In this document: positions 1 through 64,000 of the stretch, piece by piece | Position numbering within the stretch: position 1 is the stretch's first letter | Layout: the number at the start of each line of letters is the position of its first letter | IMG/VR virus record: IMGVR_UViG_3300048597_000249 | Origin: an uncultured virus (IMG/VR IMGVR_UViG_3300048597_000249) | Lineage: Duplodnaviria > Heunggongvirae > Uroviricota > Caudoviricetes | Reading direction: 5' to 3' (one strand) | DNA: 64,000 nucleotides | The notes under the pieces: generated by a model | Database searches by the model: none | What the model saw: only the letters and a program-made list of their open reading frames with translations | What the model was told of the DNA's origin: nothing | Position numbers and translations under genes: made by a program

Positions 1-49
1 GGAGCAATTGTTAATTTAAATGGAGCCATGCTATATTACTAAATCGCTA

Positions 50-123
50 GGACGTATAGCTCAGTTGGTTAGAGTACATCGTTGACATCGATGGGGTCAC
101 TGGTTCGAATCCAGTTACGTCCA
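50..123 (+). tRNA. trnV: tRNA-Val(GAC), no encoded CCA
   Basis: Acceptor stem GGACGTA/TACGTCC-A, D-arm AGCTCAGTTGGTTAGAGT, anticodon arm CATCG-TTGACAT-CGATG, T-loop GGTTCGAATCC. Confidence 0.97.
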
Positions 124-201
124 TTAGTTTCTAGCTTTTGCCAAATTGCGCCAAACTCGTTTACGTCAGTTTTACGTCAACGATGACTCTAGCTATACGT
201 C

Positions 202-1632
202 CTACCATGTTGCTAGCGGTGCTCTAACCCAGGTATCCTCGGCGACACAGCAATAAAAATAGTCATTATCTAATGCTATTTGACCAACACTACCTTCTGA
301 GTCATTAGTAGGTGGCACAGTAGTTATTTCGGCAAAATTTGGTACACTCGTTAAGTTTGAAAAAGGAATATTGTTATTTTTCCTACCATAAAAAGTTTCC
401 CAACTATCATTTTCTATTTTGCGCAAAATAACATAATCGCCGTTATTCGCCAAAATAAAATCATCAGTAGAATTATTAACAGTAACTCCATCTAGTGGTG
501 TAATACGACAAATATTATCGTTATTTTTTTGAATTGTTATACGATAACCGTCTCTGATTTTTTGTACAGTTTCGGGATAAATAGTATACTGAATATCACC
601 TTCATCATTTTTAGTAAAGAAGTAATTATTATATTGTTCTTTAATTGAAAAAACACTCGACCAGTTAATAATTTCTTTACGTTCGTATAAATGATAAGGA
701 CTTTTATTTTCACTATATCCAATACGACCACCACTAAAGTTTTCGCCAAAATATCCAATAACTTCACTTTGGTCGTAAGAATAATATCGGTCAGTATTAT
801 CGTTAATTGTCCCTTCGATGGAATTAAAATAAATCAGCGCATTTTCGCTGGTGTAAAATATAGCCGATAAATTAGCGTTATTAAAACTGCACCAATTAAT
901 TCGAGCAACAATACTATCCCTTGCTTCAATAAAATATCCTCCTAAATCAGTGGTATCAGGATGCGCCGTAGTAGAACAATCAGAAATATCCGCAACAATT
1001 TCACCGCTTAAATAAAAACAATAACTGTAACCTTGTTTGGGTAAATTAAATTGAATCTCTTCGGCAATTAAATAATTTTGACCATGTGCTCTTACAACAG
1101 TTGTGTAATACCAGTGATTTTCGTCAGTATTATCGTAGTTAATTGTAAAATATTCTATGTTAACAACAGTAGAACTACTACGAATTAAAAAACAATATTC
1201 GTCAGAATTCGGCGTAAATAATAATTCGGCATCTTCATCATTATCATTACCTTGGATAGATAATTCACGACAACGAATCGGCGGAACAACAATATAACCA
1301 CTCGACGGAATTTCAAAAATACCAGTAAAAATAATTCTGACACGAAAACCATTAGCATCGATTGTTTTTAATACAGATAATGCTTTTTCAATCGTAGCAA
1401 AAGGTTCTAGTTCCGAACCATCGTTATTATCATCGCCATTTTCAGCGTGAACATAATAAGTTTTATTTGCGGTCAAAGTAGTTAGACCAGATCCGCTATT
1501 ATTTAATGTTTCTAATTTATTTTTTTCAGTATCGGTAAAAGGATTTGTATTTGGTTCAGATTCATAAAGATTTTTAATTTCTGAGCCAGTAATGTTGTTT
1601 TTAAGACGATATAATTCAGTTAAACTTGGCAT
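202..1632 (-). CDS. Tail fibre / receptor-binding protein
   Basis: TYYV..GDDNNDG..PFATIEKA motif, probable beta-helix region, C-terminal GQIALDNDYFYCCVAEDTWVR motif typical of phage tail proteins. Confidence 0.7.
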   Translation of the reverse strand: MPSLTELYRLKNNITGSEIKNLYESEPNTNPFTDTEKNKLETLNNSGSGLTTLTANKTYYVHAENGDDNNDGSELEPFATIEKALSVLKTIDANGFRVRIIFTGIFEIPSSGYIVVPPIRCRELSIQGNDNDEDAELLFTPNSDEYCFLIRSSSTVVNIEYFTINYDNTDENHWYYTTVVRAHGQNYLIAEEIQFNLPKQGYSYCFYLSGEIVADISDCSTTAHPDTTDLGGYFIEARDSIVARINWCSFNNANLSAIFYTSENALIYFNSIEGTINDNTDRYYSYDQSEVIGYFGENFSGGRIGYSENKSPYHLYERKEIINWSSVFSIKEQYNNYFFTKNDEGDIQYTIYPETVQKIRDGYRITIQKNNDNICRITPLDGVTVNNSTDDFILANNGDYVILRKIENDSWETFYGRKNNNIPFSNLTSVPNFAEITTVPPTNDSEGSVGQIALDNDYFYCCVAEDTWVRAPLATW

Positions 1633-1665
1633 AATTATCGACCAATATTTATTATTAGTTTAACA

Positions 1666-2178
1666 TTAACTATCCCTCACCACATCCACAAAATCACTGG
1701 GCAAACCAAACTCAACAGCCTTGCCTGCCCATTCATCCCGGTGTTCTTGGCTAACCTGTAATGCGCCGCAGAAGTTATTCCAGTAACCTGCGAAACCACT
1801 TTCCGCTAGTCCCTCTTTTGCGACCCTACCGTAGCGTTCAATAATAGCTGGTACTAAGTAAGGATTAACGCTATTTGCCGCCAGCCCATAGGCGACAAAC
1901 GATTGGTTAGTGAATAGCCAAAAGTTGAATCCTGGCCAATTAGGTACAAGTTCCGGCTCGGGTAAATCCACCACACTCCACACTTGTTTGTCCTCAAATG
2001 TATCTAAATCCACCACATATTCACTGGTTAATTGTTGAGTTTCAGCATCATATTCTGGTGGTTCAGTGTCTACCCTAGTCAGTGTCACTAGTGGTGGTTC
2101 CAATCCATCAATTGGCTCGTTATCCAAGCGGGTATAGGGTAAACGTTGATTGGTTTCGGTGTTGTAAAGTAATTTCAT
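1666..2178 (-). CDS. Putative tail fibre accessory protein
   Basis: PPEYDAETQQL motif; located in fibre cluster. Confidence 0.45.
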   Translation of the reverse strand: MKLLYNTETNQRLPYTRLDNEPIDGLEPPLVTLTRVDTEPPEYDAETQQLTSEYVVDLDTFEDKQVWSVVDLPEPELVPNWPGFNFWLFTNQSFVAYGLAANSVNPYLVPAIIERYGRVAKEGLAESGFAGYWNNFCGALQVSQEHRDEWAGKAVEFGLPSDFVDVVRDS

Positions 2179-2948
2179 AAAATAACATTTAAAGCATTCA
2201 TTAAAGTGGTTATTCTGGCATCTAATAATGCAAGATCCAAGCCTTCTCCTATTGAATAGAAGGATATGCGTCCATTAGAATAATCAAGCCCCCTGCGGAA
2301 GATCTCAATAAATCCATTGTTTGGACTTTGACTCAATTGAGAATATGTAGTGCTGACTTCAGCATATCTGCCAACAGTCTGAGTGCTGCTATTCCGGCTA
2401 GCCCCCCAAAAACCAGCGTTATTCGTATTGTCTGTTACAGATCCAGCTAGACCTTGACTCTGTTTTACGTTAACCCGAGAAAATCTTGTTGTTGTTGTTG
2501 TTAACAACTGAGTTCCCCCTCCAAAAACCTCCGTGCCTAATGTCCCTCTGGTTATGTCTCTGCTATGATGGGTCGTTTGGTATACGCAGACGTGTTTGCT
2601 ATTAATAGGGTCCGCATCGTTTCTTCTATTTGTATTCAAAAACTTGGTCGCCCCATTTCCAAGCAAACCAGTTTTTCTGTTATAGTCAGCAGATACAAAC
2701 CCAGAATTGGTTGGAGCGGTTATCTTTAGTGGCACGAGTGCGCCATTTAAAGTTCTTGCTCCAGCCAATATACAAGATGCCTTTATTGCGTTCCAATTTC
2801 CGTCAGTTTTGCAGCCTGAGATAAATGCACCTATGGCATTAGCTACGCCAGTTTCTAGCGGTTCTCCATCGGCGGCATAGACTCTCATTAAATAATCTTT
2901 AATGTCACTGTTTTTCCCGACAAAATTATTAACAATAGTAGTTGCCAT
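2175..2948 (-). CDS. Cyanophage-type virion/tail-associated protein
   Basis: AADGEPLE..GCKTDGNWNAIKASCILAGARTLNGALVPL..DYNRKTGL resembles a protein family common in freshwater cyanophage tail regions (recalled). Confidence 0.55.
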   Translation of the reverse strand: MATTIVNNFVGKNSDIKDYLMRVYAADGEPLETGVANAIGAFISGCKTDGNWNAIKASCILAGARTLNGALVPLKITAPTNSGFVSADYNRKTGLLGNGATKFLNTNRRNDADPINSKHVCVYQTTHHSRDITRGTLGTEVFGGGTQLLTTTTTRFSRVNVKQSQGLAGSVTDNTNNAGFWGASRNSSTQTVGRYAEVSTTYSQLSQSPNNGFIEIFRRGLDYSNGRISFYSIGEGLDLALLDARITTLMNALNVIL

Positions 2949-2950
2949 AC

Positions 2951-3553
2951 TTAACTTCTTGTCCCTTGTAAAGTTATCCGATAGCCTAGTCCAGTATTAA
3001 CTGCACCCACCTGTTGAATATCAAACCGAAGCACCCCACCCGATACAAAGAAAGTAGTATTAGGGACTAGCGCCCCAACACTCCTAGAACCAGCAGGGAT
3101 TGTCAGCGCATCTGCCGAAGTAAAAATATTAGTAAATGTTCCGTTAACATCTCCAGCGGCGTTCCATAAAACTCTAACTATTGCACTGCTTCCGGTTGGG
3201 GCTTGAAACTCTGTATCAAACCATACTCCCGTAACAGTGAAGTTGAAACGAAGACGATGGTATTCAACGGCAGTGGCAGGAGCAACGGGAGTAACATTGT
3301 CAGATAGGCTGACGGTGATTGTTTCCAAGGCAGTGGCATCGTCACCTTTATCCCCTTTTTCTCCACGCAAATCGTCTGTTTGAAATTCCGTATTATTCGT
3401 AAATTCTAAAGTTAAAATACCTGTACTGTTGTTATAACTGGTATCGTCAATACCTACACCCGGTTCTCCTTTAAATCCTTGTAACCCTCGTTGTCCAACA
3501 GCTACATACTCCCATTGTTCTGTTATCGGGTTATATCTTTTTGGTACACTCAT
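2951..3553 (-). CDS. Tail fibre protein with short collagen-like repeats
   Basis: GQRGLQGFKGEPG and GEKGDKGD G-X-Y triplets. Confidence 0.6.
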   Translation of the reverse strand: MSVPKRYNPITEQWEYVAVGQRGLQGFKGEPGVGIDDTSYNNSTGILTLEFTNNTEFQTDDLRGEKGDKGDDATALETITVSLSDNVTPVAPATAVEYHRLRFNFTVTGVWFDTEFQAPTGSSAIVRVLWNAAGDVNGTFTNIFTSADALTIPAGSRSVGALVPNTTFFVSGGVLRFDIQQVGAVNTGLGYRITLQGTRS

Positions 3554-4086
3554 GATAATATCAACCTACAATAATCAAATTGTGGGCCATATTGCCCTGC
3601 CCAATTACCTGTTTCTCTCGCCACAATCGACACTTTTGCACTTTTAACATCTCCAATATGTGTGTCAGTATTTATATTATATTCTGTCCAATTTGTTTGT
3701 GCTTGTGCGTCACCAGTTTCGGGATAACGTAAATTATAAATTAAATTATTAGCAATATCGAATAACTCTAACGTTACATAAAAAACACTTTGTGCGCTAG
3801 TTTTCATTGAATGTTTTTTGACTGAAAAAGTTAAATCTAAATTTGAATAACTTTGAAAATTATTTATATTAACTGTTTGATGAACAATTCGTAATGCGTA
3901 AGTAAAATTTAAACTTCCATTTAAAATAACGGGATATAAATTACTTCCCCAACCAGAAACTGATGTCCATGGTGTTTCATTTAGATGTCCAATACTAAAT
4001 TCAGGATCGTTTAATAATTGAATTGGTTCAAAAATTATTTGTTTTTTTACAGCAGGTTTAAGAGAGTGGTAATAATTATTAGCCAT
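3550..4086 (-). CDS. Carbohydrate-binding (FBA / galactose-binding-like) virion protein
   Basis: LLNDPEF near the N-terminus and C-terminal ETGNWAGQYGPQF resemble FBA-type lectin domains; start moved to ATG at 4086. Confidence 0.45.
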   Translation of the reverse strand: MANNYYHSLKPAVKKQIIFEPIQLLNDPEFSIGHLNETPWTSVSGWGSNLYPVILNGSLNFTYALRIVHQTVNINNFQSYSNLDLTFSVKKHSMKTSAQSVFYVTLELFDIANNLIYNLRYPETGDAQAQTNWTEYNINTDTHIGDVKSAKVSIVARETGNWAGQYGPQFDYCRLILS

Positions 4087-5827
4087 TATGAACCATCCAG
4101 TATTCAATCCGGTCGTTAGAACACCATTCAGCGTAAATAATATTTAATTCATTTGACGCATATTCTACATCGCCAAGTTTTACCCAATTTGCAGGATAAG
4201 TTGGTTCAGCCGAATTCTGATGATAAATTTTTTGCACAACTCCAATTTGTGCATTAATTAAATCATTTGTAATATTTGTTGTTCCTGGTGAAATTGCGCT
4301 ATTAAAAATCTTAGGATTAACAAAATCTATAATTGTTCCTATACCCGTTGTCGTAATAGTGTTATAACCAAGTCCTTCACTAGTATCTATCCATAATAAA
4401 TCAGTGTTTTCTGGTGGTGTTTCGCCGATATATGTTCCCGACACACCTTGAATCCCCTGAATACCTTGAATTCCTTGGTCGCCAGTATTTCCTTTTTCAA
4501 CGAAAAGTTCCCAATCCGCAGAAAGTGGTTCGGAGTTAGTGTTAATATTTACGGCAATATATGTTGAACCATTATGTTCAACGACATCATTTTTCAAATA
4601 CTCTACTGAATTATCCCAAAGATGTTTCCAATTCGGCGTATTAGGACGATTTAAAATTTCCCCCCATTCAACAGAAGGTGGTAACGCTGGAATACTAAAA
4701 TCATAAATGCGCCAATCGTTATCAATTCTTTTTAGAATTAATTTAGTCCCACCAGCATCAAGTATTAATTCGCTATCCCCCATTATTGTTTCGCCAGCAT
4801 TAGGTAAAACAGTTACTGGATTTGCGCCAAAACCACTGTCGAGTTCGATGCCGATCACATCTACAATAAGCAAAGAATCACCACCTAACGGTAGTGTGAT
4901 TGAAAAAGGATTATTACTACTATCACAAGGAACAGCAGTGTGATTAATTGCCGTATAATCTGCGCTAACAATGGGAACGGGTAAATAATAAAGTGAATTT
5001 AATTTATCTTTATCTAATGTCGTATAATTTTCTTCAGTTTGCACATAATTAGCATCAATTACTGTGTGTTCGTTATAAGGTTGAACAGTGTCGCCAATAT
5101 CTTCTGGTTGTAGAGCACTTTCGGCAATTTCACCTTGTTCAGCAGTAGCATAATCGGCGGAATCGGTAAATGCCGCACTACCTAAATTCGGCTTATTTTC
5201 AATGAACGCATCGCCATCAACAGCGTTCCAATCGGCGTTAACATTAACTTCTGCACCAGGTTCAATATCGGCTAATTTATTTTTTTCAACCGTAGTATAA
5301 TTTTCTTCAGTTTGTACGTAGTCTGGGTCAATTACTGTGTGTTCGTCGTAAGGTTGTACAGTTGTGCCGATGTCAGTGGTTCGTAAAAATACACCCGGAT
5401 CGGGATAAGTAGGCGGCAATTCTTTGCCAGTAATTTCGCCAATAACTTGGACAAAACCAGGGCTATATTTAATTACTTCGTCATCAAGAATAACTTCGAT
5501 GTCGTAAATATGATTAACTTTTACATTTGGTTCGCGACCAGATTGATATTTAAATGTTCCGGGTAAACTAAATGTTTGTTCTTCTGTAAGATATGGATAA
5601 ATATAAGTTACATCATCATCTTCGTTGTAAACACTTGGTTGAAAAAAGAATTCTGCTAATAGTACGCCGGATTGTTCGCGATAAGTTGTTTTAATATGAC
5701 CACGTAGTTCAGCAGTTGTAACATCGCCGGGAAAAGAAATAATATTTGCTAATGTTAATTTTTTGTACGTTTCACCTTGTACAATCGCCAATTCGTCAAT
5801 TAAATTTGGATATTGTTCTCGCGCCAT
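4079..5827 (-). CDS. Baseplate-upper / fibre protein with internal repeat, CBM-like and collagen segments
   Basis: BppU-like N-terminus (IVQGETY...YDIEV), duplicated DIGxTVQPYxEHTVIDxxYVQTEENYTT, WDNSVEYLKNDVVEHNGSTY, QGIQGIQGIQG. Confidence 0.6.
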   Translation of the reverse strand: MAREQYPNLIDELAIVQGETYKKLTLANIISFPGDVTTAELRGHIKTTYREQSGVLLAEFFFQPSVYNEDDDVTYIYPYLTEEQTFSLPGTFKYQSGREPNVKVNHIYDIEVILDDEVIKYSPGFVQVIGEITGKELPPTYPDPGVFLRTTDIGTTVQPYDEHTVIDPDYVQTEENYTTVEKNKLADIEPGAEVNVNADWNAVDGDAFIENKPNLGSAAFTDSADYATAEQGEIAESALQPEDIGDTVQPYNEHTVIDANYVQTEENYTTLDKDKLNSLYYLPVPIVSADYTAINHTAVPCDSSNNPFSITLPLGGDSLLIVDVIGIELDSGFGANPVTVLPNAGETIMGDSELILDAGGTKLILKRIDNDWRIYDFSIPALPPSVEWGEILNRPNTPNWKHLWDNSVEYLKNDVVEHNGSTYIAVNINTNSEPLSADWELFVEKGNTGDQGIQGIQGIQGVSGTYIGETPPENTDLLWIDTSEGLGYNTITTTGIGTIIDFVNPKIFNSAISPGTTNITNDLINAQIGVVQKIYHQNSAEPTYPANWVKLGDVEYASNELNIIYAEWCSNDRIEYWMVHNG

Positions 5828-5882
5828 ACCAGTACAAACAAAATACTAAATATATGTTATCTTAAATTTAATTAAACGGCAT

Positions 5883-6665
5883 GTGAGTTTTTTAATGTAC
5901 ACAAAACAACCTCGAAAAGAAGTTAAAAATTGCAAAAATGGTCGCAAAAATAATGCGGCTTTTTCTTTTGGTGGTGAAAATGTTGTTGAGTTTAATTATA
6001 AATATTCGTCAATAAAAACTACAGATTTGGTCAAACCACGTACGCCAAATCAAAATAAATTTGTCGCCCATATGCGCAACTATAAATTTACTTTTGGTTT
6101 AGGGATGGCAGGTTGTGGTAAAACTTTGCTTAGTTTGTATGAAGGAGTGCGTTGTATAAATAATCCTGACGTTGCTATTAATAAGATTTATTATATTCGT
6201 GCCAATATTGATGGAGTAGATGAGGAAGTAGAAATTGGTAGTTTGCCGGGAGAATTAGGCGATAAATTAACACCGTTATCTGCGCCGATTTACGATTCTT
6301 GCCGTGAATTTATGACGGATAATGATGCTAAAGCATTGTTTGATTTTGGTAAAATTGAAGTCTTACCCACTGCGTACTTGCGTGGTCGTAGTTTTGCTAA
6401 TGCTTTTGTGATTGTTGACGAGGCGCAAAATTTGACAAAGGGAAAGATTAAGACAGCGTTAACAAGGTTAAGTCATGATTCGAGAATGGTATTTATTGGC
6501 GACCCAGAACAGTGTGATTTGTTGAAAGATCAAAAAGCATTTATCACAGCGGCGAGAATATTGTATGAAGATGAAGATGTGGGTGTTGTAAGATTTGGTA
6601 AGGAAGATTGCTTGCGAGATGATAGTTTGGCAAGGATCGTTGAAAAATTAAATAATAGTTGGTAA
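5883..6665 (+). CDS. phoH: PhoH-family ATPase
   Basis: GMAGCGKT Walker A, GSLPG, YLRGRSF, IVDEAQN, TRL, GDPEQCD. Confidence 0.93.
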   Translation: MSFLMYTKQPRKEVKNCKNGRKNNAAFSFGGENVVEFNYKYSSIKTTDLVKPRTPNQNKFVAHMRNYKFTFGLGMAGCGKTLLSLYEGVRCINNPDVAINKIYYIRANIDGVDEEVEIGSLPGELGDKLTPLSAPIYDSCREFMTDNDAKALFDFGKIEVLPTAYLRGRSFANAFVIVDEAQNLTKGKIKTALTRLSHDSRMVFIGDPEQCDLLKDQKAFITAARILYEDEDVGVVRFGKEDCLRDDSLARIVEKLNNSW

Positions 6666-6668
6666 GGC

Positions 6669-9269
6669 TCAACCGTTTGTTGTTTTTTTATTAATTTCTT
6701 TTGGATGGTAAGATATGTAATCAACATTATTATCATCTAAAGACGACACATAAGATTTTTTATTAGATTGTCTTTTCCATCTTTTAGTCGATATGTCAAA
6801 ATAATATATATCGGCATAATTTACAACTTGTTTGTTGCTTATAATACTCGATTGGGAAAAACTAATATTAGGTACTCCGTTTAACAAATAACCATTAACA
6901 TTTTTAAAGTTATTGTTAACTAATTCTCGGCATAAAATTGTTGTATAATCATTTTTCAAACTGATAAAAGAATGCCCAATAGTATTGTTAATAGAACACA
7001 TAAAAAAATATTCTACTCCTAAATATTTATCAATAGTTATTGATAATGATTCTGGATAAAAATAATCAGGACTTTCTTGAGTTATTGTACTTATAGTTCC
7101 TTCAAATACATCGGCGGAATTATTATTTCTAATGTAGAAAATATTTATTTTTTTATTTGTGTAATCTCTACCTGTATAAATGATAGTGTCGTTATCACTA
7201 GTAACGGTATCAGCTACCCAAGTATCTTGCCATAATTGATTGGGGTCAGTAACTTTCACATAACTTGTACCCGATACATTATGTGTAGTGTAATTATGTA
7301 TATTTCTTCCAGCATCAACATTACCACCAGTCCAATAAAAATCATCATTGGTTATACTAAAAGATCTTACATAGTCTCCAATTTCGATTGGTTGATCGAT
7401 TAACGTATAAAGATTTTTGGTAATTTGAAAATAAAAAAATGGTTCTATTGTTGTTCCAAATAACTCTGTAATCTCATAAACATTACCGTTGTATATGTAT
7501 ACGTTAGCAAATGCGTTGTGGTTTAATAAATAATTAGTAGTTGTTTCACTAGTATATGTTTGAGATTCTTTAACACTATTTATAAGGTAACCATCTGCGG
7601 CTAATACTTCGTATAAATTAATGTTGTAATTCCTAGTTGTGCGAATATCATACCACTCGTAACCATACAAAGAAAAATCTTCGCATAAAAAAATAGGAAT
7701 CGCATAAGAATCTTTTTCTGAAATATCTTCTATTCCAATATATTCTTGTTCGTCGTATGGTTCACCTAAATCTTCCCCAGGATCGCCCATATAAAGATCT
7801 GTGTCGTTAAATGATAAGTTTTGATCTCTTGTTCGATTACCCTTAACACCGTAATGTAAAAATCTATACCATACCGTTCTGTTCAAAGTATAATCAATAA
7901 TTTTAAATCTTTCGTGATATTCTTTGTGGTTAATATGCGCCCATGCTGTACTTGTTTCACTCCAAAAATTTGCAACTTCACTGTCGCCTTCTATTGTAAA
8001 ATGTTGTTTTACTAATCCACCGCTGAGAACCTCTATATTACATTCGCAGTAAAAATTTTGTTTATCTACGGTTTTGGTAGAACTTATTGTAGACGTATCT
8101 ATAATATTTAAATTATTGTCATAAACAGTTCGCCATGGGTTTGCCATAATTTTACCTGAATCACCATCTACAGACGCACTTATTTTATATTCTGGTAAAT
8201 GCCAAGTATTATCGCCGCTACTTATAACCGCAACCCAATTTATGTCGTATATATTTTGACTCAGTATTCTTGGCGAAAAAGATCCGTTAACTCCTGTACA
8301 AGTTATAGATGTTGTGGTAGAAGATGGTGTAGTATTTCCTCCATTTAAACCAGGTGGAAAACCTATAACACTAGGGGGGTATATTAAAATTCTGGTTGAT
8401 CCTGAAAAAATTGGCCCAATAAAATCATTATTTCCAACCCATGTAAAAATAAAAGAACCAGTTGATCCAACATTACCGGCTCGAAAATCGCCACCGCAAA
8501 TATGTCTAAATCTACCTTGTTGTTCTAATATTGTTTTGTAAGCTAAATTATAAACTTCCTCACTTATTAAGTTATTATTGCGCAAATCTAATAAACTAAA
8601 AGAAGCTAACTGTACACCGTCTTCTACGGTATATACAGAACCTTTTGCGTTAAATGTTATATCACCAACATCTGATGCGAATATATTTTTTTCAGACACG
8701 ATGGAAGTACCCGCATAATAAACAGCTTGTACATCATTAGACCAACTCATATTGCTCGTGTTGTTATCACTACTTAATACTTTAATAGTAGGATTATCGT
8801 AATTAAACGATTGATAAAACCCATACCACTTTTTATCTTTATTAACTGCGTACAATAAATAATAATCCCCAATAGTTAAATCTTCATCCTTTTTAAATCC
8901 TCTTATTTTACTCCCTGAAGAAATAATTACAAAATTATAATTTTTTACTATTTCTTTATTTCCACGAGTTTTGCGAAATTGTAATTCGGTTCGTTGAATT
9001 AGTTTACCCCCATTTCTCGGCACTCTTGGGTCATCTTGCGTCTGTTGCCATGCTACATACCGCCGATTCGTCGTGTCATAAAATACCGTAACTTCCCCCG
9101 GTTGTACCACATTGTATGAATACGCTTGTACTCTACCTTGTGGTGTGTTGACGTTAATAGTTGCGCCAATACCAACTTGATTTGCGGTACCTCGTTGAAA
9201 AATAGTAAGAGTACCTTTTCGTATAATTTCCGCCAATTTATTACTTACTTCTTTGTTTGAAAAACTCAT
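6669..9269 (-). CDS. Large hypothetical, probably virion/tail-tip protein
   Basis: 866-aa ORF, beta-rich composition; N-terminus resembles small ORF 20730..20894. Confidence 0.45.
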   Translation of the reverse strand: MSFSNKEVSNKLAEIIRKGTLTIFQRGTANQVGIGATINVNTPQGRVQAYSYNVVQPGEVTVFYDTTNRRYVAWQQTQDDPRVPRNGGKLIQRTELQFRKTRGNKEIVKNYNFVIISSGSKIRGFKKDEDLTIGDYYLLYAVNKDKKWYGFYQSFNYDNPTIKVLSSDNNTSNMSWSNDVQAVYYAGTSIVSEKNIFASDVGDITFNAKGSVYTVEDGVQLASFSLLDLRNNNLISEEVYNLAYKTILEQQGRFRHICGGDFRAGNVGSTGSFIFTWVGNNDFIGPIFSGSTRILIYPPSVIGFPPGLNGGNTTPSSTTTSITCTGVNGSFSPRILSQNIYDINWVAVISSGDNTWHLPEYKISASVDGDSGKIMANPWRTVYDNNLNIIDTSTISSTKTVDKQNFYCECNIEVLSGGLVKQHFTIEGDSEVANFWSETSTAWAHINHKEYHERFKIIDYTLNRTVWYRFLHYGVKGNRTRDQNLSFNDTDLYMGDPGEDLGEPYDEQEYIGIEDISEKDSYAIPIFLCEDFSLYGYEWYDIRTTRNYNINLYEVLAADGYLINSVKESQTYTSETTTNYLLNHNAFANVYIYNGNVYEITELFGTTIEPFFYFQITKNLYTLIDQPIEIGDYVRSFSITNDDFYWTGGNVDAGRNIHNYTTHNVSGTSYVKVTDPNQLWQDTWVADTVTSDNDTIIYTGRDYTNKKINIFYIRNNNSADVFEGTISTITQESPDYFYPESLSITIDKYLGVEYFFMCSINNTIGHSFISLKNDYTTILCRELVNNNFKNVNGYLLNGVPNISFSQSSIISNKQVVNYADIYYFDISTKRWKRQSNKKSYVSSLDDNNVDYISYHPKEINKKTTNG

Positions 9270-9320
9270 ATTGTGCCAGAAAAGTTAAACTTATAGTAAA
9301 TATTAAAATGCTTATTATAT

Positions 9321-10679
9321 ATGTTTGATTTTACGCCATTTCATACTGTATCTTCACAACTTGGCGAATACTGTAACTTAGTTAATCAAGATATTATTGC
9401 GCCGAATAAAATACCACTACAAAAATTAATCGATACTTTTGAGTCAGATCCCATTGCCAGTGCTTGTGGTAGTCTCATTTCAAGTCGTGCTACACAATTA
9501 CTTAATCGTCCTTACATTAATAAATCTAACAAAGAAATAGAAGTTTTTGTCCAAAAAAATTTCGACTTAATGGAAGATAATCTGTCGGCATTTATTGCGT
9601 CAATGTCTTCTGCTAAATTGGTCGGTTTTTCAGCGGCGGAAATTAGATTTAAAAAACAACAAAAAAAACTTTGGCTCAAAGGATTCCACGTTCTTAATCC
9701 CACCAAAATCAGCGCTAAAGCTAGTCATGGTCGTTTGACACAGTTTAAATACAATGACTCTGGGATTGAAAAATATGTGCCAATCTGGAAAGTGATTCAT
9801 GTTACAAATGGTACTAATACGTGTTTTGGTACACGATTAATTTATGGTTCGGCGGAAATAATGAAAGCATATGCGCTTATACGTCTCAAACAACTCATCT
9901 GGGCGAATATGGCTGTTACATCGCGTCGTTTGGCAACCGGCATCATTCTTGGTAAAACGGACAGTAACAAAAGCACATTGCTCCTAGATCCCAAAACTGG
10001 TAAACCACGTATTGATACCAATACTGGCAAAGAAATGGAGGTTAAAGCGTCATTTCAATTGGCGCAACAATTAAAAACAGTTGAAAATTTCGGCGTAATC
10101 GTCACTGATAGTAATAACGATGTGGGTACGTTGAATATCAATGGCGGCGAACAATTTTGGAATTTGGCGATAAATTTAATTGACCAACAAATCATGCGTT
10201 GTTTCCAAGTGCCGGATACTGTTTTTTCAGCACCCACAAATCCATTTGGTAACGGTTTGGTATCAAGCAATCAACTGTCGTTGTTGGATGCGAATATTAT
10301 GACTTTCGCAATTCGACTCAAAGATCAGTTGCTTGAAAAAGTGGTGCGCCCATTAATTTATCTCAATTTTGGCAAAGGTAGTACAGACACACTTGGCGAT
10401 TGGGATATACACGACGAAATTAATGAGCAGAAGAATCAGCAGATATTGGGTAATTTAATACAAGCAATGGGTATGGGAGTGTTGAACAGTCAGGATTATG
10501 ATGCGGTTAATGCGTTGAGGGAGAAGTTAGACTTGCCGAAAATCAATGTTGAGACAGTGGCACAACAGAAGGAATTGGAAGCTAAATTGCAAGCGTTACA
10601 ACAGAAAGTAGCAATGGCTGGACAACAAGAACAAGCACCGACGCAAGTACCACCTGAAGAACAACAAGAGTATATTTGA
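9321..10679 (+). CDS. Portal protein (Mu gp29/DUF935-like)
   Basis: 452 aa; GFSAAEI, IDQQIMR and LLEKVVRPLIYLNFG motifs characteristic of DUF935-type portals. Confidence 0.8.
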   Translation: MFDFTPFHTVSSQLGEYCNLVNQDIIAPNKIPLQKLIDTFESDPIASACGSLISSRATQLLNRPYINKSNKEIEVFVQKNFDLMEDNLSAFIASMSSAKLVGFSAAEIRFKKQQKKLWLKGFHVLNPTKISAKASHGRLTQFKYNDSGIEKYVPIWKVIHVTNGTNTCFGTRLIYGSAEIMKAYALIRLKQLIWANMAVTSRRLATGIILGKTDSNKSTLLLDPKTGKPRIDTNTGKEMEVKASFQLAQQLKTVENFGVIVTDSNNDVGTLNINGGEQFWNLAINLIDQQIMRCFQVPDTVFSAPTNPFGNGLVSSNQLSLLDANIMTFAIRLKDQLLEKVVRPLIYLNFGKGSTDTLGDWDIHDEINEQKNQQILGNLIQAMGMGVLNSQDYDAVNALREKLDLPKINVETVAQQKELEAKLQALQQKVAMAGQQEQAPTQVPPEEQQEYI

Positions 10680-10692
10680 TGAATATTTATAT

Positions 10693-10925
10693 GGAATTAG
10701 ATTTAGTTCCAATTATAATTCCACTTCCAATTCCACCCTATAACCCATATACAGTAAGCATCGTAAACGTTTGGAACTGAAGGAACTAGAATATTCAATA
10801 TAAAAAAAAATAATGTTGTGAATAAATTTTTTGTTAAAATACGGTTCCATAGTTCCAAAAACCACGAAACCGTTATTTTACAAGTGTTTTAAAGTGGAAC
10901 TAGATTTTATTTCGGTTCCGAACTT
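10693..10925. repeat. Iteron-like GGAACT/AGTTCC repeat cluster, putative replication origin
   Basis: About ten GGAAYT/RxTTCC hexamers in both orientations around AT-rich tracts, immediately downstream of the VirE gene. Confidence 0.6.
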
Positions 10926-12043
10926 GATTCCACTTGGTCATTATAATTCCACCAATAACCTTTAATCTTTTTATATCGAGTTGTTTTTGTTGGTTTTATT
11001 AACCCACATATATCAACAAGTATATCGATAATATCGTTGCGAGTAGGTGGTAAATTTAATTCGGCGCATAAATCTTTTAATCGGAATGGTTCATTATTTT
11101 CTTTTTTACATTCAACGTATTCCTTAATAGATTCTGTTAATCCGTTAGTTTGTTTGAAATTTTGATTTAGTGCATTACTCTCTTCTTGTTCGTCCGGCGT
11201 TAACCACCATTGATAATTTTCCTTAAACAGGTGGAACGCTTCACCCCATATACGTTCTCGATTTTTTTCAACCCAAGGTATATCAATTGGCTTATGTACT
11301 TTTGTGACCCAAAATCGTCGCTCACCACTATCGTCAACTAAAAATCGCTCTTTGTTTGTTGTGCCACATAATACAAATGTGCGAGGTACTTTTTCAAACT
11401 CGCTTGTGGTGTAATAACGTCGCCATGCATCATGTGTAGTTGTAATAAACGATTTAACTTTGGCGATATTTCGTTTATTAATGTTGCTTTCAAGTTCGTC
11501 ATAACACAACATCCAGAACGATGAACAAAGTTTCATTAACTCTGTTTCGTTCATTTGGGGACGTATGGTTGAAAAATTAGTACTACCAGCCAATGTGCGG
11601 AAAAATGAAGTTTTATAAATACCTTGTTTACGGGATTGTAAAACCAATACTTGGTCAACCTGACAACCTGGTTTGAATACACGAGCAACAGCGCTAACAA
11701 GAAATTTTTTGACATACAGTTCTTCAATGCGTGTTTGACAAGTGAGTATATCTTTAGTCAAAGTGTCGATGCTGTTATTTGTGCCGTATTCGTTATAGGC
11801 ACGTTCAATATAGAGACGCATGGAAGAATAAACATTTTCGCACCCGTTATGAAGAAGGTTGCGCATAGATTCATCGGAAATGTGTATATCATGTTTATCC
11901 ATGAAATCAAAGTTAAACCTGTTTATATTTACGGGTTGTCCATTGTGCGTGAATGATTTACAATAAGTATCGTAGGACATTGAAGGAAAGTATTCATTGC
12001 GTAAAATTTCAAGAACTTCTTTCTCTATTGTCTGAATCTTCAT
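10907..12043 (-). CDS. VirE/VapE-family P-loop ATPase (SF3 helicase-like)
   Basis: QGIYKTSFF Walker A, YDELE Walker B, GTTN..FLVDDSGERRFW; start set at ATG 12043. Confidence 0.88.
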   Translation of the reverse strand: MKIQTIEKEVLEILRNEYFPSMSYDTYCKSFTHNGQPVNINRFNFDFMDKHDIHISDESMRNLLHNGCENVYSSMRLYIERAYNEYGTNNSIDTLTKDILTCQTRIEELYVKKFLVSAVARVFKPGCQVDQVLVLQSRKQGIYKTSFFRTLAGSTNFSTIRPQMNETELMKLCSSFWMLCYDELESNINKRNIAKVKSFITTTHDAWRRYYTTSEFEKVPRTFVLCGTTNKERFLVDDSGERRFWVTKVHKPIDIPWVEKNRERIWGEAFHLFKENYQWWLTPDEQEESNALNQNFKQTNGLTESIKEYVECKKENNEPFRLKDLCAELNLPPTRNDIIDILVDICGLIKPTKTTRYKKIKGYWWNYNDQVESSSEPK

Positions 12044-12156
12044 GGTAAAATTGTTAGAATTATTTGAACAGAATGCGTCGTTGGTTGTACCCAATGGCGT
12101 ATTTTTATTTTAACACGTTATAATATACTTGTGTGTCAACTTACTACTATTAAAAA

Positions 12157-12321
12157 ATGCAGAATAGATTTCATTCCGCCCCTATTAACATCATGGTAGA
12201 ACCCGAAGATAAAGAGTTTTTAAAAACATATTGCGCCAAAAAAAATAAATCTGTGACGATGGTTTTAAGGGATTATATTAAACAACTTAAATATAGTTAC
12301 GAGAATAAAACATCAGCTTAA
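12157..12321 (+). CDS. Small ribbon-helix-helix (CopG-like) regulator, not in ORF track
   Basis: 54 aa MQNRFHSAPINIMVEPEDKEFLKTYCAKKNKSVTMVLRDYIKQL; divergent from the VirE gene. Confidence 0.65.
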   Translation: MQNRFHSAPINIMVEPEDKEFLKTYCAKKNKSVTMVLRDYIKQLKYSYENKTSA

Positions 12322-12670
12322 AATTATTTATTTTTAGTATTTCATATAAAGATTATGAATATTTTTCCAATTTCTAAATTATTTGCTATTTATAGTTCAG
12401 TAGAAGAATTGCACATTAACACTATAGAAATTGCCCAATTAAATACCATAGTTATGAATAAAGATTCGTTATATTACGATCCTCATATTTTGGTAATTAA
12501 ATCAGAAAATAAAATATAAATGATTTTATATTAGGTGTTGATGAAAATTTATTAATAGTATTTAGCGGCGAGAAAAAAAACAATTGAATTTCACGAAAAA
12601 CTAATTGATTTATTTTACACTTCTTTTGTGGGTGTTAAAATTGATTGTGAATAAAAATAAATAAAATATT

Positions 12671-13474
12671 ATGGCAAAACGCAAACCCACTTTAAGATTT
12701 GACAATAAAAAAAATAATACGCCGTATTTTAAAACTCACATTAAAGAACTAAATCAACGTCTTGTTTGGTGGGGTGAACTTGATGAACAATATAATAACG
12801 ACCTTTTTTCAACCCACACTCTGGATGCAGTTCTCTCTTTTCAATTGAAAAAACAATTAGTAGAAGATGGTGTTGTTGGCGCAAAAACTTGGAATGCTCT
12901 ATTGACGGAGTCAATCACTCTGTCCGTCGAACCTCTTAACGACGTTGAAAAAGTAGAGATTATTACTCAATGTGGCGAAAATGGTTGTTATATCGAACCA
13001 CAAAAACATGAAGATTTAACTGCTGGTATTGCGTTGTTGAAACAATGGGAAGGATTACGTTTAGCGGCGTATCCCGATTCTGGCACAGGTGATAAACCAA
13101 TCACAATTGGATATGGTTCGACGATTGATATTGACGGCAAACCTTTTCAATTGGGACGTAAGATTACGAAAGATTATGCCGAAGATTTACTACGCATTGA
13201 AATCGCCGAAAAATACCTCCCACAACTGCGCAAAATACCTTACTGGCATGAAATGAATTCTAATCAACAAGGAGCGTTATTAAGTTTTGCGTGGAATCTT
13301 GGTGCGTATTTTTACGGCGCAGATGGATTTGAAACTATTACGAGGGTATTGCGTAGCAAAGAATGGAGTATGGTTCCAAAAGCGCTAATGTTGTATGTCA
13401 ATCCTGGTAGTAGTGTTGAAAAAGGATTGCGTAATCGTCGTCAAGCGGAAGGACAACTATGGTCAAAACGCTAA
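12671..13474 (+). CDS. Endolysin: peptidoglycan-binding domain plus GH24 lysozyme
   Basis: FQ..L.EDGVVGAKTW binding motif; WEGLRLAAYPD..TIGYGST; GLRNRRQAEGQLW. Confidence 0.92.
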   Translation: MAKRKPTLRFDNKKNNTPYFKTHIKELNQRLVWWGELDEQYNNDLFSTHTLDAVLSFQLKKQLVEDGVVGAKTWNALLTESITLSVEPLNDVEKVEIITQCGENGCYIEPQKHEDLTAGIALLKQWEGLRLAAYPDSGTGDKPITIGYGSTIDIDGKPFQLGRKITKDYAEDLLRIEIAEKYLPQLRKIPYWHEMNSNQQGALLSFAWNLGAYFYGADGFETITRVLRSKEWSMVPKALMLYVNPGSSVEKGLRNRRQAEGQLWSKR

Positions 13475-13502
13475 AATAAAATTGTAGCTATATTTAATTA
13501 TT

Positions 13503-13772
13503 ATGTTTAACCGATTTTTTACAATGATTATTAGTTTTGCGAAAACATTATTTTTTCGTAGTATTGCGCCGAAAAGTAAAGTAAATACTGAGGTTGAAAA
13601 AAGTATTGTCGAAATCGATACTATTCTAGAAACTATTCCAAAAGATACTGTGGTCGAATTAGTTAATATTATTAGCGGCAACAAGATTTCTGAAAAAGAT
13701 CGTGAAACTTATAAACAAGTTTTAGATACGACGTTTAGTATCGCAACTTTAGTTAAAAAATTGGCTAAATAG
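13503..13772 (+). CDS. Hypothetical protein downstream of lysin
   Basis: 89-aa ORF directly after the endolysin. Confidence 0.5.
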   Translation: MFNRFFTMIISFAKTLFFRSIAPKSKVNTEVEKSIVEIDTILETIPKDTVVELVNIISGNKISEKDRETYKQVLDTTFSIATLVKKLAK

Positions 13773-14715
13773 CGTTAATTAAAACAGGTTCGATCCAGAC
13801 TAGTTTATGGTCTGGGTTATTTCTTTTGCCGCAAATTTGATTGCGATAATGTCCCCGTCGCCAATGTTGTGTTTTCTTTGCGCCGATTTTATTATTTATT
13901 TTTTCAACCAAAGTTTTTGTTTTATAATTTTCACCAACAATATACGGTTCTAATTTGTTTTTATTTGGCGCTTTATTTTTATTTATTTTAGTGGGCTCGG
14001 TAATTATTTTTTCTTCGTATGTTTGCAAATAAATTAATGTGTTGATTATTAAATTAAACAAAGTTTCCATAAATTTTTTTTCAACATTTTCATCTGTTCG
14101 TTCGTCGGTGCGAATGATAAAATTATCTTTTCCTTGTTCTGTATTTAATTTACCATCAATTAAATATAATGCTCTATTGCTGGAATATTGATAACGGTCA
14201 GAATCATAGCAAGAAAAAGTTAATGAGTCGTAGTTATTTTTATAAGTAGTTAAAATATTGTTGCGAATATTAACATCGGGAAAAATATCTGTCGCCAAAT
14301 TGTGAGAAAAAATAACCCATCTAATGTCAGCACCATCAGGTGTTTTTAAACCATATGGTAAAAATAAAATGCCATTTTTCACAACACGGTGAAAAGATTG
14401 TAATTGGGATGGAATATCGGTATGTTGAAAAGCTTGGAATAAATTTGGCGATAACCACAATGGTTTAAAATCATTTGCCAGAAAATCAGCAATTGTTAAC
14501 AAGCAATTTTTGTGTACGAAATCAGTTTGAAAAAAATCAATAGGATAACTGTCGTAAGAATAACGAATTCGCGCAATCTCAAACATCACATCGTCGTATT
14601 CGACATAACCTTTTAAGTGTCGATATTTATTTTGCGTGAGTTGTTTATAATATTTTGACTTTTTAGTGGCTTGATTTAATAATTTAACTAATGCGCGATC
14701 TGTTGGGTCAATCAT
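13765..14715 (-). CDS. Phage hypothetical protein with C-terminal HWRRGH motif
   Basis: HWRRGHYRNQ..G..KLVWIEPVLI, a recurring phage C-terminal motif. Confidence 0.6.
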   Translation of the reverse strand: MIDPTDRALVKLLNQATKKSKYYKQLTQNKYRHLKGYVEYDDVMFEIARIRYSYDSYPIDFFQTDFVHKNCLLTIADFLANDFKPLWLSPNLFQAFQHTDIPSQLQSFHRVVKNGILFLPYGLKTPDGADIRWVIFSHNLATDIFPDVNIRNNILTTYKNNYDSLTFSCYDSDRYQYSSNRALYLIDGKLNTEQGKDNFIIRTDERTDENVEKKFMETLFNLIINTLIYLQTYEEKIITEPTKINKNKAPNKNKLEPYIVGENYKTKTLVEKINNKIGAKKTQHWRRGHYRNQICGKRNNPDHKLVWIEPVLINAI

Positions 14716-14739
14716 AATACTTGTTAGAATAAATTATTA

Positions 14740-14940
14740 ATGAATTTGGTTGAAAAAAAAATGTTAAAACAAATTGTCGAAAATAATAAAAATGTCATCT
14801 TTCTTTTTCATGCTGTATCGGCGCATTTAGTGATTGGTTTGTTATTCGGCGCAAAATATCGTGAACAACTTGATATATTTCTCGATAGCGAGTTATTTAA
14901 ATTAATTAATTTAATTCATTATCTGCGCAATTTTATTTAA
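14740..14940 (+). CDS. Small protein with one hydrophobic segment
   Basis: 66 aa, VIFLFHAVSAHLVIGLLFGA. Confidence 0.45.
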   Translation: MNLVEKKMLKQIVENNKNVIFLFHAVSAHLVIGLLFGAKYREQLDIFLDSELFKLINLIHYLRNFI

Positions 14941-14946
14941 TTAACC

Positions 14947-15027
14947 ATGGTGGACTATTTCGCTTTTGGATTATTGTTAGTTATTGTTTTTGCAATTTAT
15001 TTTTGGATGCTCGAATATTTGCTATAA
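14947..15027 (+). CDS. 26-aa hydrophobic single-helix peptide, not in ORF track
   Basis: MVDYFAFGLLLVIVFAIYFWMLEYLL. Confidence 0.5.
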   Translation: MVDYFAFGLLLVIVFAIYFWMLEYLL

Positions 15028-15196
15028 AAATTAAACACCACCTACGTTGCGCATATTTATAGAGGCGGAGGTGGTGTGATCACCCGCCAGTTTGAGGATG
15101 CTTATGCACTAGCCTGGGCAGGTTGCTGTAAATATTTTAACATAGACTTTTTTCCAGAAATAGAGTAACCCCCTTATTTGAGCATACAACAGAGGC

Positions 15197-15355
15197 TTAG
15201 GGGGTTTTGTTACTTTCTATTTTAACAGTGGAATAATTTTGCGCCAACCATTCTTTGTATTTTTTCGCCGCCATAATTAATTTTTCAGACGGTGGTGAAT
15301 TACTTAACAATTCGGCGATAAACAATTGACTGTCTTTTACACCTAGTTTCAACAT
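15197..15355 (-). CDS. 52-aa protein resembling the C-terminal half of DUF1778/TacA antitoxins, not in ORF track
   Basis: MLKLGVKDSQLFIAELLSNSPPSEKLIMAAKKYKE; start overlaps the upstream stop (ATGTTGA). Confidence 0.5.
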   Translation of the reverse strand: MLKLGVKDSQLFIAELLSNSPPSEKLIMAAKKYKEWLAQNYSTVKIESNKTP

Positions 15356-15555
15356 CGTGCTCCTAATTTACGCATCAGTCGTTGGTGCATTTGTTCTTCT
15401 TGCATTTCTTCACGTTGGCGACGTTCTTCCGCTTCGAGTTGGATGAGTAGAGATAGTTTTTCCTTTCTAGCATCGGCGTAACGTTTGATACGTTGTTCTC
15501 TAGCTTCGTCTAGTTTTCTTTGTGCTTCGGCAATGTCGGGATCTGCGTGGTACAT
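15349..15555 (-). CDS. Small coiled-coil protein
   Basis: 68 aa, E/R/Q-rich, behind a strong promoter. Confidence 0.6.
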   Translation of the reverse strand: MYHADPDIAEAQRKLDEAREQRIKRYADARKEKLSLLIQLEAEERRQREEMQEEQMHQRLMRKLGARC

Positions 15556-15582
15556 AATCTTTAGCCGTATGGATTATATGCA

Positions 15583-15612
15583 ATCATACCGGAACATTGG
15601 GAACAATGTCAA
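15583..15612 (-). promoter_or_regulatory. Sigma70-type promoter with a tandem repeat in the spacer
   Basis: TTGACA-18 nt-TATGAT; contains GGAACATTG/GGAACAATG direct repeat (plus strand). Confidence 0.7.
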
Positions 15613-15665
15613 TAGTTATTTTAATTGGTTAATATTTATTTGATGAATGTTGAAAAATAAATATA

Positions 15666-16142
15666 ATGACGATTAAAGAATTCGCCGCACTTAATTTAAT
15701 AAAATCCGTAATTAAAAAAAATAAAAAATACAGTGTTAACAATACTCCTTTTCAAACAACGGAGTCATTATTAACTTTTCTTTTTAAAAATAAAAATATA
15801 ACACTAGATAAAAAAGAATTTGAAAATTATATTGAACAACTTGCGGTAGAAGAAAAAATAACTGAGAAAAAAATACAAGAAAAAATTCAGCGAATGTTCG
15901 GCGGAAAACGAGAAGTACATACTCCAGTTGGTTATGTCGATTTAGTAACCGATACCGAAATAATTGAGTGTAAGCTCGCTAGAGATTTCAAACACGCCGT
16001 CGGGCAAATTATGGCGTATCATCAATTTTTTCAAAATCACGACAAAGCGATTTACCTTTTCGGCGAATGTCCAGCAAACATAAGTGAATGTTATAGATTG
16101 TGTCGAGAGAATAAGATTAAGTTATATGGTGAATTTTGGTGA
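15666..16142 (+). CDS. PD-(D/E)XK nuclease-like protein
   Basis: EV.TPVGYVDLVT..EIIECK...HAVGQIMAY. Confidence 0.7.
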   Translation: MTIKEFAALNLIKSVIKKNKKYSVNNTPFQTTESLLTFLFKNKNITLDKKEFENYIEQLAVEEKITEKKIQEKIQRMFGGKREVHTPVGYVDLVTDTEIIECKLARDFKHAVGQIMAYHQFFQNHDKAIYLFGECPANISECYRLCRENKIKLYGEFW

Positions 16143-19100
16143 TTAAGCATAGGTACTTGTTGCATCTAATACACCGCTAGAAGATCCTGGTAAAAATGTT
16201 GAACTTCCTCCATTGGTTAAAATCAAGGAGCGGTAATAACCTATATATCTATCACCTGTTGCACTTCCTGAAAAACTAAGCCCACTACCACCCGCAAAAC
16301 AATTGATCAAACCCATTGATGCACACCACCAAAATCCCCCATTGGAAAAAGAAGGTGTTCCAGTTAATGTAACAGTGATGGGAGCAATAGCCTCTGCGTC
16401 CCTGAAATCTATAGTGGAATCTACTTCAGACAATAAATGCATATTGGCGGAACCAGTAATGGAATAACTACCCATAATTCTCAATAAACTTTTATTGGTG
16501 GTAGTGACATGGCGTGAACTAAATGATCCTCCCGGCATTGCACCAAATACAATGTTATCAATATCGCAATCAGCATTAGACAAAAACAGACAAGCTCGTG
16601 TGTTGCTAGAACTTGTGGTACTTTGGACTTTTAAATCTTTAATTACCCAAGAAGTCCCTTTGGTTCCAATTATCTCGAAGCAAGATTTAGTAAGACCTTC
16701 TATGATAACGTTTGAAGGAGTTGTTGAATTCCCTTGAATTATACCTTTGCCAGATCCGATTAACTTTTTTAATACAACAGAATTAGACAAGATATATGTT
16801 CCGTCTACAATCTGTATAACAACATTGTAAATACTTAAATCTAAACTCGATGCCACATCAATTGCTTTTTGAATGGTAAGAAATGCTCCACCAGAATTAT
16901 TAGTTAAGCCATTGTTACTATCGCTTCCATCAGTCCGAACATAATAAGTTCTATCGGTAGTTAAAACTTCTCGCCTAGTGCCAGGAATCCATACTGTTCC
17001 ATTCCATACCATTGTCTGACCAATTATCAAACCAGTAATATCAACATCAGATAAATCTTCGTAAGCATTAGCTCCGCCACCACTACCAATTTCTTCTTCA
17101 CTACCACCAGCAGGACGTTTGTAAATTTTCCCATCTGATTTAGCGTAAACAATTGTGTTACCCGCATCAGGATCAGAAGGTGTGGCGATATGCTCAAGGG
17201 TTAGTCCACTTGCTGCACTTACTGTACCTGTGGCACCAGGATCTCCTTTTTCGACACATAAATCCCATTCTGGTTCAAGTCCTGGCTCTTTGTTTGTGTT
17301 GTTTGAAACGGCGATATAAACATTGCCAGCATGTTTAACAATATCATCAACAAGATACGCTGTTGCATTATCCCATTCGCTCAACCAATTAATACCAGAT
17401 TTACTAATTGTGACAACTGTTTTTTCACCAACATCATCGTCAGTAACAGTAATACCAGAACCGACAAAATTAAGCGTATTTCGCTGGGTTAATGGAGCAC
17501 CATCTTCTTCAATAGTATGACCACCACTAGTACTCGCAATTAAATCATCTAATGTTTCTAATGCTTTTTGAACAGTGTCATCATCTTCGGTTAAATTATT
17601 GTCAAAATTAGTGGTGTCAATGGTAATATTTTCAGCAGTTAGTTGTGAAGTTTTTGCTACTTGTTCAACATAAGTTCCATCAATATCGCCAGGTAACGTA
17701 TGTCCGTTTAGTTTCACATAACAAGTTGTTTCTAAAGTTTCAAATCTTTTACCAACAAATGTCCCAGTACCAGTAATAGCAGAAAAAAGAATCTCTAATC
17801 TAGCGTTTCTTGTTAGCTGGAAATAACTTGTTGTTGGTTCAATGTCAAATCCACCTGCATCAAATGTTGTTGTAACAAGAAAAGTAGTATCATAAATTTC
17901 TGCAATAGCAGTTGGCGAATCCATGCCAAATTTAACCAAACCAAATAATATTACTCGACTACTTGCTCCTGCAAAAATACAAGTTCTATCAGTAACATCA
18001 TGATCGAAAAATACATTACCTATTCTTACAACAGCATTTGTATAATCAATGTCTATACAATCTGTAATTTTAATATTTTCAATTTTAATGTCGGCAGATC
18101 CAGCGTAATAAATCGGTAAGTAATCGATAGTTACACCAGGTTCTGCAAAACTGCCCACCCAAGATGAACCAACAATCCAAACATTTGCTCCATCAGGTAA
18201 TGCAAATGCGTTGAATGAAAAATCGGTTCCTTTTTCGTAGCTAGAACCTTCTTCTAAGTTGATAACAATTCTATAGTCGTCGTAAATATAATTCTGGCAT
18301 CTTAACAATGCTGTTTGAAAAGGGATTGGTGTTTCAACTGTTAATCCATCATTTTCAACATTACCATCTGGCGCAACATATAATTCCAAATCTTCTGTAA
18401 GCAGAATTTTACCAGGTGTTACTTCAATATCAAATGAATTATCAACTTCATTTTCGGTAATGATAAACCCTTTGCCGAAATTAATAAATTCTTTTTCCGC
18501 AAGTTCTACACCATCATCCTTAACTTTTACGCCACCACCAACTTCTTTCCATATTGCCGCACCTTCAGTTGCGTCAACAAGCGTGTATTCTTTAGCTTCT
18601 ACGGTGTCTAACCACCTGTCACCTACCTTGTATCCTAAAGTCTCGTCATCATCGGTTGTAGGCGCAATTTCAGCGGGGAAACTGTGTGTCTCGAAATATA
18701 AAGTCGATACCCAATATCCATTTTCATCGTCGGGTTGAAAAACATATGTATTATCGACGATAAAATCACCAGTAAGATGGTAGACATATTGTTGCCGAGT
18801 TTCTTTACAGTAAACAGTGCGTCCTTCGTAATAATCAGTTAGTGCTTTGATTACAGTTTTCGTTGAATAAATAATTCCTCCAAATACTTCTTCTCCACCC
18901 AATAACGCTTCGGCAACACATCCCAATGATGTACTGTGCGTAATGTCACTAATTGTTTCACCATTCCAGTAATACGAATGTGCTACTCGATAATTATCAG
19001 CGGCAAAATTGCCAATACCAGTTTCGGCGGCAACATCATTATCGACAGGGTTGAAAAAAGATTGCTCAACATCCGGTAAGTCAATTTCGGCGACAACAAC

Positions 19101-20723
19101 ACCATTCTCCCAGTCTGTGATTAAAAATTCCTGTAGCCCATTCGTAGGTGCAATTAAATTTCCGCTAAATTTGCGAATCTCACCTCCTGTTTGTTTTTGC
19201 ACATAAATATTGACACCACTAGCGTTTAAAATCGCCCAATCGTCGGCGATAACATCGGGATAATTTGCTCTGACTCGTAAGTTTAAATCGTCGTCCGCAT
19301 CATAATTAACCAATACTGAAATACCACCATCTTCGGCAATAGCGGTGTAATCAGACCATAGCGAGAGAATGCTTTCTTTTGGGGTGGTGTCAACAATTCC
19401 GCGCAATACAGTATCGTTTTTTTCAGCGGTATCAATAAAAACAATGCCATTTTTATTAACATATAGTTTTTGCTCAGCAGTATTATCCGCCAAATCAAAC
19501 ACGGTCGAGTTACAACTATACCAACTAAAATTTTTAACAATACCAGAACCTTCGCCAATAATTGCAGTGTTTGATAAACCTGCATAAATACGTCGATTAT
19601 TAAATTTGTTGAAAATAACACCTTTTTCAAACAAGGAACCAGTAACGTTGTAATTTCCTTGCGGCGCAATAAATCCAAAATTAATCTGAAAATAACCAGT
19701 GGGAAGTAAATTGTTAAACTCAACCCCCATAAATCGCAAATAAACCCTAATTAAAATTGCTTCATCAGGTTGTAAATAATCAGTTAGCGGCACATATGGC
19801 GCATTTTTAGAGTATGTTTGCACTTGTTCGAGGTATTCAAATGGTGCGTTAGTAATGCTATTTTCAGTGCGTAATTCACCAGTTGTTTTATTAACAACGC
19901 CATAAATTTCGTAAAATACTTTATTGTCGAACAGTTCTGTTCTGTCAATACCACTCAATTGAATAGTTGGCGTGATTCCAGTATTGGGTTGGATAGTAGT
20001 GCCACTATCGTTAACAATATAATAAAGAGTGCTTAACGATTGGTTACCATCAGCGTCGTAATTAACATACTCAACATCTGTGAAATCGGTAATCCCTAGT
20101 AAATTACGAGCACAACCACCAGTGCTATTAATATTGGCAATGTAGGTTGAAAAAGTAGATTTCTGTATCCAGTTACCTAACAATGCTTCAATGATACTCG
20201 TACCATTAGGTGTGGCTGTTGAATGAGGGTTGTATTCGTAAATAGTGTTATCTAATTCTGTAACACCAATACGCATCCCGTAAACTAAATTTGAAGTTGG
20301 CAAATCATAATAATTTTCAACAAATACCGCACTTGTAATTTGTAAATCGTGAGTAAATGTGATAGTTAATGGAAATAGTTTAGGTTCACTGATGTTGATA
20401 TCACCATTAGTATGATTAAAAATGGGGATACGAGCAATTTGATTGAAAGAATTTGGAGTATTGGTATTTGAAACGCCGATAACAAAATGTGTCCATCCTT
20501 CTGCTTCTGTAAGCGCTGTTGAAGCAATATTTATTGTCACACTGCTATTTGCCGGGATAGTAATTGGTGCAGATATTAATAATTGATTTTTACCGACTGG
20601 GTTCTGACCTTGTAGCGAAAAATATTTAGTGGTAGCAGTAAGTGAACCAGCATCGTTGTTTACTGTAATTGACCAATCGGCGGAGTCTAAAACTGTGCGA
20701 CCGTAAGCGAAATGAAAACTCAT
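16143..20723 (-). CDS. Large tail-tip / central fibre protein
   Basis: 1526 aa; two copies of the (T/L)YV..DG.xxNxG module also found in 202..1632; CBM-like WDNATAY segment. Confidence 0.7.
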   Translation of the reverse strand: MSFHFAYGRTVLDSADWSITVNNDAGSLTATTKYFSLQGQNPVGKNQLLISAPITIPANSSVTINIASTALTEAEGWTHFVIGVSNTNTPNSFNQIARIPIFNHTNGDINISEPKLFPLTITFTHDLQITSAVFVENYYDLPTSNLVYGMRIGVTELDNTIYEYNPHSTATPNGTSIIEALLGNWIQKSTFSTYIANINSTGGCARNLLGITDFTDVEYVNYDADGNQSLSTLYYIVNDSGTTIQPNTGITPTIQLSGIDRTELFDNKVFYEIYGVVNKTTGELRTENSITNAPFEYLEQVQTYSKNAPYVPLTDYLQPDEAILIRVYLRFMGVEFNNLLPTGYFQINFGFIAPQGNYNVTGSLFEKGVIFNKFNNRRIYAGLSNTAIIGEGSGIVKNFSWYSCNSTVFDLADNTAEQKLYVNKNGIVFIDTAEKNDTVLRGIVDTTPKESILSLWSDYTAIAEDGGISVLVNYDADDDLNLRVRANYPDVIADDWAILNASGVNIYVQKQTGGEIRKFSGNLIAPTNGLQEFLITDWENGVVVAEIDLPDVEQSFFNPVDNDVAAETGIGNFAADNYRVAHSYYWNGETISDITHSTSLGCVAEALLGGEEVFGGIIYSTKTVIKALTDYYEGRTVYCKETRQQYVYHLTGDFIVDNTYVFQPDDENGYWVSTLYFETHSFPAEIAPTTDDDETLGYKVGDRWLDTVEAKEYTLVDATEGAAIWKEVGGGVKVKDDGVELAEKEFINFGKGFIITENEVDNSFDIEVTPGKILLTEDLELYVAPDGNVENDGLTVETPIPFQTALLRCQNYIYDDYRIVINLEEGSSYEKGTDFSFNAFALPDGANVWIVGSSWVGSFAEPGVTIDYLPIYYAGSADIKIENIKITDCIDIDYTNAVVRIGNVFFDHDVTDRTCIFAGASSRVILFGLVKFGMDSPTAIAEIYDTTFLVTTTFDAGGFDIEPTTSYFQLTRNARLEILFSAITGTGTFVGKRFETLETTCYVKLNGHTLPGDIDGTYVEQVAKTSQLTAENITIDTTNFDNNLTEDDDTVQKALETLDDLIASTSGGHTIEEDGAPLTQRNTLNFVGSGITVTDDDVGEKTVVTISKSGINWLSEWDNATAYLVDDIVKHAGNVYIAVSNNTNKEPGLEPEWDLCVEKGDPGATGTVSAASGLTLEHIATPSDPDAGNTIVYAKSDGKIYKRPAGGSEEEIGSGGGANAYEDLSDVDITGLIIGQTMVWNGTVWIPGTRREVLTTDRTYYVRTDGSDSNNGLTNNSGGAFLTIQKAIDVASSLDLSIYNVVIQIVDGTYILSNSVVLKKLIGSGKGIIQGNSTTPSNVIIEGLTKSCFEIIGTKGTSWVIKDLKVQSTTSSSNTRACLFLSNADCDIDNIVFGAMPGGSFSSRHVTTTNKSLLRIMGSYSITGSANMHLLSEVDSTIDFRDAEAIAPITVTLTGTPSFSNGGFWWCASMGLINCFAGGSGLSFSGSATGDRYIGYYRSLILTNGGSSTFLPGSSSGVLDATSTYA

Positions 20724-20729
20724 TATTTA

Positions 20730-20894
20730 TTACCGAAAACTTTGTTTAGTATTGTTTACTTCTTGTTGTGCGGGAAAAGGTAACACAAAAGTTTGAGAAC
20801 CATATCGAACAACATTTCCACTAAAACTTGTGGTTGGTTGAGCATTTTTAATAATCTGAATTAATTTATTAGTTAATTCTTGATTTATCTGCAT
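20730..20894 (-). CDS. Small tail-region protein, not in ORF track
   Basis: 54 aa MQINQELTNKLIQIIKN..., fills the gap between tail genes. Confidence 0.55.
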   Translation of the reverse strand: MQINQELTNKLIQIIKNAQPTTSFSGNVVRYGSQTFVLPFPAQQEVNNTKQSFR

Positions 20895-20895
20895 T

Positions 20896-22701
20896 TTAAT
20901 TACGGCCAGGTAATGCTAAAAATTCTTTCATAAACTCTTCCATACTACCAGTAAATACACCACTTGAACACTCATTATTAATATTATTAGTAACATTTGT
21001 TAATTTCAACAGATCACTTGGTAATACAGCTACTTCGTCTACCAATACCATGTTTGTATAAATTTTAGTTTTGGTAGGATCTATACATTCAAATGAGTAA
21101 CTAATACTGCGCAAAATACCTCGATATTCATTTGCTATAACAACATTACCGGGATAAGCTTCATAATAACCCAACATAACTAATGTTGTTTCATTACCAC
21201 GCATTTCAGAAACATAATTATAATCTTCGTCTTCTTTAAACTTATCAAAAGCACATCCAATAGACTTACATTCGGGATAATTAACAGAACCAATATCGGA
21301 TTTATTTGCGCTACTTACATTGGCGCTAACAACGTATTTTTTAATATCTCGTTCTGATATTGCTTCTTTTGTGTTTATATACGATGCTTGTGGCGGTAAT
21401 CCCAAAAACATTTCGGAACCACTGATTTTTAAATTATTTTTAAAATCGGCATCTTGAGATGATTCTTGATAACGATAAACTCTATATGTCGATGTAACAG
21501 GATTGCCAGTATCGCTAATAATATCTGTTTTTTCGATTAATTTATTTTCTTGACCAGTGCTAATCATTTGATTTTCAATACCACTAGCAATTGGTGCATC
21601 TGGCGGAACACTTCTTTTACTAAAACAGCGAGAATACATTGCTTTATTTTTCACATACAATGCCGGTTTATAATCAGGATTTCGCACTACTATAGTTTTC
21701 ATTTTTCCGGTTTCTGCATCATAAACATCTTTTGTTATACACTTCGGAATACCATCACCATAGTCAGGTAAATCGCCGAATGATAATAATTCTACTTCGT
21801 TTATCGGCAGATTGAAAAAACGATATAAGGATTTTATGTCGTCGTTATCGCTTTCGTAGATTTCTAAATCTTGTTCTTGTGCGAATCTTGTATATTTAGA
21901 ACCTTTTTTAACATAACCAGCGTATAAATCTTCACGATAATTATACGTAATAGTATATCGCTCAACTGGTCGCCAAAATTGTTCTAAACTAGCTCCGTAA
22001 TAGGGTCTACCATCTCCCAATGCTGTAACTACACCTGGGTCAGATGTACTGTATGCATAGCCATATATAATTACTTGTTGTTTTTTCATTATTCCTTGAG
22101 AATAAGTCGATATCTCAAGTGTTTTAGTTGGTCCAGACATATCGTAGTTCATACCAAAATCGCTAATTACACCACTTTGAGGTGGTTTAGCGGCGGTTTC
22201 AGGATCGTTAATTAATTCAATGTTGTCGCCTGGTATGTCTTGAGTATTGTTTGACTGACCATATGTTAATAATGTTGGAGCTAAAGTATATTCTGGACGA
22301 GGTGCGTTATATCGTTTTTCAACAGAAAGTATAATAGGTTGTTGTAATGTGACAATTACATCTAATTGCGCTTTTGAAAAATCCTTAAGTTGTTTTTCTA
22401 ATTTTTCATATTCTTTTCTTATCACAGGGTCGGCAACATTAAATTCTTTCATGCCGATTTGTATTGTCGAATAAATTGTTTGTTTGACAAGATCTACTTT
22501 GTTGACAATGCTTTGTACGGTAAGCGGTATTATTTTATACGTAAAATCGCCACCAACATCTTGTCGCTGCATACGTTGTGTCTGCAATGTTGTATAGCTA
22601 ATATTTATATTGTTTGGAAAATCTAAACTAATTGTTCCGTTTATAATATTTCCACTTAATCCTGGGAAAGGTGGTAAAGCGCCGCTAATTGTTGATGGCA
22701 T
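20896..22701 (-). CDS. Tail-tip/hub-like protein
   Basis: Position after tape measure; function inferred from synteny. Confidence 0.45.
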   Translation of the reverse strand: MPSTISGALPPFPGLSGNIINGTISLDFPNNINISYTTLQTQRMQRQDVGGDFTYKIIPLTVQSIVNKVDLVKQTIYSTIQIGMKEFNVADPVIRKEYEKLEKQLKDFSKAQLDVIVTLQQPIILSVEKRYNAPRPEYTLAPTLLTYGQSNNTQDIPGDNIELINDPETAAKPPQSGVISDFGMNYDMSGPTKTLEISTYSQGIMKKQQVIIYGYAYSTSDPGVVTALGDGRPYYGASLEQFWRPVERYTITYNYREDLYAGYVKKGSKYTRFAQEQDLEIYESDNDDIKSLYRFFNLPINEVELLSFGDLPDYGDGIPKCITKDVYDAETGKMKTIVVRNPDYKPALYVKNKAMYSRCFSKRSVPPDAPIASGIENQMISTGQENKLIEKTDIISDTGNPVTSTYRVYRYQESSQDADFKNNLKISGSEMFLGLPPQASYINTKEAISERDIKKYVVSANVSSANKSDIGSVNYPECKSIGCAFDKFKEDEDYNYVSEMRGNETTLVMLGYYEAYPGNVVIANEYRGILRSISYSFECIDPTKTKIYTNMVLVDEVAVLPSDLLKLTNVTNNINNECSSGVFTGSMEEFMKEFLALPGRN

Positions 22702-23269
22702 TTTTATAAATTCCTATATATTCTTCTACTATATCTAAATAATTTTCTGTTATTGGGTTTATTGTAATAGCTAAATTAGCGTAAGAATTATTAGTGGCGA
22801 CATTTAATTTATCGACTAAATAATTATATCTACTCAACTTTGAGTTAATGAAAATAGATAATTCGTTAATAATATTTTGAGAAGTTGTTGTGAAAATAAC
22901 TTTATTTTTTAAATTTTCGTAAATTTGCTGTATTACTATATCGCTAAAATTAATGCCATCTTTATAAATCAAACTTAATATAGTGCTACAGTAAGTGGCG
23001 TATTTTTCTTGTGTTGCGGGATATTCGTTTCTTAATAAAGTTAATTGATTTGTTATATCGTCATCTATGTCTTTATTGGCTTTTGTAATATATATTTTAA
23101 TGGCGTTTAAAATACGCAGTAATTCGCGATAAATTAAAAATAATTGAGTATTATTATTATTTTTAAGATTATAATTCGCTTTCGGCAAATAATTTTGTTT
23201 TTTTAAAATATAACTGGGTGTTATATAATTTGTTTCGTAATAAATAACATTATGATTTATATTAAACAT
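22685..23269 (-). CDS. Hypothetical tail-region protein
   Basis: 194-aa ORF in tail operon. Confidence 0.45.
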   Translation of the reverse strand: MFNINHNVIYYETNYITPSYILKKQNYLPKANYNLKNNNNTQLFLIYRELLRILNAIKIYITKANKDIDDDITNQLTLLRNEYPATQEKYATYCSTILSLIYKDGINFSDIVIQQIYENLKNKVIFTTTSQNIINELSIFINSKLSRYNYLVDKLNVATNNSYANLAITINPITENYLDIVEEYIGIYKNAINN

Positions 23270-23671
23270 TTATAATAACTCTATTTCGCTTGAGAAAAAA
23301 GTTAGGGGTACTTGGGTTGTGAGAATGGGTGACGGTAATCCAAGTCCTGGATCGTATGCTTTGCCAACTTTTAGAACAGGTCGCTCAAAATAACCCAACC
23401 AAAAACTTTTTGGACCAAGTGTATCGATAACTTGTAACGGCACACCATCATTTAAAGCGACTTCTGCCAGACTGTCTATATACTCAACCACACCAGGTTG
23501 CAATACCCAACCATTTAGTGTAAAACCTAGTGTTCCATAACCAGGATCTAATATTGGTACAGTGTTCGTAGCAACCATTTGTGATTTGCTACCACGATCA
23601 AACATCGTATAATCTTCTGGGTAGCCATATATTTTAGCTCCACCAACCTCTATGTAACCAAATCTCATCAT
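23270..23671 (-). CDS. Putative distal tail protein
   Basis: Overlaps the tape measure stop codon; synteny only. Confidence 0.4.
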   Translation of the reverse strand: MMRFGYIEVGGAKIYGYPEDYTMFDRGSKSQMVATNTVPILDPGYGTLGFTLNGWVLQPGVVEYIDSLAEVALNDGVPLQVIDTLGPKSFWLGYFERPVLKVGKAYDPGLGLPSPILTTQVPLTFFSSEIELL

Positions 23672-26600
23672 ATGGTTTTCGCCGCCTCCGTAAATAAAGC
23701 TAATAGATGAGCATCAATTTTTTTCGCCGTATCTTCGGCAATTTGTTTGTCATCCTTTGTACTTATTGTAATCTGTATATTTGGCTTTACTTCAACTTTA
23801 GCACCTTCTTTGTTAGGATCTTTTTTCTCATTTTTTGGGTCACCACCTTCTTTCATTGCTTTATAATATTCTGCAAGTTGTTTTGGATTATTCGGCGTAC
23901 CTTGATTATTTTTCAACCAAGCCATCGCAGTTTCTTGTTGTTTCTTATTTTTAGTTTGTTTTTCTGTTAAACCCGCAAATCGTTTTTTATCTTCTTCTTC
24001 GGTTGTTGTTGTTTTTTTATAGCTATCTAAAATTGGTTGAACAGATTTACCTTGTTGTTGAGCGCTAGATACTTTATGTAAAAAATCTTGTGTGGGATTT
24101 AGTTTACCAGCTTGAACAAATCCACCTGTACCGCTAATAACACCTTGTAAAAATTCTTTGTTTTCTGGATTATTAATTAATTGTTGTGGTAAATTACCGT
24201 AATTAGACGTTTTTGGCGCAGAGCCACCCACTGTGGTATTGACTTTTGGCAAAGAGCTACCCGCACTACTGCTATTTGGTATTTGTCCTGTCATGAAGTA
24301 TTCTTCGGTAGAATTTAGTTTACCCGCAGTGACAAACCCACCCAATTCACCATTTTTACGTTTATTCTCAAAGTTGTTGAAAAATTCACTATTGGCAGGA
24401 TTACCGCTTAGTTGTTCAATAACGGTTTTAGTTTCTTTTAACGTATTCGCCATTTCTTTTTGTACATCTAATTGTGTGGAAAGTAGTATATCAGTCGTAC
24501 TTTCTGTTTGCATCCCGGTATTTATTAAACCAGCTTGGTTTGCAATATCGGCAACTACAGCGTTAGATTCTGCGCTGTAATCAGTTTGAACACGGTTTAC
24601 GTCAAATCCTCTGGTGTTAATATTTGGCGTATCATCCATTCCAACTCGTTGTCCACGGATAGCAATAGCTCCTTCAGTGGTTAATGTACCTCGTTCTAAA
24701 CGCACATCTTCCAGCGCTCTAGTTTGGCGATTACGCATAGAATACTCATCGATAGTATTTTGGTTACTATTTAGCGCTTTCTGTAAGTCAATCAATGGTC
24801 GTTGTGCTAATGTGCTCTCATATCCTACTTGAGCACTTTCACGAGTCGCCGAAGCCATCATTTTTTGCGCATTGGTGCTATTGGGATCAGCTAATACTTG
24901 TTGTTCTTTTATCGCCGCTTGTTGCAATTCTGCACGAGATTGTACTTCATCTCGTTTTTGTTGAATTTCAAGAATTTTAGTTTGGATTTCTTGTTGTTTT
25001 TTCTGTATCTCAAATGCTTGTTTTTCCAGTTCAATTTGACGCATTAAAGCACGTTCTTTTGCTGCACCGTATGATTTTTCATAATCCGCCAATTGTTTAC
25101 TATTCTTAACATTTTCGCGCAACCAACTCATATCAGAATCACGATTTTCACTACCAATTTGTGAAACATTGGTAGCTTGGTCAACTGCTTGAGCTAATTT
25201 TTCATAAATATTAATTTTATTATTTAGCGCATTTATAGAACCAGTAATAGAAGTTGTTTCTGTTGTCGCAATAGCTTGGTAATAAGTTGACAAATTATCA
25301 AGTATTGCAATTACTTTTTGTGCGTAGTTTTGTTGCTGTTCGTATCTAGATTGCAACAAATTCGCTTCTATTTCTGCGGTGTAACCACCGTATTCTTTAA
25401 CGATTTTTAATAAATCCTCTTGTGCTTTTATAGTGGTTTGAATATTAGCATCATTTTGGTCATATTCCATTCCAATGCGGTCGTTGTCAGACATGTTGAC
25501 AGAACCATTAGCAACAGCTAATTTCATTTCGGCGGCACGTTTTTTATATTCGGCGGTAATATCTCTTGTTTCTATAGCTAACGCATCTTGCCGTTGTTTA
25601 ATACGTTGTGTAAACTGTTGATTTAATAAACTAGTTAACTCTATTTCGGCGTTCATTATCACTTCTGGACTTTCGCCATTACGTTTCGATGTGGCGATTT
25701 TACTACGTTGTCCAGCTATTTGTGCATTCAATTTATCTTGTTCTAATTTTTGAGTTTTATCTAATACTTCTTTTGTTAACAAATATTCAGATTGCTTTAA
25801 TTCTTCATACGCCGCTAATTCTTGATTTATTTTGGCTATTCTATAATCTGTTGTTTCGTCAATATTTTTATATTCAGCAACTTTTCGCTGATTTATTAAT
25901 TGCAAATATTCGTTTTGAACTTTATCAATCAAACCTTGGTCGACTGTACCAGTGTCATCAGCTTTAAGCGTATCTAGTTGTTTCTTCTTCAGCGCTATAG
26001 ATTTATCTAATGCTTCCATTTCTAAATTTTGAATAGCTTTAATACCTTGTTCTGTTGCTAAAATTTTTGAATCGCGCAAAGTTTCATAAACTGATTTTTC
26101 AACCCCAATTCTATTCAGACGTTCTTCGTGGTCAGCAACTTCCATTGCCGCAATAGTTTGACGCATATTTTGATCCGCCAACAATCCTTTAATCATGTCG
26201 TCAGCTTGTTCACCCATTATTCCTTGCGCTTCTAGAGCACTTTTCATCGTACCTTTTACAGAATCTTCAAATTGTTTTGCGGTGGTTGTAGCGTCGGTAA
26301 AACCAGATGCGGCATTGCTTTGAATTTGCGCCGCAATATCAGGAACTAATTCTGCAATTTTTTGAGATGTATTTCCAGCTTTAGTAAAATCAACATTATT
26401 ATCTTTTAGTAATTGTTTGTATTTTTCAGGATCTTCTTTTTGCAGTTTTAACAATTCTTCTTGTGTCATCCCACCTTCGCCAGTAAGTAAATTGGCAGTT
26501 CTGGCAAAATTAGTAGTAATATCAGCTAATTCTTTTTGTTTGTTACCAGTTAAATTTATTGCTCGTGTTGCATCAGGATTGTTGGAACCATCTACGTCAG

Positions 26601-29600
26601 AACGGTTTTTGAGATAATTTTGAACAGCATTAAACGCTCCTTCGATATCCTTAACGGCTTTAACACTTCTATTTAATTCTTCGCTTTGTTTCTGATACGT
26701 GGTTAGCGCATCTAATGCCGCTTTATTAGAATCTTTCTCTAAAATGGCACGGTTTTCTAATAATTGATTTAATTTTTCTTGTTCTGCTTTTTCTAATTGT
26801 TTACCTTCTAGTTTTAATTTATTTTGTTTGTTAATTAGATCTTCAAGTTGTTTTTGTTGATCTACGCTGAAATTAGTAGCAGTTGCGATAACTTTTTTTT
26901 CAGATTCATTTGTGGAAACGTATTCTTCACCCTTTGCACTTCTATTTGCACGTTCTCTTAAATAAGATTCGTACATTTTTTTATCATTTTCACTCAAGGA
27001 TGTTCTATTAACTGTGTCGCCAAGAGTTGCTTCCGCAACTTTACCATAATCACCAACATCAGATTGTAATTGGTCCAAAGTTCGACTCATTGCCCCTTTG
27101 GTTTCATCTATTGTTCGATCCACTAACTGTAGATCATCTTTGGTAATAACGCCTTTACCCATTACGTCTTTTAAGGTGGTGGCAACATTTACCATTTGTT
27201 TATCATTTTCTTTGCCGATATTTACATCAGCGAATTTACCACCAGCGAGTACATTGTTATAACGATCTGTTTCTTTTAAATTTTTGTTGATTGAAAATTC
27301 TAACTCACTACGACGATCTGCCAACATTGCGCGAGCTATGGTTTTATCGGCTTCACCGCTGACTCTATACCAATAATCGCTAATAGCATTTGTTAACGTG
27401 TTACCAAGATTTTTAAAACCATCTTCTAAATCTTTACCAGCCTTATCAATACTATCTAACCAAGCTTTTTGGTTACCATCAGCTTTCGTCATTCGAGTAT
27501 CGGCTCTTTCTTTTACTTTACTTTCATCAATTTTCAAACCGTTACCCATACCAAAAGGTACTTTGTCTAAAACCATGTTGACAATTTTGGCTAAACCCAT
27601 TTCCAACAAGTTTAAGAAACCCGCAGTTATTTTCGGCAACATTAAAAATGGCTGAATTAATAATTTCACAGCACCAGTAGCTAATTTAGCGAACCCTGCT
27701 AAATGTCCACCTATAGTATTAAATGTTTTTTCAAAAATAAATTGCCAATATTCGGCCGCATTTTTTACCGCTTCTATCAATGCATCTGTTATTGATTTAA
27801 TTCCAGTATCTTTAATTTCTTCATCACTAAACCCAGCATTTTTTAACAAATCTTTGGCATAATTTGTATTCTTTTCGTTGAAATAACCAATTGCGCCAAC
27901 AAGCGCTAATATACTAGCTGCGCCTGCTGTAGCCGCACCAGTTACAGTAAATAAATTTTTAATTAAAAATTTACCAGCATCGATAGTTTTAAATATTGTA
28001 ATCTTTATTACATCAAATGTTTTTCTGAAACCACCTTTAACAGACTCTAAAGTATCGTCAAGATTGTTAAATACATCCTGTAGAGCATCTACAGTTTGCG
28101 CAGTTTCGCCAATGTCATAACCACTTAGTTGCGAAGAACTCATCCATTGTATAGCGGCATTATTTTGTAATCGACCAACTTGACCTTTAAATTGTTTTTT
28201 ATCTTTATTTTGCTCGTAATAATCCATTGCACCACGAGCATTTCGTTCTTTAGTTTGCGCTTCTTTGCTATTATCCGCAGCCATACGACTAACACGAATG
28301 TCGTCATCATCATATCTGCCCAACATTCGAGCATCACGATTTAATACATTTCTATTTCGCGCCAATCTTGTTTTTTCCCGTTGGCTTAGATTTCCCTCGC
28401 CTTTACTCAATAAAGCATCATTTTCTGCTTTTAGCTTTTTAGCTCTTTCTCTTTTACGAGACTCTACACTATCGCCATTTTCATTAGTTGCTTCAAGACG
28501 ATTTATATTATTACGCTCTCTTCTAGCTGCTGCTATTTTTTCACGATGTTTTGATTCCTCATATGCTATCTCTGCCAATTTTTTAGGATCAGTTACACTT
28601 TGTTTCTCTACCGCTATATCAGCCAATCTCCTTTCCGCTATATCAGCTTCTTGAAAAATATTCTGTTTTCCAGTACCTTTACCAGCACGAACAGCAGCAA
28701 CTTTTTCATACATAGCAATTTCTTTTTCGAGTTCTGCCATCGTATCTTTATGCGCCGCTGCTTTAACCGCTCTTGTTTGAGCTTCACTATCAATTCTTTT
28801 TTTATCAGCTTTGGTTAAATTATCTTTACCCGCTTTCTCTAAATCATAAAAACCTAAAAGTTGACCAAGCACTGCTAGTACTTTTTTTACCATAGATGTA
28901 TTCTGATCCCACAACATATTATTCGCTTTTACAACCGCATTTTGCTCACGTAACATTCCCACTATTTTAAAAAAGTTTTGTGCTAATTTTCCTGACGCAA
29001 TTAACCACATTCCATAAGCGCCTAATAATTTACCAAGAGTACCGATTAAAATACCGAATATACCATTCAGTGTTTTTAACGCCAATTGCATTTCGACGAT
29101 TTTTAAAATTACATCGCCATAATTTTTCACCAAATATTCAATACGATCTGCATACGCATCAATTCTCTCTAATCCCTTTGAAAAAAGTGGAGTTAATATT
29201 TTGCCGAGTTTTAATCCAATTTCACTTACTTTATTTAACGCCTGACTAAATTGCATTACTTTGTCAGTGTCGATTTTAATATTGAATGCTTCTTCCAAAT
29301 ATGACGCCGATGTATTTGCTACCTGGTCAATAACATCTTGCAAACCTTTAACATCTTTTTTCAACAAACCGAAAATACCACGCACAGCTTCTTGGTCACC
29401 GCCCATTACTTTTTGCCAAGATTCTTTACTTCCGCCGATAGCACGATCAACATCCGCAATAGCTTGTACAAATCCTTTGGTCGCAACAGTACTTGAATCG
29501 AGACGGACAGCTTGTCCATCAAGCGTTGCGTTCATTTCGGCGAGTCTATCCGAAACAGTACCAGAAACAATTTTGTTATAAACATTCTGCAAACTGGTCA

Positions 29601-30786
29601 TGGCTGAAAAAGTATTACTACCAGCCAATGTCAACGCAGCAAGGGAACCAGTCATTTCATCAAGTGTTACACCAGCGCTAGATGCAGTTACACCTAGTTG
29701 ACCAAAACCACTAGATAATTCGGGAATAGATGTAATACCAACATCAACTAATTTTGTCAATTTGGCGAGAATTTCACCACTAGAATTGGTGCTCATACCA
29801 AAAGCAGTCATGGTCTGCACCAACAGTTCCATAACTTGGTTTACGTCACCACCTTGGGTAGCAACTAGTTTCAGCGCATCCGTAACTGTTTTATCTACTA
29901 CAGCTTGATTAGTACCACCATTAGGCATCGCACCAATACCAGCTTGCATGGCGGTATATGTTGCATCAACTGCTTCCATACTGGTTACAGTATTTTTTAG
30001 CGATTTGTTAACCATATTTTGGATATTGTCAAAATAATCCCCCAAAAAATCTTCACCTTTACTCGTTGCTTTTTTTATTTCTTCAGGTATTAATGTACCA
30101 ATACGTGCTAATTGTTGAGTTACTTGTGCATATTGACCAACGAATCCTGCCGCCATTTGTTCAACGTTATTTACATCAATATTGGTTATAGCGGCTTGAA
30201 ACTCTTTAATACTGGCGATAACAGAAGGATCTACGCCTGCTGTCGCCATAATTTGCATGGTTGAATTTACACGAGCAATTTCGTCACCAAGTTGTGAAAA
30301 AGCGCCAGTAAGAATTTTTACACTGTCTACGCCAAATTTAATACCAGCAATTTTCTCCATGGTTTTTTCAACCCCAAGGAGACTTTTACGAAATGTTCCA
30401 ACTGCGTTATTACTAGGTTCCCAAGTTTTTTGTAATCCTTCTATTTTTTTACCAATATTACCTAATAATGTATCGGTTTCCTTTAAATTTTTAGCATTAA
30501 CATCTTTGATACTTTTACCAAATTTATCAAAAGTAGTTTCCGTCAACTTTTGGGTTTTAGTTAATTGCTCGTTTGTTTCTTCTATTCCTTTTTTTAATTT
30601 GTCAATATCTTTACCAGCATCTATTTTTGGCGCATTATTTGTGTTAAATTTACGCATTCCGATATCGGCAACACCTAACGCAGCACGAAACTTCATATTT
30701 TGCGAAGCTTCAATTCCGCTATTTAAATTTTGCAAAATACTAGGTTGTTGATTAGGATCGTAAGGTAAATTAGACATGTTTGCCAA
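23668..30786 (-). CDS. Tail tape measure protein
   Basis: 2372 aa, helical and Ala/Gly-rich; TP901-type core (GITSIPELSSGFGQLG..ASSAGVTLDE); hydrophobic mid-segments; follows chaperones. Confidence 0.93.
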   Translation of the reverse strand: MANMSNLPYDPNQQPSILQNLNSGIEASQNMKFRAALGVADIGMRKFNTNNAPKIDAGKDIDKLKKGIEETNEQLTKTQKLTETTFDKFGKSIKDVNAKNLKETDTLLGNIGKKIEGLQKTWEPSNNAVGTFRKSLLGVEKTMEKIAGIKFGVDSVKILTGAFSQLGDEIARVNSTMQIMATAGVDPSVIASIKEFQAAITNIDVNNVEQMAAGFVGQYAQVTQQLARIGTLIPEEIKKATSKGEDFLGDYFDNIQNMVNKSLKNTVTSMEAVDATYTAMQAGIGAMPNGGTNQAVVDKTVTDALKLVATQGGDVNQVMELLVQTMTAFGMSTNSSGEILAKLTKLVDVGITSIPELSSGFGQLGVTASSAGVTLDEMTGSLAALTLAGSNTFSAMTSLQNVYNKIVSGTVSDRLAEMNATLDGQAVRLDSSTVATKGFVQAIADVDRAIGGSKESWQKVMGGDQEAVRGIFGLLKKDVKGLQDVIDQVANTSASYLEEAFNIKIDTDKVMQFSQALNKVSEIGLKLGKILTPLFSKGLERIDAYADRIEYLVKNYGDVILKIVEMQLALKTLNGIFGILIGTLGKLLGAYGMWLIASGKLAQNFFKIVGMLREQNAVVKANNMLWDQNTSMVKKVLAVLGQLLGFYDLEKAGKDNLTKADKKRIDSEAQTRAVKAAAHKDTMAELEKEIAMYEKVAAVRAGKGTGKQNIFQEADIAERRLADIAVEKQSVTDPKKLAEIAYEESKHREKIAAARRERNNINRLEATNENGDSVESRKRERAKKLKAENDALLSKGEGNLSQREKTRLARNRNVLNRDARMLGRYDDDDIRVSRMAADNSKEAQTKERNARGAMDYYEQNKDKKQFKGQVGRLQNNAAIQWMSSSQLSGYDIGETAQTVDALQDVFNNLDDTLESVKGGFRKTFDVIKITIFKTIDAGKFLIKNLFTVTGAATAGAASILALVGAIGYFNEKNTNYAKDLLKNAGFSDEEIKDTGIKSITDALIEAVKNAAEYWQFIFEKTFNTIGGHLAGFAKLATGAVKLLIQPFLMLPKITAGFLNLLEMGLAKIVNMVLDKVPFGMGNGLKIDESKVKERADTRMTKADGNQKAWLDSIDKAGKDLEDGFKNLGNTLTNAISDYWYRVSGEADKTIARAMLADRRSELEFSINKNLKETDRYNNVLAGGKFADVNIGKENDKQMVNVATTLKDVMGKGVITKDDLQLVDRTIDETKGAMSRTLDQLQSDVGDYGKVAEATLGDTVNRTSLSENDKKMYESYLRERANRSAKGEEYVSTNESEKKVIATATNFSVDQQKQLEDLINKQNKLKLEGKQLEKAEQEKLNQLLENRAILEKDSNKAALDALTTYQKQSEELNRSVKAVKDIEGAFNAVQNYLKNRSDVDGSNNPDATRAINLTGNKQKELADITTNFARTANLLTGEGGMTQEELLKLQKEDPEKYKQLLKDNNVDFTKAGNTSQKIAELVPDIAAQIQSNAASGFTDATTTAKQFEDSVKGTMKSALEAQGIMGEQADDMIKGLLADQNMRQTIAAMEVADHEERLNRIGVEKSVYETLRDSKILATEQGIKAIQNLEMEALDKSIALKKKQLDTLKADDTGTVDQGLIDKVQNEYLQLINQRKVAEYKNIDETTDYRIAKINQELAAYEELKQSEYLLTKEVLDKTQKLEQDKLNAQIAGQRSKIATSKRNGESPEVIMNAEIELTSLLNQQFTQRIKQRQDALAIETRDITAEYKKRAAEMKLAVANGSVNMSDNDRIGMEYDQNDANIQTTIKAQEDLLKIVKEYGGYTAEIEANLLQSRYEQQQNYAQKVIAILDNLSTYYQAIATTETTSITGSINALNNKINIYEKLAQAVDQATNVSQIGSENRDSDMSWLRENVKNSKQLADYEKSYGAAKERALMRQIELEKQAFEIQKKQQEIQTKILEIQQKRDEVQSRAELQQAAIKEQQVLADPNSTNAQKMMASATRESAQVGYESTLAQRPLIDLQKALNSNQNTIDEYSMRNRQTRALEDVRLERGTLTTEGAIAIRGQRVGMDDTPNINTRGFDVNRVQTDYSAESNAVVADIANQAGLINTGMQTESTTDILLSTQLDVQKEMANTLKETKTVIEQLSGNPANSEFFNNFENKRKNGELGGFVTAGKLNSTEEYFMTGQIPNSSSAGSSLPKVNTTVGGSAPKTSNYGNLPQQLINNPENKEFLQGVISGTGGFVQAGKLNPTQDFLHKVSSAQQQGKSVQPILDSYKKTTTTEEEDKKRFAGLTEKQTKNKKQQETAMAWLKNNQGTPNNPKQLAEYYKAMKEGGDPKNEKKDPNKEGAKVEVKPNIQITISTKDDKQIAEDTAKKIDAHLLALFTEAAKTI

Positions 30787-30801
30787 TATATTTGTCTTAG
30801 T

Positions 30802-31251
30802 TTATTTTAACTGTTTTTGTTTTAATCTTTCTTTGTTGTATTCATCATTTCTTCGACATAATTCGGCATATTTTTTATCAAATCTCTGTTGTTCTTCTGG
30901 GGTTGCTGGTATATCTTCCAAATCAGTAAAAGATACTCCACCATTATTTAATAGATGTGATTTTCCACCTACGTTATTACCACTAGTTTTTATATCTTTT
31001 TGTAGTTGTTCTTCAATAGCAGCACATTCGGCGTAAATGGCGGTGAGATGTACTTGGTCAAAATTACACCACAAATACTCAGCACCACCCTTAAACGCTT
31101 TCACAAGATGCGCAAATTCTCGTGCATCTCTTTTTAACCAGGTTTCTTCGTCGTCTACACTCCTAGTTGAGTCCGCAGATCCTCTAATTCCTGAACCATC
31201 GCCTTCGAGTTCTTCAGTTTCGTTATCGTAGTCTCGGTATTTAACTTTCCC
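30802..31251 (-). CDS. Tail assembly chaperone GT (-1 frameshift extension)
   Basis: Frame open from the GGGAAAG slippery site through ORF 30802..31104. Confidence 0.8.
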   Translation of the reverse strand, partial: GKVKYRDYDNETEELEGDGSGIRGSADSTRSVDDEETWLKRDAREFAHLVKAFKGGAEYLWCNFDQVHLTAIYAECAAIEEQLQKDIKTSGNNVGGKSHLLNNGGVSFTDLEDIPATPEEQQRFDKKYAELCRRNDEYNKERLKQKQLK

Positions 31252-31682
31252 ACCACAGTGTCATACTCAACATAATTAAACTTGGCGATTAGTGATTTGC
31301 GCATTTTTTCATCGACAAACTCACCTTTTTCAATATCGTAACTAGTGGTGAAAAATAATAAAGTTAACAAACCCAAATCTTCTTCAATCCATTCTAGATT
31401 AAGTTTACCAGGGGTTTCGTCAATGGGAATAAGTTCACAAAGTTGTTTGAGTAAATTATAATTTTTATCTTCGATGAAAAAAGAACCAAAAGCACCGTCT
31501 ACTTCAAATAATCGCCGCAATACTTCTTCATATTTTTGCGTAAATTTTGCCAAATCTTTGCGCTTAACTCGCCGAATTGTAATATCTTGTTTACGATAAT
31601 GAATAACACCTTCTTCGTCTTTTTCTTGAATCGTAACCTCAATAGATAAATAATCGTTTTTCAATTCGTAAAGATTTGACAT
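31155..31682 (-). CDS. Tail assembly chaperone G
   Basis: Lies between tail tube and tape measure; contains G GGA AAG. Confidence 0.8.
   Translation of the reverse strand: MSNLYELKNDYLSIEVTIQEKDEEGVIHYRKQDITIRRVKRKDLAKFTQKYEEVLRRLFEVDGAFGSFFIEDKNYNLLKQLCELIPIDETPGKLNLEWIEEDLGLLTLLFFTTSYDIEKGEFVDEKMRKSLIAKFNYVEYDTVVGKLNTETTITKLKNSKAMVQELEDLRTQLGV
31245..31251 (-). other. Programmed -1 ribosomal frameshift site GGGAAAG
   Basis: Same heptamer as lambda G-T, in the correct phase. Confidence 0.85.
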
Positions 31683-31726
31683 ATCTAACAACAAATAAAT
31701 ATTTTATTGTATTAGTCTAACATAAG

Positions 31727-31754
31727 AAAACTCAGCAATAAATACTGAGTTTTT
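31727..31754 (-). terminator. Intrinsic terminator after major tail gene
   Basis: AAAACTCAG-9 nt-CTGAGTTTT. Confidence 0.75.
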
Positions 31755-31778
31755 GTTTACTTAAATGGTTTGGCGAAA

Positions 31779-32192
31779 TTAGTTGAAAGTCCATTCACCT
31801 GTAATATAAAAGGTGAATTGTGCGGCATCTGATAAAGGATCGATGTTAATGGCACTTCCATCAATTACCAATTTGTCACCCTCAAAAGTAATTTCATCAT
31901 CGTTAGTATATTTAAATACAACAAGTGCGGTATAAAATTGTTCCGCATCAACACCAGCCATACCTGCAATACCAGCGTTTACGGTATTATAACCAGCAGT
32001 AACTTTTGGATCTTTTGCCATACCTACTGGAATACCAGGCACTCTATAACCTGCGTTATCAAACGATTCAATGCGTTTTTGAATAAACTGAGGTTGAATA
32101 GAAAAAGACATGGGTTTACCACCAACCGGGCCAACCGCAGCAGAAAGAACGCCACGTACACTAACCTGATCTGCGGGAATTTCTAAAGCCAT
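31779..32192 (-). CDS. Putative major tail tube protein
   Basis: Synteny (before chaperones, own terminator), beta-rich. Confidence 0.6.
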   Translation of the reverse strand: MALEIPADQVSVRGVLSAAVGPVGGKPMSFSIQPQFIQKRIESFDNAGYRVPGIPVGMAKDPKVTAGYNTVNAGIAGMAGVDAEQFYTALVVFKYTNDDEITFEGDKLVIDGSAINIDPLSDAAQFTFYITGEWTFN

Positions 32193-32241
32193 AATATACT
32201 CCGATAATTAATTAATACATATGATTTAACCATATTATAAC

Positions 32242-32727
32242 TTATTGAAAAACATGCAACATTGTTTTTGGTATGGTATTATCTTCTACAGCAAATTCAT
32301 AGCTATACCAACCAAAAATATAATCACCTGTTCCTTCGGTAAAAATAATTCTTCCAGATGGTTGAAAAGAATTGGATATCATTATTTCGTTGTCGTGCTC
32401 ATGAATATACGTAATTAATGTGTGAATATATTTGCCGATTTGATTTAAAGCAGGTACGTATTTATAATTTGCCGTTAAAATTACACCGTATTCAACTCTT
32501 ATTTGCGATGTTGATTTATGACCAGTTAGTGCAAAAACATCTGCTTCACGAAAAACTTTAAGACAAGGATAATCAATAACAGGAATATTGCGGTCGTCCC
32601 AGTTGCGATAAGTGTTGACAAATTTAAAACTATAATTATCTTTTGCCAGTAAATTTAATTCACTTTGTAAATATTTGGCAATTTTATCACATTGGGTATC
32701 GACAAATTGTAACGCCACTAAAACCAC
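32242..32727 (-). CDS. Putative tail terminator / completion protein
   Basis: DYPCLKVFR motif; precedes tube gene. Confidence 0.5.
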   Translation of the reverse strand: MVLVALQFVDTQCDKIAKYLQSELNLLAKDNYSFKFVNTYRNWDDRNIPVIDYPCLKVFREADVFALTGHKSTSQIRVEYGVILTANYKYVPALNQIGKYIHTLITYIHEHDNEIMISNSFQPSGRIIFTEGTGDYIFGWYSYEFAVEDNTIPKTMLHVFQ

Positions 32728-33152
32728 CTCCGTTTAAGTTTGAGTGGATTTATTTTTTTAGGGATGGTTGTTGGTTTAGTTGTTTGAATTAGCGATGTAC
32801 TTGGTGCTACTTTAGAAAGAGTGTTGCCACCATATAATTTACGTACATGAAGACGACGAGTTACGCCACGATATTTTGGAATACCATTTTGTAAATAAGA
32901 TTTTGGTAGTGCAAATTCGGCGTAATCAGATAAAAACATTGTTTTGTCTGAAAAAAGTGACTTTGTACTTTCTTTTAAAAATAAACGACGAGTTAACTTA
33001 TTGTCGATATTGTTATTAATTTTACTAGCTAGTTTATTATATTTTTTTAATAATTTAAAGTTATCTTTTTTTGGTGGCGCAATATTTTTTGGCGCAACAG
33101 TAATTGCAGTAGTATATCCTCCTAGTGTTTTTAATAAATTACGTCTATTCAC
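32718..33152 (-). CDS. Basic protein with internal MFLSDYAEF leader (ATG at 32939)
   Basis: N-terminal NRRNLLK; internal family leader. Confidence 0.6.
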   Translation of the reverse strand: MNRRNLLKTLGGYTTAITVAPKNIAPPKKDNFKLLKKYNKLASKINNNIDNKLTRRLFLKESTKSLFSDKTMFLSDYAEFALPKSYLQNGIPKYRGVTRRLHVRKLYGGNTLSKVAPSTSLIQTTKPTTIPKKINPLKLKRRWF

Positions 33153-33153
33153 T

Positions 33154-33477
33154 TCATTTCACCACTGTTGAATTAGTAGTTTGTTTTTTGCGGAAAGGAT
33201 TCATCTTCGATAAAAAGTTTTGTTTCGGTTTGGGATTGAGGAAATTTTGCCATTTATCAACTTGACGACGTTGACGACGATTTAATTTATTATCTTTAAT
33301 GTATTTCGCCGTACCAATTCCAGCTAATGTTCCCACTTGTCCAATTTTACGTTTGGTAGAAGCGATTGGATTGAAAGAAGGTTGTTGTACAATTTGTGCT
33401 GATTGTGGATTGCGCAATTCTTCTTGGATATACTTTTTTACCGAGAAGTCAGCAGTGTTTAAATCAGATAAAAACAT
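33154..33477 (-). CDS. AxF-leader basic protein
   Basis: MFLSDLNTADFS. Confidence 0.75.
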   Translation of the reverse strand: MFLSDLNTADFSVKKYIQEELRNPQSAQIVQQPSFNPIASTKRKIGQVGTLAGIGTAKYIKDNKLNRRQRRQVDKWQNFLNPKPKQNFLSKMNPFRKKQTTNSTVVK

Positions 33478-33479
33478 AA

Positions 33480-33845
33480 TTAACTACGCTCACCATTCCA
33501 ATTAAATTTATTTTTCAAAGCATTATAATTGCGCATTAATTTACGACCCATGGTAATTTCTGGTTTATACCTATCATAAACTTTTTTAGTACGATATGCG
33601 CCGTAACCAGCAGCACCTAAACCAGCTAACGCAAGCGGTGTCTTACGAATTGTGCGTCCAGAATTTGCAATACCGTAAGTATGTTTAAGTAAATTACCAG
33701 CGCCATCATAACGAGCTACATTTTGCGCTTTTTTCAGAAAGATTTTACCAATATTATTTTCACCAATATCAGCAATTTTTTTACCCCATTTACTCGCCAT
33801 TGGTGGTAAAGGTGCAGCGAATTCTGCACTATCTGATAGAAACAT
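33480..33845 (-). CDS. AxF-leader basic membrane-helix protein
   Basis: MFLSDSAEFA; LALAGLGAAGYGAY. Confidence 0.75.
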   Translation of the reverse strand: MFLSDSAEFAAPLPPMASKWGKKIADIGENNIGKIFLKKAQNVARYDGAGNLLKHTYGIANSGRTIRKTPLALAGLGAAGYGAYRTKKVYDRYKPEITMGRKLMRNYNALKNKFNWNGERS

Positions 33846-33849
33846 TTGT

Positions 33850-34035
33850 TCAACCTCGTAAGCGTTTTGCCATATTTAACCAACCACGCACATCTTGCGA
33901 AACTCGTTGTGCGGTCGAAACTCCACTGCGCAATTCTCGTGCTTTTTCCCATTGGTTCCAGTCACGATTTACTTTACGTTCTTTTTCGTCTGGTTTCTTT
34001 TTTTTAGCAAATTCGGCAAAGTCATATAAAAACAT
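33850..34035 (-). CDS. AxF-leader basic protein
   Basis: MFLYDFAEFAKKKK; DVRGW motif shared with 35014..35502. Confidence 0.75.
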   Translation of the reverse strand: MFLYDFAEFAKKKKPDEKERKVNRDWNQWEKARELRSGVSTAQRVSQDVRGWLNMAKRLRG

Positions 34036-34069
34036 AATTATTATTCATAAATATATTTTTAATTCTAAC

Positions 34070-34444
34070 TTAAAGTAATTCCCACCATTTACGATTACGT
34101 CGATCATATTCTCGTTGCGCCATATTTAACGCGCCACCACCAACAGCTACACCAGTGCCAATTTTAGCAACATCGCCAACTGGTTTTAACGCTTGTTTAA
34201 TACGATATTCTCTACGATACCCAAACGGATCGTTGTTAATTATTGCTTTATTTTTCAAGATATTTTTTGCTTTTATTCCGCCGTATAATCCTGCGCCAAT
34301 TGTTCCAACACCAGCGGCACGAGTTAACATTCCGGGTAAAGTTTTACCAACAACAATATTTTTCGCCATACCTAACATACCAACTTTCTTTTTTTTATCG
34401 TCAGGGGTTGAAAAAGATGCAGTGTTTATATCGGCTAAAAACAT
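34070..34444 (-). CDS. AxF-leader basic membrane-helix protein
   Basis: MFLADINTASFS; two Gly-rich helices; KWWELL end. Confidence 0.75.
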   Translation of the reverse strand: MFLADINTASFSTPDDKKKKVGMLGMAKNIVVGKTLPGMLTRAAGVGTIGAGLYGGIKAKNILKNKAIINNDPFGYRREYRIKQALKPVGDVAKIGTGVAVGGGALNMAQREYDRRNRKWWELL

Positions 34445-34450
34445 GTTGAA

Positions 34451-35017
34451 TTACCTTTGGTGTGAACGCCATTCAGGGCTGAATAAATTATCGTATCCTT
34501 TTTCAGCGTAAAGAAAGTCGTCATTAATATCTAGTTTATCGACAAAAATATCATTGTTAACAATTGACGTTGGTGGTAATTCTTTCACCAAAGTTTCGCC
34601 ACCTAGTTTTAAACTGCGTGATACATCAATTTCGCCATTTGGTAATGGATTAATTCTTGTTCCAATAGTTAGTCGATCTAATATTTCTTCTGCTTTTTGT
34701 TGTAATACTCCTGCCAAATTACTTAAATCTTGCGAGTTTGAAACAGTATTAACATAATTAAATTGTAATAAATCCGCCATCACTAAATTTTCAACCAAAG
34801 TACGGATAATTGGTTGTGGATGGGTTAACGGTAAAGTGTAAATATTACCAAGAATTAAATCGACATAATTTTCTTTTTCTTCGAGGATGTCGTCAATTAG
34901 ATCTTCGTCAACTGTTTCTACTGGAAAGAATTCAGTATCGACAATATCTACCTTAAGTCGTCCTTTAAGTTTGCGAGCAATAGCATCTCTGTCGGCGTAA
35001 CGTGCAATGTAGGTCAT
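34451..35017 (-). CDS. Head-tail connector (Mu gp36/DUF1320-like)
   Basis: YA....I, YTLPL...PII..L, AEEILDRL pattern. Confidence 0.7.
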   Translation of the reverse strand: MTYIARYADRDAIARKLKGRLKVDIVDTEFFPVETVDEDLIDDILEEKENYVDLILGNIYTLPLTHPQPIIRTLVENLVMADLLQFNYVNTVSNSQDLSNLAGVLQQKAEEILDRLTIGTRINPLPNGEIDVSRSLKLGGETLVKELPPTSIVNNDIFVDKLDINDDFLYAEKGYDNLFSPEWRSHQR

Positions 35018-35502
35018 CGTGATATCCTGTGTATTGTATTAACCCATCCACGAACGTCTCTCGCGACAGATCTAATACCCCTAGTTGTATTGTTAACTCT
35101 TTTTTGAATATCTTCTTTATCTTTTTTCTCTCCGCTTAAATAAGCTGCACCAGTTGGTATTGCTAATGCTGTAGTTGCGATACCAGTGGTTTTACCAACA
35201 CGATTCCAATTAACATTCCTACCACTTCCGACAAAACCACGTCCTTGTTTTTTGCGACCATTTGTATTGATTTCTACTTCTGTTGGACGACTGAAAAAAT
35301 CTTTAGGATTGTTCGCCATATTTTTCAACGCACCACGTTTGTTGTGTGCTAACGCCGCTAAACCAGCACCACTTGCTAATGCACCAACTCGAAACGCTTT
35401 ACCAGCATTTGTTGTACCGACAATTCGATCACGCAATGTAACACGTTTATCTTCTTTTTTCTTCGCAAAATTTGCTGTATCGACCATATCTAATAAGAAC
35501 AC
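35014..35502 (-). CDS. AxF-leader basic membrane-helix protein
   Basis: MFLLDMVDTANFAKKK; GALASGAGLAAL. Confidence 0.75.
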   Translation of the reverse strand: MFLLDMVDTANFAKKKEDKRVTLRDRIVGTTNAGKAFRVGALASGAGLAALAHNKRGALKNMANNPKDFFSRPTEVEINTNGRKKQGRGFVGSGRNVNWNRVGKTTGIATTALAIPTGAAYLSGEKKDKEDIQKRVNNTTRGIRSVARDVRGWVNTIHRISR

Positions 35503-35504
35503 TT

Positions 35505-36200
35505 TTAATACCCCTTACGTTGTTTATCACGATCATGGTTAAATAATTTACTAGCGCCGTATGTAGCAGCGCCAGCACCAAGTAATCCAACCGCGCCTAA
35601 TGAATATTTGTTTAAAAATTTATTAGATTTTTTTGCAACATTTGTGATTGGTATAGATTTTGGAACAGGTGTAGGAGTTGGTATAGATTTTGCAGGAGCT
35701 AATAATAGTTGTTGTTTTGGTGGGGTAGGTGGTTTGGTTCTATTTATTCGACGAGCACGTTTTGGTTTTGTCACATCTACTTGCCGCACAGGAGTATCCC
35801 AATCTACTTGTTGTTCGGGATATTTCCTTTGTCTGATTTTTTCCCTACTTTCTGGCGATAATCTAGATAAACGTTCTTGTTTTGATCTAAGGTTATTTCC
35901 AGCATAACTATCTTGCCCAGGTTTGAACTGTTTATCTCTTTTAAGTGTTGCTCTAGTACCAGCATCAATATTGCGTCTTATTTGTTTTTCAGATAAGATA
36001 AAACCCTCACCTTCTGGAAGAATATTGCCTCTATTATCGGTAGCAATTCCACGACGTTGTAAACGGGATTGTTTTTCCCATACATTTGGATCGAACCCAG
36101 GACTATATCTAAGATCGTTATTTTCTTTAAGCTTTCTATATTGCTCTTTTTTATATCGAGCATAAGCATTTTCAAATTCGGCGATATCAGATAAAAACAT
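35505..36200 (-). CDS. AxF-leader basic protein with C-terminal Gly-rich helix
   Basis: MFLSDIAEFE; LGAVGLLGAGAATYGA. Confidence 0.75.
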   Translation of the reverse strand: MFLSDIAEFENAYARYKKEQYRKLKENNDLRYSPGFDPNVWEKQSRLQRRGIATDNRGNILPEGEGFILSEKQIRRNIDAGTRATLKRDKQFKPGQDSYAGNNLRSKQERLSRLSPESREKIRQRKYPEQQVDWDTPVRQVDVTKPKRARRINRTKPPTPPKQQLLLAPAKSIPTPTPVPKSIPITNVAKKSNKFLNKYSLGAVGLLGAGAATYGASKLFNHDRDKQRKGY

Positions 36201-36202
36201 TG

Positions 36203-36451
36203 TTAATTACGCTCCCGATCCATAAATCTATACACTAATGGTTCTCCAATTACTTTCAACATTTCTGGTTTACTGTTTGCAACACTAATAATGATTTTTT
36301 CAATTTCACCATCTTTAATTTTGCTACGAGTACCAATATACCCTAATGTACGCAATCTTGTGGTAAGACGTGATTTTACCTCGCTGTCGGAAAGCGCAGT
36401 ATCCACAGTTTTACGGTTAAATTGCGCCGTTACCACATCGCACAAGAACAT
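36203..36451 (-). CDS. AxF-leader small protein
   Basis: MFLCDVVTAQFN. Confidence 0.7.
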   Translation of the reverse strand: MFLCDVVTAQFNRKTVDTALSDSEVKSRLTTRLRTLGYIGTRSKIKDGEIEKIIISVANSKPEMLKVIGEPLVYRFMDRERN

Positions 36452-36798
36452 TAGTCTTCCTTGGGTTTACGACCACGTTTAACGACAACTTTGCCGATAT
36501 CGGATTCATCTTCCCGTTTCACTTCAATTTCTTGAACAGGAGGTAGTTCTTCTTTCGGTTGTTCAATTACATTCTGAATAGTTTTTACTTCTACTCCTTT
36601 TTCAGGAACATAAATAGAATTAGCATCTTTGGGTTTAGCTTCTTCAGTAGTTACTACTTCAATAAATTCGCTATTTTCGTCGATGATTAGTTGGGGTAAC
36701 TCACGAGGGCGATATACTTTTGCGTGATAAACAGTTTGGTTACGACCATTTACAATAGTTTTTTTCAACTTTAATGTTTGTTTGTTTGAAAAACCCAT
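36451..36798 (-). CDS. Small head-region protein
   Basis: Ends KRGRKPKED, like small proteins that follow capsid genes. Confidence 0.5.
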   Translation of the reverse strand: MGFSNKQTLKLKKTIVNGRNQTVYHAKVYRPRELPQLIIDENSEFIEVVTTEEAKPKDANSIYVPEKGVEVKTIQNVIEQPKEELPPVQEIEVKREDESDIGKVVVKRGRKPKED

Positions 36799-36839
36799 AA
36801 TTAACTAAATAAATAATAATAATTAATTCTATATTAACA

Positions 36840-37580
36840 TCATCGTTTGTTTTTGTCGCGATTTTGGCGATATAACCCATAAGCACCGACACCAAGTAGT
36901 CCTGCACCAGCCGCTACTCCACCCAATAACATTTTGTTCATTCCACCAGCTTTAATCGGTGTATGAGGTATTTTTGGTGCGCTAGTAGTGCGCTTTAAAG
37001 GCGGCATATTTTGCGCAGAATTACTAACATGTCCAATATTACGACTTGATACTTGTGTGCTAGTTACTGTTGTGTTATTAACGGAGGGAGGAAGTGCTTG
37101 TGGTTGTATTGGTTGAAAAGAAGATGTGGCTATAGTTGACGATATGCTTTTGAATTTATCACGATCTGTTGTGCTGATATAGCTATTAACGTGTTTTTTG
37201 TAAGCTTTAGGTGGAATATTAATATCTAAGCCAGCTATTTTTCTAAGTCTTGCTTTTACGTCTGTTATTTCTTGTCGCCGTTTGCTTAAATTATTTGGGT
37301 TTAAATTATTGGTTGTAGCAGTACCGCCCAACAAAGATCTTAAATTATGATGGTTAATTGTTTGTGTTAAATTATTTATTTTATTGTATTTACCAGGACT
37401 TATTTGCACATCTTTATATTGCGAAGTATTTAGAATTCTTGTGCGCCAATGATTAGGATTTTGTGAATATGGTGCTGTCAAACGAGAAACTGTTAGCGGT
37501 GTTTTCAATGATGTCTCTTCACCACGTCTTAGTTTTTCTAATTCTTTTTCGTAACGTCTTTTAAATTCGGCGATAAACAT
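36840..37580 (-). CDS. AxF-leader basic protein with C-terminal Gly-rich helix
   Basis: MFIAEFKRR; LLGGVAAGAGLLGVGAYGLY. Confidence 0.75.
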   Translation of the reverse strand: MFIAEFKRRYEKELEKLRRGEETSLKTPLTVSRLTAPYSQNPNHWRTRILNTSQYKDVQISPGKYNKINNLTQTINHHNLRSLLGGTATTNNLNPNNLSKRRQEITDVKARLRKIAGLDINIPPKAYKKHVNSYISTTDRDKFKSISSTIATSSFQPIQPQALPPSVNNTTVTSTQVSSRNIGHVSNSAQNMPPLKRTTSAPKIPHTPIKAGGMNKMLLGGVAAGAGLLGVGAYGLYRQNRDKNKR

Positions 37581-37594
37581 AACTTTTCACATAC

Positions 37595-38251
37595 TTAGTA
37601 GTACCATCTTATCCTACCTGGACGAGAATCAAAATGGGTAAAACCCTTACGACGAGCGCCATATCCTAATGCTTTATTACCCCATTTAGAATCAACCCAT
37701 TTTTCAAACTCGATAACTTTACCATTCGCTGGTCTAATATCAACCGCTTTACCCAGTATATGTTGGCTATTCCAAACACCACCAACAGCACGATTAACAT
37801 GTGGCGGACGATACCAGCTAGTAACTAATAATCCACTACCCCATTGTTCACGAATTGGATCTAATAATTTTGCCAAAGTAACAATATTATTACGATGCGA
37901 CACATTCGTTGCTAAACGTTCTCGATATTGAACATAGCGACCATCATTAGTAAGTCCTTGTGCAGATTCTCCGACAGTAAAATAGGTACTAATTTTGCTA
38001 TTGAAGTCGTTCCAATCAATACCTTGTATTTCTCTATATTTTTCAACCAAAAGATTATAACTACTTTCGCCGATTAAAGTTGTTTCACTTAACCAATTAT
38101 CTGTTTTAAATTCTGACCATGCGTATGCTGTATTTTTACCGAAAATACCATCAATTATTTCGTGATAATAATCTAATTTTTTTAATTTAGTTTGTATTGA
38201 TATTAATTCTGCTTTTGTTAGACTTTTAACTTCTTTTGTTTCGGTAATCAT
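37595..38251 (-). CDS. Peptidoglycan-binding domain plus M15-family Zn peptidase
   Basis: IDGIFGKNT; TSWYRPPHVNRAVGG..SQH..GKAVD..FTHFD. Confidence 0.88.
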   Translation of the reverse strand: MITETKEVKSLTKAELISIQTKLKKLDYYHEIIDGIFGKNTAYAWSEFKTDNWLSETTLIGESSYNLLVEKYREIQGIDWNDFNSKISTYFTVGESAQGLTNDGRYVQYRERLATNVSHRNNIVTLAKLLDPIREQWGSGLLVTSWYRPPHVNRAVGGVWNSQHILGKAVDIRPANGKVIEFEKWVDSKWGNKALGYGARRKGFTHFDSRPGRIRWYY

Positions 38252-38294
38252 TTTATTATTTGCGCAATATTATTTTTATTTTAACTTGCATAAC

Positions 38295-38325
38295 AAAAGA
38301 CACCCCTAAAAAGAGGTGCTTTTTT
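38295..38325 (-). terminator. Terminator after major capsid gene
   Basis: CACCTCT-TTTT-AGGGGTG followed by TCTTTTGTT. Confidence 0.7.
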
Positions 38326-38358
38326 ATTTTAGTAAATGAGTTGGGTTTTAAAAAAATT

Positions 38359-39534
38359 CTAATCCCATAAGATCTGGCGGCTTAAGAGTGTCTTAGGATT
38401 TAAACAAATGGCAAGCGCAGTTGCTTTTGCTTCCATAATGTCGACAGCAGAGTTCATAGGATCTTCGTAAGTGCGAGTATAAATACCAGCTTTAGGAGCA
38501 TCGTACAAAGAGTTGCGACCTTCAATGTGTGGACCCCACGCACGATGACTCCCAGAATTAGCCGCTAAAAAACAATACTTGTTCTCATCCAAGAAACGAA
38601 CTTTGGTGAAACCACCGTTACCATCTTCTAAATCATATAAACGATCATGAAGAATAATCGGAGGTAAACCACGATCTTCGAGTACACGACTAAGCACTAC
38701 ATTACTCATTTTCGCAGCAGTTACGCCGGTAGAGAAAGTAGAGGCATACTCAATCGTAGTTTTTTGACGAATCAAATGACGATGTGCAGTCTTGGACATT
38801 ACAATCGCTTTCGGATATGTGCCATTGACTTTCCGGTAAGCTTCGCAATCTAGCTCGATGTCCAAAATACCATCGGCATCATCGTAAGCATCCCAAGAAT
38901 AACGAGTAGTAGAGTCAAATGCACTACCGTTAACAATCGCAGGATCGCCAGGGGCAGGGAAGAAATCGTAATTGGTGGAAGCGTCAGTGTAGTTAACACT
39001 TAGCTTGATATTGGTGCGAGGATCGGTATATTCAATTTTGCCGTCCTGAATAATCTGCCAAGCAAAGTTATCCAACACAGTTTGCAAACCAATCGTCAAA
39101 TCAGCGGCTTTGCCAAAAATAAAATCAGCAAGTTCACCACCAGCACCGGCTTTATTTACAGAACCATCGGGATTGGTGGCATTTTGCACCGTAATCCCTT
39201 GTAGTCCAGCATATTTGCGAACTTCCCACATTCTAAATTGCAACTCTTCATTGAAGACATATTGCAATCCGAGTTTGGCGAAAGTTTGAACTACTTGGCG
39301 AAAATCACCAGCAGAAGTGGTGGGAGCTTTACCGTTAAAACCAATTACAGAAGCGATCGGGCGAATTTTTTCAACGACAACACCGAGGAAATTACGGTCG
39401 TTGTACATTTTGATCGGGAAATATTCATTAAGAACCGGATCTTCGTTGATGGTATCCGCATGGGTATCTTCAACAATCTGATCAACAGTTTTTTTCTGAA
39501 TGTGTTCGTTTAACCAATTAGCAATAATTGCCAT
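38359..39534 (-). CDS. Major capsid protein (phage capsid E-like)
   Basis: 391 aa; LNEYFP, IASVIGF..KAP, PKAIVMS motifs; follows scaffold and decoration genes. Confidence 0.85.
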   Translation of the reverse strand: MAIIANWLNEHIQKKTVDQIVEDTHADTINEDPVLNEYFPIKMYNDRNFLGVVVEKIRPIASVIGFNGKAPTTSAGDFRQVVQTFAKLGLQYVFNEELQFRMWEVRKYAGLQGITVQNATNPDGSVNKAGAGGELADFIFGKAADLTIGLQTVLDNFAWQIIQDGKIEYTDPRTNIKLSVNYTDASTNYDFFPAPGDPAIVNGSAFDSTTRYSWDAYDDADGILDIELDCEAYRKVNGTYPKAIVMSKTAHRHLIRQKTTIEYASTFSTGVTAAKMSNVVLSRVLEDRGLPPIILHDRLYDLEDGNGGFTKVRFLDENKYCFLAANSGSHRAWGPHIEGRNSLYDAPKAGIYTRTYEDPMNSAVDIMEAKATALAICLNPKTLLSRQILWD

Positions 39535-39543
39535 TTTTTACCT

Positions 39544-40401
39544 CTATGCTTTCGTTACAAAGTTGAGCTGAGGTAAACGGCGTTTAATATCTCCATCAAT
39601 ATAAGGAAGATAGTTTTCCCGTACCCCGGAAGAAATGTTATACACACCGATAGTTTGTACTTCGGTATCGGTCATATCCCGTTGATGCGGGTCAACACCA
39701 AGTACCTCATTTACAGTGCGTACACCAATGTGTGAACCAATCGGCAACACAGCACTAGCATTACCAGTGAGCGTGAGTGTGCTCGTTGCAACATTAATAC
39801 TAGCTACAGTACCAAGAGCAGCACCAAATACAGTAAGTGCGCCACTCGCAGTCACAGTAATATCGCCGGATTTAGCAACAGCAAAAGAATACGTGCTAAT
39901 ACCATCTTTAGCGAACACATATACTACTGCGCCAGCAGATTTTGCGAATACTTTTTGCGAAAGTACCGTATCGTTGTTAATCGCATTACGTACCGTCACA
40001 GCAACATCCGCCAATACGGCAGAACCAGTAGTGACAGCAAGAGCGACACCATCAACAGTTACGGTTACTACATCAGTGGTCAAAGGAGTACCACCAAGAG
40101 TCACAGTAGCGTAGGGTTCTACGGCATAAAGAACATCGCCAGGAGCAAAGATTTGGGCAGGAGTGACTACGACGCTAGGGGAATTAGTAGCAGTAGCAAC
40201 GGTAGTAGTTGCACGAGGAAGATAACGAGCCGTATCACCAATCATGGCAACAAACATACCTTCGGGAACTTCGCGTTTACCGGCGGCGTTTAGTTGAATC
40301 TTGGTGTTGTCAATGGTGGCATTACGATTAGCTTCGTTAGTTTCGTGGTAGAGAAAGATGTTTTTCTCTTGAGCGTATTGAGTACGTTTTAAAAATACCA
40401 T
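39544..40401 (-). CDS. Head decoration protein
   Basis: GKREVPEG..V..ENYLPY framework with Thr/Val/Ala-rich insertion; precedes capsid gene. Confidence 0.65.
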   Translation of the reverse strand: MVFLKRTQYAQEKNIFLYHETNEANRNATIDNTKIQLNAAGKREVPEGMFVAMIGDTARYLPRATTTVATATNSPSVVVTPAQIFAPGDVLYAVEPYATVTLGGTPLTTDVVTVTVDGVALAVTTGSAVLADVAVTVRNAINNDTVLSQKVFAKSAGAVVYVFAKDGISTYSFAVAKSGDITVTASGALTVFGAALGTVASINVATSTLTLTGNASAVLPIGSHIGVRTVNEVLGVDPHQRDMTDTEVQTIGVYNISSGVRENYLPYIDGDIKRRLPQLNFVTKA

Positions 40402-40406
40402 TGTGA

Positions 40407-41288
40407 TTAACCTCGACTAGCACGAATAGCGGCAGAGGTTCCCACAATCAACGCTTCTTCTTCGGGGGAAAGTTGTTCCTCGGAATTGAAGTTAGACAGA
40501 GCTTCCTCTTGAATAAGTTCATTAAACATGCCCATTTCGCCCAAACCCATGCGCTCAAACAGTTCAATGATTCCTTGCATTTTCACAAGTTCTTCATTGA
40601 TGTTGTTACCATTGGCTTCGGCAAGTTGAGAAAACATTGCTACACGGTCATCTTCAGAATCGAAAGAACTGAACATAACTTCGTAAGCAACAGGTGGCAT
40701 ATCGCCACTTTCAATCAACTGTTGAGCACGTACATCTAATTTGTGTAGTACATCTTTCAAAGCATTAGCCGCTTGAAATTCGGCGACTTGAGCTTCCAGT
40801 TCATCTACGCGAGGATCATAAGCAGAGTAAGAAGCATTACCGGGAACTTCATCCGCATCCTCTTCATACTCTTCGTCATACTCGCCATCGACTTCGTACT
40901 CATCTTCGTCTTCGTCTTCGATTAAACCGAGGACATCGAGAACATCGTAAGCAAGTTCTTCATCGGGTTCTTCATCGGTAACAATCATGCCGTAAGCTTC
41001 TTCGGGGGTTAATCCGAGTTCATCAGCAAGATCGACGATGTATTCTTCAGGATCTTCGTAACCTAGTTGTTCACCAACTTCGAGCAAGGTAGCACCAAGA
41101 GAGTTACCAGCGGAAAATTCAGCTACTTCAGTTTCTTGTTCGTACTCAGAGAATTGTGCTTCTTCGAGTTCATCAGCAAGTTGAGAGCGAAATTCAGCGG
41201 CTTGTTGGTCAGAAATCAGACCAGCTTGTTCATCTTGATTAATGCGGGCGAGTTGGTAGTTGTAGGCTTCTAGTAATTCACGATTCAT
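40407..41288 (-). CDS. Capsid scaffold protein
   Basis: Very acidic and helical; several AxF sites (AEF, AQF, AMF). Confidence 0.7.
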   Translation of the reverse strand: MNRELLEAYNYQLARINQDEQAGLISDQQAAEFRSQLADELEEAQFSEYEQETEVAEFSAGNSLGATLLEVGEQLGYEDPEEYIVDLADELGLTPEEAYGMIVTDEEPDEELAYDVLDVLGLIEDEDEDEYEVDGEYDEEYEEDADEVPGNASYSAYDPRVDELEAQVAEFQAANALKDVLHKLDVRAQQLIESGDMPPVAYEVMFSSFDSEDDRVAMFSQLAEANGNNINEELVKMQGIIELFERMGLGEMGMFNELIQEEALSNFNSEEQLSPEEEALIVGTSAAIRASRG

Positions 41289-41319
41289 TGTTTTACCTAT
41301 CTTTTAATAACTACCGTTT

Positions 41320-41670
41320 CTAGCGACCAAGTAAAGATTTGATGCGACCTTTAATGGAACGTTTTTGTTTAGCTTCTTCAGCTTTTTTCTTACTGCGTTT
41401 GTTCAAAGCGTATGCACCACCAGCAACACCAGCAGTACCCAAAGCAGCTAAACCAGGAGCAGAGGTAGCTAAACCAAGAGCTTGTTGACCACGTAAAGAA
41501 GCTTGTTCACCAACAGCTTTACCGAGCTTAGTAGCTTGACGACCAAAACCACTTCGGCTAACTTTACGGGCAGTTTTTTTACCCATTGCTTGAAGATTAC
41601 GAAACACACCACCTTTAGCAAACTCAGCAACTTGGTCAGTTACAGAATCATAAATATAATAACGAGACAT
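41320..41670 (-). CDS. AxF-leader basic membrane-helix protein
   Basis: MSRYYIYDSVTDQVAEFAK; GLAALGTAGVAGGAYAL. Confidence 0.75.
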   Translation of the reverse strand: MSRYYIYDSVTDQVAEFAKGGVFRNLQAMGKKTARKVSRSGFGRQATKLGKAVGEQASLRGQQALGLATSAPGLAALGTAGVAGGAYALNKRSKKKAEEAKQKRSIKGRIKSLLGR

Positions 41671-41776
41671 ATTTATTTCCAATTAATAAACAGTACAGTT
41701 TTTATTATTAATTGAAAAAAATTATGTTTACAAAAAGTTAACTAATAGTTAAATAATTTATTTTCGCAGTGTTCAA

Positions 41777-42742
41777 TTATTTCGTTTTATCTTTTCTTTT
41801 TCTATTTTTATACCACGCTACTAAACCCGCTCCGGCTAAGGTTGCTGGTAAAACTCCTAATTGTATAGTATCGGCTATTTTCATACCTTTTGCTAATTTT
41901 AATTTACTTTTATTTGTCTTATGATTATAGTCAGATACACTACCCATAAATCCTGATTTACTAGAGTTTTTATAATTTAAATCGTTTAAATCCATAGCGT
42001 GATTAATTAAAGATAATTTTGGATATTGATGCGCCAACACACCCAGAGTACCTAATGTACCTAATCCTGTGGTAAGTTTTGCATTTTTTCTATCTTGTTC
42101 AGTTCGTTTATTTTGAATTTGTGTGTATAAACTAAACTTAGCGTTATTGTCTTTTTTCTTTTTGTTTTTGCGCCAATGATTTGCGGCTAACAACGCTGGT
42201 ACACCTACTGTAGTTGCGGCAATACCGTACATTAAATTTCGGCGATTTTTTGTTTTGTTCATTATATTTTTCAAACCACTAAGCTGATCTTCTGTCGTCT
42301 TAATTCTTTGCTGATCTAATCCACCAAGTTTAGCACCAGTATATCTGCCTTCTTTCATACTTTGATAAGACGTTTCAAAAGCTTTGAATGCATCATCGCT
42401 ACCCCCAGTGTCTGGGTGATATTTTCTAGCATTTTTGCGGTATATTTGTTTAACCTCTTTAGGATCATAGGTTTTGTCAGGATCTAATCCTAAATATTTT
42501 CTAACAGAATCTCTTATGCTATCTTTTTGATTCTGTTTTTTATAATCCTGTAAACTCTTGTTTATGTAATCATATTGATTTTTAACATCTTTATAATTTT
42601 TGCGATAAATATTACCAATTTGTATAGAAGGATATGCCGCTGCTCCAACTAGACCAGTGGCAACTATACCACGTTTGAGATTTAATTTACGTTCCTCATC
42701 TTTCTTTTTGTTTACAAATTTTGTGAATTCTGCTAAAAACAT
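41777..42742 (-). CDS. AxF-leader membrane protein containing a DnaJ J-domain
   Basis: MFLAEF; LGL..EVKQIYRKNARKYHPDTGGSDDAFK; four hydrophobic Gly/Ala-rich helices. Confidence 0.8.
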   Translation of the reverse strand: MFLAEFTKFVNKKKDEERKLNLKRGIVATGLVGAAAYPSIQIGNIYRKNYKDVKNQYDYINKSLQDYKKQNQKDSIRDSVRKYLGLDPDKTYDPKEVKQIYRKNARKYHPDTGGSDDAFKAFETSYQSMKEGRYTGAKLGGLDQQRIKTTEDQLSGLKNIMNKTKNRRNLMYGIAATTVGVPALLAANHWRKNKKKKDNNAKFSLYTQIQNKRTEQDRKNAKLTTGLGTLGTLGVLAHQYPKLSLINHAMDLNDLNYKNSSKSGFMGSVSDYNHKTNKSKLKLAKGMKIADTIQLGVLPATLAGAGLVAWYKNRKRKDKTK

Positions 42743-42748
42743 AATAAA

Positions 42749-43198
42749 TTACTTTTTATTTTCTTTTGATTTTTTAGTTAACATTTTACCTAACCGATAA
42801 CCACCATAAGCTAAACCTGCCCCACCTAAAGCACCGACAGGAATAGATAAATTTTTTGCCAATTTCATTCGATTATTAGCTTTATTTAACTTGTTAACAG
42901 CGCTAGTGTATTTTTTACCATGTCTTAATGCTATGTTTCCTGATTTAGCCATACCATCTAAATCGTTGTTATTTATATAATTATTTATTTTATCGACCCT
43001 TCGTTTATAACTATTACCAAATCGTTGAACTCGTTTTTCTAGTGGTTTATAACTGTTGTTAACGTAGTCTTCTGATAAAGCTGCACCAATACCAGCACCT
43101 CCACCTACCGCAAGAGCAACTTTAACAGTGTTGTTACGTTTTTCGCGCTCTTGTTCTTGTTTTCTACCAAATTCGGCGAAATCACTTAAAAAATACAT
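42749..43198 (-). CDS. AxF-leader basic two-helix protein
   Basis: MYFLSDFAEFG; GALGGAGLAYGGY. Confidence 0.75.
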   Translation of the reverse strand: MYFLSDFAEFGRKQEQEREKRNNTVKVALAVGGGAGIGAALSEDYVNNSYKPLEKRVQRFGNSYKRRVDKINNYINNNDLDGMAKSGNIALRHGKKYTSAVNKLNKANNRMKLAKNLSIPVGALGGAGLAYGGYRLGKMLTKKSKENKK

Positions 43199-43220
43199 AA
43201 TTTTTTTTAATACTTATTAA

Positions 43221-43676
43221 CTAGTTTAACGTTTTATCTTTTTTGCGATTTCTAATTTTGTTAATTAAAGCTTTACCACCACGGTATAAACTATAACCAA
43301 GTGCTGCTCCACCAACAGAAGCTAATGTTACATTGCGTTTATTATTTCGCAATGATTTACCTACTTTTTCTCGATACTTATAACTTTTATCTTTTAATTT
43401 GGCAGTTTTAACACCCAAACTACGTTCTACATTATTTGATAAGGGTTTATTTTTAATATCCCTTAGCACACTATTTTTTATATATTTATCGCCAGTTTTA
43501 TCGTATCTGGTTGCCAAATTAGACATAGTATCACGATATTTTTTCAAACCAATATTAGAAGCAATACCACCAACAACAGCTCCCGTACCAAGTACAGAAG
43601 CGGTTTGAATTGCTTCATTACGTTTCTTAATATCTTCTTTTTGTTTTGAAAAATCAGCTAAAAATAAATTACTCAT
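43221..43676 (-). CDS. AxF-leader basic two-helix protein
   Basis: MSNLFLADFS; same layout as 42749..43198. Confidence 0.75.
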   Translation of the reverse strand: MSNLFLADFSKQKEDIKKRNEAIQTASVLGTGAVVGGIASNIGLKKYRDTMSNLATRYDKTGDKYIKNSVLRDIKNKPLSNNVERSLGVKTAKLKDKSYKYREKVGKSLRNNKRNVTLASVGGAALGYSLYRGGKALINKIRNRKKDKTLN

Positions 43677-43691
43677 TGTTAAATACTCCAA

Positions 43692-44858
43692 TTAAGCGAA
43701 TGGATTCCGACGATACCAAGGACGTTGTTCTTCACGATCACGTCCAATACCCACCGCATTCAACCCAGCTTTACCCAATCGATATGCGCCATAACCAGCG
43801 GCACCAGTAGCTAATGCTCCGCCCACAGCACGTTTCATATTTAACCCACCACCTGGTTTAGTGAAATAATTATTTAACGTACCTTTCGCCGCCTCCCATT
43901 TACCACGACGAGCATAACCAAAGGCATTTGCTCCAATATTTTTAACATTCGCCAAACCTTTACCTTGTTTTTTCAACCACTCGGAACCAAAAGCAAATTC
44001 GGCACTATCTACAGCGTACAAACTATACGGTGCTTCCATATATGGTGTTTGTTGTAATGAATACGGCGATTGTTCAGTTTCCATGTAATCATCACCATCT
44101 TCGTCAGATTCCATTTCGCCAACACCAAATAAACCACGGATGCGCAGTTCGTAATCAGCAAAAGCTTGTTCCAACAACATTTGACCCTCTTCGCCAAGTT
44201 CTTCTTCCGGTGCTTGGAGGATATTCGTGAGAACTTTATAAAACAGGCAAGAAAGTTGCATAAATTCTTCTTTTAGTTCATCCTCTGTTTGCGCCAATGC
44301 TTCCGCTTCGTCAAGGGAATAGACACCTTGGAGTTCGTTCTGTGCGCCATCATATGTACTAAAAAGAGACATCCCTGGAATCGCTGGATGTCCGACAAGG
44401 GAAATCTCCTTAATCTTATCTGCAACAATGTCGATACCAGGACTTAGTTCTCTTACAAGATTACCTTTAACTTTCTCAACATAGTCTTTGGAACGAATTA
44501 ACATATCTTCGCAAAAAATACCAAGTTTACCGATCAGATTTTTATTTTTTTTATTCGGTAAATCCTCTTCGGTAATTTCTTTTACCACAAATAAATCGTT
44601 TACATCACCAACTAAATCATCAACAGTTTTACCATGTTCTTTGGCGATAGGAATTCTAACACCATTATCTAATGCGCTATTCGAGTTTTCGGCAATTTTA
44701 TAAATACGATCTTCGCTGAAATTATGACTTCTACCTCGATTGTCAACCCAATTCCCAGACGCTAAAACCAATGCTTTTTTGCTAATGCTACCATCTTCGT
44801 GTTCGGTAAAATTAGCATTTACGATACCGCTATTAAAATGCGCAACCTTATTTAACAT
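43692..44858 (-). CDS. Prohead protease (Mu gpI-like) with C-terminal cargo-like extension
   Basis: RIPIAKEH, RELSPGI, EISLVGHPAIPGM; start set at ATG 44858. Confidence 0.75.
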   Translation of the reverse strand: MLNKVAHFNSGIVNANFTEHEDGSISKKALVLASGNWVDNRGRSHNFSEDRIYKIAENSNSALDNGVRIPIAKEHGKTVDDLVGDVNDLFVVKEITEEDLPNKKNKNLIGKLGIFCEDMLIRSKDYVEKVKGNLVRELSPGIDIVADKIKEISLVGHPAIPGMSLFSTYDGAQNELQGVYSLDEAEALAQTEDELKEEFMQLSCLFYKVLTNILQAPEEELGEEGQMLLEQAFADYELRIRGLFGVGEMESDEDGDDYMETEQSPYSLQQTPYMEAPYSLYAVDSAEFAFGSEWLKKQGKGLANVKNIGANAFGYARRGKWEAAKGTLNNYFTKPGGGLNMKRAVGGALATGAAGYGAYRLGKAGLNAVGIGRDREEQRPWYRRNPFA

Positions 44859-44955
44859 ATTTTTAAAACGAATATATTCATTAACAATAATAGCAAAATA
44901 TTTTTTATTCGCTGTACTAAAATAAAAAGTGATATAAAAATTTTTAATAAAAAGA

Positions 44956-45180
44956 ATGGAGATAAACGATTTCAATGAAAATGTTGGTTATCGATTACGT
45001 GTAGCTCGTGAACAAAAAGAAATCAAAGGTTCCACAGCAGCTCGTAAACTCGGTTTTACCAACGCTTATCTCTCTCAAATGGAAAATGGTAAACGTAACG
45101 TTAGTTTACAAAACTTAATAAAATTCTGCGAATTATACGACAAGGACGTAGTATATTTTTTACAAGATATTAAAAAATAG
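44956..45180 (+). CDS. XRE-family HTH regulator
   Basis: LRVAR...AARKLGFTNAYLSQMENGKRNVSL. Confidence 0.9.
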   Translation: MEINDFNENVGYRLRVAREQKEIKGSTAARKLGFTNAYLSQMENGKRNVSLQNLIKFCELYDKDVVYFLQDIKK

Positions 45181-45243
45181 TTATTCTTTTTTTTTTAGTT
45201 TGAAAAATAATTAATTAACTACTATTTATCTCACTTTGCTCAA

Positions 45244-48200
45244 TTACTTCGGCGCACCAAAAGTAGCCCATTTTTTTTGATATTGCGCGAATTCAACATA
45301 CTGCAACTTATAAATTTCTTCTTTCAACTGTTTAACCAATTCTTTCACATTTCGTTTTATCTCAGCATTATTCATACCAGTAATATCAACATTCATTTTG
45401 CGCAAAATCTCAACACTCGCATAACGAATATTCGTCGTATCACTACCTTTCGCCCGATCCAATATAGACAAAGTTTTACTCAATTCTTTCACTGCTTTAC
45501 GTCGTTTTGACAACGCATCCGTTCTCACACGTTGGTCAGCTTTTAACACTGTTTTTTTCAAATCTTCGCCAACAACAGTTCTATCTTTCATCGACGGTAT
45601 ATTATCTTGCGCAATATTTTCCATTTGTTTCGGTGTAATAAACGGATCGCTAACTAATCCATCGCGCAATTTAATCCGGTATGATGGTGATATTTTATTT
45701 TTATTAGTAACGATTTCTTCGTACAACATATTAGTACCTTCGCCTATAAACTGTAAATTATCTCGCATTTTACCCAAAGGCGTAAGATTAGAATCAGTTA
45801 TTTTATCTGAATTATAAGGCAAATCTACTTTATCTAATTTCCCCAAAAATTTATCATCTAAGTTATTTTCTTGTAAATATTTTTTTATTTCTTCGAGTGT
45901 TGTTCTATTTTTTTTATTTACTTGCGCAACATAGTTTTTTATCTTCATCATATCTTTTCTTGTAATAACTCTTTTATTTCTATATTCTTCATACAATCTT
46001 TCTAAACCATCGCTTCTGGTTTTTAATCCTCTTGTTAAATATTTTTTATATTTCTCTGGTAGTTGTTGATATGTTTCGAGCAAATCTTGTGGGTTATATT
46101 TAATATTTGCTATATCGTCATATTCGGATGTTAATTTTTTTTCAAAGTTATCGATACGTTTAATTTGTCTATCATTTTCTTCCGCTATTCTTTCTAAAGC
46201 TTGTTTTAAATTTGGACTAGTATCTTCTGCCAACAACGTTATATTAATTTCGTCATTGGTTTCAACATATATTTTTCTACCAAGTTTTAATGCACTGTCA
46301 ATTTCGCCAATTTTCTCAAGCGGTGTATCAGGTGTGATTTTTCTCATTTGTTCTAAAGCACCAGTTTCTAATGCAATAGTTTCTGCAAATGGGTTAATGC
46401 TCAAATTAACAACCAATTCTCGTTCTTTTGGTTTTAATGTAGATAAGTCAATCATTGGTACTTGTCTATATACATTTTGACCCAAAGCGTCTTGTCCTAC
46501 TAATTTTGTTTTTGTCGCAATATCTGGTTCTGGGTCATTAATAACATCTGTTAAAGCGACTGATGCATCTAATTGCTCTTTTGTCACCGGCATCTTCACA
46601 TCACCCAATCGACGCTCATCAGCACGTTCGGCAATATCAACTCCTTTTTTACGCAATAAATTCGCCGCATCTTTCGCAACAAAACTACGCCGCAAGTACC
46701 AATACGCCATACCCATCGCAACAGCAGTCACACCAATTTTTGCCGCTGTAGCATACCACGAAGTTCTATTTTCCTCACCTTCTGCGCCATAATTAATATT
46801 CGCCGCACCACCAACTCCTGTCGCCGCTAATGCTGTCATCAATGATTCTTGACTCGTTGTAGGTATCGCCGCATTTGTTATTAATTTATTTTCTTCATCA
46901 TTTAATGGGCGTAACCAACATAAACAATGCGGGTGGGAGGGTATAGCTAGTTGTCGTTCTGTTAATATTTCTTCCAGCGTATATACACCTGTCAACGAAT
47001 CTGGTAATTTTGCTTTTGAACTTCTACCCATTGCTCTCGCTGTACATGCAACACAAGTACGACCAGTTTTCCTCATTTCGTAGTCGTTAATCCAACGCAC
47101 ATATCTTACGCCGCTACGATACATACCATGCATCCGACCCATGTTATACGCCGCAGATAATTCAGTGCTAACAATACGATTAACGTTGTTGAGCAGTTTA
47201 TTTTTTCTTTTTGGATCATCGACAAACATTTTTTCAACCGAATCGATCAGTTGCGTTACTTGGTAATCTGATAAATTAGCAGTTGCTTTTGGTTTAATGC
47301 GTCGTCCAGCAATGGCTTGGGTACTGCCGGGAATCGGTATATCTTGTTCTGCGATAATTCTGTTACCACGAATCTGTTCTTTTGTAGCAACAGTCCCATC
47401 AGGTTGTAATAAATCTTTTACCCCCTGTGCTTTTGTCATTGGATAACGTTCAAAATACTTTTGTATTGGATTGGGTAATTTTGTGTCACCTTTTTCATAA
47501 CCCTGGTTGAGAGTGTTGAAAACCTCTTCCATGTTTTCTCTGGTTTTGCCGGTATAAACATCGCCGATATAATCAAGTCTTTTACGCACATAAATCCGAC
47601 CAAAATCACTTGATTCCATAAATAACGGAGCTTCTTTCGTGCGAATCTCTTCTTTCGATCTGCGCAAATCTAATTCTCGTGTTATTTCTTTTTTATTTGG
47701 ATCTTTTATTTGTTCATATTTTTTTTGTCGAGCATCTACATCAATAGTTTTTTCCTTTTTCTTTTTTTCAACAACTTTTGTTATTTTTTCTTGATATTGT
47801 TTTTGAACTTTTTTATACTCCGGCGTATTCTCAATAGTACCTACTTTTGGTATAATTTCTTTTGGTTTTATTTTTAATTCTTTTGCTTGTTGTTTTAGTG
47901 TATTTATTGTGGTGTTGGTGTTATTTATTTCTTTATCATAATCACGTATTTGATTTTCTAAGTCCCCAATTTGCCGAGTTAAATCTGCGGTTAAGTTAGC
48001 ATCTGGTTCTCGACCTAATCTTATAGCTCTTTCCAACAAAGTTTTTTCTTGTAATCGTTTTGAATTTAATGTTTTTGCAACATTAAATCTTTCACTTTGC
48101 TTTGCTTTTAACTCTCTGGTTAGTTGGTTAATCACATCTTTTATTCTTTGTATCGCATCATTAAATTCGGCGACATTCTCTACTTCCTTGTTTGAAAAAA

Positions 48201-48516
48201 AACTATTGGCACTACGTATCACATCCTCATCACCCTTAGTAAACATACCAAACCACAACCACCACAATTTATCGACCAAACTTTTTTTCATAGACACCAT
48301 ATCTTTCTGCTCTAATTTACCTGCTGCTAAAAACATTTTCTTCCATATTTTTTTACGCTCATCACTCATTACTTTTTCAATACTGTTCGTCCAAATATCC
48401 AATCCTTTTTCAATACTCTCTTCCGCAATATTTTTTCGCGCAAATTCAACAACATTATTATTTACCGCTTCTTCTAAACTTTGTCCCAACAAATTAGTTA
48501 ACATATATCCATACAA
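45244..48516 (-). CDS. Extended head morphogenesis (MuF/gp7-like) protein
   Basis: RIVSTELSAAYNMG..W..RTCVAC..PSHPHCLC, with long extensions and hydrophobic helices. Confidence 0.8.
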   Translation of the reverse strand: MYGYMLTNLLGQSLEEAVNNNVVEFARKNIAEESIEKGLDIWTNSIEKVMSDERKKIWKKMFLAAGKLEQKDMVSMKKSLVDKLWWLWFGMFTKGDEDVIRSANSFFSNKEVENVAEFNDAIQRIKDVINQLTRELKAKQSERFNVAKTLNSKRLQEKTLLERAIRLGREPDANLTADLTRQIGDLENQIRDYDKEINNTNTTINTLKQQAKELKIKPKEIIPKVGTIENTPEYKKVQKQYQEKITKVVEKKKKEKTIDVDARQKKYEQIKDPNKKEITRELDLRRSKEEIRTKEAPLFMESSDFGRIYVRKRLDYIGDVYTGKTRENMEEVFNTLNQGYEKGDTKLPNPIQKYFERYPMTKAQGVKDLLQPDGTVATKEQIRGNRIIAEQDIPIPGSTQAIAGRRIKPKATANLSDYQVTQLIDSVEKMFVDDPKRKNKLLNNVNRIVSTELSAAYNMGRMHGMYRSGVRYVRWINDYEMRKTGRTCVACTARAMGRSSKAKLPDSLTGVYTLEEILTERQLAIPSHPHCLCWLRPLNDEENKLITNAAIPTTSQESLMTALAATGVGGAANINYGAEGEENRTSWYATAAKIGVTAVAMGMAYWYLRRSFVAKDAANLLRKKGVDIAERADERRLGDVKMPVTKEQLDASVALTDVINDPEPDIATKTKLVGQDALGQNVYRQVPMIDLSTLKPKERELVVNLSINPFAETIALETGALEQMRKITPDTPLEKIGEIDSALKLGRKIYVETNDEINITLLAEDTSPNLKQALERIAEENDRQIKRIDNFEKKLTSEYDDIANIKYNPQDLLETYQQLPEKYKKYLTRGLKTRSDGLERLYEEYRNKRVITRKDMMKIKNYVAQVNKKNRTTLEEIKKYLQENNLDDKFLGKLDKVDLPYNSDKITDSNLTPLGKMRDNLQFIGEGTNMLYEEIVTNKNKISPSYRIKLRDGLVSDPFITPKQMENIAQDNIPSMKDRTVVGEDLKKTVLKADQRVRTDALSKRRKAVKELSKTLSILDRAKGSDTTNIRYASVEILRKMNVDITGMNNAEIKRNVKELVKQLKEEIYKLQYVEFAQYQKKWATFGAPK

Positions 48517-48539
48517 AATTAAACAATTTAAATAAACCT

Positions 48540-49232
48540 ATGCCACACGTTCATCAAAAAAAAGAAAAATACAACATACCTTATTGTAAAACACCTAAAG
48601 AAGTTAAAGAATATGTTCAAGCTATTTACAACATGTCGGAAATCACCGCCATGGTGAAACGCTATTACGACACTACCTATCCCACTGGTACTCGTCTTGG
48701 TCAAGCAAGAATTCGCGCTATGTTAATGTTCATGTTTGACGTAATCGCATACATTGTTTACAACGGCGACAACGTAACTATTCCTGGTTTTGGCGTATTT
48801 AAATCACACAGCGTAAAAGGAACCCACATGTATAATCATCTGCGTGACCAGATGGTATATCGACCAGCATTTAAGCGTGTTTCTTTTCAGACACATAAAC
48901 GTTTTGCCAGTATCATGAACAATCAAAGTGAGGAAGGATTCGGCGATAATGAACAAATTTTGCGTGACTTACATGATTTCGATAATCCTCCCCCTGAAAA
49001 AGTAGATGAATTGGAAAAACTGAAAAATAAATTGTTAGCACGACTCGCCGAAAATATTGTTGAAGAAGAAAATAAACCGAAAAAAACTTATACCAAAAAA
49101 GAACCAAACACCACCAAAACGAACGCAGCTAAAAAGAAACCTGTTCGGCGTAAAAAATCAACTACTGCAACATCCCGCAAAAAGAAAACTACCACCTCTA
49201 AAACTCGTTCAACTCAGACTGAAAAAAATTGA
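48540..49232 (+). CDS. HU/IHF-like DNA-binding protein with Lys/Thr-rich tail
   Basis: GDNVTIPGFGVFK...RPAFKRVSF; basic C-terminus. Confidence 0.8.
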   Translation: MPHVHQKKEKYNIPYCKTPKEVKEYVQAIYNMSEITAMVKRYYDTTYPTGTRLGQARIRAMLMFMFDVIAYIVYNGDNVTIPGFGVFKSHSVKGTHMYNHLRDQMVYRPAFKRVSFQTHKRFASIMNNQSEEGFGDNEQILRDLHDFDNPPPEKVDELEKLKNKLLARLAENIVEEENKPKKTYTKKEPNTTKTNAAKKKPVRRKKSTTATSRKKKTTTSKTRSTQTEKN

Positions 49233-50040
49233 CATAATCATTTTCCCATCGTTCCAATTTATACGCCGCATCCCCATCGGTGTAATATTTTCGCGCTTCG
49301 TTATATAACTTTTGTACCAATCCTGCAATTGTCACACAGCACAAATCAACAAAACTTGATTCGAGCAACAGTTGGTCTTCTGCGCTAAATTTCGGCGCTA
49401 CAACATATACTCTCGCATTATCGCCGTATAACTTTTTCAACGTCATATATCTACCAGTATTCACTACATGCGCCAGAACAGCGTTTAAAGAGCCGCTACC
49501 AGACAAAACGATATAACCCTCATGCATTTCGCCAACACGTCGATATAAGTCGAAAAATACTCGCTTATCGTTGTTTATGGGATTGACGTAACACTTGTTG
49601 ATTGAAAAAGGATTGGTTGTTTCACTGCTCATTTCGGCGAACATTCTATTTAACTTATTTGTTTCGGCGATTAAATCTTTTTTGTCTTCTTCCACAGTAG
49701 CTAATTTTTCAATACTAGTCATATTTTTATCTTCGTAAACTCGGTCATTATTTTTATTCACTTTAATTATTTTTTTCTTCTTATTACTGGTTACATGTTG
49801 ACAGATATTTACAAAATCTTCGCCAAGATTAGTTAGATAAATCTCAGTTCCACCATAAAGTATGAAAAATTTATTATCGGGTTCGTCAGAAATATAACGC
49901 AGAACATACTCTCTTTTCTTTTTAATTATTTCTTTTTTTAATGATTGTTCTTCCGACCAGTTTGAAAAAGATTTGGCAATTATTTTATTATCGTCGTTAA
50001 CTAAATAACTTTTACCATTAACTCGTTTTCGTTTCAACAT
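49198..50040 (-). CDS. Hypothetical protein
   Basis: 280-aa ORF. Confidence 0.55.
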   Translation of the reverse strand: MLKRKRVNGKSYLVNDDNKIIAKSFSNWSEEQSLKKEIIKKKREYVLRYISDEPDNKFFILYGGTEIYLTNLGEDFVNICQHVTSNKKKKIIKVNKNNDRVYEDKNMTSIEKLATVEEDKKDLIAETNKLNRMFAEMSSETTNPFSINKCYVNPINNDKRVFFDLYRRVGEMHEGYIVLSGSGSLNAVLAHVVNTGRYMTLKKLYGDNARVYVVAPKFSAEDQLLLESSFVDLCCVTIAGLVQKLYNEARKYYTDGDAAYKLERWENDYVNFFQSELNEF

Positions 50041-50117
50041 TGGCGTAGCATTATTAGTTACGCCATTATTTTAAAAGTTGTTATTTTGTTTTATTGCGCC
50101 GAATTATTAAAACTTTA

Positions 50118-51845
50118 TTAAACTTTAAACAAACTTCCCACTTCACACAAATCTAATTCACTACGCAATTCACCCATTTTTGCTTCAAACGATTCGTCAA
50201 TTACGCCAATCGTCGGCATTTCATCACGCATATCAACAGCATACTCTCTCGCCATACCGCCACTACGATGAAAATCATTCTTCATCACATAGTTAATAGC
50301 TTGACTCAACGCATCCACAAAATCATTATTCAACGACTTGGGAAAAGTCAGTAACTGTTGTTTCACTTTTTCAGACTTCGCATGCACAGTCTTATCCGGT
50401 AACCATACTTTATTCTCCATAAATACCGGCAATGTTTGCGAAAATCGGGTAAACTTATCGCCACCATATTCTCTCGGTGGGATTAATTCAATACGGTCAA
50501 ACAATGTTCTATATTCGCGCAATAAATAATCTGACAACGCTCGTCCATTACTACCCAACTCAATTAAATCAAACCTTGTTCGCCATTGTTTTTTTAATTT
50601 AATAATCGTATCTAATTGGTCTGGAAATGTATGTTTTTCCATCACAATGTCCAACACATAGAATTTTGCGCCAATAATACCAATAATCAAGTAACAACAG
50701 TAAGAACTAGTTTCGTCGATACTACCGTCACTTAAATCGGTTGAAGAAAATATAGAATCGAATAATTCCAACGCTGGTCGCATACCAACACCACTATTCG
50801 TCCAATAGCGCAAGTCGTCAGCTTTGATATACGCACCACCAGGAGGAACTGGATTCTGCTGAAATTGTGCTTCCCACTTGAACAGATTCTTTTTTTCTTC
50901 TTCGACAAATGCTCGTGAAAATAACTTTGGTTTCAACAATTGACCCACTGTGTCACGCTGGTCTACGCCACGATGCCCAATTAGTTTTACGCCGGTATAT
51001 TCCTCTGGTAACTTCAACACTACCCAATCTGTATACTCTCGCTGTAAATACCCCGACAGGTCATCCATACTAATACGCTGTTGAAGACAAACTTGGCGAA
51101 ATGTTTCTGGTTTTTGCCAACGTGTTCTTAATGCGCCATCGTAATATTCTGTTGCTGCACGTAATTTTGCCGGACTGTTTGCTTCTGTAGCGGCGTTAAT
51201 ATCATCCATGCAGATATAGTGGTAACCAAATCCAGTAGGAGGTGCACCTACTGACAAACCCATGCGATTACCGCCATCTTTGTTTTCGTAATAGCTTTTC
51301 AAATTCTGATCTTTCGACCATTCAAATAAATGTCCCCAATTGTTTTGAAACCAGTCACCATTAATTAAATCCCTACTTGCACGAGCATCACGTCCCGATA
51401 AATCTTTTCGGTAACTTACTGTAAGAATTTTATTGCGTGGATCTTGCAACCATAACCATACTGGATAAATTTGCGACAGGATAGTGGACTTACCACTACG
51501 AGGTGCAATTGAAATAATTAACTTTTGAAATTCTAGATCATATAACAACTCCATGTGATCGCAGATAACGTCGATATACCAAGCATGAACAAAATCTTCG
51601 CCAGTAATTGGTTTCCATGTTTGTGCTACAAATTCGGCGAGATCATAACGACATAATTCAACATTTACAGCTTGATAGTTGTCTAATAATCTTAAAAAAG
51701 TATCGTGCTTAGATAATTTTTCAACCGAAGCAATGTCAGTTAAACTTTTTATTTGTTTTTTTAGTTCATTCCATTCTTTACGTAACTCTTGCTTTTTATT
51801 ATTTCGTTCCTTGTTTGAAATAAGTATTATATTTTTCTTATCCAT
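50118..51845 (-). CDS. terL: Terminase large subunit
   Basis: APRSGKST Walker A, ICMDD Walker B, FQQNPVP, FPKSLNNDFVDALSQA nuclease end. Confidence 0.93.
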   Translation of the reverse strand: MDKKNIILISNKERNNKKQELRKEWNELKKQIKSLTDIASVEKLSKHDTFLRLLDNYQAVNVELCRYDLAEFVAQTWKPITGEDFVHAWYIDVICDHMELLYDLEFQKLIISIAPRSGKSTILSQIYPVWLWLQDPRNKILTVSYRKDLSGRDARASRDLINGDWFQNNWGHLFEWSKDQNLKSYYENKDGGNRMGLSVGAPPTGFGYHYICMDDINAATEANSPAKLRAATEYYDGALRTRWQKPETFRQVCLQQRISMDDLSGYLQREYTDWVVLKLPEEYTGVKLIGHRGVDQRDTVGQLLKPKLFSRAFVEEEKKNLFKWEAQFQQNPVPPGGAYIKADDLRYWTNSGVGMRPALELFDSIFSSTDLSDGSIDETSSYCCYLIIGIIGAKFYVLDIVMEKHTFPDQLDTIIKLKKQWRTRFDLIELGSNGRALSDYLLREYRTLFDRIELIPPREYGGDKFTRFSQTLPVFMENKVWLPDKTVHAKSEKVKQQLLTFPKSLNNDFVDALSQAINYVMKNDFHRSGGMAREYAVDMRDEMPTIGVIDESFEAKMGELRSELDLCEVGSLFKV

Positions 51846-51889
51846 TTGTCATTAGTATTTTATTATTTATACTAACAACAATTAAATAT

Positions 51890-54800
51890 TTATTGTTCTT
51901 GTTTGAAAAACGCTACATTATTATTCTTCTCCGCAAAGTTAAATAAATATAAATTATTCTGGCGCAATCTCAACAATTCACGATTCTTTCTCTCTGCCTG
52001 CATCAACACGTTTAAACTCGCTTCACTATTCCCCATCTCACCCAACAATCTTTTCAAATCTTCTTTATTCCGCACACCAACACCACTTAATTTATCCACT
52101 AACCCCACATTAGTAACCAACGGCATTCCATTTTCGTTAATACCCATTTGACGCATCAATCGGTCAATCATATTATTGCGAAATCTATTCTCACTTCCCG
52201 GCAACTTTTTCGGCATATTCTGCACCCCCAACAATCCATAACGATACGGTACTTTATCACCATTGCTGTCAGTCATGTATGTCGCAAATGATAATCCTTC
52301 CACACCCATACTTTCTAAGTTGCGAAACGTTTCTTGCACATCTCGCACTTTTTTACCCACCAAATCACTAGCTTTTTCACGTCCGGTTAAATATTCCATC
52401 GACCTATCCACTACACTTTTTTTCAAACCAAGTTTATTTGATACATCACTTGGTAATGCGATTGCATTGTCTACGTTGAAGGATTCTGGACGGCGAAATA
52501 CTCGTGATAACGCTTCAGTGTAGTAATAGCTCTGGAATTCCCGATCCATTTTTGTATCGGCAAAATTCTTCAACATATACTTTTCGTTATCGCCCAACCC
52601 ATTCCAATACTCTGCTTCTTTCGCATCTCGCAATGTTCCACTACGCAAATGGTCAAAGAACGTATCTTCACCCTCCAACTTTAATCCCGATTCGTTCATG
52701 TCGTAATAAATTTTGGCGATGGATTTACGCTTCGACTTTGATTTACTAACCGCACTCCCATAACGTTTTTCAAGGTGATCGATAACTTCTTTGTTTAATT
52801 CGGCAGCAGGTACATCAGTACGCATAATGCGGTCAGGACGAATTTCACCATTGTCGCCAATTTCATACTTGGGTTGTATTTTTGCCAATTCTTGCAAGTG
52901 TACCTTAGCGTCATCAATCAATCCTTTTTGTTTGAAAAAAGTGGATGTGATGTCTGTTTCGCCGAATTCGCTGGTATAGTTGCCCAATGCTTTGTTAACT
53001 TGGTCGGTTAATTTACGCATGCTCGGGTCATTACGATAAGTTAGATAGTCAATATCTTTCGCCAAATTATTTACTTCATTCTGTACACTGCGCAAAATAC
53101 CACCTTTACGCCGAATATAATCTTGTGTCAACTTATCTAATTGTTGTTCGATAGTGGTGACATTACTCATCTGTTTGGCGATATTATTTGTGCCGTACAA
53201 GTTCAGCAAACTAGCTTTCATATACGACACATCTTTGTCAATTTCCAAATCTTTTATTACACCCTGATATTGTTTACCGTCGATAATCCCACCTTGCATA
53301 ATTGCTTTTTTACGCCGCATAGTGTGATCAAGTATGTCGCCAGAATTAGCACCAACTTGCGCCAAACTACTGCTGTTACCATCGCTAATATTCGCCAAAT
53401 AGTCCTTATAGCGAGTGATATAACTTTCAGGGTTATGTAGGTCTTCAACAATAGCTACATTGCGTTCAAATCTACCTGCTCTCATTTCCAAGTAACCAAT
53501 TCCTTTTTCAACATCCCGAACGTAATCATTTACCGAGTTATTTGAAAAAATATTACCCACATAAATGTCATGATTGCGACTTAACGCATCATAATCTGCT
53601 TTAAATTGTTTTTCTAATTCGTGTAATTGTTTTATTTCGCCAGAAACTTTACCAAATATTTGTTTATATTTTTTTGGCATATTATCAAATTCAGCAAGTA
53701 TTCTTTTTTGTTCGCGCGATAAATTACGTTTTGTTAGCGGCAATTGTTTTAATTGCGCCGACAATTCTAATAATTCTTTTTGTTTCTCCACTAATTCCAC
53801 ACTAGGATTTTTTATTTTATTTTTTGCAGTTGTTTCTATTTTCTTAGCACTACTAATTAAATTATTTAACGAATCTAAATTGTTATCTTTATATTCGCCA
53901 AAATATTTACGTTGTTCCATTTGACGCATATTTTCCGCCAGTTGTTTACGTTGTCGCCATACGTCATTTGTTACCTCACTTTCGCTCAATCCTTCAAGCA
54001 GTAATTTTTCTTGTTCGAGTTTACTGCGCAATAATTTAACTTCGTCAGAATTTTCATACAAGTTTGCCAAATTATCGTTATATTTTTTCTTCATTAACTC
54101 CAACTCTGCTTTTAATTTCCGAGCTTGTTGTAATGATACTTCTGGTTGTTTTATTTTTTCTTCGACTTTTGCTAATTTTTCGACAATTTTATTTTCGGTA
54201 TTTTTAATTTGTTGACGATTTGTTTCAAAATAATTCGGCGCAAATGGATCTTCTAATGTATCCCGTAAACTACGTTCCAAACTCGCGATATCCTCGCCAA
54301 TGTTTGCCGTAGCAATAGGTTCGTCAAAAATATCAACCTGTGCATTCGCCGTATCTCGCCGTAATTGCGCTAATTTTTCCTTAAACGATTCTTTATCCGC
54401 ACTGATACTTTCTGCTGCTTGACGACGCAATCTGGTGTTTATTTCTTTCGCTTCACTTTCTAATCTGGCGACAGTATCAACATGATAAGCACTATTACGA
54501 TAGCGATCACGCATGTTTTCTTTTGCTGTTGGTGATACCGATGGATCGGATAATGTTGTCCCACCTTCGAGCAAGATTGGTGTTGTGTAATTCTGCGCCA
54601 AGTTATCTCGTGTGCTACGTACCGCATCTTGAATTTCGGCATTACGTTGTGTTACTAAATCATCTATTGCTTTATTTTTTTCAGCCGACCATACTTTGTC
54701 AGTTTTATTAATTCGCCGCCATTTTTTAGTTGTTGCGCCATCAGTTACTGTCTCATTTAAACTTTTGGCGATCCTATCCACTTCATCTTTTTTCAAGATA

Positions 54801-55333
54801 CGTTCTATTTTTCGCTCATGTCCTCGTACAAATGTACCATCACCTCTGTAATAACCTTTGATGTCAGCACTGGATGGAATCTTTGACCCTGGTGCGAGTA
54901 ATTTTTGTGGAGAAGGTGACGATACCTGTCCGAGTGAGGGGGTGTTTTTGCGCTGATTGATTTTGCTCTGTACCGTGTCCCAATCGAGGTCAGGTGTGCG
55001 TTGACGAATTAAGGCGAGTTTACCTGGTGGGTCGATGCGAAGTTGTGTGTTGCGATTTGGCAATTTTGCGCCAATATTATCCCAAACGTTACCAGTGGGT
55101 TTAGGTATGTTGTTGCGAATTTGTTGTTGAATCTGCGCAGATTGTGACGATGTTTTTATATTTGGCGCATTATTTAATTTTGGTATTCCACCCACATTCG
55201 GTATGGTACTATTCCCTCCTTTTCGCCGAGAAAGAAGATAAGCACCTGCACCAATTGCACCCAAACCGAGTGTACTTGCTGCTATTGCGATATTGCGTTT
55301 TTTGTCTTTTTTATTTTTTTTACGACGAACCAT
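51890..55333 (-). CDS. Large coiled-coil protein with N-terminal Gly-rich helix, probable virion internal protein
   Basis: LGLGAIGAGAYLL; KGYYRGDGTFVRGH motif; C-terminal VAFF. Confidence 0.6.
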   Translation of the reverse strand: MVRRKKNKKDKKRNIAIAASTLGLGAIGAGAYLLSRRKGGNSTIPNVGGIPKLNNAPNIKTSSQSAQIQQQIRNNIPKPTGNVWDNIGAKLPNRNTQLRIDPPGKLALIRQRTPDLDWDTVQSKINQRKNTPSLGQVSSPSPQKLLAPGSKIPSSADIKGYYRGDGTFVRGHERKIERILKKDEVDRIAKSLNETVTDGATTKKWRRINKTDKVWSAEKNKAIDDLVTQRNAEIQDAVRSTRDNLAQNYTTPILLEGGTTLSDPSVSPTAKENMRDRYRNSAYHVDTVARLESEAKEINTRLRRQAAESISADKESFKEKLAQLRRDTANAQVDIFDEPIATANIGEDIASLERSLRDTLEDPFAPNYFETNRQQIKNTENKIVEKLAKVEEKIKQPEVSLQQARKLKAELELMKKKYNDNLANLYENSDEVKLLRSKLEQEKLLLEGLSESEVTNDVWRQRKQLAENMRQMEQRKYFGEYKDNNLDSLNNLISSAKKIETTAKNKIKNPSVELVEKQKELLELSAQLKQLPLTKRNLSREQKRILAEFDNMPKKYKQIFGKVSGEIKQLHELEKQFKADYDALSRNHDIYVGNIFSNNSVNDYVRDVEKGIGYLEMRAGRFERNVAIVEDLHNPESYITRYKDYLANISDGNSSSLAQVGANSGDILDHTMRRKKAIMQGGIIDGKQYQGVIKDLEIDKDVSYMKASLLNLYGTNNIAKQMSNVTTIEQQLDKLTQDYIRRKGGILRSVQNEVNNLAKDIDYLTYRNDPSMRKLTDQVNKALGNYTSEFGETDITSTFFKQKGLIDDAKVHLQELAKIQPKYEIGDNGEIRPDRIMRTDVPAAELNKEVIDHLEKRYGSAVSKSKSKRKSIAKIYYDMNESGLKLEGEDTFFDHLRSGTLRDAKEAEYWNGLGDNEKYMLKNFADTKMDREFQSYYYTEALSRVFRRPESFNVDNAIALPSDVSNKLGLKKSVVDRSMEYLTGREKASDLVGKKVRDVQETFRNLESMGVEGLSFATYMTDSNGDKVPYRYGLLGVQNMPKKLPGSENRFRNNMIDRLMRQMGINENGMPLVTNVGLVDKLSGVGVRNKEDLKRLLGEMGNSEASLNVLMQAERKNRELLRLRQNNLYLFNFAEKNNNVAFFKQEQ

Positions 55334-55392
55334 ATTATTTTTTCTTCAAACTTTATTTATTTGTATTTATTTTAACCGTATTTATTTCGCAC

Positions 55393-55425
55393 AAAAAAAA
55401 AATCACCCTTGAAACGATGGGTGAT
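55393..55425 (-). terminator. Intrinsic terminator
   Basis: ATCACCC/GGGTGAT stem followed by a long T run on the minus strand. Confidence 0.75.
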
Positions 55426-55461
55426 GTGTCCAAGGAGGGATATGTCCAAAACATTATTATT

Positions 55462-55836
55462 TTAGCGCAATATTTTTCCAATAATATATTTATTTAATTT
55501 TGTTTGTCCATATATTTTCATCAGATTATTTAATTCTGTGATATTATTACAAACACCTTCTGTAAGATAGTTAGATAACCACATTTTCCATAACATTGGT
55601 GTGTTAGCATTTTCTACCCATAACAATACGTATTTTTTCATCGCTGGTTGTTGTAATTCAAATTTCACCATAGTTGGCGAAACATAGTAATACCACACTG
55701 GGTTATCTTCTTGTGTATGGTATGGTAAATTTTCGTATTTTTTTAGAGTTTCATAAACTGTTTGTAAAAACTGACTATCATCACGTATTAACTCAACGTT
55801 ATAACCATCTTCGACAAAATATTTTTTCGATAACAT
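55462..55836 (-). CDS. Hypothetical protein
   Basis: ORF in co-oriented accessory cluster. Confidence 0.55.
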   Translation of the reverse strand: MLSKKYFVEDGYNVELIRDDSQFLQTVYETLKKYENLPYHTQEDNPVWYYYVSPTMVKFELQQPAMKKYVLLWVENANTPMLWKMWLSNYLTEGVCNNITELNNLMKIYGQTKLNKYIIGKILR

Positions 55837-55848
55837 AATGTTTTATTA

Positions 55849-56214
55849 TTATTTAATTAAATGTTTATATTGTTCTTTAAATCTTGCGAATAAAGCATCA
55901 TGACAACTACGATTATCAACTAAATATTTTGTACAATCACTTCTTTTCAAATCTAAAATTTTGTCACAATAATCGCGAATATCCCAGACAACTTGTTGGT
56001 GAAGATAACTGGAATAAGCTTTATTTAAAGTTTTATCATTGACGTAGATAAAACGAGCACGATTATAAATAACCCATTTATTATGATTTCTATCGATATT
56101 AAATTCTATGTTGGTTATTTTATCTTTTACATGAACGTTATTTTTATCAAGAAATTTTAATTGAATAAATGATTTTTGTCTGAAAAACCATAATATACGA
56201 AGTTTGAAAAACAT
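55849..56214 (-). CDS. Hypothetical protein
   Basis: ORF in accessory cluster. Confidence 0.5.
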   Translation of the reverse strand: MFFKLRILWFFRQKSFIQLKFLDKNNVHVKDKITNIEFNIDRNHNKWVIYNRARFIYVNDKTLNKAYSSYLHQQVVWDIRDYCDKILDLKRSDCTKYLVDNRSCHDALFARFKEQYKHLIK

Positions 56215-56315
56215 TATTTTTTTTTAATATTTCAATTTTTAAAAATTAAACCGGCAGATCGTAACCTACCGGGGGCTGATTGTTTTCACAAATCAGGGGA
56301 GAGATTACATTATAA

Positions 56316-56744
56316 CTAAAAATTAAACCACCATTCATCACCAGTCACTTCTTCTTTTTTCAAACAAGATAGATATTGGTAATACTCATTGACATCGCTG
56401 TTATATTTTTCTTTAGCGTACTCGCGCATAATTTTAAGAAAATGTACAAACTTATAAGGTGTTTTAATTTTGTCGTACATTACTCCTTTTTGTAGAACAT
56501 TTTTGTAATACTCGGTGTTGTATTCCTGGTAAACAATGCGAAACATTTCGCCCATATCAAAATCAGCACCCATATAATCATTTACCATATACGCTTTCAT
56601 TTTCGCCAAACTATCCGTAGTATGTTTTCCACCATAATAAACAACATCTAACCACGCTTGCGGATAATTAGCTTCAACCGATGCTTTGTAACAATTTTTA
56701 TACACCGCTAAATCTGCTGTTCTCTGTAATAAATTATATTCCAT
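56316..56744 (-). CDS. Hypothetical protein
   Basis: ORF in accessory cluster. Confidence 0.55.
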   Translation of the reverse strand: MEYNLLQRTADLAVYKNCYKASVEANYPQAWLDVVYYGGKHTTDSLAKMKAYMVNDYMGADFDMGEMFRIVYQEYNTEYYKNVLQKGVMYDKIKTPYKFVHFLKIMREYAKEKYNSDVNEYYQYLSCLKKEEVTGDEWWFNF

Positions 56745-56749
56745 TGTGA

Positions 56750-57046
56750 TTAATTATTTTCTAAATTTTGTTGAGTAGGTTTCAATTCTCGAACACCATC
56801 TTGATAATCTTCTATCAACCTTTTCGCTCGCCCCATCGCCTCTTCTTGTTCTTTAACCATTTTGTCGATTATTGGCGACATCTCCCTGATGGACTCCTTC
56901 ACTTTGTCCGCAACTAGATCAAAATATCCAATTAAGGCTATTGTAAATTTTTCTCTTGCCTCTAGGTTATTTTCCAGTGACCGCAGAATAGCGGAACTTG
57001 ATTTATAAGGTTCTAACGATTTAACAACTTCTTTGTTAACAAACAT
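56750..57046 (-). CDS. Hypothetical coiled-coil protein
   Basis: ORF in accessory cluster. Confidence 0.55.
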   Translation of the reverse strand: MFVNKEVVKSLEPYKSSSAILRSLENNLEAREKFTIALIGYFDLVADKVKESIREMSPIIDKMVKEQEEAMGRAKRLIEDYQDGVRELKPTQQNLENN

Positions 57047-57048
57047 AA

Positions 57049-57576
57049 TTAAGTCCGATCCACAAATAATTTTTGGTCTGTTTTGTCGGGAAATATTTTA
57101 TTAACTTTGTCCATATTTAAATTACCACCTACTTGAATATTTACCGAATTACTCCCACTTTTTTGAGATTGTTGTATTGTTCTGTTAAAAAAATTTTCTC
57201 TCGGCGGAGTTAGTTTATTAATGAACTCAGCACATTCCTCTACACTCACACCACAATTCGCAATATTTTTCAATCCATTTTGCCAGTAGTCCAGTTCGTC
57301 AACTGTCACATCGACAAACCTTGTGAAAAAACGAGACATCTCATCTATGTCTGTAAAAGTATATGGCTCAAAGTACATCATTGGCGCAATCGGATCATAG
57401 TTAACACACCATTCACCCATTTTCAACCAAGGAAACAATTTTTCACATGCGCCAGAATTGCGCTTTAACGGCGTGTAGTGACCGTTCTGATACAAGTAGC
57501 CAAACTCATTATCAACACGTTTTATACGGCGAAATACAAGGGGGTATGACCATAATGGTTGAGTAACTGTTTCCAT
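57049..57576 (-). CDS. Hypothetical protein
   Basis: ORF in accessory cluster. Confidence 0.55.
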   Translation of the reverse strand: METVTQPLWSYPLVFRRIKRVDNEFGYLYQNGHYTPLKRNSGACEKLFPWLKMGEWCVNYDPIAPMMYFEPYTFTDIDEMSRFFTRFVDVTVDELDYWQNGLKNIANCGVSVEECAEFINKLTPPRENFFNRTIQQSQKSGSNSVNIQVGGNLNMDKVNKIFPDKTDQKLFVDRT

Positions 57577-57587
57577 AATATTATTTA

Positions 57588-57923
57588 TTATTTAATTGCG
57601 ATCATTAACCATATATTTTGTCGTATTGGTAAATGATACGCAAATTTTGCTTTATAAGAATAAGGTATCACTGCTTTATACTGCTCAAATATTAATTCGC
57701 TATCTTGATAATCTGAATCATAATTCATTGTTTTTATACGCAAACCTTTGACATACTTACTATCATCGGTTTTACCAAAATCTTCTCGAAAATTAACTAA
57801 TACAGATTTATTGCTAATAATTGATTCGCTATCTAATCTTAATGCACTGGTTAGCGGATGGATTAAATAACGACCACCATTATCAACCCAGTTGACGTTA
57901 GGTAGTATTGCGTTAAACTTCAT
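57588..57923 (-). CDS. Hypothetical protein
   Basis: ORF directly downstream of the crRNA-like unit. Confidence 0.55.
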   Translation of the reverse strand: MKFNAILPNVNWVDNGGRYLIHPLTSALRLDSESIISNKSVLVNFREDFGKTDDSKYVKGLRIKTMNYDSDYQDSELIFEQYKAVIPYSYKAKFAYHLPIRQNIWLMIAIK

Positions 57924-57938
57924 TATTCTATTCGTGCT

Positions 57939-58034
57939 AAAAAAATAGTAGTCCCGATTACCGGGATTAAATGATAAATGGCTTACACCACTAAATTCAG
58001 ACTTATTTGTTTCAGTCCCGACTATCGGTATTTT
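57939..58034 (-). CRISPR. Degenerate mini-array / crRNA-like RNA (type I-D-like repeat, about 27-nt spacer, truncated repeat)
   Basis: ATACCGATAGTCGGGACTGAAAC - spacer - TAATCCCGGTAATCGGGACT plus T7; resembles the recalled Synechocystis 6803 I-D repeat end TAATCCCGGCGATCGGGACTGAAAC. Confidence 0.72.
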
Positions 58035-58038
58035 GATT

Positions 58039-58067
58039 ACTATAACACAACAACAACCAATTTACAA
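58039..58067 (-). promoter_or_regulatory. Sigma70-type promoter of the crRNA-like RNA
   Basis: TTGTAA-17 nt-TATAGT with extended TG. Confidence 0.7.
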
Positions 58068-58224
58068 ATTTTTTCACAATATTGGTTTCCCCGAATGGTA
58101 TAAGTATTGTTAACAAAACTGGTCCGCCAATAATTCTCCCATTATCCTTGATACAACGCAATCTTTTATAAATCTTTCCATAGTAGCTATTTGCGACATT
58201 AAATAAGCTCTGTTATCAATCATA

Positions 58225-58554
58225 TTAATTCTCAAATATTTTGAATCTGTGAATAATAGCATGAGTTAAATATTGTTTATTTTTATCAAACACAACATCC
58301 GCACCCCATACTGCATTAATAGTTTTATCTCGGTGAAAGAATTCTATTTGCTTTTGCGCAAAAATTTCACACTCTAAATAATGTTCGGCGTTAGACCATG
58401 TAAGCATTATATTATCACGATCTCCTAATACTACATTAGGTTCAGATAGGTCTGGATTGGTAAATTTAAGATTTTTCCAAACTTGTAATGCGGTATCTAA
58501 AAGCTCCCTATTATTTTTTGTTTCAATTTTTGTGAAATAATTTTCTATATTCAT
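58225..58554 (-). CDS. Hypothetical protein (tandem paralog family)
   Basis: NIMLTWS motif. Confidence 0.55.
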   Translation of the reverse strand: MNIENYFTKIETKNNRELLDTALQVWKNLKFTNPDLSEPNVVLGDRDNIMLTWSNAEHYLECEIFAQKQIEFFHRDKTINAVWGADVVFDKNKQYLTHAIIHRFKIFEN

Positions 58555-58598
58555 AAAACCCCCATTCGTTTGAAAAAAGTTTCTAAGTTATTATTCAT
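58551..58598 (-). pseudogene. 15-codon remnant of a paralog start
   Basis: MNNNLETFFKRMGVL*, near-identical DNA to the starts at 59790 and about 60085. Confidence 0.5.
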
Positions 58599-58800
58599 TG
58601 TTTTTTTTTTTGATAATCAACTTATGTTTAACACTGTAATCTTCAATTTTGTCGCTTAGATTAGTTAAGTCTTCTAACACAGTTGTTATTTTTTCTAAAT
58701 TATAATGAATATTTTTAAAAACAAAGCTACGATGTTCGATCAACATTTGTTGTTCTATATGTTCGTTTAAGTTATCTACCATAACAGTATTAGTTTTCAT
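58591..58800 (-). CDS. Hypothetical protein
   Basis: Overlapping ORF in cluster. Confidence 0.45.
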   Translation of the reverse strand: MKTNTVMVDNLNEHIEQQMLIEHRSFVFKNIHYNLEKITTVLEDLTNLSDKIEDYSVKHKLIIKKKNNE

Positions 58801-59113
58801 AATCTATAAATTTTTTACAAATATTACCCAATTCGCACATATTTTTCAACATACCTCTTTCGTTAGTTTTATTTTCACCCCAGGTTTTAAAACAATAATC
58901 TACCCAGAATACATCTTTGTTATACAACTGTAAAGTTAATACTTTTTTTGCAAGATTATCTTTTAAACAATAAGTTATTCTTAGTTGTTCATATTTAACA
59001 TATGAATTTTCTATATTATGTTTATTTTTTAGTTTTATTAAATACTTTGTAATAATACTGGCTCTTTCTTTATAAGTGCTAGTTCCCATTATTATAGTTA
59101 TTATTATTTTCAA
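58790..59113 (-). CDS. Hypothetical protein
   Basis: Overlapping ORF in cluster. Confidence 0.45.
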   Translation of the reverse strand: MKIIITIIMGTSTYKERASIITKYLIKLKNKHNIENSYVKYEQLRITYCLKDNLAKKVLTLQLYNKDVFWVDYCFKTWGENKTNERGMLKNMCELGNICKKFIDYEN

Positions 59114-59396
59114 TTAACTTTTGTTCATATTCCCACATCTCACTAGTGTTTTTAATTTTAATCATATAGATAGAATTTTCGCCAATATAGGCGGAAAACT
59201 TATACGGACTTCTCCACCACTCTAAAAGTACATCACTATCGTCTTCTGTATTCACAAGCATATAAGTTGTAGATAACTTATTTAAGATTAAAAAGTTTTT
59301 TACATTTTTTCTAATATTCTCTGAACAGGTTAAGTTATTAATATCGAATTTCATTTTTAATATTGCGTATTGTTTTAGCTGGTCGAGATTTACCAA
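59079..59396 (-). CDS. Hypothetical protein (tandem paralog family)
   Basis: DVLLEWW motif. Confidence 0.5.
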   Translation of the reverse strand: MVNLDQLKQYAILKMKFDINNLTCSENIRKNVKNFLILNKLSTTYMLVNTEDDSDVLLEWWRSPYKFSAYIGENSIYMIKIKNTSEMWEYEQKLIENNNNYNNGN

Positions 59397-59790
59397 CGTC
59401 TTTATGACATGATGTATTGTAATATTCTTCCCAAAATAGCTCTTTTAACAATTCCGCCACTTTAGACAACTTTGGACTCTTTAACAACCAATCCTCATCA
59501 CTCACATAATTCTCCCAATATACACTGTCCTCAGTATCTACATCAATACCAACTCGATAATAAACACATCCCAAATTTTCAATTTCCCAAATAATATAAA
59601 TTCCACCACGACTTTCCAACGATGCATAACCAGGGAATGTGATACCCATATAATTGTCTAATTTTGTTAATAGGGATTTAGTTCTATCTACTGCGTATTG
59701 TGTTGGAACATAATAATATTCGTCGTCAGGTACTTCGACAAGTTCTAATTTTTCTATTTGGTTGAAAAAAGTTTGTAGATTATTATTCAT
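59338..59790 (-). CDS. Hypothetical protein (tandem paralog family)
   Basis: MNNNLQTFF start, GGIYIIWE motif. Confidence 0.55.
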   Translation of the reverse strand: MNNNLQTFFNQIEKLELVEVPDDEYYYVPTQYAVDRTKSLLTKLDNYMGITFPGYASLESRGGIYIIWEIENLGCVYYRVGIDVDTEDSVYWENYVSDEDWLLKSPKLSKVAELLKELFWEEYYNTSCHKDVGKSRPAKTIRNIKNEIRY

Positions 59791-60097
59791 TGTATAACCA
59801 CTCCAATACGTCATTAATTTTGCCAACAACAGGATCGTATATCAAATAATCTTGTTTGTTTTTTATATCCAACCAATACAATATATCACTCGTTTGCTCA
59901 TACATGACATATCGAACAAGACCTTTTTCAGATGACCATATTAAACAAACTTCATCGTTATATTTTTTCTCAACATACTCTGGTAATGGTTTTAAAAATT
60001 GCGCAAAATAAATTATGTCTTGTTTAAATAATTCTGGATAATTTAAATTATTTAATTTATCGCAAAAAGTTTCTAAGTTATTATTCGTTGTAGTCAT
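59783..60097 (-). CDS. Hypothetical protein (tandem paralog family)
   Basis: NNNLETFC start, EVCLIWS motif. Confidence 0.55.
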   Translation of the reverse strand: MTTTNNNLETFCDKLNNLNYPELFKQDIIYFAQFLKPLPEYVEKKYNDEVCLIWSSEKGLVRYVMYEQTSDILYWLDIKNKQDYLIYDPVVGKINDVLEWLYNE

Positions 60098-60426
60098 TTA
60101 TTTAATCTCTCCAATAATTTATCAAATAAATATTCTTTACCTTTAATTTGGTCAATACCTAATCCTTTTATCAAACATTCTCTATATGGTTGTTTATTTT
60201 GCCATTTTTCATATAGTCGTAACAGTTCTTCGGGATACATTGCCAAACCGTCCGCTAATTCGCAGAGTAAACTTTCAGTACCTTCGCCATTACAATAAAT
60301 CAGTTCTAAATATTTCGCCGAAAATCTATCTTGTTTAGCTTGTTCATACAACTCGTGATAACGCTTCATATAACATGTTTTTTCTTGTTTATTTTTTACT
60401 AGTGATTCTTGTATACATCCTTTCAT
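60094..60426 (-). CDS. Hypothetical protein
   Basis: Overlapping ORF in cluster. Confidence 0.5.
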   Translation of the reverse strand: MKGCIQESLVKNKQEKTCYMKRYHELYEQAKQDRFSAKYLELIYCNGEGTESLLCELADGLAMYPEELLRLYEKWQNKQPYRECLIKGLGIDQIKGKEYLFDKLLERLNK

Positions 60427-60771
60427 ATAATCACCCCAAGTTATTCGCCAATTTTACTACAGATTTATGTAATTATCACACCATTCTTTGCAAACATTCT
60501 ATTACAAACTTGAATCCATACTGATCTATCAAGGTATATCTATCTTGAATAAACATAAAATCAGGTAATTTAGCTCTATATGGTATCTCATATCTTACTT
60601 CGCCTGTTTGTTTCGTCCGATATTTTAAATCTTTTTTCATCTATAGGGTCGTAATTAAATACAACCCATCGATAAAATTCATCAATAATATTATTTCTTA
60701 CTTGTTCGTCAGAAATATGCGACATGAAATAATTTTTTGTCGGTATTGTCACTAATCGGAAATCGAACTCG

Positions 60772-61149
60772 TCAACAATAATTGCTCCAAATCTTTTTTT
60801 TATGATCTCCAGCACTCCAAAACTTTAAATGTTTATTTCGTTGTAATACTGCTTGCGAACACATTATATATTTCGCTTTTGCTTCCATATACCTCGGTTT
60901 TTCAGGATTGGTATAGGATGCTAGTGCTTCGGGATTTATCTTACTGGTTCCACAAACACATATCTCTTTTTCATCCACTCCAAAATCTTCTATTAATTTT
61001 CGCCTATTCTCTCGCAATAATTCGTAATCTCGATACGCAAATAACACTGGCTCATACCTTGTCGCAATTTTTATCGCTAATTTGTTCCCACTTACGCTTT
61101 TGCTCGATCCTTCTAAACCACCAAATAATAAATTTTCTATCGGGGTCAT
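60772..61149 (-). CDS. Hypothetical protein
   Basis: 125-aa ORF. Confidence 0.5.
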   Translation of the reverse strand: MTPIENLLFGGLEGSSKSVSGNKLAIKIATRYEPVLFAYRDYELLRENRRKLIEDFGVDEKEICVCGTSKINPEALASYTNPEKPRYMEAKAKYIMCSQAVLQRNKHLKFWSAGDHKKKIWSNYC

Positions 61150-61231
61150 ACTATTACAACTACACTACTAATATCTATTGTCCATAATAAATCTATTTTA
61201 ACAGAATATTTAGAACACTGCAACAACAGAA

Positions 61232-61282
61232 GTGTCCAAAAAAGTTATCCTAAGAGGCTATTAGGATGATTTTTCAGGACAC
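61232..61282 (-). terminator. Long hairpin, likely terminator after small terminase gene
   Basis: GTGTCC..AAAA.TTATCCTAA / TTAGGATGA.TTTT..GGACAC inverted repeat. Confidence 0.55.
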
Positions 61283-61328
61283 CTATTCATCCGGTTCGGT
61301 CACTTACCATCGCTATCGCTCGGTCATG

Positions 61329-62171
61329 TCATTCACATTCCTCTGCGTCTACATCAAGGGTGATTTTCGCGCCACTGTCACCCTCACCACGAATAGTCTC
61401 AATTAAATCGCGTATATCATCTTTGTTCACCGCTTTACCACGCTCTTCAATCCTCTTCGCTTCCTTCGCTTTCTCCACATAAAAATCATGGTAATTAATA
61501 GGTTCACCCATAATATCCCTGTTCAATTTATGCATCTTGCTCAACACGTCAATTGCCATACTTAATTCCTTAATACTCGCAACCTTTCTCTCAGATACCT
61601 CTGTAATCGCTTCTACAGCGTCTTGATACCCTACTTGATACATTTCCTTATCGTCGTCACTAACGTAGCTTAAAACACCGTTTTTGTTTGTCTCAAGAGT
61701 GTTTTCATTCTCGTCATCGGGAACAATACCTTCAATTGCACAAAGACGCAGGTAAGCATCACGTTCTTCTTGGTCGAATTTTACTTCAGGTGCATATTCG
61801 GCAAGCCATGCATCAAACATTTTGCCCAGAGCGTCTAATCTGGCGAGGTTGTCACCATCGGTCAATGCACTTTTACGCAATGACATGATATTCATCTCAC
61901 GATCATGTAAGTCAGCAACTTTTTGCCGATACGCACGTCGTTTGTCAAACCATTTTTCCTTTGACGCACGTTCCATTATTTTCTGCGGATTGATGTCATA
62001 TCTCGCACCCAATTCACGCATCGTCACAAACTTATTCGTCGTCGTTACTGGATCAAACTCTGGTTCGCCGTAAATATAATCACTTCTTATTTTTGTCCAC
62101 TCAATCGCTCTTCCACCTTTTTGACGCAACTTACGAATTGGACTACTGACGTTAACACTATGATCACTCAT
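61329..62171 (-). CDS. Putative terminase small subunit
   Basis: IEWTKIRSDYIYG...TMRELGARY..I..RASKEKW HTH pattern typical of TerS N-termini. Confidence 0.65.
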   Translation of the reverse strand: MSDHSVNVSSPIRKLRQKGGRAIEWTKIRSDYIYGEPEFDPVTTTNKFVTMRELGARYDINPQKIMERASKEKWFDKRRAYRQKVADLHDREMNIMSLRKSALTDGDNLARLDALGKMFDAWLAEYAPEVKFDQEERDAYLRLCAIEGIVPDDENENTLETNKNGVLSYVSDDDKEMYQVGYQDAVEAITEVSERKVASIKELSMAIDVLSKMHKLNRDIMGEPINYHDFYVEKAKEAKRIEERGKAVNKDDIRDLIETIRGEGDSGAKITLDVDAEECE

Positions 62172-62442
62172 TATCTTTACTGTTTTTAATTTATTTTTAG
62201 TAATGAGTAAATTTTAACGTCCATTACTAACTGCGTTTTTGAATCTATCGTTTTTATTTAGTTTGATTAATTTTTTGAAAATATGGATAATGCGTACACC
62301 CTGTATGTATCTTTAACCCTTACACAGTAACCATTCTAGCAAGTCTAGGTATCTACATGACTTGAGATCGCAACTATCCTATTATAGTAACAAGCGGGAA
62401 AGGAATTCCGCAAACCACATTTTTCAAACGGAGCAAACTAAA

Positions 62443-62736
62443 ATGACAACTGCAATCGCTAACAAGGTTTTAAGTTTTGACGAGTTCAAAAATAAATATG
62501 CTCATTTAATTGGTGTTTTTCTGGAGGAAGTCTCCCCTTACGGGGCGGTGGCAAACTATTATGGGGAGTTTGTTATAGAAGATGATGGTGATATGTACGC
62601 CATCCATGATAATGAGGGGACTGTACTCCTCTGTTACGACTATGGGGAAGATGTTACCAAGCGCTTCTCCTATGGAGTGAGAAGTTATGCTCATTTTAAT
62701 ATGTCCAGATGGGCAGAGCATTACTCGCAAGAGTAA
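62443..62736 (+). CDS. Hypothetical early protein
   Basis: ACGGAG RBS before ATG 62443. Confidence 0.6.
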   Translation: MTTAIANKVLSFDEFKNKYAHLIGVFLEEVSPYGAVANYYGEFVIEDDGDMYAIHDNEGTVLLCYDYGEDVTKRFSYGVRSYAHFNMSRWAEHYSQE

Positions 62737-62780
62737 TCAAACCCTGGGGAAGTGACTAACCCTGTATATAACGCACATCA

Positions 62781-63056
62781 CCCTAGTCAGAAGTCTGGTT
62801 CATAAGGTGCGATACCTTACTAGGGTTTGTCCGAAATGACGGTAAACTAGCTACGTTTGGATACACCGTTAGGTCTATCTACTCACTCGATAGAGTGAAA
62901 AAAAAATACCTGAGTTAATCACCGTTAGGTATTAACTGGTCTTATCCCTTTGGGGATATATTCTAAACAGTTTGATCCACTAAATTGTCTAGAGTATATA
63001 CCTATACTCCAAAAAAATGATCCACTAGCGTTTAGCGACAATCTAGTGGATCAAAA
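62781..63056 (+). ncRNA. Candidate structured RNA / leader
   Basis: Dense series of hairpins, repeated ACC-GTTA-GGT stem tips and alternative pairings. Confidence 0.45.
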
Positions 63057-63096
63057 TTAAAAACAATTCACGCGATTATATCGCGATTATCAAGTT

Positions 63097-63798
63097 ATGA
63101 CCACTTCCAATAAATTACGCTCTCTTATCCCTGTACCACCTAGCTTAACGGTACCCTTTGTTAAAAAAAGTACAGACAAAGACGGAAAGGAAAAACAAAC
63201 TTTTCAGACTGGTAACGTTACCTTACGTACACAGTTTGGTGGCGAAAATATTTACCAGTTCGATGCTGTATTAGCGTTATCCGGCAAGGAAACCACACTA
63301 CTAAGCTCGACAATTGATAAAAACCACTCAGTTAAAATCGTCCCCAACCATGGGACTATTAACGCAAAAATGTCACCAATGGGAGAATTCGCGGCAAATA
63401 CTTGCTACGAATTATTTCACGCTATCATCGGCAAAATTGAAGAATCTGCTAGTCAATACAGCGATCTAGGTTGGATGATTTTTACTGGCTTAGTGGAGAC
63501 ATTAAGCATTGATGAAAAAACATACCAGCTTAGTGGTTACTCACCTAAAGCATTGTATGAACAATGTTATTTGCTGAAAAATAAAGTTACAGCGGATAAC
63601 TTACCATTGTTTGTTTTTGTGAATAGCATGGCAAGCAATGTAAAAGAGTTACCACAATCTAGCGATGATATGCCTAAAACCAAAGCAGATCTAAAGCAAT
63701 GGTTAACTGACAACAAGGTTGAATTTTCTAACCAAGCAACATTGGAGGAATTAACCACATTGTATGTGGAAGCGACAAAAGAACCTGTAACAGTGTAG
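63097..63798 (+). CDS. Hypothetical protein with C-terminal HeH/LEM-like domain
   Basis: TKADLKQWLTDNKVEFSNQATLEEL. Confidence 0.6.
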   Translation: MTTSNKLRSLIPVPPSLTVPFVKKSTDKDGKEKQTFQTGNVTLRTQFGGENIYQFDAVLALSGKETTLLSSTIDKNHSVKIVPNHGTINAKMSPMGEFAANTCYELFHAIIGKIEESASQYSDLGWMIFTGLVETLSIDEKTYQLSGYSPKALYEQCYLLKNKVTADNLPLFVFVNSMASNVKELPQSSDDMPKTKADLKQWLTDNKVEFSNQATLEELTTLYVEATKEPVTV

Positions 63799-64000
63799 TA
63801 ACAGTAAGTAGGGTATGGCTTTTTATTTAGCTTTACCCTACTTCTCACAATCTTTTTTTTCAATTAGGGACATTCAAAATGTACGTCAATCAAGTTAACC
63901 TAGTAATTCATCACAACAGCAAACCAATGAATCTAGCAATAGATTTGACCCCATCTTTATATCTTTGTTTACCTAGTGTTAATATCCCTTCTGGTTTGTT

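Follow-up and report, generated by a model that had tools for sequence, protein, structure and literature searches.

In giant phages, prohead proteases such as SPN3US gp245 cleave C-terminal to A-x-E and favor Val at P4 and Ser at P1' (PMC10052503). N-terminal F/A bonds are cut by the Firmicute protease Prp in ribosomal protein L27 as well as in the capsid and scaffold proteins of 80alpha (PMC5744158). Closer to the virus considered here, two A-E-F-led polyproteins of Pseudanabaena phage Pam2 are present in purified virions: published mass spectrometry, given as presence or absence per protein, was positive for ORF15 (MSLKAEF..) and ORF17 (..KKAEF..), and negative for protease ORF14, scaffold ORF18 and ORF16 (PMC9382816, Supplementary Table 2). 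ORF16, one of three Gly-rich head-module proteins, has an internal A-x-F and lacks an N-terminal leader.

The 64,000-nucleotide stretch of DNA analysed here (the window), from an uncultured cyanophage-like virus, contains 13 minus-strand genes with an M-F-L-x-D...A-x-F start, located at 32718..43676 within head genes (Table 1). The original prediction had listed 13 such leader starts with invariant A and F; every one was recovered, all on the minus strand, and A-x-F occurs in 13/13. With moderate confidence, we read this leader as a load-and-trim tag of the T4 kind whose cutting rule, Phe at P1, would be new.

Table 1. Leader genes (L1 to L13) and other features of the window; a slash marks the position after Phe.
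Feature	Position	Strand	Length (aa)	Leader or A-x-F	Other characteristics
L1	43221-43676	-	151	MSNLFLADF	two Gly-rich segments
L2	42749-43198	-	149	MYFLSDFAEF	two Gly-rich segments
L3	41777-42742	-	321	MFLAEF	J domain (..KYHPDTGG..), Gly-rich segments
L4	41320-41670	-	116	MSRYYIYDSVTDQVAEF	
L5	36840-37580	-	246	MFIAEF	Gly-rich helix C-terminal
L6	36203-36451	-	82	MFLCDVVTAQF	no Gly-rich segment
L7	35505-36200	-	231	MFLSDIAEF	middle Pro-rich, Gly-rich helix C-terminal
L8	35014-35502	-	162	MFLLDMVDTANF	GTG start
L9	34070-34444	-	124	MFLADINTASF	two Gly-rich segments
L10	33850-34035	-	61	MFLYDFAEF	
L11	33480-33845	-	121	MFLSDSAEF	Gly-rich helix LALAGLGAAGYGAY
L12	33154-33477	-	107	MFLSDLNTADF	
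L13	32718-32939	-	73	MFLSDYAEF	
Scaffold-like acidic protein	40407..41288	-		5 A-x-F: AAEF, EAQF, EVAEF/S, QVAEF/Q, VAMF/S	pI 4.1
Second shell/decoration-like protein	39544..40401	-		0 A-x-F observed	
Major capsid protein	38359..39534	-			PHROG 29, E 3e-21
PG_binding_1 + Peptidase_M15_3 protein	37595..38251	-		no leader	within head module
Head-tail adaptor-like protein	34451..35017	-		no leader	Phage_Mu_Gp36 (Pfam E 2e-4, sub-cut-off), PHROG 195 (E 6.5e-4)
Prohead protease protein	43692..44858	-	388		from ATG at 44858; PHROG 976 and fold
Protease C-terminal tail after A-E-F	43692..43994	-			residues 289-388; basic, Gly-rich (..GGALATGAAGYGAYRLGK..)
1090-aa protein	45244..48516	-	1090		upstream of protease, position of Pam2 gp7
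Portal_Mu	9321-10679				portal match

The leader motif is far from chance expectation. Across the whole window, a strict six-frame pattern matched 12 times, 9 of these at leader-ORF starts and 3 elsewhere at non-start positions. Automatic ORF calling, which missed L10 and L13 (entered manually), yielded leaders in 11/19 ORFs inside 32.7-43.7 kb versus 0/50 outside (Fisher 4e-8). These 11 compare with a mean of 0.03 and a maximum of 2 in whole-protein shuffles, and with a mean of 0.06 and a maximum of 3 when the first 24 residues alone were shuffled, an enrichment over shuffled N-termini. Leader codons differ synonymously (TTT/TTC, TTA/CTA/TTG, GCC/GCA/GCT/GCG), indicating that selection acts on the peptide. 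The leader ORFs had been described as largely dissimilar, which is mostly the case, but L1 is clearly paralogous to L2 (E 2.5e-14) and a common Gly-rich module occurs in a few pairs. This paralogy, together with the weak similarity of several pairs past the leader, is what would be expected if the shared N-terminus were a functionless relic of duplication in a fast-diverging paralogue family, an explanation that we find hardly credible: the leader is retained while bodies diverge past detection, indels are tolerated in the spacer only, lineages with 28-39% capsid-protein identity carry the leader as well, and the same motif occurs in the non-paralogous scaffold and protease proteins.

Conservation of the leader is clade-wide, extending throughout a clade of uncultured phages together with Pseudanabaena phages Pam2 and PA-SR01. 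Between the window and its relatives L016 and L014, capsid proteins are 74-77% identical and leader-protein bodies 28-70%. Among these orthologues the spacer from D to A-x-F varies in length, M-F-L-x-D and x-F are retained, and the position of Phe is fixed relative to the body (AEF/ALPKSYL vs. AQF/GIPKSYL; ADF/SVKKYIQEEL vs. ASF/SKLKGYIQNEL). L4 orthologues in both relatives have the same kind of start, and L016 orthologues carry the leaders MFLSDHVASF (L8, 50% identity), MFLSDFNAANF (L10, 67% identity) and MFLADF (L11). L13 corresponds to an MFLSDYAEF previously described as internal; its orthologue in L016, a close relative, begins exactly there, at MFLSDASEAQF. A longer ORF up to 33152, of doubtful status, would give L13 71 extra in-frame residues. 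Leaders ending in x-F were found in all other lineages examined: MYYLSEF/A in L023, MYLLSDF/V and MWLLVDF/A in L019/L020, ..TNLNF/GRGRDKKKRK in L010-L012, and MSLKAEF/A and MRKSANF/A in Pam2 and PA-SR01. No description of the A-x-F leader motif was found in the published literature.

Charge differs on the two sides of the motif. Leaders are 6-17 residues long and net acidic (-1 or -2) in 13/13, the bodies behind them have a net positive charge of +5 to +37, again in 13/13, and the anticipated basic turn right after F was seen as a net positive stretch over the first 15 residues in 12/13. The pI of leader proteins is 9.5-11.3 (12 computed); the scaffold, capsid, decoration, adaptor, and protease proteins lie at 4.1-5.9. 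They had also been characterized as mostly membrane-helix proteins. Uncharged Gly-rich segments were indeed detected by a strict rule in 8/13, but the best 19-residue Kyte-Doolittle hydropathy ranged from -0.27 to 1.61, and a value of at least 1.6, the usual transmembrane threshold, was reached by 1/12 computed (L5, at 1.61). Most of the Gly-rich helices thus fall short of the hydrophobicity of classical membrane helices, and no leader protein matched a Pfam glycine-zipper or membrane family. Both results, with hydropathy maxima below 1.6 in 11/12, make it quite improbable that these are late-expressed membrane proteins (lysis, superinfection exclusion, or assembly-site factors) whose tag serves membrane insertion, stability, or translation instead of marking capsid contents. 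Anchor-like, uncharged Gly/Ala-rich helices followed by basic clusters would suit such a role, as would the hydropathy of L5, but leader genes are interleaved solely with head genes, two leader-bearing counterparts are found in Pam2 virions, and the motif is also found within the protease and, in excess, in the scaffold. In L3, the J domain matched Pfam DnaJ (E 2.1e-6, 28.1 bits vs. a cut-off of 27.8) and NCBIfam DnaJ models (E 1e-4).

The modeled fold of the head protease protein is established as that of herpesvirus assemblins and prohead proteases. Its AF2 model (pLDDT 70-91 over residues ~20-170) gave VIA matches with Z up to 10.2 (1vzv, rmsd 3.0, 114 aligned), herpesvirus assemblins filling all top 25 rows, and 143 BFVD matches (E<=0.001), those with names being prohead or capsid maturation proteases; across 8 sequences, H75 and S139 do not vary. 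Since no sequence match was obtained in Pfam or PDB, the family assignment derives from this fold and one PHROG match (PHROG 976 'head maturation protease', E 1.2e-6). The protease domain is followed by an acidic helical region, a leader-like internal site (..LYAVDSAEF/AFGS..), and a basic Gly-rich tail, which is similar to L11 and L1 (BLASTP E 2.4e-5 and 8e-4) and makes the protein a fusion of protease and cargo-like module. Among the best 150 of 407 relatives, from which 4 under 260 aa were removed, 91/146 have A-[EDNSQ]-F past residue 190 (mean 26.6 and maximum 39 in 200 shuffles), although these relatives are mutually homologous and do not represent 91 independent events. In the same set, the remainder behind A-x-F is net basic in 65/146, and the P1' residue is G 21 times and A 13 times. 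The conserved ..VAHF.. and ..NANF.. of the protease N-terminus probably belong to the fold, so some A-x-F cannot be sites. The same modules occur in Pam2 and PA-SR01, joined in one protein or separate; their internal borders read ..IRKS-A[NES]F.., and module exchange falls exactly on them. Judged by sequence comparison, A-x-F marks domain and module borders in the protease, scaffold, and polyproteins.

Within the window, A-x-F is enriched 8-12-fold in the scaffold-like protein, without enrichment in capsid, decoration, adaptor, and tape-measure proteins, and A-x-F followed by a small residue occurs 4 times in this scaffold vs. 0.34 expected (reached by 0/2000 shuffles). Of 11 scaffolds, 10 have 3-5 A-x-F followed by a small/polar residue vs. 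0.2-0.7 expected (p<=0.007), although lineages are not independent counts because several of these positions are conserved among homologous scaffolds. The scaffold of L004, the one lineage without leader proteins, has 0 such sites. Controls (capsid, decoration-like, adaptor, M15, and tape-measure proteins) were without excess in 13/15 cases (p>0.2), the exceptions being the decoration-like proteins of L010 (2 vs. 0.23, p 0.016) and, marginally, Pam2 (2 vs. 0.52, p 0.09); counted without regard to the next residue, A-x-F occurs 4 times vs. 1.33 in the L010 capsid protein (p 0.036). Conserved scaffold A-x-F could be structural or docking residues instead of cut sites, and this conservation fits an alternative that we regard as unlikely, namely that A-x-F with its hydrophobic lead-in is an uncut docking motif that fits a pocket of the portal, scaffold, or capsid protein and brings cargo, scaffold, and protease together in assembly, the leader remaining in place. 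One binding partner would also account for a motif common to scaffold, protease, and cargo, the capsid protein has an invariant I-A-x-W at its N-terminus, and in 80alpha, assembly depends on the scaffold's N-terminal sequence but not on its cleavage (PMC5744158). Docking alone would, however, leave aside that the motif lies at the borders of modules fused or split between Pam2 and PA-SR01 and at the acidic/basic border of the protease family-wide (best 150 of 407 relatives), a pattern typical of processing sites, with mostly Gly, Ala, or Ser at P1'.

The proposed link of the tag to head assembly, and its likeness to a protease site, are supported by indirect, comparative evidence, namely the conserved protease-protein border, scaffold-only enrichment, polyprotein module borders, and Pam2 virion mass spectrometry, and the analogy to T4 and giant phages proves apt. 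Compared with A-x-E, Val at P4 and Ser at P1' in the giant-phage system (PMC10052503), scaffold sites here read V-A-E-F/S and V-A-E-F/Q. Under the load-and-trim reading, we infer that the phage's own prohead serine protease of assemblin fold (43692-44858) recognizes A-x-F and cuts there, most likely behind Phe, and that loading is conferred by the leader, not the body. The leader would be a removable acidic-hydrophobic propeptide (M-F-L-x-D, a 0-4 residue spacer, and A-x-F) labeling 13 mostly unrelated, very basic proteins as procapsid-interior components, which would co-assemble with scaffold and protease before being trimmed at A-x-F. The scaffold would be cut up at its own A-x-F sites, the protease would lose its basic tail, and the trimmed proteins would remain as internal proteins of the DNA-filled head. 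Candidate later roles are neutralization of DNA charge, ejection, insertion into membranes, or a J-domain-mediated takeover of the host. If true, a prohead-protease cutting rule with Phe at P1 would be new.

Cleavage of the leaders by a host protease resembling Firmicute Prp seems very improbable, even though the outline is the same: non-homologous phage proteins carry a short N-terminal extension that ends in Phe, with a small residue next (PMC5744158). The phage has its own prohead protease, the motif is built into the protease of most relatives (best 150 of 407), a Pfam scan of 69 window ORFs (25 + 44) gave no Prp-like family, and cultured relatives infect cyanobacteria. Prp-type L27 extensions are not known from cyanobacteria. 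L010-type leaders (..NLNF/GRGKDK) do superficially resemble the L27-type extension, a point in favor of a Prp-like enzyme.

The 1090-aa protein, without a Pfam family match, contains ..NVVEF/ARKN near its N-terminus and ..LQYVEF/AQYQKKWATF/GAPK at its C-terminus, making it a possible further substrate. The decoration-like gene occupies the same position as Pam2 ORF19 in the scaffold-capsid gene interval, a positional correspondence, and ORF19 was virion MS-positive. The major capsid protein has 22 homologues and 30% identity to the Pam2 and PA-SR01 capsid proteins. The head genes, originally termed Mu-like, deserve that name only loosely, through the Portal_Mu match, the sub-threshold Mu gp36 match, and a 'Mu-like prophage I protein' among fold matches.

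The leader-bearing genes lie in a tailed-phage module for head morphogenesis, which occupies 32.7-48.5 kb of the window and runs wholly on the minus strand (see table). The rest of the window is phage-like too, with genes for PhoH, a VapE-like protein and a lysozyme-type endolysin and, on the strand opposite to the head module, one for a Mu-type portal. The portal gene adjoins those for PhoH and the VapE-like protein, 35 kb from the head module. From the length of the tape-measure protein a very long tail is expected, which agrees with the ~300 nm reported for the tail of the cultured Pseudanabaena phage Pam2 (PMC9382816). Two peptidoglycan hydrolases are encoded, both with a PG-binding domain: an M15 peptidase inside the head module, which may be virion-associated, and the endolysin elsewhere.

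Coordinates of the head module and of other features discussed in the text (the last two rows refer to loci of relatives)
Feature	Coordinates	Strand	Remark
1090-aa protein	45244-48516	-	first in gene order
Helix-turn-helix-like ORF, 74 aa	44956-45180	+	antisense, between protease and 1090-aa genes
Head maturation protease	43692-44858	-	PHROG 976, E 1.2e-6
Four small genes		-	between protease and scaffold-like genes
L3, leader-bearing gene	41777-42742	-	Pfam DnaJ, 28.1 bits (cut-off 27.8)
Acidic scaffold-like protein	40407-41288	-	pI 4.1
Second shell or decoration-like protein	39544-40401	-	
Major capsid protein	38359-39534	-	PHROG 29, E 3e-21
PG_binding_1 + Peptidase_M15_3 protein	37595-38251	-	after capsid gene in order
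Nine further small genes		-	after M15 gene; split by the adaptor
Mu gp36-like adaptor	34451-35017	-	
In-frame stretch upstream of L13	32940-33152	-	71 residues
L13, leader-bearing gene	32718-32939	-	73 aa
Tape-measure protein, among the tail genes	23668-30786	-	2372 aa; tail genes follow the small genes
Lysozyme-type endolysin	12671-13474	+	
Mu-type portal	9321-10679	+	Pfam Portal_Mu, E 9e-13
Leader-bearing protein, locus L010	4920-6065		150-kb-class relative
Leader-bearing protein, locus L006	4786-5850		150-kb-class relative

Thirteen genes of the module (L1-L13) share a short N-terminal leader, in agreement with the original prediction: all start M-F-L-x-D, followed after a spacer of 0-4 residues by A-x-F, or carry variants of this pattern (MFIAEF, MFLAEF, MYFLSDFAEF, MSNLFLADF and MSRYYIYDSVTDQVAEF). 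Phe is the last leader position in 13/13, and the residue after it is A, S or G in 9/13. Across the 64 kb a strict six-frame pattern gave 12 matches, nine of them at the starts of these ORFs. The enrichment is beyond chance, since with automatic ORF calling the motif was present in 11/19 ORFs in the region versus 0/50 outside (Fisher 4e-8), and shuffled proteins gave an average of only 0.03-0.06 motif matches. Automatic calling missed two short leader genes, which were added by hand; a loose regular expression, which gave false positives, served for listing leaders and contributed to no counts. Conservation acts on the peptide and not on the DNA, because the F, L, S, A and E codons vary synonymously; these codon differences, together with unlike sequences in the upstream 40 bases, ruled out a common promoter or ribosome-binding-site repeat. 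One leader, MFLSDYAEF, had been described as internal to an ORF; it is best read as the start of L13, likely the true one because the orthologue in a close relative (locus L016) starts there. The in-frame residues upstream of this start, perhaps non-coding, begin MNRRNLLKTLGG, have the look of a twin-arginine signal, and are missing from the L016 orthologue.

Behind the leaders, the bodies (the remainder after Phe) are all strongly basic, as expected for the predicted small basic proteins (+5 to +37; pI 9.5-11.3). The leaders are all net acidic, and so are the remaining head proteins. Pairwise comparison bore out the proposed dissimilarity of the bodies for most pairs, not for all, and mere paralogy is, in our view, hardly credible as an account of the set. 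Gly-rich uncharged segments occur in 8/13 leader proteins under a strict rule, and these genes could be taken for membrane proteins unrelated to the capsid, a reading that we consider improbable: hydropathy reached the usual transmembrane threshold (maximum KD19 of at least 1.6) in only one of the 12 proteins computed, so that the "membrane helix" assigned to them at the outset is not established. None of the 13 matched Pfam glycine-zipper families at E<=0.01. Pfam and PHROGs together returned nothing for 11/13, the exceptions being sub-threshold matches to DUF5409 and MsrA_helical, and NCBIfam returned nothing beyond DnaJ on L3. For L2, another leader gene, the ESM Atlas gave only unnamed viral clusters (scores 0.84-0.87, taken as leads) and sub-bar helical-hairpin look-alikes.

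In L3 a J domain containing an HPD motif lies between Gly-rich segments; if packaged, L3 would be a virion-borne co-chaperone-like protein. In two 150-kb-class relatives (loci L010 and L006), a leader-bearing protein (..ITF/A.., the slash here and below following the motif's Phe) has a Gly-rich helix and then a domain of ~250 residues that contains a GxSxG-like "SAGG" motif, and may be a hydrolase cargo. Together, the J domain and this hydrolase-looking domain suggest that cargo extends beyond Gly-rich proteins.

Relatives of the module were sought through its capsid protein, which has 22 homologues in a large protein collection and none in 185,579 species genomes. The single capsid sequence found no relatives in IMG/VR, where an alignment query was needed; from the alignment-based search, 11 viral and 16 metagenomic loci were taken. 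Among isolates, the closest capsid proteins (30% identity) are those of Pam2 and PA-SR01, both siphoviruses of Pseudanabaena. Leaders recur in L016 (capsid 77%; MFLSDVCEAQF, MFLRDVAEF, MFLSDHVASF, MFLCDCAEF and others), L023 (39%; MYYLSEF/A, MYYLADF/K, YYYMADF/G), L019 and L020 (about 35%; MYLLSDF/V, MWLLVDF/A, MISLLCDLALF/A), L010-L012 (28%; MRKIIFANSTNLNF/GRGRDKKKRK and similar), two of which come from contigs 150 and 81 kb long, and in Pam2 and PA-SR01 (MSLKAEF/A, MRKSANF/A, MKHFANF/N). Only the lineage of L004 and L013 is without leader genes, and in its scaffold no A-x-F has a small or polar residue behind it. Between the window and its L016 and L014 orthologues, M-F-L-x-D and x-F are kept and Phe stays fixed relative to the body, while the spacer varies in length; this agrees with a two-anchor signal in which the final residue sets the border with the body. 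The capsid protein has a conserved N-terminus of its own, M-A-x-I-A-x-W-L-N-E, its first 10 residues being near-invariant in 20 homologues and M1 and W7 invariant; as the L010 lineage reads I-A-S-F-F there, this is an A-x-aromatic element like the leader motif.

The motif that ends the leaders recurs in the scaffold and at a border in the protease, DSAEF/AFGS. A-x-F occurs five times in the window scaffold, and in four cases a small or polar residue comes next (0.34 expected), a count reached in 0/2000 shuffles; A-x-F was enriched in 10/11 scaffolds (p<=0.007), counts that are non-independent because the scaffolds are homologous. The capsid, decoration, adaptor, M15 and tape-measure proteins of the window show no A-x-F excess. 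The protease is laid out as a ~170-residue domain, an acidic helical stretch, the sequence ..PYSLYAVDSAEF/AFGS.. and a 100-residue basic Gly-rich tail, and this tail resembles the cargo proteins (L11, a leader protein, E 2.4e-5). The 1090-aa protein reads ..VVEF/ARKN near its start and ..YVEF/AQYQKKWATF/GAPK at its end, which makes it a possible further substrate, to judge by its sequence.

On the structural model, the protease gene product is a prohead protease with an assemblin-like fold. An AlphaFold model built on eight relatives was confident over residues ~20-170; against the PDB, Foldseek placed herpesvirus proteases at the top (probability 0.99, E only 1e-2), and the top 25 VIA-align matches were all herpesvirus proteases (VZV protease: Z 10.2, rmsd 3.0, 114 aligned residues). 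The viral library BFVD gave 143 matches to the domain at E<=0.001, those with names being capsid maturation protease, prohead serine protease and "Mu-like prophage I protein". His75 and Ser139, invariant in the eight protease sequences, are the putative catalytic pair. The fold match over residues ~20-170 and the fusion of the protease to a helical scaffold-like region are shared with the herpesvirus assemblin, HK97 and Mu gpI fusions; unlike those families, the window protease has no sequence-level match in Pfam or the PDB. Neither it nor seven relatives matched Pfam at E<=1, the curated Peptidase_S78 / Mu-like_Pro family included, the window protein's only family match being PHROG 976; a protease profile found only spurious coiled-coil matches among PDB sequences. 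We know of no basic Gly-rich tail behind an A-x-F site in the assemblin, HK97 or Mu gpI families. In the PA-SR01 paper, ORF24 of that phage is reported to match PF10123 by HHpred.

The protease-domain profile retrieved 407 representative proteins at E<=1e-3, with 195 of them reaching 1e-10 and 110 reaching 1e-30. In the best 150 of these 407, less four below 260 residues (n=146), A-[EDNSQ]-F follows the protease domain in 91/146 (200 shuffles: mean 26.6, maximum 39), making the motif a hallmark of the protease clade beyond this one genome. In 65 relatives the remainder after A-x-F is net basic, as in ..LAEF/GYRKA.. and ..AEF/RRRRNK.., and the P1' position is taken by Gly in 21 cases and by Ala in 13. 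Complex prediction of protease residues 1-178 with L10 (a 61-aa leader protein) scored 0.00 in both runs, made without controls, and says nothing either way on binding.

Pam2 and PA-SR01 carry part of their Gly-rich modules as fusions, in proteins 340-640 residues long that are joined internally at ..IRKS-A[NES]F... One module (QDPATIQRL..) follows A-x-F in both phages, behind preceding modules that differ, and PA-SR01 also has free-standing genes starting MRKSANF... Such fusion and fission at A-x-F is what a processing site predicts, and an A-x-F that works as a docking motif and is not cleaved seems to us unlikely. In the published mass spectrometry of purified Pam2 particles, which reports presence marks only, ORF15 (MSLKAEF..) and ORF17 (..KKAEF..) are positive, as are ORF19 and ORF20 (the capsid protein); ORF14 (the protease), ORF16 and ORF18 (the scaffold) carry no mark (PMC9382816, Supplementary Table 2). 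ORF15 and ORF17 have A-E-F leaders and ORF16 has no N-terminal leader. For PA-SR01, the published protein analysis is SDS-PAGE only.

We infer the cut, its position, the enzyme, the role of M-F-L-x-D as an address and all downstream roles. Leader-bearing proteins would enter the procapsid along with scaffold and protease, and the protease would then cut after the Phe of A-x-F, which would remove the acidic leader, fragment the scaffold and free the protease's own tail; the basic bodies would stay with the DNA. Such cutting would be the counterpart, with Phe in place of Glu at P1, of the A-x-E rule that giant-phage proteases follow. More broadly, and with a confidence somewhat short of even, we propose that A-x-Phe may define a class of prohead proteases with the assemblin fold whose specificity has gone unrecognised, covering several hundred protein clusters from uncultured phages and cyanophages, and that a plug-and-play system for loading siphovirus heads may have evolved around it, in which any protein with a 6-17-residue leader or in an A-x-F-jointed polyprotein would be packed, trimmed and delivered with the DNA, the cargo including J-domain and hydrolase-like proteins and a large set of basic glycine-zipper proteins acting on the host envelope or the incoming DNA.

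We class the finding with the propeptide-cargo systems of T4 and the giant phages. Like the T4 capsid targeting sequence (on IPI-III and Alt, removed by gp21), the leader is a short N-terminal tag on diverse basic proteins, predicted here to be head-internal, and ends in the protease's predicted cleavage motif. The cleavage motif of T4 ends in Glu (L/I-x-E). Here the predicted P1 residue is Phe in all 13 leaders, none of which ends in Glu; 13 genes are tagged, as is the tail of the protease; and Gly-rich helices dominate the cargo. The T4 system belongs to a myovirus and its T4-type core; the present one is known from sequence, with targeting and cleavage predicted. Giant phages (SPN3US gp245, phiKZ gp175) place N-terminal propeptides on many head proteins, and their protease sheds a C-terminal piece. 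Their motif places Ala at P3 and leaves P2 free, with P4 favouring Val and P1' favouring Ser (PMC10052503), and V-A-E-F/S in our scaffold matches at P4, P3 and P1'; P1 is Glu there versus Phe here, and the propeptides, mostly 111-254 residues against 6-17, belong to jumbo myoviruses, as against the siphoviruses that are the cultured relatives here.

Cleavage between F and A near the N-terminus of a phage protein has one precedent: the host protease Prp cuts an L27-type extension at F/A in the capsid protein and scaffold of phage 80alpha and removes 13-14 N-terminal residues (PMC5744158). There, as here, one motif is found on non-homologous phage proteins, and the leader sequences would suit a cut of this kind, with A, S or G after Phe in 9/13. 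In 80alpha, however, the enzyme is a host cysteine protease and the phage has no prohead protease of its own, whereas here a phage protease with the motif in its own sequence is encoded beside its presumed substrates. None of the 69 window ORFs scanned matched a Prp-like Pfam family, and we regard host cutting as improbable.

Literature searches on capsid targeting, Mu-like prohead-protease sites, glycine zippers in capsid ejection and Pam2/PA-SR01 turned up no Phe-ended leader or A-x-F prohead-protease site. Should cutting by the phage protease be confirmed, it would provide a cutting rule (Ala P3, Phe P1) for a large, almost unstudied prohead-protease clade (407 clusters, E<=1e-3), and the mature virion proteins of hundreds of uncultured phage genomes would become predictable from sequence. 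The strategy of loading into the head and then trimming would reach long-tailed siphoviruses, beyond T4 and giant phages, in an expanded version with upwards of a dozen cargo genes in each genome and both single-gene and polyprotein forms, and a 9-residue capsid-loading tag might serve as a tool for packaging foreign proteins. The proposal is directly testable in the cultured members Pam2 and PA-SR01, with Pam2 virion mass-spectrometry data already collected.

The small antisense ORF between the protease and 1090-aa genes also has counterparts in the cultured phages. In the same place Pam2 encodes an annotated HTH regulator on the reverse strand (Pam2_11, 81 aa), and PA-SR01 has a reverse-strand ORF of equal length, annotated only as a hypothetical protein.

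Follow-up and report, generated by a model that had tools for sequence, protein, structure and literature searches.

A stand-alone unit of roughly 100 bases, as read from the sequence, lies on the minus strand at positions 58067-57939 in the DNA of an uncultured virus (IMG/VR record IMGVR_UViG_3300048597_000249). The window, that is, the whole stretch of DNA that was analysed, is 64,000 nucleotides long. The unit is almost certainly real and homologous to the regulatory mini-arrays of host type I-D CRISPR loci, judging from sequence comparison. It is probably a viral crRNA-like regulator, a mimic of the Cracr or CreR-CreA kind, that would load the host type I-D Cascade and silence the cas3'-cas10d promoter. 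RNAs of this kind are already known from the accessible parts of three studies, as Racr (PMC10651486), as viral mini-arrays (Shmakov et al., bioRxiv 10.1101/2023.03.03.530964) and as Cracr (Liu et al., bioRxiv 10.1101/2024.10.29.618823), and the present unit is the first case found for type I-D and for cyanophages.

The virus

Comparison with PHROGs and Pfam identified TerL, a major head protein, a tape measure protein and tail fibres in the window, together with a Mu-like portal, a PhoH-like protein, a lysozyme and a VapE-like helicase. The window thus comes from a tailed phage, and a novel one; no close relatives were found in INPHARED by megablast, and no relatives in IMG/VR via TerL or the 111-aa neighbour of the unit. 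The phage is plausibly a cyanophage; its major head protein shares ~30% identity with the counterparts in two Pseudanabaena phages. Its G+C content is 30-37%. Of the 73 ORFs of at least 100 aa, 51 were scanned with PADLOC; none matched a Cas model, and for these 51 ORFs the original prediction of a window without cas genes holds.

A tRNA-Val (GAC) gene at the start of the window may be carried by the phage or signal an attachment site. Two separate wall hydrolases, a lysozyme and an M15 peptidase, each carry a PG_binding_1 domain.

Architecture of the viral unit

The original prediction had described a promoter, two repeats, a guide and a T7 run on the minus strand, and all of these elements are present there base for base (Table 1). 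The two promoter-like hexamers are separated by 17 nt, which would imply a transcription start at about 58033-58031, 3-5 nt 5' of the R1 hairpin. The region is AT-rich and holds 28 promoter-like sites where 25.2 are expected, so that the promoter match is at background level. Terminator-like sites in the region number three against 1.3 expected, and in the unit the bases ACTA stand between PsiR2 and the T7 run.

Table 1. Coordinates of the unit and of other features of the window
Feature	Position	Strand	Remark
-35-like hexamer TTGTAA	58062..58067	-	Consensus match only
-10-like hexamer TATAGT with TG in front (extended -10)	58039..58044	-	Consensus match
PsiR1 (R1), degenerate repeat AATACCGATAGTCGGGACTGAAAC	58009..58032	-	3' end GGGACTGAAAC
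PsiS, 28-nt guide AAATAAGTCTGAATTTAGTGGTGTAAGC	57981..58008	-	Family of cyanobacterial I-D mini-array guides
Linker, 12 nt, CATTTATCATTT	57969..57980	-	Between PsiS and PsiR2
PsiR2 (R2) AATCCCGGTAATCGGGACT	57950..57968	-	5-bp hairpin, -7.3 kcal/mol, good; ends short of GAAAC
T7 run	57939..57945	-	With the PsiR2 hairpin (57966-57952), terminator-like site
Downstream ORF, 111 aa	57588..57923	-	No family match
Upstream ORF, 109 aa	58225..58554	-	Atlas: confident fold, phage-rich clusters, no named family
tRNA-Val (GAC) gene	50..123	+
PhoH-like gene, listed with hydrolases	5883..6665, 12671..13474, 37595..38251	+, +, -

The two repeats preserve different parts of the hairpin and 8-nt handle (ACUGAAAC). 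In R1 the handle is exact and the hairpin is weak; in R2 the hairpin is good and the handle is truncated. The PsiR1 hairpin contains an A.G mismatch and has a folding energy of -3.8 kcal/mol, which 42 of 200 shuffled sequences equal, and because of this weakness Cas6 cleavage at PsiR1 is uncertain. The TACC...GGGA variant of PsiR1 recurs in the two repeats of a host unit (L090). Counted with one more 5' base (57969-57950), R2 reads TAATCCCGGTAATCGGGACT and lacks GAAAC. It ends after CGGGACU, a truncation that is identical in the host unit of Picosynechococcus sp. PCC 7117. The guide, of 27 or 28 nt, is AAATAAGTCTGAATTTAGTGGTGTAAG(C) at 58008-57982/57981. From handle to second hairpin the distance is 40 nt, the minimum of the family, compared with 42 nt in PCC 7117 and 45-54 nt in the other hosts.

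The unit occupies a 186-nt intergenic gap between two small co-directional ORFs. Neither neighbouring ORF matched a Pfam, PHROGs or PADLOC family, Atlas look-ups were uninformative, and no Acr- or Aca-like neighbour was recognised.

Separation of the unit from chance matches

The string TCGGGACT occurs only twice in the whole window on both strands, and both copies lie in the unit, on the same strand and 64 nt apart. A covariance model was built from 11 host units alone, with the phage unit left out. Searched with this model, the window gave the phage unit as its sole significant match, at 50.5 bits and an E value of about 1.8e-10 from a rough calibration, and the second-best place in the window scored 13.8 bits. 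The alignment spans the full length of the model and places an 11-nt deletion in the phage unit. In the model, RNAalifold paired PsiR1 with PsiR2 instead of forming two local hairpins, so that its structural term is no test of the two hairpins. The host guides match the site of the unit at 23-24 of 28 bases and match elsewhere in the window at no more than 18-20 of 28.

The Rfam family RF01365 (CRISPR-DR52) aligns to R2 with 18.3 bits and an E value of 1.9, and the truncation of R2 leaves this below the gathering score of 50. R1 was not reported, and neither copy reaches the gathering score. This weak Rfam match, and the terminator-like appearance of R2 with its T-run, would suit another small RNA, or a terminator hairpin with a chance likeness to a repeat. 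Such an origin is extremely improbable, since it is contradicted by the 50.5 bits of the covariance model against 13.8 for the next best place, and by a guide that agrees at 23-24 of 28 positions in register with the handle.

Repeat class and assignment to type I-D

The Synechocystis 6803 I-D repeat given in the original prediction is the exact consensus of RF01365, the family of the Synechocystis CRISPR1 repeat. R2 corresponds to consensus positions 13-33 save two loop bases and R1 retains UCGGGACUGAAAC; the two differ from the family in that the unit does not preserve the 5' third of the repeat and GAAAC is missing from R2. In the part of the source available, Synechocystis Cas6-1 is described as cleaving the I-D repeat at a point 8 nt before the 3' end (PMC5741207). 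The 5' handle proposed for Cas6 in the original prediction agrees with this cleavage site, R1 carrying exactly ACUGAAAC.

With one genome taken per species, the pattern ATNCCGNNNNTCGGGACTGAAAC was found at 63 loci. Forty-four are in cyanobacterial records, of Synechocystis, Snowella, Phormidesmis, Leptolyngbyaceae and others, and every array is among them; the remaining 19 are single matches from other phyla, roughly as many as chance would give. In arrays of this repeat class the spacers measure 32-45 nt (n=441), and none of the 441 spacers matches the phage, the best agreement being 18/19 bases.

Linkage to cas10d connects the repeat class with type I-D. Cas10d lies a few kb from arrays of the class in two of five genomes tested (G001 and G002, both Synechocystis-type), and the arrays nearest to R2 (CTTTCCTTCAACTAATCCCGGCGATCGGGACTGAAAC) are those linked to Cas10d. 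A hairpin with the ACUGAAAC handle marks the repeat class of the arrays that adjoin cas10d in a Synechocystis MAG, and Picosynechococcus sp. PCC 7117 has a PGAP-annotated I-D locus with a repeat of the same class, CTTTCCAACCACTAAATCCCGATCACGGGACTGAAAC. These links bear out the I-D-like assignment of the original prediction. By itself the handle is no specific mark of I-D, as three of the five genomes with arrays ending in ACTGAAAC gave no Cas10d match. In G003-G005 (loci L028, L021 and L054), arrays end in CGGGACTGAAAC and repeats begin with CGCGCC or CTCGCC. These genomes have no Cas10d match, so that either another CRISPR subtype has the handle too or these genome sequences have gaps.

The phage repeats are of the CCCG...CGGGACUGAAA type, common to the PCC 7117 unit and a unit from Leptolyngbyaceae (L057). 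A composite of the R2 hairpin and GAAAC had no match in genome contigs. Two metagenome-contig matches to the R2 20-mer were rejected as chance, both being inside coding sequence. The alignment with host repeats that had been proposed as a check thus recovered the class, but no array with the exact phage hairpin in genomes or metagenomes.

Two other viral contigs carry repeats that may be mentioned here. On IMGVR_UViG_3300035670_000130 (L001), a 7-repeat array of the same class (GATCAAAAGGGTAATCCCGGTGATCGGGACTGAAAC) lies at 1501-1950 (-), with one spacer of 14 nt. On IMGVR_UViG_3300029288_000290 (L002), a solitary intergenic repeat, ATCCCGACTGTCGGGACTGAAAC, lies at 1498-1520 (+) with no second repeat, and is a Racr-like candidate for this class.

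Homologous guides in host mini-arrays

Nineteen I-D loci were fetched from those 18, out of 89 Synechocystis-family genomes, that contain Cas10d, and repeat-like units outside arrays were listed. Two of these units, L081 and L082, are homologous to the phage in their guides. The L081 unit runs ...GTCCCTATGAGGGATTGAAAC and then AAATAAGTCTGAACTTATGTGTGGAAGC; its guide is identical to the phage guide over the first 13 bases and agrees with it at 23 of 28 overall, in register with the handle. The L082 guide shares 11 seed bases and likewise 23 of 28 overall. The loci of G001 and G002, whose array repeats are nearest to R2, contain no such mini-array in the stretches examined.

Of 401 genomes of the order, 10 then matched a degenerate guide pattern and one matched the reversed control. 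Nine of the ten are genuine units, in which the guide is immediately preceded on its 5' side by a repeat hairpin with handle and a second repeat follows about 50 nt later. The handle-plus-guide pattern gave matches in 9 of 401 genomes of the phylum against none for the control, of which seven were judged real and two chance. Candidates L091 and L105 were rejected as chance matches since they have no hairpin, and L111 was judged a chance match from the matched string only. A BLAST search of plasmids identified the same unit on a plasmid of Picosynechococcus sp. PCC 7117 (E 4e-5).

Altogether, the phage guide agrees at 22-24 of 28 positions with the guides of 11 host units, and at 19 of 28 with that of a twelfth (L057), which has a differing seed. 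In the AAATA-type units (L089, L092-L095, L098 and L101), guide positions 1-5 and 7-9 or more equal those of the phage. The handle in most host units found is AUUGAAAC, with ACUGAAA only in PCC 7117 and L057. Several of the differences between the phage and the host consensus are C-to-T. Among viruses, one guide-family pattern gave two chance matches without a hairpin in IMG/VR and a second pattern gave none, and BLAST of the whole unit against INPHARED gave 20-nt chance matches only.

Other stand-alone repeat units with different guides are also present in I-D loci, at L072(-)6865, L074(-)10298, L084(+)15842 and L085(-)16255. The L084 and L085 guides have a common seed (TGATATATTTT and TGATGTATTTT). 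These four units indicate that several mini-array families exist in I-D.

Layout of the host loci

In type I-D loci, the host units are situated between cas3' and cas10d and run antisense to both. In nine of ten loci tested, Cas3' (TIGR03158, above cut-off) ends ~70 nt from the unit. The tenth is the RefSeq-annotated I-D locus of PCC 7117, in which the annotation gives a WYL regulator, cas3', cas10d, cas7d, cas5d, cas6, cas4, cas1d and cas2, and the array repeats end in ACTGAAAC.

Upstream of the unit, between the mini-array and cas10d, is a conserved gene of ~65 aa (61-79 aa) that reads away from it. Examples are at 6641-6829 (-) of the L101 locus (NZ_CP016482.1) and 10491-10676 (-) of L081, and other loci have homologues. 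The consensus of the protein is ..KKTKV.LLIEVLSDG.WH..DELA.KV..RFGDA..KAR..GY.I.T..VG..H.YRL. It matched no Pfam or NCBIfam family, and a hint of a winged helix is weak. The gene is absent from the RefSeq annotation of PCC 7117, and no homologue is encoded in the window. Variable cargo follows the gene, namely MNT-HepT, DUF433 with a PIN-like protein, or a YhcG nuclease, and then cas10d.

The same layout was described by Shmakov et al. (bioRxiv 10.1101/2023.03.03.530964), who, in the portion of the preprint available, predicted computationally that I-D mini-arrays of hosts regulate cas10d or toxin-antitoxin (TA) cargo. As in that account, the host homologues found here are placed between cas3' and cas10d and have partial, PAM-flanked promoter targets and TA or regulator cargo. 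The phage copy differs from these in being shorter and in having no cas genes, cargo or upstream target. In two supplementary files of that study, the present guide family had no match.

Targets of the guide

The I-D PAM is given as GTN or GTH in the accessible part of the source (PMC10212523). A target was defined as a GTN PAM with at least 8 of 10 seed bases (positions 1-11 without 6), at most 305 nt upstream of the unit. By this definition, 11 of 12 host loci contain targets of their own guide, often one per strand. The control strand-windows of these loci, 364 in number, include one at 8/10 and none at 9/10. The phage guide reaches at least 9/10 on the targets of 8 of the 12 hosts, about equal to the host guides. 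The proposed comparison of the spacer with cas promoters carrying a GTN PAM thus yielded partial targets in 11 of 12 loci of stand-in hosts. The PAM-flanked sites in putative cas or toxin promoters are thus those of stand-in hosts.

The target that faces the cas genes is directly followed by a TTGACA or TTGCAA -35 box, with a TAnnnT box ~17 nt on, and the targets are located upstream of the ~65-aa gene. These boxes would form a promoter towards cas10d, and Cascade bound at the target would cover it. Pairing between guide and target ends after ~10-18 bases; in CreA/CreR-type regulators, as in the I-D host units, pairing is partial and confined to the seed. The CreA/CreR-like hijacking guide of the original prediction gains support from these observations, the guide being homologous to host regulatory guides and matching GTN-flanked promoter targets.

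In L081, the cas-facing target at 10761-10783 (reverse complement) equals the locus's own guide without the base at position 6, and the corresponding target of L082 lacks the bases at guide positions 6 and 18. Guide positions such as 6 and 18 are flipped out by type I Cascade.

No PAM-plus-seed site of at least 9/10 is present before the phage unit or elsewhere in the window, and hence the phage unit, unlike the host units, would escape autorepression. This absence also bears on the idea that the unit is a captured fragment of host DNA, functionless in the phage or decaying. Its clear homology to a host element would be expected of such a fragment, PsiR1 is degenerate, the C-to-T differences are in line with the G+C content of the phage, and no second phage copy was found in IMG/VR or INPHARED. 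However, only the ~100-nt unit is common to phage and hosts, and not the host flanks or upstream targets; seed, handle and PsiR2 hairpin are all preserved; and the unit is intergenic, co-oriented with its neighbours and bounded by promoter-like and terminator-like ends. A captured fragment is therefore considered unlikely.

A virus-borne mini-CRISPR array directed at competing phages, for superinfection exclusion, would resemble the unit in having two repeats around one spacer, as described in the available parts of PMC6858448 and PMC11656645. No protospacer was found in INPHARED (best matches E 7), in IMG/VR with positions 6, 12, 18 and 24 left free, or in the 89 family genomes at up to 3 mismatches, and within the window the best match to the guide is 19/27. 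The search of other phages proposed for the spacer thus came back empty from INPHARED and IMG/VR, and the same searches lend no support to a competing element as the target, an option raised in the original prediction. The guide matches host regulatory guides and host promoter sites instead, and an interviral role is very improbable.

Proposed mechanism

The anatomy of the unit, its homology to host units and the host targets with their PAMs are direct observations, and they suggest a path from transcription through processing, loading and repression to a benefit for the phage. The phage would transcribe ~95 nt, either from the unit's own promoter or by read-through from the co-directional upstream genes. 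Host Cas6 would cleave PsiR1, leaving the ACUGAAAC handle, and would also bind the PsiR2 hairpin. Cas5d, Cas7d and Cas10d of the host would assemble on the shortened guide, and the complex would read the GTN PAM and pair over the first 10-18 bases only. Its target would be the conserved site next to the -35 box of the cas3'-cas10d promoter, where limited pairing would give binding without cleavage. Repression would extend to the small winged-helix-like gene, any TA cargo and probably the cas10d operon. The RNA of the phage may also vie with the crRNAs of the host for Cas proteins, and their sequestration is possible as an added effect.

The shortened spacing (40 versus 42-54 nt) and the truncated PsiR2 fit the viral versions that have been reported. 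Shorter viral guides are described for I-B and I-F in the accessible parts of two preprints (bioRxiv 10.1101/2023.03.03.530964; bioRxiv 10.1101/2024.10.29.618823), and, as far as the second (Liu et al.) is available, they give complexes with fewer Cas7 subunits.

More tentatively, the unit may be a broad-range off-switch for I-D. The guide-target pair is conserved across many cyanobacterial lineages, and so one phage RNA of ~95 nt could reprogram the Cascade of many hosts, silencing the cas10d operon and the TA 'guards' on the same promoter. As the guide is 8-11 nt shorter, Cascade would contain one or two fewer Cas7d and would bind with no licence to cleave. This would make the unit the first anti-CRISPR for bacterial I-D and the first RNA one in a cyanophage.

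Relation to known systems

The closest likeness is to the Cracr of Liu et al. (bioRxiv 10.1101/2024.10.29.618823), as far as the text is available. The present unit shares with Cracr the location on a phage outside any cas locus and the PsiR-PsiS-PsiR layout. Liu et al. ask for at least 9 PAM-proximal bases identical to a host guide, and here 13 are shared with L081 and 11 with L082. In both cases the spacer region is shorter than that of the host, and the predicted target is a cas or toxin promoter. Their 219 candidates are directed against V-A, I-F, I-E, I-C and I-B and come from Pseudomonadota, Bacillota and Actinomycetota; the accessible text contains no mention of I-D or 'cyano'. The present unit differs in having no recognisable acr gene adjoining it and in a function that is predicted from sequence.

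CreTA/CreA systems, in the parts of the sources available, have an arrangement like that of the hosts, with a mini-array divergent from its target gene, seed-only pairing and TA cargo. They differ in the cargo, which in I-D consists of protein TA systems (MNT-HepT; DUF433 with a PIN-like protein) and a small conserved protein and not of a small RNA toxin, and regulation in I-D is predicted.

Racr (PMC10651486) is likewise a phage-encoded repeat mimic with its own promoter, which in the present unit is putative, and both would compete for Cas6 and Cas7. If the unit were only a decoy of this type, the RNA would soak up Cas6 and Cas7d in aberrant complexes and the guide sequence would be irrelevant. 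It does imitate repeats and lies away from cas genes, as do the solitary repeat units of that study, supplementary file 3 of which, in its accessible part, lists I-D solitary repeats on IMG/VR viruses, and competition for Cas proteins would happen anyway. In contrast to Racr, whose solitary repeats have flanks that are not guides, the present unit has two repeats, 64 nt apart, enclosing a guide that has an intact seed and 22-24 of 28 bases in common with a conserved host regulatory guide. Racr candidates are defined there as repeats without other associated partial repeats. A decoy role alone is accordingly improbable, and a crRNA-like regulator of the cas3'-cas10d promoter is the preferred reading.

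As for novelty, in 2023 the sole known I-D inhibitor was the protein AcrID1 of an archaeal virus, according to the portion of the source available (PMC10212523). No cyanophage or I-D example of an RNA like the present one was found in the literature, and the supplementary tables of the bioRxiv preprints might hold one.

Implications

Type I-D is the commonest type I system in cyanobacteria and serves as a genome-editing tool. If the proposed function is true, the unit would carry the viral crlRNA strategy into another subtype, another phylum and the cyanophages, and would provide a compact, programmable off-switch for I-D. The host loci, for their part, point to a widely conserved I-D autoregulatory circuit made up of the mini-array, the ~65-aa gene, TA cargo and cas10d.
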